DNA of 64,000 bases from Rhynchopus sp. YZ270_cl-10 (taxonomy: Eukaryota): contig OZ037834.1 of NCBI GenBank assembly GCA_964035575.1, positions 620,001-684,000 of the forward strand. The letters are read 5' to 3'. Positions within the stretch are counted from its first letter, which is position 1; each line of letters opens with the position of its first letter. The notes beneath the pieces were generated by a model that saw only the letters and a list, made by a program, of their open reading frames with translations, made no database searches and was not told the origin of the DNA. A program made the translations under genes and the position numbers. This document shows positions 1 to 64,000 of this stretch, piece after piece.

Positions 1-180
1 ATCAAACACACACACCCACAGGCGTATACACACAGAGAGGGAGACGTAAGCAACCAACAGCACCCTATCCACGACAGCTAAGACAGCAGCGCGCTTTCAG
101 GGGGATTCAAGTAGGTTAGCAGAGGGGGAGGGGTTGTGAACGTTTTGTTGGTACAAAAAAAGGGGGTTAAAAAAAAAAAA

Positions 181-3100
181 ATGGCGTCCGGGGCGAAAGA
201 AAAAGTAGCGGCAAGGAAAAGCAAGAAGCCAGTTTCGTTGCTTCCAGTGGTATGCTTTTAAACAACAAACCCCCCCCCTTTTTTTTTTTGCAATTACACA
301 CAAAGCCGGCTGCTGTGCGATAAATTTTTCCACTTTTTTTTCAGATGTAAACCATAAAATGGATTGTAAAATAGCATAGTTGGGGTCCGCCCCTATACAG
401 CTGGTCATTGTACCAAAAGGTACACTGTTCACGAGAGGGCTGTTTGTATTTCAAGTCAACTTTCTTTTTTCTTCTCCCATCGAGATGCAATAAACAGCAA
501 TTTTTGTTAACCCTCCCCGCAGGTTGAGAAGGAGAAGGAGTACTCAATAACCGACACGCTATCTTTGCAAGTTCTCATGCCTGGTGGTGTGCAGGCGAAG
601 GTAGGGCGTGGGGGGCTCATTATAGCGGGCGAAGGGGAGAACACAGACGGGACACGCTCAGCACCCCCACCCAAGCTTCCCACCAAGAAGAAAAGTGACC
701 GTGAAAAGACCGGTCCTGAAGCGCTTTTAGATCAACCCGCACAGCAACAGACCTATCGTTTTGAAGACCTCAAAATGGGTGAAGTTATTGGCGAAGGGTC
801 TCAAGCGAAAGGTACGCCCTTTTTTTTTTTGCAACACTCTGGGAGGGGGTAAGATAACCCCGTAGTTGTGCACTGCGCCCCAAAGAAATTTTTGGTGAGA
901 GGTCGATGTAAATACGACAACACAACTTATCTACAGAATGGTTTTTGATTTTCTGCACACTCCACAAAAAATTTGGTGCGATCAACGAAAAATTCTTTTT
1001 TCTGATTTCGTTTCTTTATTGTTCAGACCAAGGCGACCACTCGACCACGTGGTCGACCATTTTGGCGTGGTCGACCACGTGGTCGACCACGAAAAAAAAA
1101 AAAAAATTTTTTTTCTGAAAAAAAAAACACTTTTTTTTTTTTTTTTTTCAGGTTAAAAATCGGATTTTGTCTTTGCCAAAATTTTTTTTTGGGTCGACCT
1201 TGGGTGGTCGACACCCATATAGCCGTGGAACCCGTTGTAGGACCTCAAAACACCTCGTGGGTGCAGTTTCTGGCGGTTTTGGCCCAGTATGACCACCAAA
1301 ACACGTCGGTGGTCGACCTCATGGTCGACCCCATGGTCGACCATGGTCGAGGAGGTCATTTTCATGGTCGACCACGTGGTCGAGTGGTCGCCTTGTTCAG
1401 ACTAGCTGAAACTCAGATATCAGTTTTAATTTTTTTGACAAAAAAAAAAAAAAATAATCATCCACACTTCGCAGTGAGAAGAGTACGCCATGAGCCCACA
1501 CATAAGCTGTTCGCACTCAAGATTATTTCCTTCGGTTCAGGGATGACCCGCAAGGTGCTTCAAACAGAGCTGTCACGGTGTTCCAACATGGACAAACACC
1601 CGAACCTCGTTGCCTCTCTCGAGGCTTATTTTAAGGAGGGTATGTACTGTTCTGTCTTTCAATTAATGCTGTGCGATAACGAATGTGATAAAAATGAAAA
1701 GGTGACTAAGCACAGAGAGGCTTCGGGTCATCTTAACTTTTCTTTCTTTTTGTTGTACTTCTTTTTGAACTCATTTTTTTCTGCAAATCGTCCTTCTATT
1801 TACATGGATGTCCAAAGTACTTGAAGTATATCAAGTACTTGATCCCCCAAAAAATCCAATACTTGATACTTCAAGTACTTGACACCCTATTTTTTTTTCT
1901 AGTACTTTTTTACTTGTTCTCCCTCTGTCAAGTACTTTTTTCACAAAAAAAACGTCAAGTACTTGATCAAGTACAAAAAAAAGTGGGTACTTGATCAAGT
2001 ACTTGACGTTTTTTTGCGAAAACAAGTACTTGACAGACTCTGCCAGAGGGTAAAAAAGTAAAAAAGTACGAGAAAAAAAAAATAGGGTATCAAGTACTTG
2101 ATTTCTGTCAAGTACTTGATCAATCTTCAAGTACTTGACTGTCATTTTGAGAGGAAAAAAAAGGGGGGTCAAGTACTTCAAGTACCATAAAAAATCCGAA
2201 AAAAGTACTTCAAGTACTTTGGACATCCATGTATTTACTCCCTTTTAAGGATCCTGTGAAGGAAAAAAAAAAATCGTGGCTGCTATCTATTTATAGTATA
2301 TCAAACAAAATATGGTGTGGCTGAAAGGGGGTGCTATTATTGTGCTATTTTGTGCTACTTTCTGCTATTTTCTGCTATTTTGGGGTCGTCGGCCACACCA
2401 GCATAATATTCTTTTAGCAAAACCTTCTTTCACCCCTTTACAGGTTTCCTGATGGTGCTGATGGAGTTCATGGCATACGGTACCCTGCAGGGTGTGAGTA
2501 AGAAGGTGACAGACAAAGGCAAGCGCATACCAGAAGAGGTGCTCTCACGTATATCCGCGCAAATACTAGCAGGGCTCAACCATCTGCATACAGGAGGGGG
2601 TACGGGGAACGGTCTTATCCACCGTGACCTTAAACCATCGAACGTTCTTGTCAACAGTGAGGGGCAGGTATGGCGATTCGGAATGTTAAAAATGGGGCAA
2701 CAAAAAAAAACAAAACAAACCTGATAGGTGAAAATCTCGGACTTCGGCGTGGCGACGTTCCTCAGTGGGCACAACCAGATGGCGTTTACCTCGGTCGGAT
2801 CAACGGCTTACATGAGCGTATGTGCAGTTTTTTTCAATGATTCAATTATTCAAAAAAAAATAGTGGAGTTCATCCTCGGCTAATACAAAAACCAAATTTT
2901 CAAAAAAAAAAAAGTCGGCAATGGTATAGAGTACCGTATTAGTACAAAAAAGTATCGTACTAATGTTCGACCTTTTCAGGATTTTTTTTTTCTGGAAGTT
3001 CGACCTTTTTTTTTTTTTTTTTTTGGTCGATAATTTGTACGAATACGGTACATGAAAATACAACCAATATCTATTTCCCTACCTCAGCCTGAGCGTGTAC

Positions 3101-6100
3101 GTGGCGACGGGTACACAACGGCCTCCGACATCTGGGCGGTGGGTGTGTCCATTGCTGAGGTGGCTATCGGACACTTCCCTGTGGGTGCCGCAGACCAACG
3201 GGGCGGCAAGAACGACGAACTCTTCGGCCTCTGCGTTATCATTGCTGAGAACAGGTCCGCAGTCATCGTATGTCCCGTTTTTTTTTTGCTTACACGCAGT
3301 GTTATTAGAAACTGAACTTGATTAGCCAACGGTAAATTTGTCCTCACGCCTTTTCCTTTTGAATCATTCCCCTCCCCCAATCAATTATCATGTGCGCCAC
3401 CCAGGGTAAGAGCCTAAATGGCTTCCTAAAATGGCTGCGGTCAACGAAAAATATTTTTCGACTACAGCTTCCAAAGCTACACTATGGCACGAAGGGGGAG
3501 GACCCGTGTGCGAGGTGGCAGAGGATGCGGAGGTGGACGGATTGTTCGATCCGTTCCGTTCGTCGCGGGCAACGTTGGGCTCTCGCAGACGAACCCGCCA
3601 GTACAGGGTAGCCTAAGACCCTGTGTGTGGGTGCGACGCTGGCGACGAGCGCGAGCGCCCCCACTTCGCCCTGCTTTCCCGACGGTGATGGGGCCGCCGA
3701 AGTACGCGCCGCCTCCGCCGCCGCTTCCAAGACGCGAGCTGATGGACGACGGACCGGACATTGCTATCCTGTACGGAACTGAGGCAACTGTCGTGCTGGA
3801 CCGCCGGTTTGTGTCTGCGCCTGCGGAACGGGCTGAAGGGGAGTTGGCGAACATTTCGCGTGCGAGGCTGGATCTTGATGCGCTCATGGCCATGGATACG
3901 AAGGGATTGCTCACCGGTATCCTTGATGTCATCAGGTCTCGTGAAGCCTTCACGGCGAACCTTACCGATGAGGGTAGGAAAGTCCTGGATTCCTCTGTTC
4001 CTCTCAGGAGGGGAACCTCCAGGCACATGCTGCGCCACTGGGGAAACCTGCTGCAGTGGGGTGTGATGTCTCGGTCCAAGGTGCAGAAGGTGGTGCTTCC
4101 CGCCTTCACCGTCCCTAAGAAGGTGCATGGACTGAGGCTTGTGTGCGACGGCCGAAAGCTGAATCGCTTAATGCGTGCACCCCCGCCAATGCTGTTACCG
4201 TCTATACACCAGGTGGTACGGCGATTCATGGACAATGCGTACGTGGTGCAGGCAGACGGGCGGAGCTGGTTCTACCAGTTCCCGCTGGCGGATGGTGTGG
4301 ACGACTTCTTCGGAGTGAACCTGTCAGGTGCACGTGGCCCCTTCGTGAGGGCAAAGCTCAATGTGCTCTGTATGGGCTGGAGTTGGGCGCCGTGCATCGC
4401 ACACCGCTCGGCGATGGTGTTACTCCCGGAGGATGACGGACTCGCTTGGGTGGACAACTTCTTTGTCGTAGGCAAAACTCTCCCTGAGGCGGAGAAGCGT
4501 TACTCTTCGTTCCTCCGACGAGCAGAGCGAGTGGGCGCCGAACTGAATGACGATGAAGGAGAGGGTGTGCCCCGTGCAAACTTCTGTGCGTTGGGCCTGG
4601 AGTTCGATCTGGCGAGCTCCCCGAGACGGTACCGTGCTGCCCCTGATTGGATTGAGAAGTGTGTGGATTCTCCCGTACTGAATGAGGTGTTGAAAAACTC
4701 ATGTACTGCGAGGGACTTTTATAAAGTGTTGGGTGGGTTTGTGTGGTTTTTGTACTGCACTAAACGCAGACTTTGTTATTTCCGTGTTTCTCTTTCTTTT
4801 TTGCGGCGCACTGCGTCTGTTCTTGCAATTGACCCACAGAAGTGGGATGTTAAACTAGAAATCCCCCCATCTGTTATATCTGAATTCGCAGGCATCGTGT
4901 CTGTGATGAGGAGCAACGACTGGATTGAGGACCAGCCAGAGAGGCCCACCGTGGTAGCGTGGTCAGACGCTTCCGACCGCGAGTGGGCTGCTTTAATAGA
5001 GTCTGAGGTCTTTGAACCGGTCACTCAGGGTGTGTTTTCAAACCCTGAGCAACATCATATTTATCTAAAAGAGCTATACGCTGCTTGGCGTGCCGTTAGG
5101 CTGGCGGCCGCTGAGAACACAGACCATGAAGTGTCCCTTCAGGTCGATAACGCTGCTGCTGTGGCGGCGATAAACAAAGGACACAGTAAGAATTTTTTGG
5201 CTAATGAGCTGCTGTGTGCCATTTTTGACACTGCAAAGGCTGCCAACATGAGTGTGTCTGCCTCGTGGGTGGACACCTTAAGTCAGCGGGCTGATGAGTT
5301 TACTCGCGGAACAGTGGCCCCCTCGTTGGCATCACTTCCTCCAGTACTCACGGAGTACGAAAGAGTAGAAGCTATGTTTTGTTAACTGAAATTTTTATTA
5401 TGATGTGTGCTGACTATGCTTGGCACTTCATATGCGCTTACGGCGCCCCTTATCCACTCCTCGTGACGGCGAATGGGTAAACTTTATTTGTAATTTTCAT
5501 TTTTTGTCTTCTTTGTATTTTATTTTTATTTTTTATCATGTCTGTGCAGAGGCCGATCGCGTGTCCGTTATTGTCGTGTATTCAGTGATTTGGTTGCCTG
5601 TCTTATTGTATGTGCATATGCGCTTATTCGCAATGTCTGCATGGTTCTCTCCTGCAAAGTGTGGGTTATTCCAGTGGTCAAGGGCCACTGTGACATGGTC
5701 AAGGACCGTGTCTTTTGTACCAAGCTGGGTTGTTTTTCAAGTGTGCGCTGCTCGTAGATGGACATGGTGTACCTCGCGGTCGAGGATACTATACGGTACC
5801 GTAGTGCCCGCTGTCTTGGTGATGGCGCGTGCAAGAAATGTTTATCTTTATGATGTGTGCTGACTATGCTTGGCACTTCATATGCGCTCACGGCGTCCCC
5901 TTATCCAGTGTCCTGTCCTCGTGATAGCGAATGGATATAAACCTTTTATTTTATTTTATTTTTTTGTATGATGTGTGCTGACTATGTTTGGTACTTCATA
6001 TGCGCTCACAGCGCCCTTTATCCAGTGTCCACGTGATACCGAATGGATGCAAACTTTTTTATTTTTGTTATGATGTGTGCTGACTATGCTTGGTACTTCA

Positions 6101-7841
6101 TATGCGCTTACAGCGCCCTTATCCAGTGTCCACGTGATGCCGAATGGATACAACCCTTTTTATTTTTGTATGATGTGTGCTTGGCACTTCATATGCGCTT
6201 GCAGCGCCCCTTATCCAGTGTCCTGTCCTCGCGATAGCGAATGGATATAAACCTTTTTATTTTTTGGTGAGTGCTGACTTCTCAGTGCCCCATTCGCTTC
6301 GGCGTACCTGTCTCTACACTGCTCCCGAGGCGGCGGTAGAACAGTTTTGTTTTGATCAGTTGTTCGGTTTGTGCAGTTTTGATCAGTACTGGTTCTCCTC
6401 TCAATCGGTTTGGATGGACAGGGCCAGTGGGGTTTTTGTACCCATCTAGAGGGTTCTCGTGGCTGTGCGTTCCGCCCTCCCCCGCAGAAGCTGCGAGGTT
6501 GACGGCGGATGCCGTGTTTACAGGTTTCTCTCTTTTCCCACCTTCCCTCCCTTTTCTCCCCCTTAAACTCCATACTCTGCTACCTTTCCGCTACGCGGTC
6601 CCTTTGGGCTATGCTGCGGTCAACGAAAAAAGACTCAGTAGTAGATTAGTGAGGACAAATCAAGTGGCAAAATGTTAGTTTAGTTTTTGCTTACACGCAG
6701 TGTTATTAGAAACTGAACTTGATTAGCCAACGGTAAATTTGTCCTCACGCCTTTTCCTTTTGAATCATTCCCCTCCCCCAATCAATTATCATGTGCGCCA
6801 CCCAGGGTAAGAGCCTAAATGGCTTCCTAAAATGGCTGCGGTCAACGAAAAAAGACTCAGTAGTAGATTAGTGAGGACAAATCAAGTGGCAAAATGTTAG
6901 TTTAGTTTTTTTTGAAGTTAAGGCAGGCTCTCCGCTAGGATTTCCGATTTTGAAAATATTCTGTTGATGGTCCACGTTGGTGGGGTACATGCTTGCGCCG
7001 CAGGCGCACGGTACGCAACTTTTTTTTTTACCAACGCCCGATTTTGACTTTTTTGGGACGTTTGAGCACTCACCTCTCCATATCTTCTTCTCCTGAGCTT
7101 TTTTGACAGGTAGAACGGGTCTGAACCACTTAGCAGAACTTTTTTTTTTTTTCTTTTTTTCCCCATTTTCAAAAAGTTCTGTTGACAATCAACAGAACTT
7201 TAGTACCTAGCGGAGTGCCTGGTTAAGGTCAAGATGACTAAACACGAGAGAGAGGATAGAATAATCTTATAACCTTTTCATTTTTCCGCGGAGTGTCAGT
7301 GCCTGCGTCCCAGAGGCGTTTTGCACTATCAACTTCACTCTTATTTTAAACTTCGGGCGACATTGAGTACAGATCCTGGTGATTGTCGATACAACAAAAA
7401 AAAAATTAAGTTTATTTACAAAAACGTAAAAGTAATTTCTTTGGGTTGAGGATGATCTGCATCTATACCTTTGCAATTCATTTAGCCTTCGGGCGACTTT
7501 GTGTACAAGAACCCGTCCTCGGACAGGTGATTGTCGAAACTACAAAAAATCATTCACAGTGGCCGGAAGGTGTGTACTTCAGCCCTGAGTTCAAAGACTT
7601 TGTCGCACAATGCATGCAGCAGAAGCCTGAGGACAGGCCTACAGCTGACCAGCTCAGGTCTCATCCGTTCATCACTAAGTACGCAAACGCTGATGTCGAT
7701 ATGGCCGCGTTCTTTAAGTCTGTCATGGGCGAGTCTAAGAAAAGCAAAGACAAAGACAAAGAGAAGGAAAAGGAGCGCGAAAAGGAAAAGGAAAAGGAGA
7801 AGGAAAAACCAGCAGAACCAACCACCACACCTGCGGAGTAA
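181..7841 (+). CDS. MAP kinase kinase (STE7/MKK1-like). Seven exons: 181-249, 523-811, 1475-1639, 2444-2667, 2728-2817, 3088-3267, 7560-7841
   Basis: The exons join in frame at GT(A)..AG boundaries. They rebuild a kinase with IGEGSQAKV, FALK, HRDLKPSN, VKISDFG, GSTAYMS|PER, SDIWAVG and FSPEFKDFVAQC...RPTADQL. The N-terminal EYSITDTL resembles trypanosomatid MKK1 (from memory). Confidence 0.9.
1029..1395. mobile_element. MITE in MAP2K intron 2 with 32-bp TIRs and a 7-bp TSD
   Basis: TIR CAAGGCGACCACTCGACCACGTGGTCGACCAT and its reverse complement. Flanked by TTCAGAC at 1022-1028 and 1396-1402. About 9 internal GTCGAC sites. Confidence 0.85.
1803..2231. mobile_element. MITE in MAP2K intron 3 with 26-bp TIRs
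   Basis: CATGGATGTCCAAAGTACTTGAAGTA ... TACTTCAAGTACTTTGGACATCCATG, flanked by the direct repeat TATTTA. About 14 internal AGTACT sites. Confidence 0.85.
2312..2400. repeat. Short dispersed hairpin/MITE-like repeat; also at ~16833-16975 and ~54716-54790
   Basis: TGGTGTGGCTGA...(GCTATTTT)n...TCGGCCACACCA, with inverted ends, seen in three places. Confidence 0.6.
3484..5385 (+). CDS. Reverse transcriptase plus RNase H, YR-retrotransposon type
   Basis: RT motifs: FTVPKK..LRLVCDGRKLN, DGRSWFYQ, LCMGWSWAP, WVDN, LGLEFD. DIRS-type RNase H motifs: WSDAS, HIYLKEL, QVDN, RADEFTR. The true start may be a later ATG (3688 or 3742). Confidence 0.88.
   Translation: MARRGRTRVRGGRGCGGGRIVRSVPFVAGNVGLSQTNPPVQGSLRPCVWVRRWRRARAPPLRPAFPTVMGPPKYAPPPPPLPRRELMDDGPDIAILYGTEATVVLDRRFVSAPAERAEGELANISRARLDLDALMAMDTKGLLTGILDVIRSREAFTANLTDEGRKVLDSSVPLRRGTSRHMLRHWGNLLQWGVMSRSKVQKVVLPAFTVPKKVHGLRLVCDGRKLNRLMRAPPPMLLPSIHQVVRRFMDNAYVVQADGRSWFYQFPLADGVDDFFGVNLSGARGPFVRAKLNVLCMGWSWAPCIAHRSAMVLLPEDDGLAWVDNFFVVGKTLPEAEKRYSSFLRRAERVGAELNDDEGEGVPRANFCALGLEFDLASSPRRYRAAPDWIEKCVDSPVLNEVLKNSCTARDFYKVLGGFVWFLYCTKRRLCYFRVSLSFLRRTASVLAIDPQKWDVKLEIPPSVISEFAGIVSVMRSNDWIEDQPERPTVVAWSDASDREWAALIESEVFEPVTQGVFSNPEQHHIYLKELYAAWRAVRLAAAENTDHEVSLQVDNAAAVAAINKGHSKNFLANELLCAIFDTAKAANMSVSASWVDTLSQRADEFTRGTVAPSLASLPPVLTEYERVEAMFC
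5399..6260 (+). repeat. Five imperfect ~90-nt repeats with conserved hairpins in the 3' region of the RT element
   Basis: Units begin TATGATGTGTGC at about 5399, 5849, 5967, 6069 and 6169. Each has GCGCT..(A/G)GCGY and ATCCA...CGAATGG(A/G)T stems. Linkers are T-rich. Confidence 0.85.
6924..7221. mobile_element. MITE with CAGG termini and a 7-bp TSD
   Basis: CAGGCTCTCCGCTAGG ... CCTAGCGGAGTGCCTG, flanked by GTTAAGG on both sides. Confidence 0.75.
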
Positions 7842-7962
7842 AATAAAAATAAAATTACAATTTTCAGTACAATGAACCTGCGGATGATAAAATGAATGCA
7901 AGATCCTGAGGTAGGTGATTATTATTTTTTTTTGTCGAAACAAAACCAAGCAAACAAAAAAA

Positions 7963-8020
7963 AAATAGTGGAGTTCATCCTCGGGTGTCTACACTAACAA
8001 CCAAGTTTTCAAAAAAAGAG
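7963..8020 (+). repeat. A-tailed SINE/LINE-tail-like family; also at ~2860, 10021, 10261, 11258, 17775
   Basis: TAGTGGAGTTCATCCTCGGGTG.CTACACTAATACAACCAAGTTTTCAAAAA recurs, with variants. Confidence 0.6.
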
Positions 8021-9607
8021 AGAATAAGGAGAGACGCTACACTATACTATACTTCCTGATTTTTTTTTACAAAAAAAAAATTCAAAAAACAAAAAAACAA
8101 AAAGTGGAAATTTGCGCCATGTGGCAGCACAAACAGGCAAACTACACGCCAAATAAGTTTTCAAAAAAAAAAAATCTCAAAAAGTCAACAGAACTCAAAC
8201 CTAGAGAGGAACATTTTTTTTAAAAAATCCCCCCCACCGAGAGTGTGAGATTACAGCGGTTGTTTTTTTTTTTTTTTTTTTTTTTGTTTTGTTTTGTTTT
8301 GGGGGTTTTTTTTGAGAAAAAAATAGTGGAAATATTTGGCTTTGAATCTTGAGTGTCCCCTACCACCCTCCCCACTCACTATACATGACGACTTTTGTTC
8401 ATGACATAAGACAAACACTATATTGCAAGCACAAATAACAAAACACAAAAATCGTTTTAACGATAACTGCTTGTCAAAGTGTTCTTGTCTATTGTCATGG
8501 CAAAAAAAAAGTCGTCGTGAAATACTAAGCCGTGTCCTTCCTGCACACTTTTTTTTGGTCAACCACTCTGGCTTCATGTACCAAAATCGCAATCGTACTC
8601 AAAAACAAAACAATTTTTTTGAAGATTATGTGGCTGAAACGGGGGGAGGTGCACAAAGTACGCAAGAAGTGCGCAGAAGTGCGCAAGAAGTGCGCAATCC
8701 ACCACCCCCTTCAGCCGCCTTCATCCTCTCCAACTCCACGTCTACAAAACTATCAAGCAAAATTAAACAGAGCACAAAGCACTTTCAAAACATACAAAAA
8801 ACATTTTCAAACCCCCTTTCAGCCGCCCCAGATAATCTGCATAATATTAATATATTATTATTATCTCCCTTTTTTTTGAAGTTCATTCATTCGCTCTTTG
8901 GGCTCTGTACAAAGAACCTCTGTCTTAGGACAGAGTGATTTGTCTGTACGTTGATTACAAATAAAACAAAACAAAATTTTTTTAAAAAAATGAAATATGG
9001 AATTACCCTAACTACCTGGATAGGTTCTTAGGCGAATTGTCGGAAAAAAAGCAAAAAATAAAGGGGGGTTTTCCACAGTGGGGGAGTTCGTTGTGATACG
9101 GTAAATTTGGAATTATTATTATTTTTGTTGGGGGTGAGGGAAAAAGGGGGAGAGAAGCGAGAGGGGGGGAATAGTGCACAAATACTTCCCCCCCCTACTC
9201 CCCTTTAGAACGAAAACTGCATAAAATATAACAGCAAAAAAAGCAAAACAAAAGGCAAAGGTTTTTATTGAACGAAATGGAAAAAAAGGGTTTGGGGTGG
9301 CGAAGTGAGCAAGTTTTTTTACTTTTTTCATTTTTTTAAATTCATCCCCCCTCAGTTTTCAAAAAAACCCCCCCCCAACTTGGGGAGACTTTTGCACAAC
9401 AATAACAGAAGGGTTTTTGCAGCACACCCCGAGATTCGATAACCTCCGCGGAGTGTCAGTATCATGAGGTTTCCAAAAGGTGCACTTGTCACAAGCGGAC
9501 TTTTTTTGTACTTCGAGTCAACTTCAAGTCAAATTTTTTTTTTGTCCTCAACTTAAAACCGTTGAGCTGTTTTTTTACACGCTTGAGGAAGGGGGGAGGG
9601 TTAGCTC

Positions 9608-9790
9608 TAGTGGTCTGTGATCATTGCACTGCATCATTGCACTGTGATCATTGTGATAACTGATCACACACATCATTGTGATAACTGATCGCACACATCA
9701 TAATAGAATCATACACACCACAATACAGCTGTACTGTGATGTGTATTATTCTATTATGATGTGCAGTTATCACAATACAGACCACCACTA
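9608..9790. mobile_element. hAT-like MITE
   Basis: TAGTGGTCTGT ... ACAGACCACCACTA, with 8-bp flanks GTTAGCTC and GTTATCTC (one mismatch). Internal TGTGAT/ATCACA repeats. Confidence 0.65.
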
Positions 9791-10781
9791 GTTATCTCTC
9801 ATTCATGTCATGTGATGCATGATAGGCTCTTTGTCAAATTCTCTCCCCAATCTCCCTTTTTTTCTTTTTATTTTGCGTTTCTCACCGCTTCTTTTTAAAG
9901 GTGATGCCAAGCACAGAGAGGCTTAGGTTCATCTTATAAACTTTTCTTTTTCAAAAAAAGTTGGAAAATTGACTTTTTCCGTCCTTTGCCCAAACCCCAC
10001 CTCCCCCCCCCTTGAACAATAATAGTGGAGATCATCCTCGGGGTGACTGCAGTAATACAAACCAAGTTTGTACTCAGGTAGCTACGTAGCCTTCAGGGAG
10101 GCAATCGTGTGCTAATACAGAAAGTATCAGTCAAGGCTGTCCTTACAGACGCACAAACCAAGTTTTCAAAAAAAAAAAAAATGCGTACAGAGGCTTCGGC
10201 CAATTGAGTACAGACCCTAGGTTCCCTAAGTGGGTTCTTAGGCGATTATCAACAACAAAAAGTAGTGGAGCAACACTCTAGGGTGGCTGCACTCAATACA
10301 ACCAAGTTTTCAAAGTAAGGAAGAAGAGTTATTATTCGTTTTTTTGTACTCCTCTCTCCCCACACGACAGCCACCTTTTTTCAGTTTCCACTATAAAGGA
10401 CGGGAAGTGGATATTAAAAAGCAGTTTTTTTTTTCTCTCTTTTTTTCTTTTTTGTTGGGACCAGTGTCTTATCCAGGAACCCCGATTTCAAGATTGGGCC
10501 CTAAAAAAGACATTTGGTTGGGGCTCTTTTGTACTTTAGTTTCTCTTATTACTGGAAGGGGTGGACTGCATCACACGATTCATTTGCTGTTCGTAGTGAG
10601 CCGTGTGTATGCCGAATAAAGTGCTCTCTGGCTTTGTCATTACTGAGCCAGCCCTAACCATTTTCCCACGTCCTTTTTTTTTTTTCACACTGTGGGGAAA
10701 AGCCATCCCAGCTCCTTGCACCCTCAAGGGAGGCTTTCTCAGAATGTTAGGAGGAAGTGTCACAAAAAAGGGTCCCCTCCC

Positions 10782-10891
10782 CCCGGCACAGTAGAGAATA
10801 AGACTCGGAGGGGACCCGGTTATTCTCAGCCGGACTGGGACCCGAGACCAGGACCGGGACCAGGGACCCGGCTTATTCTCTGCTGTACCGG
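10782..10891. repeat. Imperfect inverted repeat (MITE-like)
   Basis: CCGGCACAGTAGAGAATAAGACTCGG ... CCGGCTTATTCTCTGCTGTACCGG, around short GGGACC repeats. Confidence 0.5.
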
Positions 10892-11302
10892 GCCCCCCGG
10901 ATGCAATTTAATGTCCAACCCAGGACTACTTCTTAAGACGCGACCAAGCACAGAGAGGTGGAGCTTTCGTTTTCCATTTTTTTTTTCAGTGCCTGCGTCC
11001 GCCGATGAACTGGTGAGGGCGTTTGCACTTTTTTTCAACTTCTCTTTTTTTGGACTGTTATTTACTTTTACAAAGGCTTTCTTACTGTACACTTTCATGG
11101 GGGGGTTTTTTTGGGGCAGTTGTATTGTGATGTGTATTATGTATTATGATGGGGCAGTTATCACAATACAGTCAACACTACTCTGGGTGGGGGGGTTGGG
11201 AGCGTTACCTCAATTCTGTTCTCTCTGAATGGAAAAGTATACGAAAAAAAAAAAAAATTAGTGGAGTTCATCCTCGGGTGTCTACACTAATACAACCAAG
11301 TT

Positions 11303-11360
11303 CAGGGGCTCCGCTACCGTATAAAGTTCTGTTGCGGCGCAACAGAAGTCTGAAAATTTT

Positions 11361-11392
<32 letters not shown>

Positions 11393-11800
11393 ATGGTTGA
11401 ACCACGAGAGTACCATGGGGAACTGGGTTGCTGACCGCACCATCCAGGCTGTACCTCAATTTTTTTTTGCCTGCGGCGCCATATTTCCTTTTTTGCTCCG
11501 CAAAAAAGGATTCGATGTGTGACTCTGTGCTGTAAAAAGCTAGATTTTTACACTGTACCCTATATTTTTTTTCGCCTGCGGCGCCATTTGTTTGATTTTT
11601 TTTTTTGCTTCGCAAAAAAAAATACAGTTCCCTATGTTCCCAATGTACCTGGTCAGCAGTGCTGAAAATTTTTTGGGCACAAAAACAGCTGACCCCCTAT
11701 TTTGAAATCTGAATCCCTGGATAAGACTCACTGGCGCAGGGTGAAAAAAAACACCCGCAACAGAACTCAAAAAAAATCTGAAAACGTAGCGGAGGGGCTG
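11303..11800. mobile_element. hAT-like MITE nested in an A-tailed repeat
   Basis: CAGGGGCTCCGCTAC ... GTAGCGGAGGGGCTG, with a perfect 8-bp TSD ACCAAGTT at 11295-11302 and 11801-11808. Confidence 0.8.
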
Positions 11801-12354
11801 ACCAAGTTTTCAAATAAAAAAAAAAAAAAAGTTTGCGTCTTATCCATTAAGTACTCAACCAATAGGTGGGGTGATTGTAGATGCAGCGTAAAAAAAAAAA
11901 AAAAAAAAAAAAAAGAAGAAGAAAAAAAAAAACAGTTTAAAAAGTTGACACTGCCTTCCCCTCATTTCCTTGCTCTCTCTCTCTCTCCGCTCTTTCTCTC
12001 TCCCCCCCACCCCATTTTTTTTTGTTCTTTTTTGTGTGCACTGTCGCTCTTTCCTGGTTCTCTTGGGGGGTTATGGGTTGTGCAATCAGGGGAAGTAAAA
12101 AAAAAATTTGTTCCAGTAACCTGCGTCCACCGGTTAGGTGGGGTGGTGTTCTTTTTGCACTTTTTTTTGAAATCTCTCTCTCTCTCTCTCTTTTGGTTTC
12201 AGTGCCTGCGTCCCAGAGGCGTTTGTACTATCGACTTCACCCTTTTTTTTGATATGTGTGGGCACGAGAGGAAGATTTATCCTTTCAATCGTCCTTTTCC
12301 TAAAGTGCGAAGGTCAGTCGGAGGTGTCTGTATTCAACAATCACAGTTTTATTT

Positions 12355-12495
12355 GGTGAGGTGGAAAGCAGGAGGAGCACATTATCAGATGTAAACCACG
12401 AAATGGATGGTTGGGTGTTCACCCCCCTATGCAGCCGGTCATTGTACCAAAAGGTACACTGTTCACGAGAGGGCTTTTGTATTTCAACTCTACTT
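12355..12495 (+). repeat. 5'-truncated retroposon tail family; also at ~341-462, 13725-13856, 23728, 9470
   Basis: Shared ...TCAGATGTAAACCA...GTCATTGTACCAAAAGGTACACTGTTCACGAGAGGGCTTTTGTATTTCAACT 3' end, with variable 5' ends. Confidence 0.7.
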
Positions 12496-12904
12496 TATTT
12501 TCATGATTTTATTAAGACTTCTGTTCGATATACCCCTTTTTTTACCTGCCTCTTATGCTCCCGTGTGAGGGAATGGGGGCGGGTTTCTGGCCTTGTGTTG
12601 TCAAAATTTTGATTGTGTTTTCTCTTAGCCCAACAGAACCCCGCATCACAGGGGGTCATGCACACAAAATATATACACTCAAAAGGGCTTTTGTGTTTGC
12701 AACATTTTAAACTTTTTAATTTTTTTGGCAAACAAAAAAACACACACAGAAGCCACTCTGTAGTAATACGTTTCTAGCCCTTTTATTGGATTGTCCCCTT
12801 CCTCGATTTTTATTTTATTTTGTTTTTTTGGGCAACCCTCTCTCCCCCCCTTTTTCATTCTGCACGACGATAAATAATATTGGTTTGTGGTGTTACTTTT
12901 GTGT

Positions 12905-13062
12905 CTCATGAAATGAAGGAGGAAATAGAAACAAAAAGCATTTTGAATACACTTTTGCGGTTCTAGGGACGAACCGCGCTGCAGAGCCACCTCCTCACCA
13001 AACAGGTTCGAGGTGTGTACGTTTTCACCACAACCTCTCTCCCATGGGTTTTATCGTGTGAT
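12905..13062 (+). repeat. Dispersed repeat; second copy at ~43346-43500
   Basis: CTCATGAAATGAAGGAG...GCGGTTCTAGGGACGAACCGCGCTGCAGAGCC...CCCATGGGTTTTATCGTGTGAT is present twice. Confidence 0.75.
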
Positions 13063-14221
13063 AAGTGTTAAGTTTCTATTGTGTACCGCTTACATTCCAA
13101 CAATGAAAATCACAAAGTAAAACCACACTTCTTCAAATTATTTTACTTCACCAGTCGTGTGTGCACATAAACTTGTTGGTATTTTGATATTTGTACAAGA
13201 ACCTGTCTTTTGACAGGAAGTGCTTTTTTGGGATTTTTTTTTTGTGCCACACCAACAACAAAAAAAAGAAAGTGGCTGAAGGGGGGGGGGGGGGGGGTAT
13301 TGGTTGTTCAACAAAAAAGAGAAAGTCAACAACAAAAAAAAACAAAAAAAAAAATACATACGTTCACACACACTACCTACATAAAAAAGTTGCACCCCTC
13401 CCTCCTCCCCTCATCCCCCACATCCCCAAATTTTGATCGTGACAAACAAAAATTCAGAACCTATTATTGTCCCCGCCACGATGCCGCTCATCGGTGGCAA
13501 CAGAGATGTTTTATTCACCGCTCGAAGTTCCATCTGTCTCATACGTTTTTCTTCGTCACTCTATGCTCCTCAGTTCTCCTTTCCCCCGCCCAAATTAGCG
13601 ACTCAGGGTCTGTACTCCTCTCTAGCCCCTCCCACAACTGCGAAACAGGCAGAGGACCCCCCCAACCGGACCCTAACATCACACAGGATTCATGTCTCTG
13701 TGTTTTGCAATGATCCTTTCATCTGATGAGGTGGAAAGCGGAAGGAGCACATTATCAGATGTAAACCACGAAAATGGATTTGTAGGACCCCCTATACAGT
13801 CATTGTACCAAAAAAGGTACACTGTTCACGAGAGGGCTTTTGTATTTCAACTCTACTTTTTTTTTTTCCTCTCTCTCTCAATTCACACCAAAAAACCCCA
13901 CACACACACAGGAGAATATACACACATAATACCGTTATAAAGGAGAAACGGAAAAAAAATACACAAAAACAAAATGCAATAAAATTTTAGAATTGCAAAA
14001 AAAAGGAACACACAACTCATTAGTTGTAATCTCTATACACTCAACCTTTTTTCACTATAGAGGGATAAACTGCGATTCAGTTTTTTTTTCCTCTTTATTT
14101 TCTTCTTTTTTTGCAGCAAAATCACTACAATCCGAACACTTTTTTCCCCCCTTTCTTTTGATAAAAAAATAGCTTTTTTCCTCTTATTTTTGTATGATAT
14201 AGCTCCGTTTTTTCAACTCCA

Positions 14222-16514
14222 ATGGAAAACCCTTTGGTACAACCGTTAGTATCGTCTTCACCATCGACCCCTCCTCCTCCTCTTCCTCTTCCTGCGGTAT
14301 ATAACGAAGAGCCACTTCTTGGTACCTCAAGAGAGAGGTCAACCTCACCCGAAATTGAGTCACCGTATACACGAGAACGCCGTCCCTCGATCATCTTCGA
14401 TGCGGAAGAAGGGGAGCCGCGGGAGACGTTTGGACGACGTATTGAGTTTCTGCTGACCACAATTGGGTACGCTGTTGGGCTGGGCAATGTGTGGCGGTTT
14501 CCATACCTTTGCTATATGAACGGCGGGGGGTCCTTTTTGATACCATACCTCATAGCTTTGATCTTCCTGGGGTGTCCGGTATTCCTATTAGAATTGGCAA
14601 TGGGACAACTCTTCCGGCGTGGTACCTATCATTCGATGTGTCACATGGATACGAGGTGGCGTTGGCTAGGGTATATGAGTCTCTTTGTGAGCGTTTCCGT
14701 CGCATTATACTATAATGTGGTAATCGCTTGGTCGCTGTTTTATTTTGTGTGGTGTTTTCGAGCGGAGCTGCCATGGTCGTCAGAGGACCCTGCAGAGCTT
14801 GTTGCGAAGGCAGAGAGGTTTTGGGTGGTAGAGGCCTTAGACCAATCTCAAGGCTACTACGACGTGAACCGCTTCAACTGGGGGATGGTGGCGTGCCTCC
14901 TGGCAGCGTGGTTCGTGATATTCATCTGCATCCGAAAGGGGATAAAAAGCTCGGGGAAGGTGGTGTACGTGACAGCGACGCTGCCTTATGTGATTTTGAT
15001 TGTGCTCTTCGTACGGGGGGTGACGCTGGAAGGTGCAGGAGAAGGGTTGAAGTACTACCTCACACCTGATATGTATGTGGGTTTTGGGGGGAAAAAGAAG
15101 ATGTTTTTTGACCCCTTTTGTTAAAGATTGAAGTGAAGAAAATCATGTGGCAAGGCACGTTGTCCATATAGCTCCATATATCAACCCAAAAAACATAACT
15201 TTTTTCTTCTTTCAACCTACAGTGACAAAATATTTGAACTCAAAGTCTGGATCGCCGCTGCCAAGCAGATCTTCTTCTCCCTAGGCACCGGGTTCGGCTC
15301 GCTCATTACGTACGGATCGTACAATCCACGCACAGAAAACGTTGTACAGGACACGATCTTGGTATGACCCCCACCCCACCCCCACCACCCCTCACCCTCT
15401 CCTCCCCCCCAAAAAAAAACTCCAAAAAAAAAAACCCTCAGGTATCATCGATCAATGCGTTTACCAGCATTTTCGCTGGATTGGGTGTGTTCTCAATTCT
15501 AGGCCACCTTGCGCACACCTCAGGGGTCTCTGTTGATGCTGTTGTCGCAGATGGGTTGGGTCTCGCCTTTATCGCGTATCCTGCAGGACTGAGTTTGCTT
15601 CCTGCTCCACAGTTCTTTTGCATGTGTTTTTTTGCGATGTTGTTTTGTCTTGGTGTCGACAGCGAGTTTGCAATGGTAGAAGTTGTCTTGACCTTAGTGA
15701 AGGATATGAAGGTGGACATCCCTCAGGAGCGTCTCGCCGCGGTGCTGTGCTTTGGTGGGTTCTGCTGCGGGCTGATCTACACGACGGATGCTGGCATTTA
15801 TTGGTTCTCGTGGACGAATGACTGGAGTGCGACGTTCCTGCTCCTCATCGTGATCATAGGGGAGTGTGCGGCAGTCACGTTGTACACACCAAAGCGATTT
15901 TGCGCAGAATTTGAGATGCTGTGCAAGCAACGGATCCACCCAATGTGGTTCAAAATCATCACAAAAGTGACACTTCCAGCATCGTGCATCCTCTTGATTA
16001 TCAGCATTGGAGAGTATGTTAGCATTATTTTTTCCTTACACGCAGTGTTATTAGAAACTCGAATAATAAAGCCAACGTTTAATCGCCTGATACCGACTAT
16101 TTTCTCCCCCTTTAAAATCACTTACACCAAATTCAGATCTCACACTGTTTTTGGCTGCGTTCAACGAAAATAATCTTCCCCCTTTTTCCAATAGTCGAGT
16201 AATCAATATCAGTTGGCGACTGTAAGAGAACGAAGTGCCTTTTCTTAGGTCAAGGAAAGCCGTCAATATCCGCCCCTCCTTTTTTCTTTCAAAACACCTC
16301 ACAAAACAGGACCCTCAACGACGGACCAAAGTCTGCCTCTGGTGTGAAGGAGCCGCCCTTTGTGACCTTTCTTGGGTGGATGATGGCCCTCGGGCCTGTT
16401 GTCCTGGCTGGGTATTGCTTTTACTATCCGTTGGACCGCGAGCTTGACAGGACCCTCCAGCTCAGCAGGTCCCCCGACGCGAGACGCGAGTTGGAGGAGC
16501 TCGCACCACGCTGA
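14222..16514 (+). CDS. SLC6/NSS sodium-dependent transporter. Exons 14222-15072, 15223-15361, 15442-16013, 16310-16514
   Basis: Signature [29 protein letters not shown], plus [34 protein letters not shown] and LGVDSEF. The GT-AG joins keep the frame. Confidence 0.93.
16036..16225 (+). mobile_element. Solo terminal repeat (A+B) related to the 3284-6910 retroelement, in SLC6 intron 3
   Basis: Shares TTACACGCAGTGTTATTAGAAACT, AGCCAACG and GGCTGCG.TCAACGAAAA in the same order. The sequence between these blocks has diverged. Confidence 0.65.
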
Positions 16515-18690
16515 TCGATTTGTTCTTGGCTACGAAAAAAGGGCCGCCATTGAGTACAGATCCTGCACTAGCAGGTGATTTTTGTCGACACAAAAAAACA
16601 AAACTCCACCCTGCCTAGACCAAGGAGGGTAGTTCCCTGCGCATCGCAGAAGCCGTGTTTGGTATCCAATGTAGTGGGAATTAAATTCTTGAAAAAGCAG
16701 AAGTGCAGTAGAAATAGTACATGATGCGCTCTGTACGTTGAAGAGCTGGGCAGAAGAGGAGAAGGGGTGCCGTTGATTCTAATGCTAACGCTGTACGTAG
16801 AGGTGTCTACAAAAACAATCAAAGCAACCAACCATGGTGTGGCTGAAAGGGAGGTGCTATTTCTGGGCTATTTTCTGCTACTTTCTGCTATTCTGGGCAT
16901 CTGGATTTTTTTTGGTGCGGCTGAAGGGGAGGTGCTATTTTTCTGCTATTTTGGGGTCGTCACAGCCGCACCAAACCATGCAACTGTTTGCGAAGAAAGA
17001 AGGTGGACAACAGAAGAGGGACAGAGTTTTGCTCCTATGGATCATATCCTTCATTCAAATGCCTATCAGCATCCTCACAGCATCGTGCAGTTGAGGGCCA
17101 TATTCTGTGCAAGAATGACCCTCACTAGGCATCAAACACCACCATAGTGCAGCTCAGAACCGCCTCCAAAACCGGCTTTTTTTTTTTGTAGATGATAGAG
17201 GAAGTACAGTGCCTGAGCCGTGCCCTGCGCCTCAGAAGCGTTACCACCAAGATCAAGGATATGCAAGTCTTCTTTTTGAACGAACAAAGGCACAGGTCCT
17301 ACTCAGGTAGTACAACGTGGAGGTGCAGTAGAAATGGTACGATGCGCTCTGTACGTCGAAGAGCTGGTCAGCAGAGGTTCATCGAAAAAACCCCTTTCTT
17401 CTTTTCAAACGAACACAAAGGTACCGTCCTACTCAGGTACCTTTTTAGATATATTTGTCCATTGGCGATGACTAAGCACAGAGAGGTTTAGGATCATCTT
17501 AGAAGCTTTCCCCCCCTTTTTTTCTTCCGCAACACTCTGTGTGGGGGGGCTTCGATAACCGCCCCCACGGAGTGTCAGTGCCCTGTGTCCCGGAGGGGGT
17601 TTTTTTGCACTGACAACTTCACCATTGTACTTCTTTGTCCGTTGTGCCTGTGCCTGTGCCCCCCGGTGTCCGAGGCATGGTGCGCTTGCATCACTTTGAA
17701 ACGTCTCTTTGTGAGGGATGTATATTGCACAATGGGGGGCGGGGGAGTTCATTCCAAATTCTTAATTATAGTGAAGCAACACTCTAGGGTGGCTACACTA
17801 ATACAAAACCAAGTTTTCAACTTTTCCAACTTTTACTTCTTCTTTTTTGTTGATTATAATGTGCGTGGCTAGGCATTGCATTGCTTAGGTTTTTGTTTTT
17901 GTTTTTTTTTTACAGTGCCTGCGTCCGCCGATGAACAGTGAGGCGTTTGCACTTTCAACTTATCTTTTTTTTATTCATCTTCACCAGGGGCTATAGGTTT
18001 TTGGGGGTTTTTCGTTAAAGGTTGGCTGACCAGGATTTACCCCTCCTAAATCTCACACCCTGATCTTCACACAAAAAAAAAAAGATTTTTATTTCAAAAA
18101 AAACCACCCCACAATTTAGAGTGAGGGTGTCGGGGGGCGGGGGTCTTTTGTTCTCATTCTTTTGTTCCACTTTACGATTTTGAAAGGGAAGAAGAAACAC
18201 ATGATGTACCCTCCACACCCCCAATAATTTTATTTCTTTCATGAATCCCAATTTCTCGCTTTGCACCACACCTGACGACAACTTTCTGGTTAGTCATGGC
18301 TTTGGGTTCTGTCTCTGTTTACTCGCTGTTACCAAGTGCCTTCGCTCTGCTTTGCTGTTCTGTTTCCTCATAGTGGTGCTTACGGAAATCGGTCAAGCGA
18401 ACCTGTCAGCGACCTTCTCAATACATACTCGACCCCCCAGAGCACCACATAGCTGATGGTTGTACTAATATCGAATGTATCCTCAAAAGACTTGACTAAA
18501 AAATCACACCACACTGACGACAACTTTCCGGTTAGTCAGGCTTTGGGTTCTGTTTACTCGCTGTTACTAGGAGCCTCACTGCTTTCCCTTCCCCTCCCTC
18601 CTCTCCCTCCCCTCCCTCCACAATTTTTTTTAAAGGTACACCACCTTTACCCATTTTTTGGTGTAAAGCAATCTTTTTTTGTAAAAAAAA

Positions 18691-20244
18691 ATGGACATCG
18701 AAACCCCAAACAGCCGTTCTCCAGTACCCCCTCCAGGAAGGCGCCCCTCCCTGCAACGTGGCAGTGTTTCGAGTGAGTCTCCGTCCCCTCCTCCAGCCTC
18801 TTCTACATCGTTCTCATCCCCGAAGGAAAAACGGAAGAAGAAGAAGCAGGTGAACGCATGCGTTGCGGAGGAGACGGCAAGACGGGGGGAGGTATGCTCT
18901 GAAGAGGGCGACAAATTTACGGAAATTGCTTCAGAAGTGGTGATGGAGAGGAGAATTGTCAATTATTCCGAGAGGTTAACACAGAATACTAAGGCACCAC
19001 CAAAAGCTTCCCCACGAGAAGATGTACCACCAAAACAACGTTTTATCAAAACTGCCACATTCCTCGGACGTGGTGCATTTGGCATGGTGTACGAAAGCTA
19101 TGACACGGAAACCTCTCGTTTCGTTGCAACCAAGGAGGTTCAATGCCCCGTTGGTGCCGGGCAAGCGAACCCCTTCATCGACAAAGTTACCACAGAGATA
19201 CGCACCCTGAAGCTTCTCCACCACCCGCACATCGTCTCCTATATCGCTGCAGAGAGAGTCGGGAATAGTGTGTGCATTCACGTTGAGTTGGTGTCTGGTG
19301 GATCCATTACCTCGGTTTTGAAACAGTTAAACCAACCCGTAGAAGGAACTATACTCCCAACCCGAGGTTTTGGGGAGCAAAATGTCCGGGTATATACACG
19401 GCAGTTATGTCGCGGATTGGAGTATTTGCATTCATTGAATATTGCGCATAGGGATATAAAGGGGGAAAATGTGTTGATTGATAAGTCAGGTGGAAAGGTG
19501 AAACTCGCAGATTTTAATAGTTGCAGACAACGTCTAGGGGGGAGCATAGAGTCCATGAAGACAATAGCAGGGACCTTATGGTATATGAGCCCCGAGATGA
19601 TTTCTGGGAAAGAATACGGTCTCGCGTCGGATATTTGGTCCGTGGGGATTACCGTGATAGAAATGTTAACCGGGGTGCCTCCGTTGTCGGGGCAATTCAA
19701 TAGCAGCCCGGATGCGATGTTTCACATTGCCTCTTTACAAGACCCGTATTGCCTGCCAGAAGGGGTAGGGGACGCTTCAGCTGCCTTTTTGCATTCATGC
19801 TTATTAAAAAACCCGCAGGATAGATTGCAGATAGGGCAGCTCTGTAAACATCAATTTGTCTCGGAAAGCGGTGCGGCGGGAGGGCTTATTAGAGGGGATG
19901 ATGAAGGAAGCGCGAAACGACCCATTAAGTCAACCCCCCTAGAGCCGGTCCGCTGTGGATCCCCTGAAATTCTATGTCGAAAACAGATGCAAAATACTGC
20001 TTTGCCATCGGGAGGGGGTGGAGGAGGAGGAGGAGGAGGGGGGTTGAACACCAGCAAAGGGTATCAAAGCCTTGCAGGATCGGTGATGGGGCGGTCCTTG
20101 GTGTGTGAGAGTATGTCGTTGGGTGGGGAGGGTGGTGGTGGTGGTGGTGGTGGTGGTGGTCTCGTCTCACGCCCGACGACGAAGATTCTCCCAAGCCTTC
20201 CTACAAAGCGGTTTCACGGTAAGATGCAGCCGCTAGATATATAA
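18691..20244 (+). CDS. MAP3K (STE11/MEKK/NPK1-like) Ser/Thr kinase, intronless
   Basis: LGRGAFGMVY, VATKEV, HPHIVSY, ELVSGGSI, HRDIKGENVL, KLADFN, GTLWYMSPE, SDIWSVGITVIEMLTG. Confidence 0.88.
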   Translation: MDIETPNSRSPVPPPGRRPSLQRGSVSSESPSPPPASSTSFSSPKEKRKKKKQVNACVAEETARRGEVCSEEGDKFTEIASEVVMERRIVNYSERLTQNTKAPPKASPREDVPPKQRFIKTATFLGRGAFGMVYESYDTETSRFVATKEVQCPVGAGQANPFIDKVTTEIRTLKLLHHPHIVSYIAAERVGNSVCIHVELVSGGSITSVLKQLNQPVEGTILPTRGFGEQNVRVYTRQLCRGLEYLHSLNIAHRDIKGENVLIDKSGGKVKLADFNSCRQRLGGSIESMKTIAGTLWYMSPEMISGKEYGLASDIWSVGITVIEMLTGVPPLSGQFNSSPDAMFHIASLQDPYCLPEGVGDASAAFLHSCLLKNPQDRLQIGQLCKHQFVSESGAAGGLIRGDDEGSAKRPIKSTPLEPVRCGSPEILCRKQMQNTALPSGGGGGGGGGGGLNTSKGYQSLAGSVMGRSLVCESMSLGGEGGGGGGGGGGLVSRPTTKILPSLPTKRFHGKMQPLDI

Positions 20245-20685
20245 CAGTGTGTGTGGGAGTGGGAGGGGGGTTTTTTTTTGTGTGGAATGCTTCAATGCAA
20301 CACGAACCTTTGAGAAGAGAGAGACACAGGAACTTTTGTTATGGCCAGTCATTAGGTTTCCTTTTTACATCTTCTGTTGTTGCCCGCAGGGTACTTGTGC
20401 TTACATCCGGATGGCTGGCATCGTACGTGGGTCAGTCGGAGGTGCCTGCATTAATAACTTCACTTTGTTACCACCTGACGCGAGAGAGTGTTTTGGTATT
20501 GTCAGCCGCGTAGCATTGCTGACCCCTTGCCTGCCATTTGTTCTAAAGTGTGTGTGTATACTACTGGGGTGATCCCCCATGGGTATCTGGTGGGCATGTG
20601 TCCCAGTGAACAGTGGAATTTGCCAGATCTGGCCAGATATAGGGGCCAATATCCCAGATCTGGCTCGTTTTCCAAATTTTGTTAA

Positions 20686-22094
20686 CCCTTTAAGGACCAG
20701 AGGGGACATATATGTCCACGCAACCACCTAAATTGGCTTCCACTAGGACTTTTTGAAGATTTTTTTTTTAAATGAGAAGATTTTGTGCGAAATCTTTCAA
20801 AAGACGCAAGATTCGATTTTTTTTGACGCTCTCATCCCCTCTCATCCACACCCGGCATTATCACATAATAGGGTATTTTGGGTCATTTTTGGGGAATAAT
20901 GTACCATTCTGACGCGCTTGAGTCATCAGAGGATTCAAACTTTGGTGTGCAGGGAACCATTTTGTACGGTCTTCAGAACGAAACTAAAATAATGGAAAAT
21001 ACCCGCGACTGGGCAAAGTAACACGCGTAGTTGCAGTTCCTGACCCTGAACTGGATGTGCCTCTTCTCCGTGTATTTATTGCATTTTGTCTTTTGAGGAA
21101 CATTGTACAGAATGGTTATTTCCCTCCCTCCCGCCAAAGCCCGAGGGACCCTTGAGGGAGGTCAGGGCTCCCCGAGGGCCGAAGGCCCGAGGGAAGCCCT
21201 GACCTCCCGAAAGGAGTCCCGAGGGCCAAGGGAGGGTGGGATGTAACTTTGTGCCCCGATCCGTGGCTTTTTGTGCCCGACTGTCGTTTTTCATTTTTTG
21301 CCTGTAAAAACCCTGTATAAGGGGTGCAGCATGGGGGCACATGGTGCCCCACACATGGCTCTTGCACGCCAAATTGCCCTCAAATTGCCCGGAATGCCAC
21401 GCATGGGGCAATCTAGACCGTTTTTGGACCGATTTTCGCGACCAAAAAAATTTTTTTCGGAGGGTCCCTTCGAAATTTCGGCGGGAGGGTACGGAAAGCC
21501 ACAGGGAGGGGTACAAAATCTATATCAACACGGTCAAGGTACAGAGACACTGGCAGGAGGGTGTTGGTCGACAACTTCTTCTTGCTTGGGAAACAGGCGT
21601 CTGAAAACAGATTACATGTGCGTGGGATGCGGCGTTCACCTTTGTTCAGCACCATGCCAAGTTGGCCAAAAGTCCCAAAAGCCCCAACTTTTGTACTGTC
21701 CAACCTCTGTACAATTACGGTATATGTAGTTGGTTGGTACCTTCTCTCCATGCAGTGAGACATTATCTACTAGGACTTTTTGATCGATTTTTTTTTTCTT
21801 TTGAAAGATTTTGAACCGATCTTTCAAATAAAGCCATTTTCGAAAACCGAAAAAAACAGGTGCGCAGCCGGAATAATTTTTTTCTTCAAAATTTTCAGAA
21901 AAAAATATCAGCTCTCCTCAATTTTCCATTTTCCATTTTTCTCATTTTATTTCGATTTCTGCTCCATTTGAAAGATCTGCTCAAAATCTTTCAATTGCGG
22001 CCAGGTACGATCAAAAATATGCATCAGATCACATTTTACCTACGGGAGAGAAGATCCTAGCAAATCGAAAAAATCGGTCGTGGTCCGTAAAGGG
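20686..22094. mobile_element. Non-autonomous piggyBac element with a remnant transposase Cys-rich domain
   Basis: TTAA|CCCTTTAAGGACCA ... TGGTCCGTAAAGGG|TTAA. Internal peptide KTDYMCVGCGVHLCSAPC at ~21604-21660. Confidence 0.85.
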
Positions 22095-22459
22095 TTAAAT
22101 TTGGTTTCCAGAATTTGGCTGGTGTTTGACGTGTTTGCTACTGTCTATTTTACGTTGTTTTTTTTTTTTTTTGGGGGGGCGGGGTCAGGGATTCTTCGCT
22201 CCTTCTTCGGGTGTGAATTTTGAAGAAGATTTTTTTCCCCCTTCAGAAAAGTACATTCCGAGCTTTCTCCCCACACAAGCGGTCGTCGCGCGCGCTCCTC
22301 CCTGACAAAGTTGGAAGAGGTGTGAAAATTCACGGCAAAATGGGGAAACCAGGGCCTGACGCTAAATTTTGGGTTTTTGTGAAATCGTGGGGAGGCTCAA
22401 AAAAATTTTTCCACGCCCGTTATTTTATTTCACGTAACAGTTCACATTGGGGGTGTCTT

Positions 22460-23510
22460 TCCGCGAGCGCAGCGAGCGGAGAAAATTTTGGTGGTACTTC
22501 CGCGAGCGAAGCGAGCGGAAAAAATTTTTAAGGTGTACCTCCGCGAGCGCAGCGAGCGGAAAATTTTGTGTTGGGACTGTGCGAGGCAGGTGTTTTTACA
22601 CATCTCAGATGGTTTTTACCTGAAGAGGGTGTACAAAGGCACACTCTTGGTTGTAAATGGAGCGTGCTTCGGAGACTGGCCCATATGACCAGGCCTCTGA
22701 GGCCCGTCAAAATTTTTTCCCCAAATTTTTTTTTATTTTTATTTTCCCCAAAAGAAGAAATCTTCTTTTTTATTTTTTTTTTTTTTCAGATTTTTTGAAA
22801 AAAACACGGGTCGGGAAAGATCTTTTTTTTTTTTTTTTTTTTCGAGAAAAAAAATCCTCTTCTCCCGAAAAAAAAAAAAAAAAAAAAGATTTTTGGGAGA
22901 AAAAAAAAAAGAGAAAAGATTTGAAAATCCTGGGAAAATCCTGAAAAAATCCTGAAAAATCCTGGAAAAATCCATGAAATTTCATGAAAAATCTCGAGAT
23001 CTTGAGAAATCTTTGAAAAAAAAAAAAAAGATTTTCAAAATCTTTTTTTTTTTTTCCCCCAAAAAGATTTTTCAAAATCCCAAAAATCTTTTTTATCTTT
23101 TTTTTGAGAAAAAAAAGATTTTCAAGATCTTTTTCATCTTTTTTTCTCTTTTTTTCCTTTTTTTTCCTTTTTTTTCCAGGATTTTTCAAAGATCTCAAAG
23201 ATCTCGAGAGATCCTGAAAAAAAAAGACAAAAATCCTGAAAATCTTGATTTTTTTTTTTTTTTCTCCCGAGATTCTCGAAAAAAGACAAAAAAATACAAA
23301 AGATCTTTCCTGACCCGTGTTTTTTCCTTTTTTTCCTTTTTTTTTTCAGGATTTTTCAAAGATCTCAAAGATCTCGAGAGATCCTGAAAAAAAAAGACAA
23401 AAATCCTGAAAATCTTGATTTTTTTTTTTTCTCTCGAAAAAAGACAAAAAAAGACAAAAGATCTTTCCTAACCCGTGAAAAAAGAAGAAAAAAAAAAAAA
23501 ATCTTCCTGG
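22460..23510. repeat. Low-complexity region, probably transposon-derived
   Basis: Three copies of CCGCGAGCG.AGCGAGCGGA at 22461-22560. Many AGATCT/AAAATC/GATTTT motifs among A/T runs. A ~170-bp direct duplication at ~23150-23320 and ~23320-23480. Confidence 0.6.
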
Positions 23511-24609
23511 AAGAAACTGTGGGCGGGGTGGTGATTGTGTATATGTGACTATCCTCTGTCTGTAATGACAGTAACCCCCTCCCGCCCTCCCCAGCTGATT
23601 TTGTATTGTATGTTTCTTGGTGATTTCCCTTTGGTTCGATCACCCCAGCGGAGAAGCGGTGCTTCTACGTCCACCGATGAACGGTGAGGCGTTTGTACTT
23701 TTTCAGCTTCTCTTTTTTTTTTTTCACCAAAGGTACACTGTCAACGAGAGGGCTTTTTTTTTTGTATTTCAAAAGTCAAATTTATATTTTCTTTGTTGCG
23801 AAAAATTGCATTTGTCGCTCAGAGCACCGACAGCAAACCCCTCTTGCTCTCTGTACCCCTTCTCAACCTTCACTCCCACACACACAGCTCTGTGTACGGA
23901 CTGGAAGATGGTTTTACAACTTATCTATCCAGCCATGCAACACACTTCACCCTCCTCCTCGCCCGCATTCGTCAAAAAAAAAACCCCCCAGATTTAGCGC
24001 AAACCCTTATTTTCATGACCCAGCGTTTTCCCCTGTTTGCTTGGTTTCTTGGTTGATTATATTTTATTTTTTTCTCAGTGCCGTGCGTCCGCCGGTGAAC
24101 GGTTGAGGTGTTTGCACTTTCAACTTCTCTTTTTTTTTTCAGGTGACTAAGCACGAGAGGCTTAGGATCATCTTATAAACTTTTCGTTTTTTTTCTTTCC
24201 AGGTACACTATCATGAGAGGATTTTGTTTTCGATTATTTTTTAGGTTTCCTTTTTACACCTTTTGTTGACCGCAGGTTACGTTGTGCTTTCATCCTAGAC
24301 TGACATCGCACCGACGTCCGTCGGAAGTGTCGGTCAGCAATGACTCTCCCTTTTTTTATGGACCAATATTATTCGAGATTTGATTTAAAAAAGCACAAAA
24401 GAAAAGCCCCGCTTCCTCTCACCATTTCGATCCTCTCTTCCACCTTCCACCTCCCACACCGACACAACCATACCAATCTCACAGAATTGACATATCCCGT
24501 TAGTAAAACACATCCTTTCTTGTCTCTTTTGAGAAGCCGTATTCATCCGTTTTCCCTTTTGTTGTTGTCTTTTGTCTGCGGAGACACGAAAGGAGAAGGG
24601 ACGAGGACA

Positions 24610-27600
24610 ATGCTGCAACCTGCAGCAGTCGCGATGGGGCTGCTCCTGTCGCTCGGATGCGTGTGTGCGGACACAGCCCCTGCGGTGGTGTTCGACCTTG
24701 AGCCCGGTGCCGCACCTACGGCCTCTTCTGCAGCGTACTGCGGGGGGTTCCTTGTTGTGGGGCGTGCGCCGCTGCTGACGCTGGCTGCGTACCACAAGAC
24801 GGCAGGCGGGTGGACACAGTGCGGTGCTGTGTCCTCTGGTGCAGAGATGTTTGGTGCGAAGGTGCAGTGTCTTGCTGGCTGCGAGGGTGGTGGTGCGCGC
24901 ATGGCAGCGACCTCTGCTGCAGGTGTGCACACTGTGGCCATCTCTGCGGACTGTGTGCTGACTGAGGTTGCCTTCACTGCCTTCCGTACGGCAGCCCCGG
25001 TGACGGCCTTTTCTGCTTACGAAGGCGCCTTCGCGACAGCACACCTCGACGGCCACATCGAACGCAGCCTCTACTCAGACGTCTGCTCCGGGACTGCCAA
25101 CACAACCGACGAAATGAGACAGCTGAGTGCAGACTCGGTTGCCATGGTGGCCGGGCACGTTGCTGCACAGAGTGGCGAGGAGACGGTGCTTGAGGAGGTT
25201 GCCGGTGGTGTGACGTCGACCCGCCTGGGGATGTCCTGCGAGGGGTTGGAGCACCTCCTTGGTGTGGGACTGACCTGTGTTGATGGGGCAGCAACGTGGT
25301 CGCTGTGTGGTCTTTCGAGTGGAATGTACGCAGCATCTGTATCCACGTCCACGTCGACATCCACATCCTCGGACAGCAAGGATGTGACAGTGACAGTGAC
25401 GTACACTGCAAAGGGCGCAGAGCTGCAGACAGCGAAGATCAGTGACGATGTGTTGTTCGCAGGTGGGCAGACGCTTGCGACGTCGACACCACTGTCCTCG
25501 CCGAACCCACCAGCTGTGGCGTGCAGTACTGAGCACGGTGGGGTGGTTGTTGTGCGTGGGCAGGTGTTGCTTGTGTTCCCCCCTGCACAGCACGGAGGTC
25601 TGAGTGAGTTCAGTCCCTTCGGGGCCTGCAGCAATGCGTGCGGGTCGGGGACGATGACACGCACACGCACCTGCTCCAACCCGACGCCGATGTACGACGG
25701 GAACACCTGCGCGACGGCAGACGAGACGGAAACGGTGGCGTGCACCTCGCTGCCGGCAGACTGGCGCATCACGGCCGGAAACTGCACCTGCAGTGGCACG
25801 CAGACACAGACGGCGACATGCCTGCTCTGCGACGGGACGGTGTCGACGCTGTGCTCTGAGGCAGACCGTCCCCCAACGGAGGTGGCGTGCACGCCGCAGA
25901 CGATTGACTGGCTGCCGGTTGGGGAGTTCTCGGAGTGCACGACTTCTGTGCAGAAGAAGTGCGGTGTGGAGGGGGTGCAGACACGCAGTGTGCAGTGTGG
26001 CGATGTGTGCACCCTGGCGGTGACTGGTCTGGACGAGTGCAGCCCCGAGACACAGCCGCGTGCAGTGCAGGCCTGTGTTGGGGAGTGGCACGAGTGGGCT
26101 GCAACGGAGGTGTGTCTCGAGGCACCTGGTGCGACGTCTCCTTCGTCGTGCGAGGGTGTGTCGCAGATGGTGTGCCGTGCTGCGTGCTCGGGGCTGACTG
26201 TGGGGGAGACACACTGCGCGGACCTGGAGAAGCCGCAGCTCCCCTGCCAGCGTCGTGTCTTTGGTGTGACGCACACGGAGTACGGCATCTGCGACAACAT
26301 CTGCGGGGCGGGCTCGCAGTACCGCCAAGCCTTCTGTGTGGACACATGCGAGACGACGCTCCCCAAAACCCCCTTCAACCTGGCGCAATGCGGCACCTCT
26401 GAGGCCGAGCTGACCCTCCGTCGCGACTGTACCTTCTTCGAAGGTGGTTACAAAGCAGACCGCCCAGGGACCTGCAGGCCCACCTGCGTCGGTCGTGGTG
26501 GAACGCAGACGATGGGCTGCACCAGACAGTGTGACAGTGCGCCCGTTGCGAGTTCCTTCTGTGGCGGCGCGAGCACCCGTCCCTGCACAATGCCTGCCAA
26601 TTGTCCCCCGATTAATATTGGCCCGACAATAAACACTAATGGCTGCTACCCTCGCACGGCAGAGCTTCTGACACGGAATGGACCGAAGGCGGCAGCGGAC
26701 GTGACGTCGGCAGACGAACTGCGTACCTGCACTGCGCAGGGTGTGTGCACATGGTCGACGATGCACGGTGTGCACCACCACTCGCATGCAACCCCGATTG
26801 ACATGACGCGTCTGCGCCATGGTGCAGGTCTGCTGGTTGTGTCGCCGGACCACTTTGTGTACACAACTGACGGCCGGAAGCGTGCGCAGGAGGTGGCTCT
26901 GGGTGACGTCCTGCTTGTCCATGAGGGTGAGGGTGAGGGTGAGGGTGAGGTGTTGGTTGCGTCCCCTGTGACGGACATTGGTGCAGAGACTGTGGACGGG
27001 TTTGTCTCGCACCTGACACCCACCTCGACGCTTCTCATCCGCAGTGACGCGAAGGGTGCGTGGACACTGATCTCGGAACACAGCAGCTACGACTTCTCGG
27101 CAGAGGTGATGGACCTCGTGTACCTCCCCTTCCACTTCCTGACGACCTTCACCGGCGACATTGACTCTCCGCAAGAGGCGGGCCTCGACCACCTGCACTG
27201 GTGGGCAAACGGCCTCCTCTGGTGTGCCTCTTCCTTTGGTGGCGGGGAAACCGACCTTCGTGCAGCACCACGCGCCCCGACTGCATGGGAAGGGCTTGTG
27301 GTGCTGGGTGTCTTTGCGCTGTACATTGTGCTTCATGCGGCTGTGGTTGTGTGTGGGCTTCAGGTTCTGTTCACGGCAGTGGCAACAACAAGAGCAGCTA
27401 AGAAGACTGCGACGACAACACACAACAGCAGCAGCAACCACATGTGGCTCGCAGCGTTGGTGTGCGTGCTCTGCACAGGAGCTACCTCGGTGTCGGGAGC
27501 AGAGGTGACGCACCGTGACCACCCCCTGCACAGCGAGGTCGACTACAGAATGCGCATCAAGAGCAAGACTGAGGTGAAGCACCACTCCGCAACGACGGTG

Positions 27601-30600
27601 TCTGGAGGAGTGCGCTGGGCGGACTTTGACCTGACTGCTGTTGGCGAGTCCTGCCATGCGGTGCACGTGCGCTCTCTGTTCGAAGGCGTGGCAGGTTCGA
27701 TGCCGCAGCAGGTGGACACGGCGGTCCTCAACAAATGCCTTCTGCATGTGTGCGACGAAGACTCGCCTGCTGGTCCGGCCTTCCGCAGACACAGCGCAGA
27801 GTGCACAGCACCCGAAGCCCTTGAGGTGATGCTGATGTTGCGCCCGCTGACGATGTGGTACAGCTTTGGGAACGGCACTGCAAAAGAAGAGATGCAGCAC
27901 GCACAGGGCAAGGTCTCGCAGCACAGCCACACCCTCAGTGGGACACATGACGCGCACGGACTGAAAACACTGGAGATCTGCACGGACGCGACGACGCACG
28001 AGGACCACGGACACGGGATGGTCAGCAGAACATGTGCGACGCTGTCGCGTGAAGGTGCGACCCCTGCGACAGCTGCACGTACAGCAGCAGCAACCTCAAC
28101 CCTGCTGACACGCGTGACCCTCACGGAGGCTGCGTCGAAAGCACAGATCCACACGCACGCCCACCGCAGCGCTGCGGAGCCGGAGGAGGACAGCCTTGCG
28201 CCACGTGTGCGCCACCTGGTCACGGGAATGTCAGACTCGCTGGAAGCAGTGCACGCTTTGATGGAGCTGATGACGCACCGTTGGGAGGAGGTTGTGGTTG
28301 TGATTGAAGAGGAGGAGTACCTCTCTCGTGTGGAGCACGAACACGAGGATGAACACGAGGACGAACACAAACAACAGCACGCTCGCCACATGCGGCGTGT
28401 TCTTGATGCACTTGCCTTGGCAGGGACAGTGGAGGCAACGGCGAGGCTGGAGCAGTGCATTGTGGTGCGGTGTGCGGATGTGAACGTGTTGTCGGCGGTG
28501 GTGTGGCAGGGGATGGCTGCGCATGCGGAGGGTGAGGGTGTGCCGTCTCTGTCGCGTGCACTGCTGAGCGCTGTGGAGGAGCACGCGAGCACAGCTGCGG
28601 GGACGACAACAACAACAACAGCAGCAAAACTGGAGGAGCCACACCTGATCGGTGCGGTGATTGCGAAGCACTCTGCCGCGGCAGACCAGCAGGCGCACGC
28701 AGACACGCTGCTTGCAGTGATGAAGGGCCCACACCGTGCTGGGGTCGACGTGCTGCGCAGCCTGCCGATGCACACGGTGCGCGACCACGCAGCGCAGTTC
28801 GCAGACGCACAGTGCAGCAGTGGTGGGCTTGGCTGTGGTGCGGCCCTGCGTGTTCTGTCGCGCGACACAAAGAACGCTGTTGTGCGCGACACACTGGCAC
28901 ACCATGCAGTGACCCACCCACACCCGGATGCACGCGCGACTGCACTGTCGCTTCTGCACAAAAGACATGACTTTGGGTGCAGAGAGGCTGGGATGCTTGC
29001 AGGGAATGTGACTACAACAACAACAACAACAACAACAACAACGACAAGGAGAAGAGGACACGTGGACGAAGCAGAGAAGAAGCTGGTGCGTCTGCTGGCT
29101 GGAGCACGCTGTGGGCGGACTGCAGATGTGCAGGAGAGTCTGCTGAGCTTCGACAAGACCTTTGGTTTGCCGTTGAAGTCGACGGAGAAGAAGCTTGGTG
29201 GCGGCCCTATTGTTGTGACAATGGGCTTCGAATACGGTGTCTTCGCGAAGCTTGCGGCAGACATCCTTGGCGGGTTCTTTGAGTTTGAAGCGAAGGCTGT
29301 GGCGCACGCCTTTGCGGAGCTTGAGGTGCTTGGCTTCACGTTCACGATCTTTGACGCAGACTTCCGCCTTGGCAAGTTCCTCTCCCTGTCTGCACCGCCA
29401 CTGGGGGAGGCGATTGACGTGATTACCGCACTGACGGAAGGAGAAGGAGACGAAAGAGAGAGCAACGTACTGGCTGCAAAGAAGAAGTCTGGGTTTGAGA
29501 CCCCAAGCAAAACAGAGACCCTCACTGAGGCACAGATCTGCGCACAGCTGAAGACACGTGGGTTTGAGATTTCTTCTTCGTGCAGCTCGGTGAAGGCGAC
29601 AACGAAGGACTATGTGCAGGCAGTGAAGCTGTTCAAGGCAATTGTGCAGGGGAAGCGCTCTGTGGAGGAGCAGAGCACGACACTGAGTCCGAAGCTGCAG
29701 GGGTTCCTGACAAAATCGTCAAAAGCGATGTGGCAGCGGGCCTCTGGGGCAGACTGCCTGGACCTTGCGTCAGGCGCACGCGAGACACACCTGCGCTCAG
29801 AGGCACAGGACGTGGTGGAGGGAATTGCACAGCAGCTCTGCGACTTCTGGCGTGCACGTGGCTCCGGATCGCTGCCGCGCATCGGTGCGGCATCCCCGCC
29901 ACAGGGCGGGTCGTACCCGTCGGAGGCAAAGCCCCTGCACGGGACTGCACACCGGACCGGGTCTGACCTGACGATTGAGGGGATCCCGCGGTCGTACCAG
30001 GCGAAGGGGGGTGCGAAGCCGTCTGTTGCGGAGGCGATGTTCCATGCTGAGGCAGCGTTTTGGCTGACGCGGGACAGTGCTGTGTCGTATGTGACGTACG
30101 CGCCCTGGGAGCAGACCTGCATGATGGTGCATATTCTGAACTTTGCGCGGAGTGAGGACGGTGTGGAGGCGGGTGAGCTGGACGAGGAGGCGGTGGAGAC
30201 GTTCTTCACGCATAACTTTGAGCTTGCGGCAGTTGTGGCGCACGAGTCTGCGAGGTCTGCCTGTGCTGCGTTCGGGGACGTGTCGGCGTACCGTACCTTT
30301 GAGCGGAGTGCGAGGGGCGAGGACGGGAACTGGGCGGCGAAGGTGCGCTACGCAGACGGGGCGACGGCAGACCACTACACACTGGTGCTCGACTTTGGGA
30401 AGTCGGTTGGGATCGACCTCCCCTTTGAGGTGACGCAGGAGACGCTGAACAGACTGTCGTTCGAGTTTGCCGGGCAGTCGATCATCGACAGACCTGTGAT
30501 CTCGGCGCACGAGGCGAGTGCGCTTGCGGAGCTGTCTGTGACGAACGACATCCCCGGGAAGCGGATCCTGCTTGCGCGTGTGCAGACCTGCATCCTGGTC

Positions 30601-33600
30601 GTGTTTTTCTGTCTGGAGCTGAGTGCGGAGGCGACGCTCGAGATTGGGGCGACCTGGTCTGTCGGGCTGAACCTCCCCGAGAAGCAGCTGACTGCCGGGC
30701 TTGGGCCGAACGTGCGTCTGCTGGTGACGGCGCAGGCGTCGATCTCGCTGGTCATTGCCAAGGTCGGGGTGGAGATCCGTGGTGTGGTGATGGACGTGAC
30801 GATCCCTGTGACGGCTGGGGTGGACTTCAGCAGCTTCCCGCTGGCAACGAGTCTGTCTGTGCCGCTGGAGCTTGTGCCGTTTGCGATTGAGGTGAACGCG
30901 TTTGTGGCGTACATTCAGGTGAAGATTGGGTTCTTCTACGTGCGGGTGAGCTTCAAGACGCACCGCTTCACGATCCTGCGGTTCTCTGCAAAGTCGCGCC
31001 AGCTGATGCTCTTCAAGCGTGAGTTCCCGACAGCGACGCCGGAGGCACCACGCGCGATGCCGCAGGTTGCCCTTGGCTCGAGTGCGACCTTTGTTGAGGG
31101 CGGAGCCTCGAGTGCGATGCGGACGAAGCAGTGGCCGGGGTCGAACACACCTGTGACGAAGTACTGCGGGCGCATGCTGGGTGCGGACGGGAGTGCCTGT
31201 GGAGCGACGACGTGCAGCACGGTCCCGACCTTGGAGGTGCCGACGGTGGGCTGTTCGGACGGGTGGGTGACGGTTGAGATGAGTGCGACGGGGTCGACTG
31301 GGCGTGTTGCGACGCAGGCTGGGCGGCAGATGTACGTTGTGCAGGGGCCGCCGGTGCCTGTGCTTGACACGACTGCCGACGTCCCGAAGGATGCGGACGG
31401 CTGTCAGTACCGTACGGACGCGGCGCTGCTGTGTGTGCGGTGGACCGAGTCGCGTTTCTCTGCCAACACAACTGTTGCTGTGACGAACAGCAGCGGGGAC
31501 GTGGTTGCGTCTGCGTCTGGGCAGCTGGGGCGCCGCTTCTGCATCAGGGACGTCGCACGCGAGCTTCCCGACGGCGAGGCCTACAACGTGACTGTCACGA
31601 CTGTCGGCGTTACTGGGCTCTCTTCTCAGGACAGCATGTGTGTGCGCACTGACTTCCGTGTCCCGCAGGTGACTGAGGCGACTGCGACCTGTGGTGATGA
31701 CGCCACCTTTCAGACTGACCTGCGTCGTCTCTGCTTCTCTGCGCGTGTTGGGAACGTTCCCTTTGGTGGTCTTGAGGCGGAGCCAGTGTTCTTTGTGAAG
31801 CTTGCGAACGGGAGTCTCATTACAGGACGTGGTGTGCTTACGCCTATTGCTGGTGGTGGTGGTGCTAGTGGTGATTTGCGCTTCACTGCCTCTGTTGTTG
31901 TGGGAGACACTGCAGCAGACCTGCCTGTCGGACGCAACTACGCAGAGGCAACTGTGAAGGGGAAGGCAGGGAGCTCAGCTCGTGTGCCTCTGGGCAGCTT
32001 CTTCACCTTTGCAACACAGGCACCTGAAAGGGTTGCGAACCCGGCCTGTGTGCTGCCTTCGGGGCAGGTCTGCGTGACACTGACAGAGCCCGAAGACTTT
32101 GGGTTTGGGCCGACACGGACACTGATCATGCGTCTGTTTGATGGTGAAACTGCGGTGGAGGCAGCCTTGGCTTCAACCTCAGAAGCAGTTACATTTGACG
32201 CGCAGCAGTGCTTTTCGATGCCTGCGTCGCATGCCGAGGTGGGACTGCGTGTTGGGGTTGCTGCGACACAGATGGGACAGGTGTCTGCGTTCACTCTGGG
32301 GAATGTGGTGCGGGTGACGGCGCTGGCACCGAAGTGTGGTGTGTATGTTGGGGACGCGACGGGGCGGAGGGAGGTGTCGCGCTTTGCGAGCAAGGTGTGC
32401 TTCATTGCGACGGCGGAGGGGTGTGGTGTGCACGGTGCGCAGGCGACGCTCTCTGACGCCTTTGGTGCGACGCTTGCGACGGGCCCTGCTGTCCTCGGCG
32501 CCCTGCACTGCCTCCCCGTGGACGCAGCGACGCCTCTCGACGACGGAGCAGAGTACACCCTTGCCTTCACCGCAACCGGAGGCAACCTGAAGACCTGCCT
32601 CACCTCGCACCGCTTCACCGTCGACCTCACCCCGCCAGCAAACAAGGTGACCCACCCTGTTGTGGTGCACGCAGGGAACGAGGTGACTGTGTCCGTTGAG
32701 CGTGTCTCGGACGACACAGCAACGGAGACGCTGACGGCGTCCCTCGGGGAGGAGCTGCTTTCGGTGACCTCGGTGCAGACCTCGGACGCGGCGAACAAGA
32801 ACAACACGGTCTTCACGTTGGAGACCGGGAACTTCAGTGGGAACGTGCAGTTCTTCTACGCAGCGACAGATGCGGCAGGGAATGTGCAGCGCGAGTCTGG
32901 CCGCATTGTTGTGTGGACGCCGCCGGAGCTGAGTGCTGGGGATGTTGTGAACGGACGCTATGCGCACGATGCTGTGGTGCCGCAGGACAGACTCACTGTG
33001 ACGTTGTTGCCGTGTGTGCGTCGTGCTGGTGCGACTGCTGCTACTACTGCACCGAGCGACAAGGTCGTGGTGACGGGTGTGTATGGCGCAACGACGGTGC
33101 TGACGAGAGCTGCTGCAGAGGAGGCCATGCGCCGCTGCAGCGACAGCGGCCACCGCCTTGTGCGCACCAGTGCCACGACTGCTGTTGAGGTGATGTGTGA
33201 GGGTGGACGTGTCCTGCTTGCGGTCATTAGTGCCAACACCACAACCACAACGACAGCAACAGCAACACGCAGGATGTGCCAGGACACAGCCTGGGGCCTG
33301 CCACCCGTGAGCGGGAGGGGACGCATCATCGGCGACACTGGCTACTGCTCGGCCCTGGTGCGGTCGCTGCCCCTGCGTGAGGTGCTCTTCTCGTCACCCG
33401 GGCACTCGGACGTGCAGACTGTGGGGAACTGCATTGGCGGGCGCACGCTGGACGCCGTGCTGCGTGGTGATGCTGCTGAGGAGACAAGGTGCGGGACGGG
33501 CCGCTTTGGCGGTGTGCGTGGGCACCCTGCTGTGGACGCAGACGTGCTTACCTTTGGTGGTGCGGGCATGGTGGTGCGTGTGTCGGATGCGGCAGGGCTG

Positions 33601-36600
33601 AGTGTGGACGGGACAATGTCGGGACTGGCAGTGGTGGGTGGTGGCGCTGTGCACAACACGTACCTGGCGGTGTGGGGCGTGCCGCAGGCAGTCGTCGACC
33701 ACGACGGGACGTGCCCGATCCCAAGCCGCTTCGAGGAGCTGCAGTACGCCTGCTCGCTTGCGGTGCTCGACGCGGAGAACACCTCGGTGGTGTACCACAC
33801 AGGCGCACTGCTTGCCGGACAGCACAGCGTGACGGTGAACCTGACCGACTCTGCGTCGGACGGCACCTCGGTCGTGTCCCGCGTGACCTGCTCCGACGGG
33901 ACTGGGACCTATGTCTCTGCCACGTCCCCGCCCTCTGTTCTGAACAGCCAGTGCTCTGGCGAGGTTGCCTTCACACAGCGTGCCTACCCCGACGTGGCGA
34001 GCTTGGCTGCGACAGTGGACATCCCTGCCTATGACTGCGTGTCTTCTGGCGGCTGCACGCTTGAGTACTGTCTCGGGACGGCGCCCTTTGACTGCAGTGT
34101 GGTTGCGACGACACAGACGCAGTTTGCTGAGACGCTGGACTTCTCGAACTCGACAAACGTGACGCAGCTAAGCGAGGACACACAGGTGTTCCTCTTGGTG
34201 CGTGTGCTGAAGGATGGCCTGCCGACGTGCGAACTGCCTGTTGCGACGGCGGATGTGGACACGACGCCACCGAAGGCGGCAGTCGACGTGGACTGCGGGT
34301 GCGGTGCCTCGAGGGGGTATGCCTGCAGCGAAGACGAGAACGTGACGTGCACGGTGTTTGTGTCTGGGGACGAGCCCTCGAGTGATGCGGTGGACATCAC
34401 GCTGACGATTGACGGTGGTGCTGCCGAGGGGGTGCTGTTCTCGCAGGTCGGTGTTGCTGTGGTACGTGAGGGCTTCTTCGCGAAGACGTACTTTGCGCGT
34501 GTGGCGACCTCGCACGCACAGAAGCTGACCGTGACTGCGTTTGTCGAGAACGGCGCGGGCCTGTCTGCGAAGGTGTCACAGTCGAAGATTGTCGACACCA
34601 CCCCTGCGGCGCTGTCTGTTGCCGTCAACGACGTTGCGATGACTGCCTTCGTCTCGGACGAGGATGTGTCGGTGCTGCTTGTGAACGCCTTTGCGCCGAA
34701 CGGGTGGTGCGTGGAGTGGAATGCGACCCACGACCTGGGGGATGTCACCCTGCGTGCACGTGTTGAGGATGCGGCGGGTGCTGCGCTCCCCCTCCCAGGC
34801 ACTACTGGTGCAGCAGCACCAGAAGGGACAAACACGACAACGCTGTGCTTTGGAAACGAGTCGCGTGGGAACGGTGGTGACGGGGACGTGTGGGTCGGGC
34901 TTGTGTCGCTGCGTGTGGTGAGTGGGCAGGAGCGCACGACACGCTACCGTGTGACACCGGACTCTGTGCACCCGACGGTGCTGGTGGCAGTTGCGGGTCT
35001 GCCTGCAGAGGGGGCTGCGAACAGCTCTGACCTGTGCGTGGACACGACAGCGACGGACGACCACAGCGTGCGTTCTGCAGAGCTGACTGTGCGCCAACAG
35101 GGCAGTGTGATTGTGGAGACAGCAGCCGTGGCGACAAACGCACAGTCGCAGCACTGCCTGAAGCCGCTTGCAGACGGGCTCTACGTGGTCACCCTAACAG
35201 CAGTCGACATGGTTGGGTTGGTGTCCTCTGTGGAACAGGTTATGCGCGTGGCAACGGCGATCCCCGCATTTGCGGTTGAGCTTGGCTGTGAGGAGGGGCG
35301 TGCGATCCTTGAGGACGGGAAGACGCTGTGGGCACATGCGACGCTGTGTGTGTCGCACGAGGCGCACGACTGGGTGACCTACGCAACGGAGGTTGAGGAC
35401 GCGGATGGGAAGGCGCTGCCTGCGGGCTTCACTGCGTGGGAGAACGCTGCGCAGTACACGGTGCGCGTGGTGGCGACGGACAACTACGGGTTTGGGCTGA
35501 CGTTCACCTCGGACGTGGTGTCCTTTGTGTTTGCGGAGGGGCGGACGGAGGTTGTACATGCACTCAACTTCACTGCGGGCAGCAGCTACGAGTCTGTGCA
35601 CCACGTCTCTGCGGGGGAGGTCTGCGTCGACGTCAGCGACCTGGCACCTGCCAGCGGCGAGACGCTCTCCTGCGACGTTGTCGTCACACCGGACGTTGCG
35701 TGCGAGCCGCAGAATGCTGACCAGACTGCAGCACAGTGTGCTGGCGCAGTGACAACGACTTTTACTGCAAAGAACGACACGCTTCTCGACGTTGTCTGTG
35801 TTGCGCTCAGGAAGAAGGACAATGCCACCGACAGTGAGAACGCGACAGCAATAGCAACAGCAACCCTCCCCGAGGGAACCCTGCAGGCAGTCGCACAGTG
35901 CAGGGGGCCACGTCTGTCGGGCGAGGTTGCTGCCGGGCTTCTTGTGAACGAGGTGACGCGGCCGCTTCTCCTTGGCGTGAAGACGTACGACGTGACGCCG
36001 GACGTTGCAGGGCAGATGGTGCGTGTGGCGATCAACACTGTGTACCCGGGGAGCCTCGACGTGACTGTGCAGAACAGTGCTGGGGAGACTGTTGCGGAGG
36101 AGAGGAACGTCGCTGTGGACACGGAGGGGACGAAGGAGGGCGCTGCGGACGGGACACGCTCCTTTGTTGCCGAGTTTGCGGAGCCTTTCGAGTCTGGGGT
36201 GTACAAGGTGGTGGCGCAGTTCAGGACACATGGTGGGTTTGCTGTTCTGGGGGAGACCTCGTTCCAGTCGGTCCCTGTGGACCACGTTCCCGTGATTGAG
36301 ATGCTGAGCAACGACACCGAGAACGAGAAGACAGTGCTTGCAGACGCACTGTCGCACGCCCATGCCCCGACAGTGCGCAACGGTGTGCTCCTTGTGGACA
36401 CAGTGACGGACGAGAGCCTGGACGCGAACTACACAATCACATACCTGACACAGAAAGACAACATTGTGCGGTTCCGCATCTCCTCTGAGTTTGCGGTGCG
36501 TTCTGTGGGGTTCTCTGCAGGTCGGGCAGGACCTGGGTCGGATGTTGTTGCGGTGACCTGGCTGCCGCTCTCTGAGGAGGGTGTTTACGAGGCGGAGCTG

Positions 36601-38439
36601 ACGACAGTTGTGCTGGGGGAGGTGTTTTTGACAGCACACGTGTGTCTGACGGAGTGCAGCACAGCTCTGTTGGGGGTGTTCCAGTACGACTTGACTGCAC
36701 CGGTGAAGGTGGAGGCGGAGGGGCTGCCGGTGCCGGTGTTTGCGGCACCGAGCCTGGGGCAGACTGTTTATTTCAACACGACCTTTGAAGACGACGAGAC
36801 AGACCTGAGCAGGTTTGTGATCTGCATTGCTGCGTCTGCAGAGGCAGCGGAAGGTGGCGCATGCACAGTGCGTCTCGACACAGAGACACCACAGTACGAA
36901 ATGCTGCTGCCAGCGACGTTCCCCGCGGGCCCCGCAGTGACGTGCATCACAGCGCACAACAAGGCAGGCCTGACGACCCAGGTCTGCAACACGACGACGG
37001 TCTCCCTGGACTCGCCCGACGTGGTGGCGAGGTTCGGGTTCGGGAGCGCACCCCTGCAGGGACGTGTGAAGCCTGGCCTTGGTGTGACGCTGAGCTCTGG
37101 GCTTGAAGAGGACACTGCGGTGCCGCTCCTGCACTGCCGCTTTACGTTGACGGTGAACGGCGGGCTTGCGGACGAGTCTGAGAAGATTGAGGCGACCATG
37201 TTCCCATTCCCGTTGGAGGTTGCTGGCGGGGATGTGCTGGGGGCAGAGGTGTGCTGCACACTTGCGAACCAGGTGTCTGCGTGCAGCACAGCGACGTCTG
37301 TCGTGCTGTCGGACGCAGAGGTGTCGGCACTGCTGTCGGAGGGGAACACCCTTGCGGACTTTGGGAGTGTGGATGTGACGCCGCCGGTGTGCAAGGACAA
37401 CTTCACACAGATGTGCTCCGAGGTCGACGGGGAGGAGGACTGCTCTAGCGAGCGTGTCTTTGTGACGGTGGGGCGCAACGCCACGGCTTCGTGGGGTGGG
37501 TGTGCGGACGCAGAGTCGGAGATGCTGTACAACTGCACGCTGTTTGTGCTGAACGACGACGGGAGCACGACCATCGCAGAGGTGGTGACGACGTCCGAGG
37601 CTGGGTCCATCTCCTTTGAGAAGAAGGCGACACCTTCGACCCGCATCACCTGCACTGCGGCCAACCGCTTTGGGCTCAACGTCACGACCTCTGCCGAGGC
37701 TGTGTGGGACTTTGCGCCACCAACGATCAACACGCGCAGCTACTCGCAGGGCTGCATCCACCTCGCCCTCGAGGACACGATCTCTGGTGTCGATGTGTCG
37801 ACGCTGTCCATGCAGGTCGGGGAGGAGGACTGGACAAGCCGTTACAACGGCAGCCACGTCTGCTGGACGACTGACGAGGTTGAGAACTCGACGATGCTGG
37901 TCAAGGTGTCGGACTTTGCACGCAACGAGGCGAGCGCCTTGGTGGCCCTGCGTGGGCCCACCTCAACCGAGACCACCTTCCACAGCATCGGTCTGTGCAG
38001 CGGGAACACCCCGACACTGTGCCCAGCACGCATGCCAGAGACAAACGAGGTGCACAGTGTTCAGTTCGTTGTCGACGGCACGCCGACACCCAAGGTCGAC
38101 TTTGACGGCTGCATGGAGAGCCGCTTCTTCGCGACCCTCTATGAGAAGCACGGTGTCAGCCACGGCTCCGACATTCAGATGCGGTGGACCAAGGTCAACT
38201 CAGACGTTCTTGTCACAGAGTACTCGTGTGTGTCTGCCACGACAGTGCGCAGTGTCCACAAGAAGGACAACGAGGACAACGTTGTGATGATTGTGCTCCT
38301 TGTTGTTGCAGTTGTGGTTCTGCTGCTTGTTGTCGTTGCGCTTCTGGTGTACACAAAGAAGCAGGGCAGCAAGAACACCACAGCCCCAGTCGGGAGTACA
38401 GAACCCTGTCGGGAGCAGATTCAACATGACGTTGTGTAA
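24610..38439 (+). CDS. Giant intronless membrane-anchored protein (~4,609 aa): signal peptide, TSP1 repeats, Hog (Hint+SRR), TM, internal signal peptide, vitellogenin/LLT-like region, MepA-like region, DxTPP Ig/FN3-like repeats, C-terminal TM
   Basis: Uninterrupted ORF (the frame is open from 24340). MLQPAAVAMGLLLSLGCVCA signal at 24610. TSP1 FSPFGACSNACGSGTMTRTRTC. Hint G|CYP...SPDH...GFVSHLT. HWWANGL. C-terminal VVMIVLLVVAVVVLLLVVVALLVY followed by KK. Confidence 0.88.
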   Translation: MLQPAAVAMGLLLSLGCVCADTAPAVVFDLEPGAAPTASSAAYCGGFLVVGRAPLLTLAAYHKTAGGWTQCGAVSSGAEMFGAKVQCLAGCEGGGARMAATSAAGVHTVAISADCVLTEVAFTAFRTAAPVTAFSAYEGAFATAHLDGHIERSLYSDVCSGTANTTDEMRQLSADSVAMVAGHVAAQSGEETVLEEVAGGVTSTRLGMSCEGLEHLLGVGLTCVDGAATWSLCGLSSGMYAASVSTSTSTSTSSDSKDVTVTVTYTAKGAELQTAKISDDVLFAGGQTLATSTPLSSPNPPAVACSTEHGGVVVVRGQVLLVFPPAQHGGLSEFSPFGACSNACGSGTMTRTRTCSNPTPMYDGNTCATADETETVACTSLPADWRITAGNCTCSGTQTQTATCLLCDGTVSTLCSEADRPPTEVACTPQTIDWLPVGEFSECTTSVQKKCGVEGVQTRSVQCGDVCTLAVTGLDECSPETQPRAVQACVGEWHEWAATEVCLEAPGATSPSSCEGVSQMVCRAACSGLTVGETHCADLEKPQLPCQRRVFGVTHTEYGICDNICGAGSQYRQAFCVDTCETTLPKTPFNLAQCGTSEAELTLRRDCTFFEGGYKADRPGTCRPTCVGRGGTQTMGCTRQCDSAPVASSFCGGASTRPCTMPANCPPINIGPTINTNGCYPRTAELLTRNGPKAAADVTSADELRTCTAQGVCTWSTMHGVHHHSHATPIDMTRLRHGAGLLVVSPDHFVYTTDGRKRAQEVALGDVLLVHEGEGEGEGEVLVASPVTDIGAETVDGFVSHLTPTSTLLIRSDAKGAWTLISEHSSYDFSAEVMDLVYLPFHFLTTFTGDIDSPQEAGLDHLHWWANGLLWCASSFGGGETDLRAAPRAPTAWEGLVVLGVFALYIVLHAAVVVCGLQVLFTAVATTRAAKKTATTTHNSSSNHMWLAALVCVLCTGATSVSGAEVTHRDHPLHSEVDYRMRIKSKTEVKHHSATTVSGGVRWADFDLTAVGESCHAVHVRSLFEGVAGSMPQQVDTAVLNKCLLHVCDEDSPAGPAFRRHSAECTAPEALEVMLMLRPLTMWYSFGNGTAKEEMQHAQGKVSQHSHTLSGTHDAHGLKTLEICTDATTHEDHGHGMVSRTCATLSREGATPATAARTAAATSTLLTRVTLTEAASKAQIHTHAHRSAAEPEEDSLAPRVRHLVTGMSDSLEAVHALMELMTHRWEEVVVVIEEEEYLSRVEHEHEDEHEDEHKQQHARHMRRVLDALALAGTVEATARLEQCIVVRCADVNVLSAVVWQGMAAHAEGEGVPSLSRALLSAVEEHASTAAGTTTTTTAAKLEEPHLIGAVIAKHSAAADQQAHADTLLAVMKGPHRAGVDVLRSLPMHTVRDHAAQFADAQCSSGGLGCGAALRVLSRDTKNAVVRDTLAHHAVTHPHPDARATALSLLHKRHDFGCREAGMLAGNVTTTTTTTTTTTTRRRGHVDEAEKKLVRLLAGARCGRTADVQESLLSFDKTFGLPLKSTEKKLGGGPIVVTMGFEYGVFAKLAADILGGFFEFEAKAVAHAFAELEVLGFTFTIFDADFRLGKFLSLSAPPLGEAIDVITALTEGEGDERESNVLAAKKKSGFETPSKTETLTEAQICAQLKTRGFEISSSCSSVKATTKDYVQAVKLFKAIVQGKRSVEEQSTTLSPKLQGFLTKSSKAMWQRASGADCLDLASGARETHLRSEAQDVVEGIAQQLCDFWRARGSGSLPRIGAASPPQGGSYPSEAKPLHGTAHRTGSDLTIEGIPRSYQAKGGAKPSVAEAMFHAEAAFWLTRDSAVSYVTYAPWEQTCMMVHILNFARSEDGVEAGELDEEAVETFFTHNFELAAVVAHESARSACAAFGDVSAYRTFERSARGEDGNWAAKVRYADGATADHYTLVLDFGKSVGIDLPFEVTQETLNRLSFEFAGQSIIDRPVISAHEASALAELSVTNDIPGKRILLARVQTCILVVFFCLELSAEATLEIGATWSVGLNLPEKQLTAGLGPNVRLLVTAQASISLVIAKVGVEIRGVVMDVTIPVTAGVDFSSFPLATSLSVPLELVPFAIEVNAFVAYIQVKIGFFYVRVSFKTHRFTILRFSAKSRQLMLFKREFPTATPEAPRAMPQVALGSSATFVEGGASSAMRTKQWPGSNTPVTKYCGRMLGADGSACGATTCSTVPTLEVPTVGCSDGWVTVEMSATGSTGRVATQAGRQMYVVQGPPVPVLDTTADVPKDADGCQYRTDAALLCVRWTESRFSANTTVAVTNSSGDVVASASGQLGRRFCIRDVARELPDGEAYNVTVTTVGVTGLSSQDSMCVRTDFRVPQVTEATATCGDDATFQTDLRRLCFSARVGNVPFGGLEAEPVFFVKLANGSLITGRGVLTPIAGGGGASGDLRFTASVVVGDTAADLPVGRNYAEATVKGKAGSSARVPLGSFFTFATQAPERVANPACVLPSGQVCVTLTEPEDFGFGPTRTLIMRLFDGETAVEAALASTSEAVTFDAQQCFSMPASHAEVGLRVGVAATQMGQVSAFTLGNVVRVTALAPKCGVYVGDATGRREVSRFASKVCFIATAEGCGVHGAQATLSDAFGATLATGPAVLGALHCLPVDAATPLDDGAEYTLAFTATGGNLKTCLTSHRFTVDLTPPANKVTHPVVVHAGNEVTVSVERVSDDTATETLTASLGEELLSVTSVQTSDAANKNNTVFTLETGNFSGNVQFFYAATDAAGNVQRESGRIVVWTPPELSAGDVVNGRYAHDAVVPQDRLTVTLLPCVRRAGATAATTAPSDKVVVTGVYGATTVLTRAAAEEAMRRCSDSGHRLVRTSATTAVEVMCEGGRVLLAVISANTTTTTTATATRRMCQDTAWGLPPVSGRGRIIGDTGYCSALVRSLPLREVLFSSPGHSDVQTVGNCIGGRTLDAVLRGDAAEETRCGTGRFGGVRGHPAVDADVLTFGGAGMVVRVSDAAGLSVDGTMSGLAVVGGGAVHNTYLAVWGVPQAVVDHDGTCPIPSRFEELQYACSLAVLDAENTSVVYHTGALLAGQHSVTVNLTDSASDGTSVVSRVTCSDGTGTYVSATSPPSVLNSQCSGEVAFTQRAYPDVASLAATVDIPAYDCVSSGGCTLEYCLGTAPFDCSVVATTQTQFAETLDFSNSTNVTQLSEDTQVFLLVRVLKDGLPTCELPVATADVDTTPPKAAVDVDCGCGASRGYACSEDENVTCTVFVSGDEPSSDAVDITLTIDGGAAEGVLFSQVGVAVVREGFFAKTYFARVATSHAQKLTVTAFVENGAGLSAKVSQSKIVDTTPAALSVAVNDVAMTAFVSDEDVSVLLVNAFAPNGWCVEWNATHDLGDVTLRARVEDAAGAALPLPGTTGAAAPEGTNTTTLCFGNESRGNGGDGDVWVGLVSLRVVSGQERTTRYRVTPDSVHPTVLVAVAGLPAEGAANSSDLCVDTTATDDHSVRSAELTVRQQGSVIVETAAVATNAQSQHCLKPLADGLYVVTLTAVDMVGLVSSVEQVMRVATAIPAFAVELGCEEGRAILEDGKTLWAHATLCVSHEAHDWVTYATEVEDADGKALPAGFTAWENAAQYTVRVVATDNYGFGLTFTSDVVSFVFAEGRTEVVHALNFTAGSSYESVHHVSAGEVCVDVSDLAPASGETLSCDVVVTPDVACEPQNADQTAAQCAGAVTTTFTAKNDTLLDVVCVALRKKDNATDSENATAIATATLPEGTLQAVAQCRGPRLSGEVAAGLLVNEVTRPLLLGVKTYDVTPDVAGQMVRVAINTVYPGSLDVTVQNSAGETVAEERNVAVDTEGTKEGAADGTRSFVAEFAEPFESGVYKVVAQFRTHGGFAVLGETSFQSVPVDHVPVIEMLSNDTENEKTVLADALSHAHAPTVRNGVLLVDTVTDESLDANYTITYLTQKDNIVRFRISSEFAVRSVGFSAGRAGPGSDVVAVTWLPLSEEGVYEAELTTVVLGEVFLTAHVCLTECSTALLGVFQYDLTAPVKVEAEGLPVPVFAAPSLGQTVYFNTTFEDDETDLSRFVICIAASAEAAEGGACTVRLDTETPQYEMLLPATFPAGPAVTCITAHNKAGLTTQVCNTTTVSLDSPDVVARFGFGSAPLQGRVKPGLGVTLSSGLEEDTAVPLLHCRFTLTVNGGLADESEKIEATMFPFPLEVAGGDVLGAEVCCTLANQVSACSTATSVVLSDAEVSALLSEGNTLADFGSVDVTPPVCKDNFTQMCSEVDGEEDCSSERVFVTVGRNATASWGGCADAESEMLYNCTLFVLNDDGSTTIAEVVTTSEAGSISFEKKATPSTRITCTAANRFGLNVTTSAEAVWDFAPPTINTRSYSQGCIHLALEDTISGVDVSTLSMQVGEEDWTSRYNGSHVCWTTDEVENSTMLVKVSDFARNEASALVALRGPTSTETTFHSIGLCSGNTPTLCPARMPETNEVHSVQFVVDGTPTPKVDFDGCMESRFFATLYEKHGVSHGSDIQMRWTKVNSDVLVTEYSCVSATTVRSVHKKDNEDNVVMIVLLVVAVVVLLLVVVALLVYTKKQGSKNTTAPVGSTEPCREQIQHDVV

Positions 38440-38470
38440 AATTGCTTGGTTTTTGTTTTTTGTGCTTTTG

Positions 38471-38536
38471 CGGGGTTCGATAACCCGCGGAGTGTCAGTG
38501 CCTGCGTCCCAGAGGCGTTTGCACTATCAACTTCAC
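38471..38536 (+). repeat. 5'-truncated copy of the 3' tail of the LINE at 55502-61937; also at 7286-7338, 12200-12240, 46290-46367, with a variant at ~17529-17622
   Basis: Near-identical to 61871-61937 (GGGGTTCGATAACCCGCGGAGTGTCAGTGCCTGCGTCCCAGAGGCGTTTGCACTATCAACTTCAC). Confidence 0.9.
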
Positions 38537-40947
38537 TTTTTGTTTTTCCAGTCCAATTTCGAGAGGGAAATATCCCGTGTTGATTGAGAGAAGAGCAAAG
38601 GAGATATTTCTATGAATTCAGTTTTTCTGTTTTGTTTTCCCCACGTTTGGGTCATTTTTTACGAGAGGCTTAGGATCATCTTATCAACTTTTCTTTCTTT
38701 ATTTGTTGTGAGGATTGTTGGCAAGCGGAGACTTCTTCGCACAACAGATGCCGCAACTCTTCACACCAATGTGTCCTTTTTTTTCGATCAAGAAAAAAAA
38801 CTGCGTGCGTTGAAATCCCATTCCAGAGTTTCTTTAAACATGACTAAACACAGAGAGGCTTAGGTTCATCTTTATTGAAAACTTTTTATTCTTTTCGTTT
38901 TTTTTCTTTTTGTTGGCGTTAACGTTCGTGCATCTGCTCCTCTTTGTGAGAAGCATTCTTTTGTACAAAAGAGCAAATCCACACAACACAACGTCACTAT
39001 GTTACAACACTCTTCGCACTGATGATCGACTCTCTCCCCATGACAGTGTCCCCTTTTTTAGCTGTCTCTCTTCCCTTTTGAGCTTTTTTTGTTTCTTGTT
39101 TTTTATTTTCAAATGTTGTGTAGCAGGAAGGATGCATTCAGATATACTTTACGTGGGGGTAGGGGGCCGAGGGGATTCTTGTCTTTTTGTACATGCTCGT
39201 TATTTGTTCTTTTTTTATTGGTTCAAATGGAGGTTTCCTCACAACCCATAATATTATGTGAAGGTGACTGGCTTAGGGTCATCTTATAAACTTTTCTTTA
39301 TCTTTCTGAGATGTGTATGCACGGTGAGGCACATCCATCTATACGATATGTGTTCGATTCAATGTTTTAATCATCAAATTGAATGCAATTGAAGGCGGCA
39401 CATAGTTTTAGCGTCTTAGTAGGGCTTGGTGATCTTACAGAAGTTGACGTGGGTTATTTACAAAAGGAGTTTTTGCAAATACACACGCCGATGCAATGGG
39501 TCACTTCCCACCCAAATAATCCTTCTCTCTTCAGGAGAAATGTGTTTGAAATGTAATTTGTGAATTTGTTGTTTTTTTTCTTCTTGCAGCGGGAGAGCAT
39601 TCGTGGTGATGAAGGAGAAATAGGCAAAAAGGGGTTAGATAGCATTATCCCCCGTTTGTTGGTTGGATTTTTTCCGAAATTTTCTCTATTTCTGTTGACT
39701 ACGTGCTTCAAAACCCTGCGCAAAAACAAAACAAAACAACAAAAGGTTTGGCATTTTTAGCATTAGTTTTTGTCTTTTTGTCTTCTTTTCTTAGGGGCTA
39801 GGGCCTCCCCCCACCCCTCCAAGAGTTGTAGTTGTATTGTCTTCAAATCTCCTCACCCCCTATAATCTGATCCATCACACCCCTTTTCTTTGAATTGCAT
39901 CCTTCCTTCTTCATCTTGCGGGTCTTTTGTTTCTTTTTGTGATCATTTTTTAGTGCCTGCGTCCCCGCCAGTGTACGGTGTGACATTTGCACTTTCAACT
40001 TCTCTTTTTTTTTTAGTTTCACGATCAACAGAAGCATTACGACACATTGTTTTTTCCTGTTTCAGCAGGGTGACTACATCAGCAACGGGGCTGAAAGTTC
40101 CTCTTTAACAAACCCCCTTTTTCCCTTCTTTTCTTTGAAACAAATGAATGAAATTCATTGATTTCCCTTTCACAGCTTCCACAACCCACAATTCTCTTTA
40201 TCCCAATATCCCCCTTTTTCTTCGAAAGCTACATAAATAGCAAAGGAAAAAAATATTGAAAACTAAATGAATTTACCCCTCTGTGTATTGTTAGGTTCCT
40301 CCTCTCTTCCACCTTGACTCCAGGCTGGGACGAACCCATATAGTCAGGGGTCTTGCTGTGTATAACAATGCCACAAGACCTAGATATGCATCACAACCAA
40401 CCTTCAGGTCAGTGCAATGACTATCATACGGTATAGCGGGCTTGAGGTTTTTTTGGTGATTTTCATCGTGTCTCGACTGTTTTGCCCCTTAAGCCCTTTA
40501 AGGAGCTCACGCAAGCGTGATGACTCCAGGCTGGGACGAACCCATATAGTCAGGGGTCTTGCTGTGTATAACATTGGCACAAGACCTAGATATGCATCAC
40601 AACCTCCCCCCCTCCTCCACACCTACACACCCACAACAATTTCTCAGAACACCCTTACACTATTCCCCTCCCCTCCTCTGAAGCATTTTTTTAAGGGGTA
40701 AACACAGAGAGGCTTAGGGTCAACCTCTCACGACTTTTTCTTCTTCTTCCTTAACCTCTTTGACTAAGCCCCACTCAGACCCTCTCATAAACTTTCCCCC
40801 CCTTTTTTTTTTGTTTTTTTACCCCACCCCCCTCCCCCCTTTTGGGCTTTCTACGGCTTTTTACGTTTTTTTTGGTGATATCACATACCTGAAATTCTAG
40901 AATTTAACTTTCAATTTTATTCTTTCTTTTTTGGGTCTTTCCGTCAA

Positions 40948-42449
40948 ATGGATGACATCAAAGTAGATGACGCCGCTCAGGTATTACGTTGGGGAGTAGC
41001 ACGGAGTCGCTTAGCATACGAAGCTAATACAGTAGCTGCAGACCGAGCTAGCCACCGTCTTCAGGTTATGGACGATGGGGTGACAGTCTCGCATGGCTTC
41101 AGCGGGGAAGCAGGAGACAGCGCTGTACAGGCACAACACCCCTTTGAGCTGCAATGCGGGGCAGGCTATTTTGAGGTGTCCGTACGCCACCTTCGGCCTC
41201 ATATTGGAGTGGTATCAGTGGGGATAGGCCATCGAGGATGTACTCCTATGAGGGCCACAAACCAACGACGGTCTTTCATATTTTATAAGTCAGATTCGGG
41301 GAAAAAGTGTTCGAATGCGCCGTTGTGCGATTCTTCGTCGTACGGAGCGAAGTATGGAACCGGGGATGTAGTAGGGTGTGGGTTTGTACGGCGAACGAGA
41401 GAGATTTTTTTTACAAGGAATGGGCAGCATTTGGGGGTGGCGTATACGCTGAACCAGGCAGACCCGTTTGTGCTGGATAGATTGTATCCTACGATCGCCA
41501 TAGAGCATGCGACTGCGACGTTTCACTTCGCGCCGCCGTTCAAATGGGATCCAACTCCAGTTGTGGAGGTAGAAATGAAGGCCTTTTTGGCAGCAGCAGC
41601 AGCCTCGCCTGCCTCCCCCAAGCCAGAAGCGGTATGTGGCAACACCCTTTGTGCTCCTCACCCCCCTCACGACGGGACCCAGTGACAAGTGACAAGTGAA
41701 ATCACATGTCATTTCACTTGTCACTTGTCACTCAAAAAAGTCGCTTGTCATGACAAGTGATTTACTTGTCATTTTCACTTGTCACTGGGTCCCGTCGTGC
41801 TCCCTCCCTCCCTCCTTCATCCACCCACCCCCTCCCACAGATGTCCGACCTCGTCATCGCGTACCTCCTCCACTACGGCCACTACCAGACTGCCGATGCG
41901 CTCCGTACTGCCACTGCCGCCACTGCCGGCCGCGATGCGATGAAACCGGTGCTCCTGCCGCAGAAGGACGCGACGTGGCAGGGGGAGGTGGACGGTACAC
42001 AGACGCTTATACGGCAGGCCCTGCGCACCGCAATCCTGAAGGGCAAGATGAGCGACGCCTTGGCTCTGGTTGAGAAGCACTTCCCGGATGCGACGGCGGC
42101 GGTGGCGCCGTTGCTGCTGAGCCAGCTGCTGGTTGAGTTCATGCGTGTAGGCGACACAGCAGGAGCCTTAGAGGCTGCAGCAGACGAACGATGTACGACA
42201 GACGACGGCGAGGTACACCCCTTAGTGGCAGAGGCCATGGGGCTGCTCGCGTACACGGCACCAGAAGAGTCGCCTCTCGCGCATCTGTTTGATGTATCGC
42301 AAGCACGACGCGTGGCAGAAGCAGTCAACGCCACACTGCTGTCGCACCTCGGATACCCACCACAGACAACATTAGACCTCATGATGAAGCACACCCTCTC
42401 ACTTCCAAGAATTGCGAGAATGGGGAACTCTCCGCTCTGTTTGAAGTGA
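40948..42449 (+). CDS. RanBP9/10-like (SPRY-LisH-CTLH-CRA) CTLH/GID complex subunit. Exons 40948-41631 and 41841-42449
   Basis: SPRY: YFEV, YGAKYGTGDVVGCG, IFFTRNGQHLG, LYPTI. LisH: LVIAYLLHYGHYQTA. CTLH: RQALRTAILKGKMSDAL. CRA: GLLAYTAPEESPLAHL...VAEAVN. Phase-0 GTATGT..CAG intron. Confidence 0.9.
41668..41799. mobile_element. Small MITE with CAC termini, in the RanBP9-like intron
   Basis: TIR CACGACGGGACCCAGTGACAAGTGA and TCACTTGTCACTGGGTCCCGTCGTG. Internal TGACAAGTGA repeats in both orientations. Confidence 0.8.
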
Positions 42450-42589
42450 AGAGGAGAGGAGGAGGGGAAGGAGCAGGGAGGTCTATGTGTGATATTCTGG
42501 CGTGCTCAGTTCTATGAGGGGGTGCGGGGGAGGGGGAAGCTGGTCGAAAATTTAGAGAGTGGTCTTCGGGTTTCGCCCATAACGAAAGG

Positions 42590-42900
42590 CCTCTGGCGCA
42601 TCTGTTTGATGTATCGCAAGCACGACGCGTGGCAGAAGCAGTCAACGCCACACTGCTGTCGCACCTCGGATACCCCCCACAGACGACATTAGACCTCATG
42701 ATGAAGCACACCCTCTCACTTCCAAGAATTGCGAGAATGGGGAACTCCCCGCTTTGTTTGAAGTGAAGAGGAGGAGGAGGAGGTCTCTGTGATATTTTGG
42801 AGTGCTCAGTTCGTCTAAACGTATGGAGGGGTGCGGGGGAGGAGGGGAGGGGAAAGCTGGACGAAAATTTAGACGGTGTTCGGGTTTCGCCAACGAAAAA
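42590..42900 (+). repeat. Tandem duplication of the 3' end and UTR of the RanBP9-like gene
   Basis: Near-identical to ~42272-42590 over the coding part, including the final codons and the TGA; the UTR part is more diverged. Confidence 0.85.
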
Positions 42901-43929
42901 AAGGTAATAAAAAGCTAGCATAAAGGGGGTCCGCTGTTCGCAGTTGTGCCATTATTAGGGGGTTTTTGAGGTGAGGTGTTTTGGGGAGGGAGGGGGGAAA
43001 ACCGCACGGTGTGGTAGTCGAAGCCGTGCGGGTAGGTCATGGAAGTATAGAAAACCTAACAAAAAAAATGTATTATTTATCCAGTACCTTACGTCCGCCG
43101 GTGTATAGGTGAGCCGTTTGCACTTTTTCGACTTCTCTTTTATCCCTCTATGGTCTAACCTCTGTGTTGTGCCTGCGTCCGCAGAAAACGATTTATTTTT
43201 TTGCACTGTTTTTCAACTTCATTTTCTTTGCCTTTCGCAGCCGTCGTTTCTTTCGCCACTCTTTTGCTTTTTTAACAATACCATTTCGCTCTGCATGGGT
43301 CTAGATTGCTCTCCCCCCCTCTCTGCCCCATTTAGTTTTGTCACCTCATGAAATGAAGGAGCAAATAGAAACAACGCACTTTGAACACACTTTTGCGGTT
43401 CTAGGGACGAACCGCGCTGCAGAGCCCACTCCTCATCAAACAGGTCGAGGTGTTGTGCGTTTCACTACAAACCTCTCCCATGGGTTTTATCGTGTGATGA
43501 GTGATCAGTTTCTGTTTCAAAATAAACCCCCCTAATGTTCCTCCCATCGTAAAGTCACCTCACAGACGACCCTCAGTGCACCTTCTCACGTGAGAGGGCT
43601 TCTCCTCAACACCTACACACAGTTTTTTTTTTGTCCTGAGGGGAACACCTCTCCCCCTCACTACACTAAGGGTCATTATTCTGTGCAAGAATTACCCCCC
43701 TATTAGTTATCAAAACACACACATACGCACATCTTCGTGGGTCACTCTAACTCTGTTATAAGACACACACTGCATAGCACACTACCAGGGCCATATTCTG
43801 CGCAAGAAGTACCCCTCACTACGCATCAAACACCACACCCACCAGACCATACCCCCTCCCATGGTACATCGTGCCTGAACTAATAGAATTTCACTTCTAT
43901 TTGCAAAAAAAATAAAATAACCCCTATCA

Positions 43930-45447
43930 ATGGAAGGCCACGACGCAGACCGCCTCGCACAGTGTGTCCTACAGGCGTACACGGGGCTTCCTGCGAAGGG
44001 GAAGCCCCAGGGGAAGGAGCACGGCATCGTCGCTGCTGTGGTGCTGGAGGTGCCAGCAACCACCTCCTCCTCCGCCACCTCCACACCTCACGCCCACAGC
44101 ACCCCACCCTCCGGACCAAATGAGCTCTGCGGCCACACCACCACCACCACCACAAGCACCTTCCACACCATCGCCCTCGGCACCGGCAGCGGCTGTGTCA
44201 GCGCTGCCAAGCTCTCTCCATCAGGCACCGCACTCCACGACGGCCACGCAGAAGTCATCTGCAAACGAAGCTTCCAAAGGTGGCTGTACGACGAAGCCTC
44301 TGCAATACTGAATCTGGATAACACAGAGCCGAAACAAGACAGCACATCTTCTTCACCCCCTCTAATAACTCTCCAACACCCTGATGCGCCGTTTTCGTTG
44401 AAAAATCGGTTGGTTTTGAGGGGAAAAATTCATTTTTTTACGACGCAGAGACCTTGTGGAGATTGTTGCGTTGAAGGGAGCATCAGAGAAGGAAACGAAA
44501 GAGAAGAAGAAAAAGAACGAAACCACAAACGGCGACGGTTGAATTCTACCACCACCGGGGTGTCTCCTGAAGAGCAAGATCGGTCATTTCAATCAGTTTC
44601 GAGCAATGAAAAGGAAATACCAAATCGATCATATTCCAAAACAACCGGCGCACGAAGGGTCTTATGGTGTCCTAATGAGGAATTCTGCAGAGACCTCGGT
44701 GAGGTAGTGTTCCCAGAAAAAACCATTGAAACAGCAATACTAGCTGACATTGGTGACGGTACTATAGGCGCTCTACGCAATAAGCCAGGGCGTGGACCCC
44801 TCAGCACCTCAATGAGCTGCAGCGACAAACTCTCCCGCTGGCGGCTCTTTGGCCTGCAGGGAACCCTTCTCAGTCTCTTCTATCTTCCCCTGCATATCGA
44901 ATCCCTCACCATCTCCGAGGAGTTATCACCGTCACAGCTGACAGCAGTATCGCGAAGTCTGACACGATGTGTTTCCAAAGAAATCCCGGTGTTTTCATCA
45001 AAAATTAGGTTTCCTCAAACAGACCCTACTGCGTTAGCTTCACAACGTATTATGTGTGGGTTTTCTTTGGGTTCTTGGTGGAAAAAAAGGGAGGAAGAGG
45101 GGACTGTCGACGTTACGGTGTCGTGCACTGGGGTGCCGGCTGGGGCAACGAAAAAGGCGGTGACGAGTGGACGCGCGGTCTCAAAATTAGCGCCAATAAA
45201 GATGTGGCAGGGGTTCTGCTCCTTGGTGAAGGTGGTGCGGTGGGAAAGTAATATTGAGGTGGGTGGTGGTGGTGGTGGTGGTGGTGGAGGTAATGCAGAC
45301 GGCCCTGAAAGCACCCAATGGAGTTGTACCAAAGAAGCAAAGACAAAGGTGAGGTTACTTCTTGGTGAAGGAGTAGTGCAAACCCATCAAAACGCATTTG
45401 CAAATGACGGACCACTCCGCGATTGGGTGAGAAAGGATCTATGTTGA
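43930..45447 (+). CDS. ADAT1: tRNA-specific adenosine deaminase (ADAT1/Tad1-like, A_deamin domain)
   Basis: ALGTG, DGHAEV, PCGD, LRNKPGRG, SMSCSDK and GLQGTLLS motifs. No dsRNA-binding domain visible. Confidence 0.85.
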   Translation: MEGHDADRLAQCVLQAYTGLPAKGKPQGKEHGIVAAVVLEVPATTSSSATSTPHAHSTPPSGPNELCGHTTTTTTSTFHTIALGTGSGCVSAAKLSPSGTALHDGHAEVICKRSFQRWLYDEASAILNLDNTEPKQDSTSSSPPLITLQHPDAPFSLKNRLVLRGKIHFFTTQRPCGDCCVEGSIREGNEREEEKERNHKRRRLNSTTTGVSPEEQDRSFQSVSSNEKEIPNRSYSKTTGARRVLWCPNEEFCRDLGEVVFPEKTIETAILADIGDGTIGALRNKPGRGPLSTSMSCSDKLSRWRLFGLQGTLLSLFYLPLHIESLTISEELSPSQLTAVSRSLTRCVSKEIPVFSSKIRFPQTDPTALASQRIMCGFSLGSWWKKREEEGTVDVTVSCTGVPAGATKKAVTSGRAVSKLAPIKMWQGFCSLVKVVRWESNIEVGGGGGGGGGGNADGPESTQWSCTKEAKTKVRLLLGEGVVQTHQNAFANDGPLRDWVRKDLC

Positions 45448-45621
45448 GGGGAAAAAATGGGGGGTTTGAACGGAGAATGATAGGTATAACGTTATATCTA
45501 ACGTTATAACGTTTTTTTTTTTTCAAAGTGGTGAAGTTAGAATTCTCAAAATTTGGAAAAATAGATGCACACGGTGGACAAAACGTCTTCCAATTTTTTT
45601 TTCTCTTCCCCTTTTTTTTTA

Positions 45622-45893
45622 AGGTGGCTAAGACACAGCGAGACTTGGGCTCATCTTATAAACCTTTCTTCTTTTCAAACGAACACAAAGGGACCGTCCT
45701 ACTCAGGCACCTTTTAGATATATTTGTCCATTGACGATGACTAAGCACAGAGAGGTTTAGGATCATCTTATAAACCTTTCTTCTTTTCAAACGAACACAA
45801 AGGGACCGTCCTACTCAGGCACCTTTTAGATATATTTGTCCATTGACGATGACTAAGCACAGAGAGGTTTAGGATCATCTTATAAACCTTTCT
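45622..45893 (+). repeat. Tandem truncated copies of a third retroposon-tail family; also at ~1700, 7233, 9902, 17395-17510, 24142, 38660, 38840, 39263, 40698
   Basis: Shared 3' hairpin GATGACTAAGCACAGAGAGG(C/T)TTAGG.TCATCTTATAAAC, with variable 5' extent. Confidence 0.75.
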
Positions 45894-46169
45894 TCATTCT
45901 CCTCCTCTCTCCCTCTTTAACCCCCTCCTCTTCCCCATCTTCCCCATCTTCCCTCTTCCCTCCCTACACATAATCAACCCCTCTCGGGTATTCTCAATCT
46001 GCTCACCTCCACCTCCACCCCTTTCCCCTCAGGAACAATAGAAAAAGACTTCTTTCGTCTTTTTCAAAAAAAAAAAAAGCAAATAGGTATAGGGTAGGGA
46101 AACGGCTGTCCAAAGAACAAAAAGATAGGTTGAGTCTCTCATAGTGCAGCAGAGAGAGAAGGGGGGAAG

Positions 46170-48832
46170 ATGAGTGCGGCAGAGGTCGTGAGTGGGCCTA
46201 AGTGCAGCTCTTTTGGTGACGTAACGTTGAACGCGGCGACGCAGCCGTTTACAGTGGTATGCATTATGCGAAGTTGTCGTTCTTTCTTTGCGCAACACTC
46301 CGGGGTTCGATAACCCGCGGAGTGTCAGTGCCTGCGTCCCAGAGGCGTTTTGCACTATCAACTTCACTTCTTTCTCTCTTCCCCCCCCCCCACACGAAAT
46401 GGCTGGCATTGTACCGTCAATCAGAAGGGACGCCTGCATCAATAACCTATGTACCTTGCAATACTCTTTTGCTATAGAGGTGCTTTTTTTTTAACAACTT
46501 TTTATTCCTACGAAGCTTTGCTTTAAAGGAGAAAATAGTATTACCGGGGTATCGCCAAATCATCCCCTGAGGATTTTGTGCAAAAATCAACGAAAAAAAC
46601 AACTTTACTTACCCCGATCCTACTATTTTTTGCTTTGATCTGGATGTCACTTGGTACATCGAACAGACTATTTTTTAACCCTTTTTTTTTATGAACAAAC
46701 CATCATAACTCATAACTCTCTCTCTCTCTCTCTCTCAGCCCAACACCGGCACCCCCTTTGTGTCTCCGTCTCCTCAAGCCAAAGCTGCGTCCGGTGTTCT
46801 TTACGAAACTCTTGTTGAACCCCACCTCGCCTCCGAAACCTCTGACACCGAGCGACGCACCTTCGTCGACACAATAGAAAGCATCTTCCGCGCCTTTATT
46901 GATTCCGTTTCCGCAAAATTCGCGTACAATGGGAAGCCTATTACCCATTTATATGTGTTTGGGTCTCTTCGATTGGACCTGCATCTCGAAGATTCAGACA
47001 TCGACATGCTGTGCTTGGTAGGTGGAGACGCGATAGCTCGGGTCAACCCCAATGCACTAAGAGACGCCTTCTTCCAAGCCATGCCACTCCTCCTCAAAGA
47101 ACGTCTCGGGACCACAAAATGCGTTGCCATCACGAAGGCGATTGTCCCGGTCATTAAGGTAGTGAAAGGCGGTTTGGAAGCGGATTTGGCATTTGCCGCG
47201 GTACCAGGGGTAGTGAAGCGAGAGGACATCGACAATGATATGGCATTGAGGGGGTTGGATGAGAGGCTCTACCAGAGTGTCTCTGGAGTGAGGAATGGGG
47301 AGTGCGTGGCAAGGGCGTTGCCGAACCCAACCGTTTTTTGGATTGTTGCGCGGGCGGTAAAATATTGGTTGTCTCGACGTCGGTTATATGGCAGTGTATA
47401 TGGGTATATAGGGGGCGGTGCGGCCGCCTTGCTGATTGCGGTGGAATGTCAAAAAAGCCCGCATTTGTCTCCAGCAGAGATTTTTTTGAATTTTTTCCGT
47501 TCGCTGTACGACCTTACGAGGGCGACGTTAGAGAAGCACCGACGCTCTGATCAAAAAGGCGATTTTTGGAAACCCCACGACGTCCGCCCAGGAATTCTTC
47601 CGATCATCACCGTATCGTCCGAGGTGTATTCGCATCTCGCTGCCGTCAACCTTCACGACATCTTCTTGGTATTAAACCCGATTTATCCGTTTACCAATAA
47701 TACACGAATGGTGGGGGTATTAGAACTCAAAGAAATTCATGAAGAATGCAGCCGTGCACTCACCCTTCTCTACCCGTGTGAAAACCCGCTCAGCAGGACA
47801 GAAGCACCACCAAAATTTCCCTCACTACCTGGTCCATTTTCGAAGGGAATGTCAAACCCCGCAGTTTATACTAAACTAGTTGAAGCGGTTCCGTACATTC
47901 ACGAGAAATATGGGTTTATTGAAATTTCTATAGGGTCGACTGATGAGCAGACCGCTGTGGTAAATGGAAAATTTGTGTGCACCAAGGTTCGGTTTTTATT
48001 ACAAGAACTGTCGGAGACGTTTTCGCTTGTTTTCTCTGCTCGACCGATTCCGGTAGAGGTAACCCCTTCTGAAGGGTGGATGGGCGAGGATGCACCGTAT
48101 GCTTTGGCTGTCTATATTTCCCTTCACTTCCATAAAATTGCGAATAGTTGTGACAAAAGCCGTTCTGAGGTGCGTACAGAGGACATTGCTTCATCTGCCG
48201 CAGCAATCCTCACGAAACTCACCGCACCCACCCTCTCCACCACCAAGGATCATACCGGACCACGTGTACGGTGTCTTTCTTATAAAGACCTACCTGATTT
48301 TGCTGTAGAAGCGCTCCAAGGTGGACCTAGTGCAGACTCATCGAAAGCACCAAAGGGGGAGAAGTCGAGTAGGGCAAGCCCACCTCCGGTTCCGGTCCCG
48401 CGGGCAGTGAAGAGGGTGGAGGTGAAGAAGGAGGTGGGGATGCTTCCGGTGAAAAGGGAGAAGGGGGTGGAGGAGGAGGAGGGGGAGGGGAAGAGGGAGG
48501 AGCTGGTACCGTTGCTGGCGGTGAAGATTGAGCCTGGGTTGGTGCAGGATGAAGAAGATCTCGATGACGATGTGTCTGACGATTTGATCATCATAGAACC
48601 GGACACTCAAGGCGATGAAGGGCTGGTAGCAGATTTATGTGAAAATCAAAACAACAAGAAACGGTCGAGAGAAGAAGAAGAAGAAGAAGACAACACAGAG
48701 GAACAAAACGCCGCAAAACGGACGCGAATAGAGGCCACAAAGCAGAATGGCAAAGATGGTGATGACGAAGACGCGATCTCGCTTGCGCCAACCTCAGAGA
48801 GCAGTGAGAGTGACTGCAGATCTGTAAATTAG
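46170..48832 (+). CDS. Canonical-type poly(A) polymerase. Probable exons 46170-46256 and 46739-48832
   Basis: FGSLRLDLHLEDSDIDMLC nucleotidyltransferase motif, plus AIVPVIK, DLAFA, SVSGVR, RAVKYW..RRRLYGSVYGYIGG and LNPIYPFTNNT. Exon 1 is inferred from an ATG...GTATGC and a (CT)n-CAG acceptor, both phase 0. Confidence 0.85.
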
Positions 48833-49358
48833 GGCAGAAAAAGGGGGGGGAGGGGGTGCGAAGCCGTTTTTTCTGTAACGCTCAAGAAAAAAAAAATCAC
48901 AAAAAATCATGAAAAATATGGCACAAAGGCATTCCTAAAAGAAAGTGTGACATTTCTGTGACATTTTTTCGAAAACCCAGACTATTACCCTCTCTACCCC
49001 CCTGCTCTGACAAAGTATCAAACGATAAGATTACCCTGAAACAAAACCCCATCCTTGGCTGAACACCATACCTGGTGGTGTTGTTTGGTCTTTTTTACAT
49101 ACGTACCCATACAGCCTTATTCCCTCTGCCTCCCTGATCTGATACAGTATCAAAGGATACAATTACCCTGAAACAAACCACACCCCGCCTCTTCCACACA
49201 CCACATCACCACTGTGCAGTCTCTATTTCCTTCCCCTTCCCCTTCACAAAACCCAACCCACCTCTATATCCAAAACCTTGCCCTGTAACAGTTGTTTTCC
49301 CCTGTTTTGATTTCTGTCTGTTGTGTTCTGTTCTGTCCTCGACCCCCTTTCCCTAAGC

Positions 49359-49664
49359 ATGTCTGGTCATGATGGTGATGATGATGATGGTGCTGTCTCT
49401 CCTCAAGGCAAGGCTGAGCAAGAGTTGAAAGAGCTCAAGGAGAAGGAGACGGAGAAGGCAAAGGTAAGGGCAACAGTGGATAAGCTGGAACAACAGCTGA
49501 ACGAGCTGCGTGCGCAGGTCATCACTTACCAGAAGGCTCTACAGGAAAGGGTGGCAATAACTGGTGGAGACTCACTACTTGCTGCGCTTGATCAATGCGA
49601 TGGCACTGATGCCGTAGCTGCAGCATACGTCGCCAAGATCGCCGAGCTCAAGAAGGAGCAGATG
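49359..49664 (+). pseudogene. Orphan header exon of the modular effector family; no exon 2 found
   Basis: Nearly identical to exon 1 at 61996-62292. Its intron matches that copy until 49720 and then switches to unrelated DNA. Confidence 0.7.
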
Positions 49665-50305
49665 GTATGTGTCACTTGCTTTGCACACCTACATTCATTT
49701 CATCTTTCTAGCATGACCCAACGATAAAATCCACCTGTCCACGGTCAAGTACGTTTGAGAGGCCGGGGGTGTAATATTTTCACCCGAAAAGGCGCGTATA
49801 TGAATTTCCGGATCGATCTGAAAAAATTCCGGGGTCGCAACATTTTTTTGGTGGATTTTTTATCACTTTAAAGTGGCTCCAAAAACAGGCCATTGTATAC
49901 GGCTAAGCAGATTTTGGCTGATATATATATTTTTTTGCGCATACCATTTATCTATTACTACGTGCCCTTTTGTTGTTATTGCTTACCACTTGCTTCGGCA
50001 AGGTTGGTTGAGGACGTTACGGGGAAATCTCACCACCACCTTCATCAGTATTTTTTGTGTTGTGTTTCCCCAGTCTCGCCCTCATGACCACATACCTCGC
50101 TGCCGTTTTTTCGGCGCTATTAACCAAAAAAGACCTTTCCCCCCATATTTTATCCTAAAGAGACCCCCCACAATAAACCAAAAAAATCTCCCCCCGGTTC
50201 CACGCCGTACGCAAGAAGTACGCATAACGGAGGTCAGGAGACACCACTATTAGACCCAAGTGGGTTGTTAGGCGATTGTCGACACAAAAAAAGGTTCATA
50301 TTTTG

Positions 50306-51346
50306 GGGTGTCCCGGCGGTACCACACTAACACCCACTTACGCACACTTTCACCCCATTACACCCCATTACACCCCATTACACCCACTTTCACCCCATTA
50401 CGCCCCATTACACCCCATTACACATGAATTACAACGCTTGGTGTTTTGGTCTTTACTAAAGGGATGTGCGGACGACATCAAAAAAATTGAAATTTTTCGC
50501 GATATTTGGTGCTCCAAAAATTTTCCGGAACCGAAAATCGTGTAGTTTGGGGGTATTGAGGCCAGAAAAAATATGTGTGAATACATGAAAATATTCCTGA
50601 TAGGGTGGCATTCGGCCAAAACATCAGCTGTTTTGGTCATTTTTGCCTTGTACAGTGCTGTGTACTGTGTACTGTGTACTGTGTACTGTGTACTGTGTAC
50701 TGTGTACTGTGTACTGTGTACTGTGTACTGTGTACTGTGTACTGTGTACTGTGTACTGTGTACTGTGTACTGTGTACTGTGTACTGTGTACTGTGTACTG
50801 TGTACTGTGTACTGTGTACTGTGTACTGTGTACTGTGTACTGTGTACTGTGTACTGTGTACTGTGTACTGTGTACTGTGTACTGTGTACTGTGTACTGTG
50901 TACTGTGTACTGTGTACTGTGTACTGTGTACTGTGTACTGTGTACTGTGTACTGTGTACTGTGTACTGTGTACTGTGTACTGTGTAGAAACACGGTAGAA
51001 ACACGGTGGAAACATGGGGAATCGGTTATGTAGCCACGCCAGTAAAAATTTAACACCGGTGGCACTGTACGCATAAGTGCATAGAAAAAATCGTAAAACA
51101 ACGTGTAATCTGTGGTGGTCAAAAGTGCAAAATTCCTTCGGCAATCGTCAGCCAGGCAATTTTTTTTTTGCTCCACTCGCCAAAAAAAATTTTGTTGTCA
51201 CCTTTTTTGGACTTTTCGTGTTGAAAAAACGGGGGGAAAACGAAAAAAATGCAAAAAGTTTAAATTCCCTCCATTACACTCCATTACACCCCATTACGCC
51301 CCATTACACCCCATTACACCTGAATTACGCCGTGCCCGGGACACCC
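50306..51346. mobile_element. Mutator-like non-autonomous element
   Basis: GGGTGTCCCGG ... CCGGGACACCC, with a 9-bp TSD CATATTTTG at 50297-50305 and 51347-51355. Subterminal CACCCCATTA repeats. Confidence 0.7.
50658..50986. repeat. Perfect heptamer microsatellite (CTGTGTA) x ~47
   Basis: Directly visible in the sequence. Confidence 0.97.
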
Positions 51347-51667
51347 CATATTTTGGCTGAACAACCGTACCAGGGGTGTTGTTTGGTCTTTTTTACATAC
51401 ATACCCATACGGCCTTCTTCCGTCTCTACCTCCCTGAGCTGATACAGTATCAAAAGATACAATCACCCTGAAACAAACCACACCCCGCCTCTTCCACACA
51501 CCACATCACCACTGTGCAGTCTCTATTTCCCCCCCTTCCCCTTCCCTTTTCTTCACACAAAACCCAACCCGCATACCCAAACACTTGCCCTACAACGTTT
51601 GCTTTCCCCTGTTTTTGTTCGTTTTGTTCTGTTCTGTTCTGTTCCCCAACCCCCTTTCTCTTCAAGT

Positions 51668-54508
51668 ATGTCTCCTGGTGTGGATGACGGAAGTGGACCC
51701 CTGCCCTTGGAGAATGAACAACAGGCTACCTCTTCCATAGCTGGTCTACAAGGCTCTGTTGCAGAAGCGCAAGAAGCTGTGAGGAAGCTGCAGACAGAGA
51801 AGGAGGCGAAGGAGAAAAAGAAGGAGATGCCGAGTGATCACATTGTTATCTTAAACCGTTGTCTTCGGCTGAATACGTTTACTCACGATGGCTTTACTAT
51901 CGATACTTTGGGTGAAGTTGCGGATCGTTTTGATCATGCCCGACCAAGCGAGGACGCTATACAGGCCGTGATCACCGAGCTCAAGGAGGAGAAGTCGATC
52001 GAGGAGGATCGTCTGAAGGTATCACCCTTACTTTCGTAGTTTCTATTCACTTAACCTTTGAGTTGAGTCATTACATGTGGTTGTACTGTCTGTGTGGCGT
52101 AGGGAACTTTGGACCTTTTGGAGGCACGGCGAGTGGTCTACTTGCGTTTCCACATTATTTGTATTTCATTTTTCCAGCAATGACCCATTCGCAACATGTG
52201 TGTGTTGGGGTTGCAAAGTCGGCAGTGGAGATGTTGCACAGCTTTGTATTTTATTCTGTTGTTTCGAGTCGTTGTACATTTATTTTGCACACACTTACAG
52301 AAAGCTGAGGAAAATCTGTCCACTGCACTCAAGACCCTGGAGTATGCAATGGCGAAGGATGCTCAACTGCAGCCATTCGATATGGATGAATTTGTGAAGA
52401 AGGCGATTTCGCCGTGCGAACCAAGCACCAACAATAGTAAAAAGCGCATTGGGCGTGATGGGTTCAACCAGAGGTTGGTCTCCATTGTGGATGAACTCAC
52501 GGTGAGAGATAAACTCAAGGGAATGACGATGCAAAACACAAGAGCACTGGTGTTGGCGTGTGCTTCTGGAGTTGGGAAGACGTTTGGCACATTAACAGCA
52601 CGACAGGGCTTTCAACAGCAAGAGATGGAGAATGGGGGCAAGAAGCGTTATGAACCTGTTGTGGCATACATCGGATTCAACTGCGCCTCGCCACTGTCTG
52701 ATAATGAAGCAGCTTTTCTCGGGGATGGGAGCGTGGATGGAGACACTTGCGTCAAGGTACTTGTCTTGTCCCGCTTGTTTGCTTGGCTCAATGGGTACAA
52801 GCAGCTGCAGAGCGAGAAGCAGCAACTGGGCCCAACAGTTCTTGACATTCCAGATTCAGACGTGCAGATGCAGTTCAGGCTTGGAGAACTGATGACCAAA
52901 GAAGACCTCAAGGACGTGGACGTGAACGACATAACGGCACGCATTACGCAGATGCTCGAGGAGTTTGGGAAACAAACCCCTGGGCTTGTGTTGATTGTCG
53001 TCGTGGACGAGGGTCAGAAGCTGGACGAGAAGCGTAAGGATGGCGCACGGTTTGCTCTGAGGTACCTGCGACAATTACAAATGCATATGATGCGTGTGAA
53101 GGAGGCAGTGAGAGTGCTTCCTGTATGCACGGGAATCAACCCACAGACCCACCTCAGTGATGCAAGAGAAGGACAAAACATTTCACTCACGACACAAGAA
53201 GAAGTTTTATTGAGCCCGGAAGAATTTGACAGCCTCCTCCACACTGTATACTACGACAACACAAGACTTCATAAATGGCGCAGAAAAGGCGATGCAACAG
53301 AACAAGAAATCAGAGACCTCAGTCTCTTCGCCGCTCTCACATGGCCACGGGTGAGGCCTGTGATGGAGATGCCAGATAAGGGATTCAAGATTTTTGCCGA
53401 TGATTCACCTCTCATGTGGGCGCCGAATACGACTGACTGGGATGTCCGGCGCATGCTACATGCAGCGGCAGATGGTGACTACCTTGCAGCCAACTTCAAG
53501 ATACCTACAAATATGGTTCGTCTGATTGACTCAGATGGGCAGCAGTGTCCGGTGATCGACTACAGCGTGCTCGAAAGAGTCGGAGTTCGTTTGCTAGGGT
53601 CAGAGTTCGCCAACTGGTTTCCCGACCGAGTGGACCTCAGAGGACTGAGCAGCGAAGGTTGGGCGACGTTTGAGAACAACGCATTCCGCACTTTGGCCCT
53701 TTTCCTGCTCTTCTTCTATCACAACAGGGAAGCCACATACACCATGCCCCCAACTGGCGAGAAGACGTCTCGACTCACAAACTGGGTGCCTGAGTCTGTC
53801 AACAAGGTAGAGATCATAACGCTGAAGAACGAAACGTGCCAGAGTCACCCCTTCAACGTGCAAAAGTGGATGACGAGCAAGAAACTGGGAGACACTCCCA
53901 AAGTAGTCAAGAACGTCAGCAAAGAATTTGCCACCGCATTGGAGGCGCTGGAGGTGGGTGGTGCGACTCTGATGCATTGCAAGGGATCGGCACCTATGGA
54001 CTTCATTTTGGTGACGTTGGAGGAGGGCAAGACACTGCAGGTCCGCTACGCAGACGCGAAGCACAGGAGTAACGAAGTGATGTCGAAGGGAGACGTCAAT
54101 GAAATGCTTGACAAGGCAGAAGGAGTCCACAACACACTACGTGAACTTCTCAAAGGACAGTTCACCGTACCTGAATGGAAGGACAGCAACTTACTTATCA
54201 TCACCAACTCCCAGTTTGATGATAACTGTCTGGAGAGTTGTTCGCCTCCGAAAAAGTACGAACTTCTCGACAAGGTACGTGTGATGAGTCCTCGGACGAC
54301 AACGTGGGAACCTATGACGAGAGTTCTGTACCGCAGTGTTCCTGCTCCAACCTCAAGTGTGTTGGCATCGCGTCCTGTGTATCCAGTGCTCTCTCAACTC
54401 CCGGAAATGACGAGGAAGACGTGGAGCACACCTCCACCACAGACAGGAGCTAGATTGACGAGAACTGTACCGGTCTTGTGGTTCGTGCGGAGACTCAAAT
54501 TCATGTAA
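51668..54508 (+). CDS. Crinkler/RHS-like protein: helical header, P-loop NTPase and putative PD-(D/E)xK REase. Exons 51668-52018 and 52301-54508 (~852 aa)
   Basis: Walker A ACASGVGKT and Walker B LIVVVDEGQ. The C-terminal APMDFILV...YADAKH fits a restriction-endonuclease fold. Phase-0 GTATCA..ACAG intron. Confidence 0.75.
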
Positions 54509-55067
54509 ATGACCCGACAAAGGTGGTCGTCAAAAAAACAAGCTAGTAATGGCTATCGGAAGGAAAATTATAAGGCCATAGAAAGTGTGTGTGAAGTTCA
54601 CGTGCTGAGAGTGGCTGTATTGGAGAGGCGTTCTCATAAAAAAACCCCCCAGGGTACCCAGGATATGGGAAGTTTACGTGAAGTTTATACGGTGTGTTTC
54701 CATGAGGATGAGACTTGGTGTGGCTGAAGGGGGGGTGCGATAAAGTATTTTCTGCTATTTTGTGCTATTTTGGGGGTCGTCGGCCACACCAAGACTAAGA
54801 GTGGGAGCTGTTCCATTTTTTTTTTAAATGAGTTGTCGTTCTTGTGTGAGGGGTTTTGTTCATTGCACCCTTGCCCATTTGATACCTAGGCTTCCCCCCG
54901 CCTCCCCTCTTCCCCTTTCCTTTCCTTCCTTCTGCCAGGGAAGTTTCCCTAGGAGAACGCCACCCCCAAGCAGCTTGAGGACCCCAAGTTCAGCCTCGAC
55001 TTTTGCCGTGAGGCGCTCAGTATGTGTTTCCCCCTCGTGGAATGGATCCTTTGATGTGCACACACAC

Positions 55068-55501
55068 AAGTAAGTGGTGATGAAACGCCAGGTAGTGTTG
55101 TACACAATGTGGTTTTCTGCAAACGAGACATCCATAAAAACCCAGGCTATGTAAAGTTTATGTGAAGTTCATGTACTGAAAGAGGCTGTATTGGGAATAA
55201 GGGGGTCCAAAGGGTAAATCACTCTAATCCCATAAAAAACCCCCCCAGGGTACCCAGGATATGGGAAGTATACGTGAAGTTTATACGATGGGTTTCGTGA
55301 ACACGAGTAGTCTGGCTGCTGTAATGACGAGGCTGATCTCATATGGTGTTGCAGAAGGGCTTGGATATCCGTCCTGCGATCTTCCACACACCACATCACC
55401 ACTGTGCAGTCTCTTCCCTTCCCCTTCCCCTTTCACACAAAACCCAACCCACCTCTATATCCAAAACCTTGCCCTGTAACAGTTGTTTTCCCCTGTTTTG
55501 A
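55068..55501 (+). repeat. Upstream repeat unit of the effector array; also at ~49050-49358, ~51355-51667 and 63427-64000
   Basis: CTTCCACACACCACATCACCACTGTGCAGT...CAAAACCCAACCC...TTTCCCCTGTTTT occurs four times, each before a header exon or at the window end. Confidence 0.9.
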
Positions 55502-55596
55502 CTGTACTTCATTGGTATACACATCACACACCCCACACGACCGTCCCCCCCGGTTCTTTCCTTGTGGCGCATCTGCCTGGGTCCTCTCCCACTCAG

Positions 55597-55955
55597 ATGT
55601 CGCTCCTAGCGAAAGCCAGAGAGACCTACGACCGTGCGCAAGCACTGGTCCTAGCGTCGAACTCAGAGGAGACCAAGATCCTTGCACTACAATGCATTGA
55701 TCTCTGCCTGAGTGTCCTGGGTGCCCCCCAGCCTAATCCCCCACATGGTGCTGATAACAGCAATGGCAGCAGCAGGACCGCATTTGGCGGCGGCAGCAGC
55801 AATAGCAACATCAACAGCAACCGCAACAATTACAGCAACAAGAACAGCAACAACAGCAACAACAGAAACAGCAACGGCAACAGCAACAACAGAAACCGCT
55901 CTGCATGGGTGCAGGTCCCCGGCAAGAGCAGCGGCAACAACAACAACAGCAACAA

Positions 55956-56031
<76 letters not shown>

Positions 56032-56032
56032 C

Positions 56033-56068
<36 letters not shown>

Positions 56069-57453
56069 ACAGATACAGTCCGCTTAGTGACACGCGCGGT
56101 GGACGCGGAGCGGAGGATGGCGTCAACGGCGGCGAAGGACGCGATGTCGAGGAGCCCTCGCAGGAATGGACACAAGTGGTAAGAGGCAGCAGGCAGAAAC
56201 AGAGGCTGCAGAAGTTCGCGGAGTACCGGCGCATCGCCGAGGAGGAACCGGAGACAGTACGAACGACGTTTTCGCTTATGCAGAGCCAATTCGGGGGCGC
56301 CCCAATCTGCAGGGAAGTGGACTTGGTGATGACGGCGATGGACTTGGCGTTCATTGCTGATAACGCAGACGAGGCGAGACTCGCTTGGGAGGCCGTGCTG
56401 GCACGCGAGGAGGACATCCGGAACGAGGATGCCTTCCCGAGGATCGCCGTGTACGCGAAGAAACGCTTCTGTTCGCGGTGTGTGGCAGTTACGCTGCGGA
56501 CAGAAAACAGGAGTCTCAAGCAGCAGCGAGATGAGACCTGGTACGCATGTTACTCTCTGCTGTGGGAGGAGGAGATGAAGGAAGCGATGCCGAAGACGGT
56601 ACGTGTGAATTCGCAACCCTCCACCGCTGTGCTCATCTGCACGTTGTCGGAGAAGTTTGCGGATGCGACGACATGGAGGCAAGCGGAGCGCAACCCTGGC
56701 ATTATGATGCCGAGACTGCTGACAGATCTATGCAAGGTAGTGCAGCACGTGGTGAAGCCCAACAACGTGTGGGACTACTTCCGCAGAGAGAACGAGCATG
56801 GGAATGGGCACGAAATTAGCCTGCGCGTGCCGGTGAGTAAGGTGGAGCAGCTACTGCCGCTGTCGGGGAAACAAGGGCTCTTTCTCAAGCCTCTGAAGTG
56901 GCACTGCGGCAACGACAAGTACCCTGTGGCCTGGCTGGACCGGACGGTGACGCTCGAGAGAGCCCTGGAGTTGAATACACGGAACCCCAACTCCTGCCTA
57001 GGGCTAGCCGTGGGAGTGAGTGGGGGTCTAGCACTAAGGATGAAGCAAGGGGTTGACTTGGATGCCGTTCGCAGAGAGATACCACAGGGTATGCTCGCGC
57101 CCATGTCGAACGATCCCTCTCTGGTGAGGTACACGGTGTCGGGTGCACGGCACTACGAGGAGGCGGCAGACATCATGTCCGTTCTGCGGGGCACGAGCTG
57201 GCCATGCACACAGCTGGCAACGTACAAGCGCAAAGGACAGACGTGGCTGATCGTGGCCGCGAACACCGCCCCGCACTTCACCAACATTGAGCGCACAGGC
57301 CAGTCCATGGTCACAGTCAGGCCAGCATCGTCTGCGGACAGCCACCGCCCCCGCACTAACAGGTTCACTGGCAAATTGGTGTTCCCATCAGAGTCGTCCG
57401 AGATGGAGACGGAGATCGTTGAGCCAGAGGCGACAGTAGAGCCCATGTTGTGA
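55597..57453 (+). CDS. LINE ORF1 protein with an Asn/Ser low-complexity tract
   Basis: Long ORF directly upstream of and in frame with ORF2. The ATG follows a pyrimidine tract and CAG. (AACAGC)n tract at ~55800-56070. Confidence 0.8.
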
Positions 57454-60400
57454 CGGAGCGAGAAGCGTGACCCCGAGTCGCTCGCAGCCCACAACTACGA
57501 GCAACTTCCTCGCGAGTGCATAGAAACACGCCCTGGTCCCCGCCACTTCCCAAACCAAGCCTCCTCATCATCATCATCATCATCCGTGGCATCCTTTTCT
57601 CCTCGCCCCTTTTTCCCTACGTCACTCTCAGACACATCTTCTTCCTCTGCTTCCTCCTCTTCTTCTTCTTCCTCTTCTTCCTCCTCCTCTTCAACGGATA
57701 GATCCTCCTCACGTACGTGCTGCTCCGATGCTGAGAACACGCTCACGATAACCACCCTCAACTGCACATCCCTGCAGAACTACGCACACATCATACACGA
57801 CCTGCAGTGCGATATAATTTGTCTGCAAGAGACAAAATTGACCGAGTCCAAGATCTTTGAGATGAACGACTTCTTCACCACAGTTTGGTCCCCAGAGTGG
57901 GGCCCCCCCATGGATGGCGCACTCGTCCATGGCATCCGCAGTCCACACATTGGGGAACGTGGGGGAGTTGCCACCATGCTGAAGAGACCGGGCATCATGT
58001 TCCTGGACACCGAATTGACGTCTTCTCTGAAGCCCTCGCTGAGGAAACGCGTGGTGCACACACGCGTGGCGCTTGGTTCCGGCCGTCTGTTCCTGCATGT
58101 GGTGAATGTGTACGCCCCGTCAGGTGACACGCCAAGAGGTACAGTTGCTTCCCGCGAAGAACTCCTCCACACAGTGCTTGTGAAGTTTCGAGAAGCCCTG
58201 GGTAACGTTCCGTTGATTGTGTGCGGCGACCTCAACACCGATGTGGAAAGATCACCAACATTGCGGAAAGCACTCGCCAATGACTGGTGCGATGTCGCGC
58301 TCCTGGGAAGCACTGGGGATGACGGCAAGCCCCCTGCCACGTTCACTCGCAAAGACTCAGCGGGAACCCGTATCGACTACATCCTGCTGAATAGCGTCGC
58401 TGCACACGCCATTCATAGCTGTTGGACACAGAGCATCAACTGCATCCCCAGCCACAAGTCCGTCAACGTGCGGCTCTGCCTCTCTGTGTTTACAGAGTCG
58501 ACACTCCGATGCATTATTCCCAAGCAGATGCCGGAGCTTGGACTTGTGGCGAATGCTGAGACAGTCGGCAGGAATCTCCTACAACAACACAACTGTGCCG
58601 CAGCACTTGCGTCCGGTGACATTGACGATGCGTGGGAAGCGATCGCATTGGCTGGGGAAGAGTTTCTCCTGCTCGCGGCAAAGGCAGCTGGTGACACGCT
58701 TTCGAAAGGGTTCTGTGGCCGCTCCAAGATCCCCCATCCGGTGTTGAAACCTGTGTGTGCACCTACACGACCGGCGTCTGTTGGTGGGTCTTCCCCCCGA
58801 CAGGACCAACTTGCCAAATTCGAGTACAAGCTCACGGATCTCATCGCAAAGACTGAATCTTGTCCTGGTGGGGTGATGGAGAATCCTGTGCGCAATGCCT
58901 GGGGTAAAGTGTTCCGTACCGCAATTACGCTCAAGTTGATGAGGTCCGAGGAGACGACAATCCCTCTCTCGCTCGAAAGGCATATACAGATCCTTAACTC
59001 TCTGCTGGAAAAATCCAAGATGCTTATGAACCTTGAGATACGCAATACCCGTCTACAGCGCGAGAAGCAGTACACCACCAAGCTGAAGGTGGATTTCAGC
59101 AGCGAACGACGAAAACTCACGGCGTGGTGCATGGGTAAACAGGGTGTTCCTATTTCCGCCCTTCGGGGGGAAGATGGTGTGCTTACGGCCAACCACAGGG
59201 AGATGGACAAACTCCTGCGTGATGAATGGAAATCGGTGTTCAACCTATACGACCACGACCATCCCGAGCCAACTCTCGCCTCTTTCGAACAACGTTTCGG
59301 CAGCTTCGTCGCGCACTCCCCGATGTCCCTAGACCCGCTAAGTGGTGCTGACTTGCGTAGAACGCTTGACAAGAAAGGTAAGCGCACGGACGCCTGCGGA
59401 ACTGATGGCTGGCGCTCATTGGAGCTTCATGCGATGCCCCTGTGCATACTGGACGGTTTTGCCCGAGTGTTCAACGCGATAGAGACGAACGGTGTGTGGC
59501 CGCAAGCGCTGTTGACCGCCCTGGTGACGCTCCTTCCCAAAGGCGAGGACCAGTCCCCCTTGAAGCTACGTCCTGTGACAGTGACCAGTGCGGTATACCG
59601 GTTGTGGGCCTGCGCACGCCTGCAGGCAGTTCAACAATGGCAGGAACAATGGGTACACCCGTCGCAACATGGCTTCCGCCCAAAGCACAGCACGAACGAC
59701 GTCTTGTATGACGTCTTCACACAGATGGAGGACGCTCTGCTCGGTGGCGAACCGCTGCACGGTCTGGCACTCGACTTTGCGAAGTGCTTCGACCGCGTAC
59801 CACAGGGCCTCACCTTGGATCTTGTAGAGAAGATGGGGCTTCACCCCAGGATCATGACACCTCTGCGAGCAATGTACGCCAAGCTGAGACGGCGGTTCAA
59901 GCTGCCCTCCGGCGTAGGAGAGGCGTACTCCGTGACGAATGGGATTCTGCAGGGGTGCCCCCTCTCTGTGGTGCTCATCAACGCCTTGATGTCGGTCCTG
60001 ACACACTGCATCACGGCAGAGGTACCTGAGGCGTTTGTACGGTCGTTTGCTGACGACGCATACCTTTTGTCTCGCCATAGTGAAGCTTCGGTGGGGGCGT
60101 GTCTGCTGCGAGTGGAGGACTTCTGCCGCATCACAGGCATGCGCCTCAACATGGCGAAGACCTTTGCCTTCTCATCATTGAAGAACCACAAATGCAAGCT
60201 GAAGTCTGAGGACAACCATAGGTTCCGGACAACAGAGTCACTCCGCTCACTCGGCGTGATGATGTACAGCTCCCTACGGAGCAAGGGGCGATACAACGCT
60301 ACGGTATACCAATCAGCCGTGAGGGCGCTCTCATGTTTGGGTGCGACACCGCTCTCCTTCTCCCAGAAGGTATCTATTGCCACATCTGCCATCCTCCCTT

Positions 60401-61884
60401 CAGTGTTATACGAGTCCGCATTCAACATGCCCCCTCAGTCAGTGTTGAATGAACTAACGAAGGCAGTGGCGATGTGCTGCTGGGGCCCCACCTACCTTAC
60501 CCGTTCAGTGGATGCATTGCTCACACTCTGCCTGAAGGCGCACATGGCACACCCCCTCTCGAGTGCAATATGCCGGACGTTCAGAACTTACGCTGCCAGT
60601 GTGGAACGCAACGACGCCATACGCCAGAGGTGCATGAACATCAGAGAGAGATACGAGACCCTGGCCGCACGGGGTACACCTATGCATGCAGTTGGTCCAG
60701 TGGGGACGGTGCTTGCCGCCTCCCGCAGATGTGGCGTGAGTTGGGACCCTGAGATGAAGACAGTGACGTCTACGTCTGCAACCGCGAAGACTACCCCCAT
60801 CATCGAGATAGACAAAGCCAAGAGGGCCCATGAAGTGCGAGTTCTGGCACGTACGGCGGTATGGGATGACCTACAGAGTAAACGCCCTACGTACGACGGC
60901 ATCAACGACGGCATTGACACCCGCGCCACCAATGCCCTGTGGCGCAATCTACAATACCACGACCCCCTCAAGGCTTTCCGGATGCGACGTGTTCTGTGTG
61001 GTGGAGTCCTCTTCTGCCATCCAGATGGGCTCAAGCGCAGTGGCCTGCCCGAGGCGGACTTCAGCGATAAATGCCCCTTATGCCTCGTCCAGGTTACATG
61101 CCACACACGCCACCTACTGTGGCACTGCAGCATAGTGCACACACCGGCATTCACTGCCCTACATGCGTCGGCCATCAGCCTCTACGGCAAGGGGCTTCCC
61201 ACCTGCTTTGTGCTGCACGGCATTGTGCCCTCCAATGTGAGCAAGGTGACGGTGAAGGCGGTACAGTCTCTTCTCCTCGATGCCGTCACCACGATCGACA
61301 CGACCCTCTCAAGTCCAGCGGATGTGGCCCCGGCTGTGCACCCTTGGAATCTCACATTTGCTGCCTCTAAACGGGATACCCCCTTCCGCACATATCTGAC
61401 CAAGCTACAACCTAGTTTTTCCTCCACCTATAGGGAGGCGTTCACTTTGAAAGCTTTCCTGTGGTGGGTGATTACGCTCGAGTGGAGCAAAGAACCCCGC
61501 GACGTGTCGTGTGTCGAGCTCGCGGTCGACTTCGAATTGCGCACAAGGGTCTTCCTCGCCAAACAGACCTCTAATATCCGCGAGCGTGGGCGGGCCATGC
61601 AAAGGCTCATCGTCAAGGCTAACATGCGGGCTTTAACAGCGAAACTCCGCCGCGCCCCATTCCCTGGTGTGAAGAGGGATCGTGTGCACTCCCTCCGTTC
61701 CGTCGGCGCCCCGGCGCTCATCGGATTCAGCAGACGCCCAGTGTTGTGTGCTAAAACACGTGCTTTTCTTGAATCACTAAATCATGTTGTCCCCCCTTCC
61801 CGGTCAGGGTGGGGTAATGATTGTATACCTGCTTACAGCTTCCCTGTAAACCAAACACAAGCGCAACACTCCGGGGTTCGATAA
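57454..61884 (+). CDS. LINE ORF2: AP endonuclease, reverse transcriptase and CCHC zinc knuckle
   Basis: APE: TLNC, CLQETK, GGVA, NVYAPS, CGDLN, TRIDYI, PSH. RT: LLPK, RPVTV, QHGFR, LDFAKCFD, GILQGCPLS, FADD, LNMAKT, LGV. Knuckle: CPLC-x9-H-x4-C. Confidence 0.93.
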   Translation, partial: RSEKRDPESLAAHNYEQLPRECIETRPGPRHFPNQASSSSSSSSVASFSPRPFFPTSLSDTSSSSASSSSSSSSSSSSSSTDRSSSRTCCSDAENTLTITTLNCTSLQNYAHIIHDLQCDIICLQETKLTESKIFEMNDFFTTVWSPEWGPPMDGALVHGIRSPHIGERGGVATMLKRPGIMFLDTELTSSLKPSLRKRVVHTRVALGSGRLFLHVVNVYAPSGDTPRGTVASREELLHTVLVKFREALGNVPLIVCGDLNTDVERSPTLRKALANDWCDVALLGSTGDDGKPPATFTRKDSAGTRIDYILLNSVAAHAIHSCWTQSINCIPSHKSVNVRLCLSVFTESTLRCIIPKQMPELGLVANAETVGRNLLQQHNCAAALASGDIDDAWEAIALAGEEFLLLAAKAAGDTLSKGFCGRSKIPHPVLKPVCAPTRPASVGGSSPRQDQLAKFEYKLTDLIAKTESCPGGVMENPVRNAWGKVFRTAITLKLMRSEETTIPLSLERHIQILNSLLEKSKMLMNLEIRNTRLQREKQYTTKLKVDFSSERRKLTAWCMGKQGVPISALRGEDGVLTANHREMDKLLRDEWKSVFNLYDHDHPEPTLASFEQRFGSFVAHSPMSLDPLSGADLRRTLDKKGKRTDACGTDGWRSLELHAMPLCILDGFARVFNAIETNGVWPQALLTALVTLLPKGEDQSPLKLRPVTVTSAVYRLWACARLQAVQQWQEQWVHPSQHGFRPKHSTNDVLYDVFTQMEDALLGGEPLHGLALDFAKCFDRVPQGLTLDLVEKMGLHPRIMTPLRAMYAKLRRRFKLPSGVGEAYSVTNGILQGCPLSVVLINALMSVLTHCITAEVPEAFVRSFADDAYLLSRHSEASVGACLLRVEDFCRITGMRLNMAKTFAFSSLKNHKCKLKSEDNHRFRTTESLRSLGVMMYSSLRSKGRYNATVYQSAVRALSCLGATPLSFSQKVSIATSAILPSVLYESAFNMPPQSVLNELTKAVAMCCWGPTYLTRSVDALLTLCLKAHMAHPLSSAICRTFRTYAASVERNDAIRQRCMNIRERYETLAARGTPMHAVGPVGTVLAASRRCGVSWDPEMKTVTSTSATAKTTPIIEIDKAKRAHEVRVLARTAVWDDLQSKRPTYDGINDGIDTRATNALWRNLQYHDPLKAFRMRRVLCGGVLFCHPDGLKRSGLPEADFSDKCPLCLVQVTCHTRHLLWHCSIVHTPAFTALHASAISLYGKGLPTCFVLHGIVPSNVSKVTVKAVQSLLLDAVTTIDTTLSSPADVAPAVHPWNLTFAASKRDTPFRTYLTKLQPSFSSTYREAFTLKAFLWWVITLEWSKEPRDVSCVELAVDFELRTRVFLAKQTSNIRERGRAMQRLIVKANMRALTAKLRRAPFPGVKRDRVHSLRSVGAPALIGFSRRPVLCAKTRAFLESLNHVVPPSRSGWGNDCIPAYSFPVNQTQAQHSGVR

Positions 61885-61995
61885 CCCGCGGAGTGTCAGT
61901 GCCTGCGTCCCAGAGGCGTTTGCACTATCAACTTCACTTTGATTTCTGTCTGTTGTGTTTTGTTCTGTTCTGTCCTCAAACCCCTTTCCCTAAGC

Positions 61996-63211
61996 ATGTC
62001 TGCTCATGATGGTGATGGTGCTGTCTCTCCTCAATTCAAGGCTGAGCAAGAGTTGAAAGAGCTCAAGGAGAAGGAGACGGAGAAGGCAAAGGTAAGGGCA
62101 ACAGTGGATAAGCTGGAACAACAGCTGAACGAGCTGCGTACGCAGGTCATCACTTGCCAGAAGGGTCTACAGGAGAGGGTGGCAGGAACTGGTGGAGACT
62201 CACTACTTGCTGCGTTTGATCAATGCGATGGCACTGATGCCGTAGCTGCAGCATACGTCGCCAAGATCGCCGAGCTCAAGAAGGAGCAGATGGTATGTGT
62301 CACTTGCTTTGCACACCTATATTCATTTCATCTTTCTAGCATGACCCATTCTTTCCTTTTATTTGTTGTGGGTTGCAAAGTTGGCACTGGAGGTGCACAG
62401 TGTGGCGTAACTTTGCTTTTTATTGTTGTTTCTGGTGCCAACCATTCTTTCCACTATTCAGAGCATCATGGAGCGGATTGCAGTGCATGAGCAGTGGATT
62501 GTAGCACATGAGCAGCAGAAGGCAGCGGACAAGAGACAGCTGACGCTGACGATGGAAGCTGCACTAGGGAATGTAGTTGGGACAGACCCCACTATGTTTA
62601 ACGCAGATCGCATTGCAAGCACAAAAGCAAGTGACATACCGCAGTGGAGGGGGGTGGCGAAGACTTTGTGCGAAGTGTGCGGTTCGCGTGCCTCCCTCTC
62701 AAGAGCACACATCATTGCTCGTGAGGAGGATGCGAAGCAGTTCAACGTTGACTACTTTGGGACAAACAATTTCCTTTGCCTTTGCGGCAACAGGGACATG
62801 CCGACACACAAGGGCGGACCCGATGATGGGAGACAGACGTGCCATTTTATGTTTTCCAGGAAGATCATGTCGTTTCTGCACGTCCTCGATGATACGACAG
62901 GTACACAGTTCGTTGCTGTAGGGGGACCGCATCACGGACAGGTGGTTACCTTCGCACGCAAGCCTCATAAACGAGTACTGCTTTCCCACTTCCTACACTG
63001 CATGAAGAACACCAGCCTGCAGACACGTGAAGGAGAGGTGGTGACGTCGATAGCGATGTTGGGCAAGCCTGCACTCACTGCGGACCACATACAGCAGTGG
63101 GTAGCTGCAACGACACTCCCGCAAGAACTGAACCAAACCGGCACAGAACACTCCCCTCCCGTGTCTGCACGCAGTTGGCAGCACTGTCAAGAGCAGCCAC
63201 ACACCTGCTGA
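61996..63211 (+). CDS. Crinkler-like protein: coiled-coil header and HNH endonuclease. Exons 61996-62292 and 62462-63211 (~348 aa)
   Basis: CEVCG...AHII...NNFLCLC...CHFMF fits the HNH_2-type pattern. Phase-0 GTATGT..CAG intron. Confidence 0.78.
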
Positions 63212-64000
63212 CTTCACCCACAATGACCATGAAGAGCTCCAAGCAGCAGCTACGCAAACACTACACCACGGAGAACAAGAAACCGCAATTGAAGTGGCAC
63301 CTGCTCTGTGTTGTGCCATGGCTGAGGAAGGTGGAGGATAGTGTTGTGCCTTCAATCAAGACAGGAGAAGTTAGTGGTTAGGTGGAAATGTTGGGAGCAA
63401 AGGTTGTGAACGTGATCTTCTGCAGAAAGTAAGTGGTGATGAAACGCCAGGTAGTGTTGTACACAACGTGGTTTTCTGCAAACGAGACATCCATAAAAAC
63501 CCAGGCTATGTAAAGTTTATGTGAAGTTCATGTACTGAAAGAGGCTGTATTGGGAATAAGGGGGTCCAAAGGGTGAATAACTCTGTAACTCTAACCCCCC
63601 AAAAAAAAACCCCCCCAGATTGACGAGAACTGTACCGGTCTTGCGGTTCGTGCGGAGACTCAAATTCATGTAAGTGACCCGATAAGGGAGTCGCCACCTA
63701 ACAAAGTTCTAAAAAAAAAAAAGGGACCAATCCAAAAAACATCCCCCAGGGTACCCAGGATATGGCAAGTTTACGTGAAGTTTATACGATGGGTTTCGTG
63801 AACACGAGTAGTCTGGCTGCTGTAATGACGAGGCTGATCTCATATGGTGTTGCAGAAGGGCTTGGATATCCGTCCTGCGATCTTCCACACACCACATCAC
63901 CACTGTGCAGTTTCTTCCCTTCCCCTTCCCCTTCACAAAACCCAACCCACCTCTATATCCAAAACCTTGCCCTGTAACAGTTGTTTTCCCCTGTTTTGAT

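Follow-up and report, generated by a model that had tools for sequence, protein, structure and literature searches.

A single gene in the 64,000-nucleotide stretch of DNA analysed here (the window) encodes a giant protein in which a Hedgehog-type Hog domain is internal, being followed by a membrane helix, a second signal-like segment and a large downstream region. This architecture is real, conserved and new. We read it, with a probability of about 0.5, as a cellular polyprotein that would yield three surface pieces: signal peptidase would cut behind residues 20 and 964, and the Hint domain would cut the chain it belongs to.

The gene occupies 24610–38439 on the + strand as one open frame of 4,609 aa plus stop (P0001). 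The giant open frame reported in a preliminary description of this DNA was confirmed, unbroken and with every landmark in place: Gly678 is encoded at 26641, Cys679 at 26644, the SPDH motif at 26842–26853, HLHWWANG from 27190, TTRAAKKT at 27385–27408, Met945 at 27442 and Glu965 at 27502, the latter beginning the 3,645 aa that remain beyond the second predicted signal-peptidase cut. No stop codon falls anywhere between the upstream and downstream halves. The features of the gene are:

24610..38439, + strand: whole open reading frame, unbroken also in P0002, P0012 and P0013 (94–97% identical) and in P0014 (34–40%)
24610..24669, + strand: N-terminal signal peptide, aa 1–20, predicted cut VCA/D (hydropathy and −3/−1 scan; invariant in 4/4 close copies)
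24670..25569, + strand: N-terminal ectodomain, aa 21–320, no Pfam or PHROGs match, 31% identical to P0014
25570..26589, + strand: Cys-rich region with TSP1 repeats, aa 321–660 (PF00090, E 6e-8; PF19030, three stretches)
26590..26643, + strand: hypervariable stretch (11/18 positions vary) whose last residue, Gly678, adjoins the predicted self-cleavage site
26644..27084, + strand: Hint domain, aa 679–825, with Cys679, His723 (D46 position), Ser745-x-x-His748 and Glu823 (C143 position)
27085..27249, + strand: two SRR-like helices, aa 826–880, with YLPFH and HLHWW motifs (helices in the model; 53% identical to P0014)
27295..27372, + strand: transmembrane helix 1, aa 896–921, predicted stop-transfer (Kyte-Doolittle 19-residue mean 2.76)
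27373..27441, + strand: basic variable linker, aa 922–944, predicted cytosolic (3 K/R and 0 D/E; 4 and 0 in P0014)
27442..27501, + strand: internal signal-peptide-like segment, aa 945–964, predicted cut SGA/E (short core, −3/−1 site)
27502..31029, + strand: probable large-lipid-transfer module, aa 965 to ~2140 (ESM Atlas lead, low-confidence model, Foldseek, VIA)
29410..30384, + strand: insert in the lipid-transfer module, aa ~1601–1925 (~600 extra residues there in the P0014 alignment)
31030..38259, + strand: long stalk rich in N-glycosylation sequons, probably built of beta-sandwich repeats, aa 2141–4550 (35–45% identical to P0014)
38281..38352, + strand: C-terminal transmembrane helix, aa 4558–4581, then a 28-residue predicted cytosolic tail (19-residue mean 3.86)

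An ATG at 24340, 90 codons upstream of 24610, also opens the frame. We rejected it as the start, given that the stretch it would add has a GC content of 43%, compared with about 60% for the gene, and that the first Met of three near-identical proteins is equivalent to 24610. We also rejected an assembly artefact, the frame being kept across four independent records. Nor is the junction likely to hide an in-frame intron, since there is no GTATG donor, since GC3 is 0.60–0.62, the same as elsewhere in the gene, and since the SRR-like helices, helix 1 and the second signal all keep 27–53% identity to P0014. Among the contig pieces listed from four runs, which covered 15 of 462 joints and 24 of 1,891 loose ends, none bridges the junction. 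A contig joint linking 27443 to 28610 (run X2) was set aside as a repeat contig, because it unites two CAG/CAA-rich stretches and has a depth of about 3,900, compared with about 230 at the locus. Variants from other runs were scored from 40 listed rows out of 243 in total, after dropping a row that falls outside the gene and three that adjoin one another close to contig ends; of the 36 that remain, 25 are synonymous, 11 are not, and none introduces a stop.

Every long gene in the window is on the + strand. Besides the giant protein, these genes encode a transporter of neurotransmitter type, whose gene has GT-AG introns, as well as a kinase, SPRY and CTLH proteins, an adenosine deaminase, a poly(A) polymerase and retroelements. 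Diplonema is described, in the available portion of PMC10161547, as having one-way gene clusters and canonical introns, from which we take the window to come from a diplonemid-like euglenozoan. Rfam gave no match across the window.

Homologues were sought among 1.84 billion representatives, ten of which matched at E ≤ 0.001, and the clusters of these matches were then opened. Three proteins, P0002, P0012 and P0013, resemble the window protein over its full length at the identities given above. P0014, a protein of 6,662 aa, is the only diverged full-length relative found, and may be an orthologue or an old paralogue. Its order is the same: a signal peptide, a TSP1 region, a Hint domain beginning G/CYP, a helix with HLHLW, a membrane helix, a basic linker, a second signal-like segment, a large downstream region and a C-terminal helix, all in one frame. 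Two shorter proteins, P0004 (1,590 aa) and P0006 (684 aa), are Cys-rich and end in a Hog domain, a helix, a basic loop and a second hydrophobic segment, the likely cut site of which precedes a Pro and a short tail. The P0014 cluster also holds P0003, a 122-aa Hint fragment that has neither Cys1 nor the SRR. Among proteins of 469–2,000 aa no homologue of the Hog region was found, while a Hog profile matched only P0004 and P0006 among 7,994 candidates. A search with the lipid-transfer region through 1,370 scored candidates (2,534–8,066 aa) found P0002 alone, and was insensitive enough to miss P0014. No related loci were present in the metagenome, prokaryote or viral contigs searched.

The preliminary description had allowed that orthologues might be encoded as two genes, making the fusion incidental; in P0014, the one diverged relative found, the two halves form one protein. 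The second signal of P0014 has no adjacent Met, the sole Met nearby being Met1088 at the end of its helix 1, and since no stop separates the halves either, two separate genes are unlikely. We consider it highly probable, from the reading frame and its conservation, that both halves are translated as one. The alternative is that a separate trans-spliced mRNA beginning at Met945 is an additional, or even the main, source of the downstream part, the fusion representing read-through of polycistronic neighbours. The segment does begin exactly with Met in all four close copies, so that a shorter second mRNA or start is possible, the linker before it is the least conserved part of the protein (13% identity to P0014), and the layout of the window suits a trans-splicing organism. 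We nevertheless judge this alternative quite improbable: the upstream part has no stop codon of its own, indels in the linker preserve the frame in all four close copies, P0014 lacks the Met, and there is no pyrimidine tract before 27442, where the longest pyrimidine run is 5; 64 internal Mets average 6.2, and the run ahead of 24610 reaches 11.

Variation among the four close copies is unevenly distributed, and the Hint domain is more tightly constrained than the regions around it. Only 2 of the 147 Hint positions vary, compared with 58 of 640 upstream (Fisher p 0.0005), while in the 18 residues before the Gly/Cys cut 11 positions do, against that same upstream figure; in the stalk 171 of 2,410 positions are variable. 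The linker varies at 12 of 23 positions, and the second signal that follows it at only 1 of 20 (p 0.0009).

The resemblance of the second signal to the first is apparent in simple hydropathy scans: the two share a profile, with 9-residue means of 2.6–3.2 (about 3.1 for the second) and 19-residue means of 1.7–1.8, and differ from the two membrane helices, for which the 19-residue means are 2.8 and 3.9. The same kind of scan places a −3/−1 site before an acidic residue in both the window protein (SGA/E) and P0014 (VWG/D). The preliminary description held the topology to be self-consistent, and this stands, the linker being basic and the luminal side acidic not only in the window protein but also in P0014. 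Simple scans find the elements expected of a signal-peptidase polyprotein, namely a stop-transfer helix followed by a signal with n, h and c regions and small −3/−1 residues, and we think that the second signal is probably cut by signal peptidase.

The layout of P0004 and P0006 points to a possible other fate for this segment. Since they are arranged similarly, with Pro after the likely cut site, the second segment may be an uncut hairpin helix, and a hairpin anchor of this kind may be ancestral. The Hint domain would then cut while the second segment stays in the membrane, leaving a Hog-hairpin joined to the giant ectodomain and two products rather than three. We regard this as unlikely, given that a membrane helix would be expected to be longer than this segment (its 19-residue mean is 1.66 in the window protein, 1.74 in P0014) and that both proteins have the −3/−1 site before an acidic residue. 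The Hog domain and hairpin may nonetheless be the older unit, to which the downstream gene was added later; alternatively, the second segment may once have been the signal peptide of the downstream gene, brought into the fusion when a stop was lost.

Upstream of the Hint domain, a Cys-rich ectodomain of about 680 aa had been proposed. The TSP1 assignment holds, residues 332–379 scoring above the Pfam cut-off (E 6e-8), but the Cys-rich character is concentrated in part of the region: 36 of its 48 cysteines lie in residues 320–677, and residues 21–320 form a separate domain. No Pfam match to the N-terminal Hedge signalling domain was found in residues 1–677, where TSP1 is present instead. The region ends in Gly678, and the Gly-Cys pair is kept in all four close copies and P0014.

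That a genuine Hint domain of Hedgehog type follows is shown by both profile and structure comparisons. The Pfam Hint model is matched over positions 8–206 of 213 with E 7e-6, at 26.2 bits and thus below the 29.7 cut-off. A single-sequence search of the PDB with the Hint domain gave chance matches only; with a four-sequence profile, the only significant matches were three Drosophila Hedgehog chains, the best of them 6TYY, a D46H mutant (E 1.6e-5). The AlphaFold2 model of the domain has a mean pLDDT of 66.7, with most of the Hint core at 70–93, and Foldseek places 6TYY and 1AT0 first and second among 47 matches at E ≤ 0.001 (best E 2.2e-7). In a structure comparison against 48,161 chains, 1AT0 ranks first (Z 17.4, rmsd 1.9, 137 residues aligned). 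The Hint fold that had been predicted from the letters alone is supported; its absence would have counted against the preliminary description.

Hog-like helices had likewise been noted after the Hint domain, and the model contains them at its residues 161–178 and 191–206, with pLDDT of about 45–64; the first aligns, in a partial alignment, with the start of the Drosophila Hedgehog SRR in 6TD6. These helices are the best conserved part of the protein relative to P0014. The region thus has a Hint fold, Cys1 after Gly, a His at the D46 position and two SRR helices (motifs K and L). Its position is internal, about 3,730 residues following the Hog domain, in the same order in P0014.

Hog domains are known as C-terminal, single-use modules. 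The present one is like Hedgehog Hog (1AT0, 6TYY) in its fold, its Gly/Cys site, its block-B His and filled general-base position, its two following helices with an HW motif, and its predicted luminal location after a signal peptide. It differs from Hedgehog in being internal, followed by a membrane helix and about 3,700 residues, in having TSP1-rich sequence rather than Hedge upstream, and in carrying Ser for the Thr of TxxH and Glu for Cys143. Inteins and bacterial intein-like (BIL) domains also have an internal Hint domain of the same fold flanked by host sequence, but the window Hint is followed by SRR-like helices, and at its C-terminal end, where an intein would have His-Asn and then a +1 Cys, Ser or Thr as nucleophile, the sequence is I-S-E, so that neither splicing nor C-terminal cleavage is expected. 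The window protein is thus a Hog-domain protein and not an intein, albeit one that departs from Hedgehog at Cys143 and in the position of the domain.

The preliminary description took the His at the position of the Hedgehog sterol-activating Asp to mean that the adduct could differ. Our results do not support this. The residue, His723 (26776), aligns with His46 of 6TYY, and a His occupies the position in all eight aligned Hog sequences; in the available part of PMC9163320, the D303H (D46H) Hedgehog mutant keeps activity and still ligates cholesterol, with a widened sterol range, and the general-base site is given as Asp or His in the accessible text of a review (PMC7765530). A His here does not, therefore, by itself imply another adduct. 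The block-B His748 is also kept in eight of eight aligned sequences, its partner Thr being Ser here and in P0014, P0004 and P0006.

The real departure from Hedgehog is instead the Glu that replaces Cys143. Structural alignment of model residues 9–155 on 258–402 of 1AT0 puts Glu823 on Cys400, and Glu is found at this position in all four subfamily members, so that motif J lacks the Cys (SCYA) of a Hedgehog-type cholesterol ligase. According to the part of PMC12054796 available to us, C143A and C143D block both Hedgehog processing and cleavage by DTT. It is possible on this evidence that the Hint domain is inactive, acting as a sterol sensor or a folded spacer, and that signal peptidase alone yields two type-I membrane proteins: a TSP1-Hog protein of 944 residues and the giant one. 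This we also think unlikely. None of Cys679, His748 and His723 varies across the four subfamily members, and Cys1, both catalytic His and the preceding Gly have been kept over about 60% divergence; the invariant Glu looks selected, not decayed; and many protist Hog domains swap the motif J Cys for Ser, Thr or Asp, as described in the accessible portion of PMC2362128.

We therefore read the Hint domain, from its fold and retained residues, as a probably active N-terminal cleavage domain, the nucleophile being left open, and self-cleavage at Gly678/Cys679 seems to us rather likely. The Glu at position 143, the Ser in block B and the sub-cut-off Pfam score all count against the polyprotein reading. 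As Hedgehog needs Cys143, sterol attachment is doubtful and plain cleavage likelier. Fully Hedgehog-like processing, in which a sterol is ligated to Gly678 and the TSP1 piece is anchored to the membrane, overlaps with our reading insofar as the nucleophile is open; we hold it to be rather unlikely in its own right, given that the branched intermediate on Cys143 cannot form. In its favour, the available text of PMC9163320 indicates that a His at the D46 position supports ligation in Hedgehog, with a wider sterol range, the closest match in both structure and profile is the D46H mutant 6TYY, and the SRR-like helices are 53% identical to those of P0014.

Beyond the second signal, the downstream module is a probable large lipid transfer protein of the vitellogenin/ApoB/MTP kind, an assignment suggested by structure prediction. 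In the ESM Atlas, its first ~1,150 residues recall vitellogenin and MTP with a score of 0.84, which serves only as a lead. Our model, of mean pLDDT 37, contains a beta sheet, then a helical solenoid and further sheets, and with this low-confidence model the Foldseek ranks 1–11 are lipovitellin, MTP, ApoB and vitellogenin, eleven of the thirteen matches at E ≤ 0.001; the best E is 4.8e-10, with TM-scores of only 0.12–0.17. The top VIA match is ApoB 9BD1 (Z 13.3, rmsd 19.7, 354 residues aligned). Neither Vitellogenin_N nor any other Pfam profile matches the module, and phmmer and the PDB sequence search of it were also empty. The predicted N-terminal sheet, solenoid and beta-rich region resemble those of the large lipid transfer proteins (lipovitellin 1LSH, MTP 6I7S, ApoB 9BD1 and bee vitellogenin 9ENR), from which the window module differs in that a 2,400-residue stalk anchors it to the membrane, an insert breaks it up and no sequence match is detectable; the assignment is provisional.

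A MepA/LAS metallopeptidase in this insert was considered and found unsupported: a short motif aligns, but scores below shuffled controls, and there is no Pfam match. The extra ~600 residues of the P0014 insert include Cys-rich repeats, and motifs in it may be those of GH19 lysozyme/chitinase. The stalk has six D-x-x-x-P boundary motifs and sub-threshold Pfam matches to Cadherin_5 (E 0.043) and Big_13 (E 0.066).

Our preferred polyprotein reading would proceed as follows. The first signal peptide would send the TSP1 ectodomain, Hint domain and SRR-like helices into the ER lumen, where helix 896–921 would halt transfer, leaving the basic linker in the cytosol, until segment 945–964 restarts translocation and is then removed. 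We infer this stop and restart from the hydropathy, charge and −3/−1 residues kept in the diverged P0014. Cys679, together with His748, would carry out an N-S shift, the fold and residues being observed and the chemistry proposed, and the thioester would be resolved near the membrane, for which water or a non-standard nucleophile is likelier than Cys143-dependent cholesterol transfer. The predicted products are equimolar: a 658-aa TSP1 piece, shed or loosely held; a Hog piece of 286 aa, held by the membrane; and a type-I surface protein of 3,645 aa with a probable lipid-binding tip on a long stalk. As to their role, our guess is the binding of lipid-rich prey or substrate surfaces. Hedgehog travels on lipophorin. 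A unicellular parallel can be imagined, in which a lipid-tagged, Hog-processed ligand and its membrane-anchored lipid-transfer receiver come from one chain by way of Glu-assisted, Cys143-independent ligation, which would be chemistry not yet described for Hog domains; we think this improbable.

Flavivirus and hepacivirus polyproteins are cut by signal peptidase at internal signals, as is the bunyavirus glycoprotein precursor (PMC7926653). The window protein shares with such viral chains a predicted stop-transfer helix, a short cytosolic loop and an internal signal, which would place two ectodomains of a single chain in the lumen. The window gene differs from these viral polyproteins in being a cellular gene among housekeeping genes and in its extra predicted Hint cut, and the searches run linked it to viral glycoproteins neither by sequence nor by fold. 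Protist Hog proteins are known from dinoflagellates, Cryptosporidium, red algae, jakobids, haptophytes and a choanoflagellate (Hoglet) (Burglin 2008, PMC2362128). As described in the accessible part of that paper, they share with the window protein a signal peptide, a Cys-rich N-terminus that is secreted, and a Hog domain in which the motif J Cys is often replaced; they are given there as an N-terminal domain followed by a C-terminal Hog, and no ectodomain, second signal or membrane helix is mentioned beyond it. C-terminal extensions could exist in the supplementary alignments of PMC2362128. In the openly accessible literature searched, there was no report of an internal Hog domain that a membrane helix and a second signal accompany, or of a Hog domain joined to a lipid-transfer module.

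If our reading is true, a cellular eukaryote uses a virus-like polyprotein and two cutting chemistries to make surface proteins in a fixed ratio. The natural pairing of His46 and Glu143 offers a direct test of the recent claim that Hedgehog-type processing cannot do without Cys143, and such a Hint domain might be the source of a ligase for sterols or other nucleophiles with a new range. A membrane-anchored relative of vitellogenin and ApoB in a protist would, furthermore, bear on the origin of that family.

Among the four near-identical copies of the giant protein, the 18 residues immediately upstream of the predicted cut (Gly678|Cys679; window 26590-26643) vary at 11 positions and differ also by insertions and deletions. 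This hypervariable stretch adjoins the Hint domain, which is itself almost invariant. Two further relatives, P0004 and P0006, are Cys-rich and end at the C-terminus in a Hog domain followed by a tail that resembles a membrane hairpin, and in both Hog domains position 46 (Hedgehog numbering) is occupied by His and position 143 by Glu. They constitute a small, as yet unnamed, subfamily of membrane-tethered Hog domains.

Elsewhere in the window we found retroelements, a further open reading frame and several families of short repeats, as follows.

3484-5385, + strand: reverse transcriptase, weak Pfam match
52196-54508, + strand: open reading frame of 770 aa with a P-loop-like motif
55597-61884, + strand: non-LTR retroelement of two open reading frames, with endonuclease and reverse transcriptase (Pfam)
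5377-6217: family D14, five similar copies, each about 80-110 nt
50585-51056: tandem repeat of a 14-nt unit, flanked by arrays of a 10-nt repeat
1698, 9899, 17464, 24153, 38661, 38836, 39264, 40690, 45621, 45733, 45845: families D12 and D17, dispersed intergenic elements, ~55 nt
7272, 12175, 17925, 23671, 24090, 38471, 39965, 43096, 46301, 61872: families D15 and D16, dispersed intergenic elements, 50-70 nt

The stretch that follows the reverse transcriptase in the first of these is presumably the RNase H of DIRS-type retroelements. The non-LTR element is flanked by repeats of 199-300 nt that are present elsewhere in the window too. A Pfam search with the 770-aa frame gave no confident match. 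The D14 copies contain ATGATG and CTGA words and may be likened to a box C/D snoRNA cluster; an Rfam search returned no match to them. Nor did an Rfam search of the window match the D12/D17 element, which has an apparent inverted repeat and very high depth in the sequence runs compared. The D15/D16 element ends in a T run, and one copy lies 32 nt downstream of the giant gene's stop.

P0014, a diverged relative of the giant protein encoded outside the window, carries an insert of ~600 residues (at residues about 1990-2530) that includes Cys-rich repeats. Some motifs of this insert may be those of a GH19 lysozyme/chitinase, and others, H-x-S-H-x-x-G-x-x-x-D with a later H-x-H, may mark a LAS-type peptidase. 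The window's copy lacks the GH19-like part and also some residues of the LAS-type-like motifs. The insert suggests a swappable site for wall-degrading cargo.
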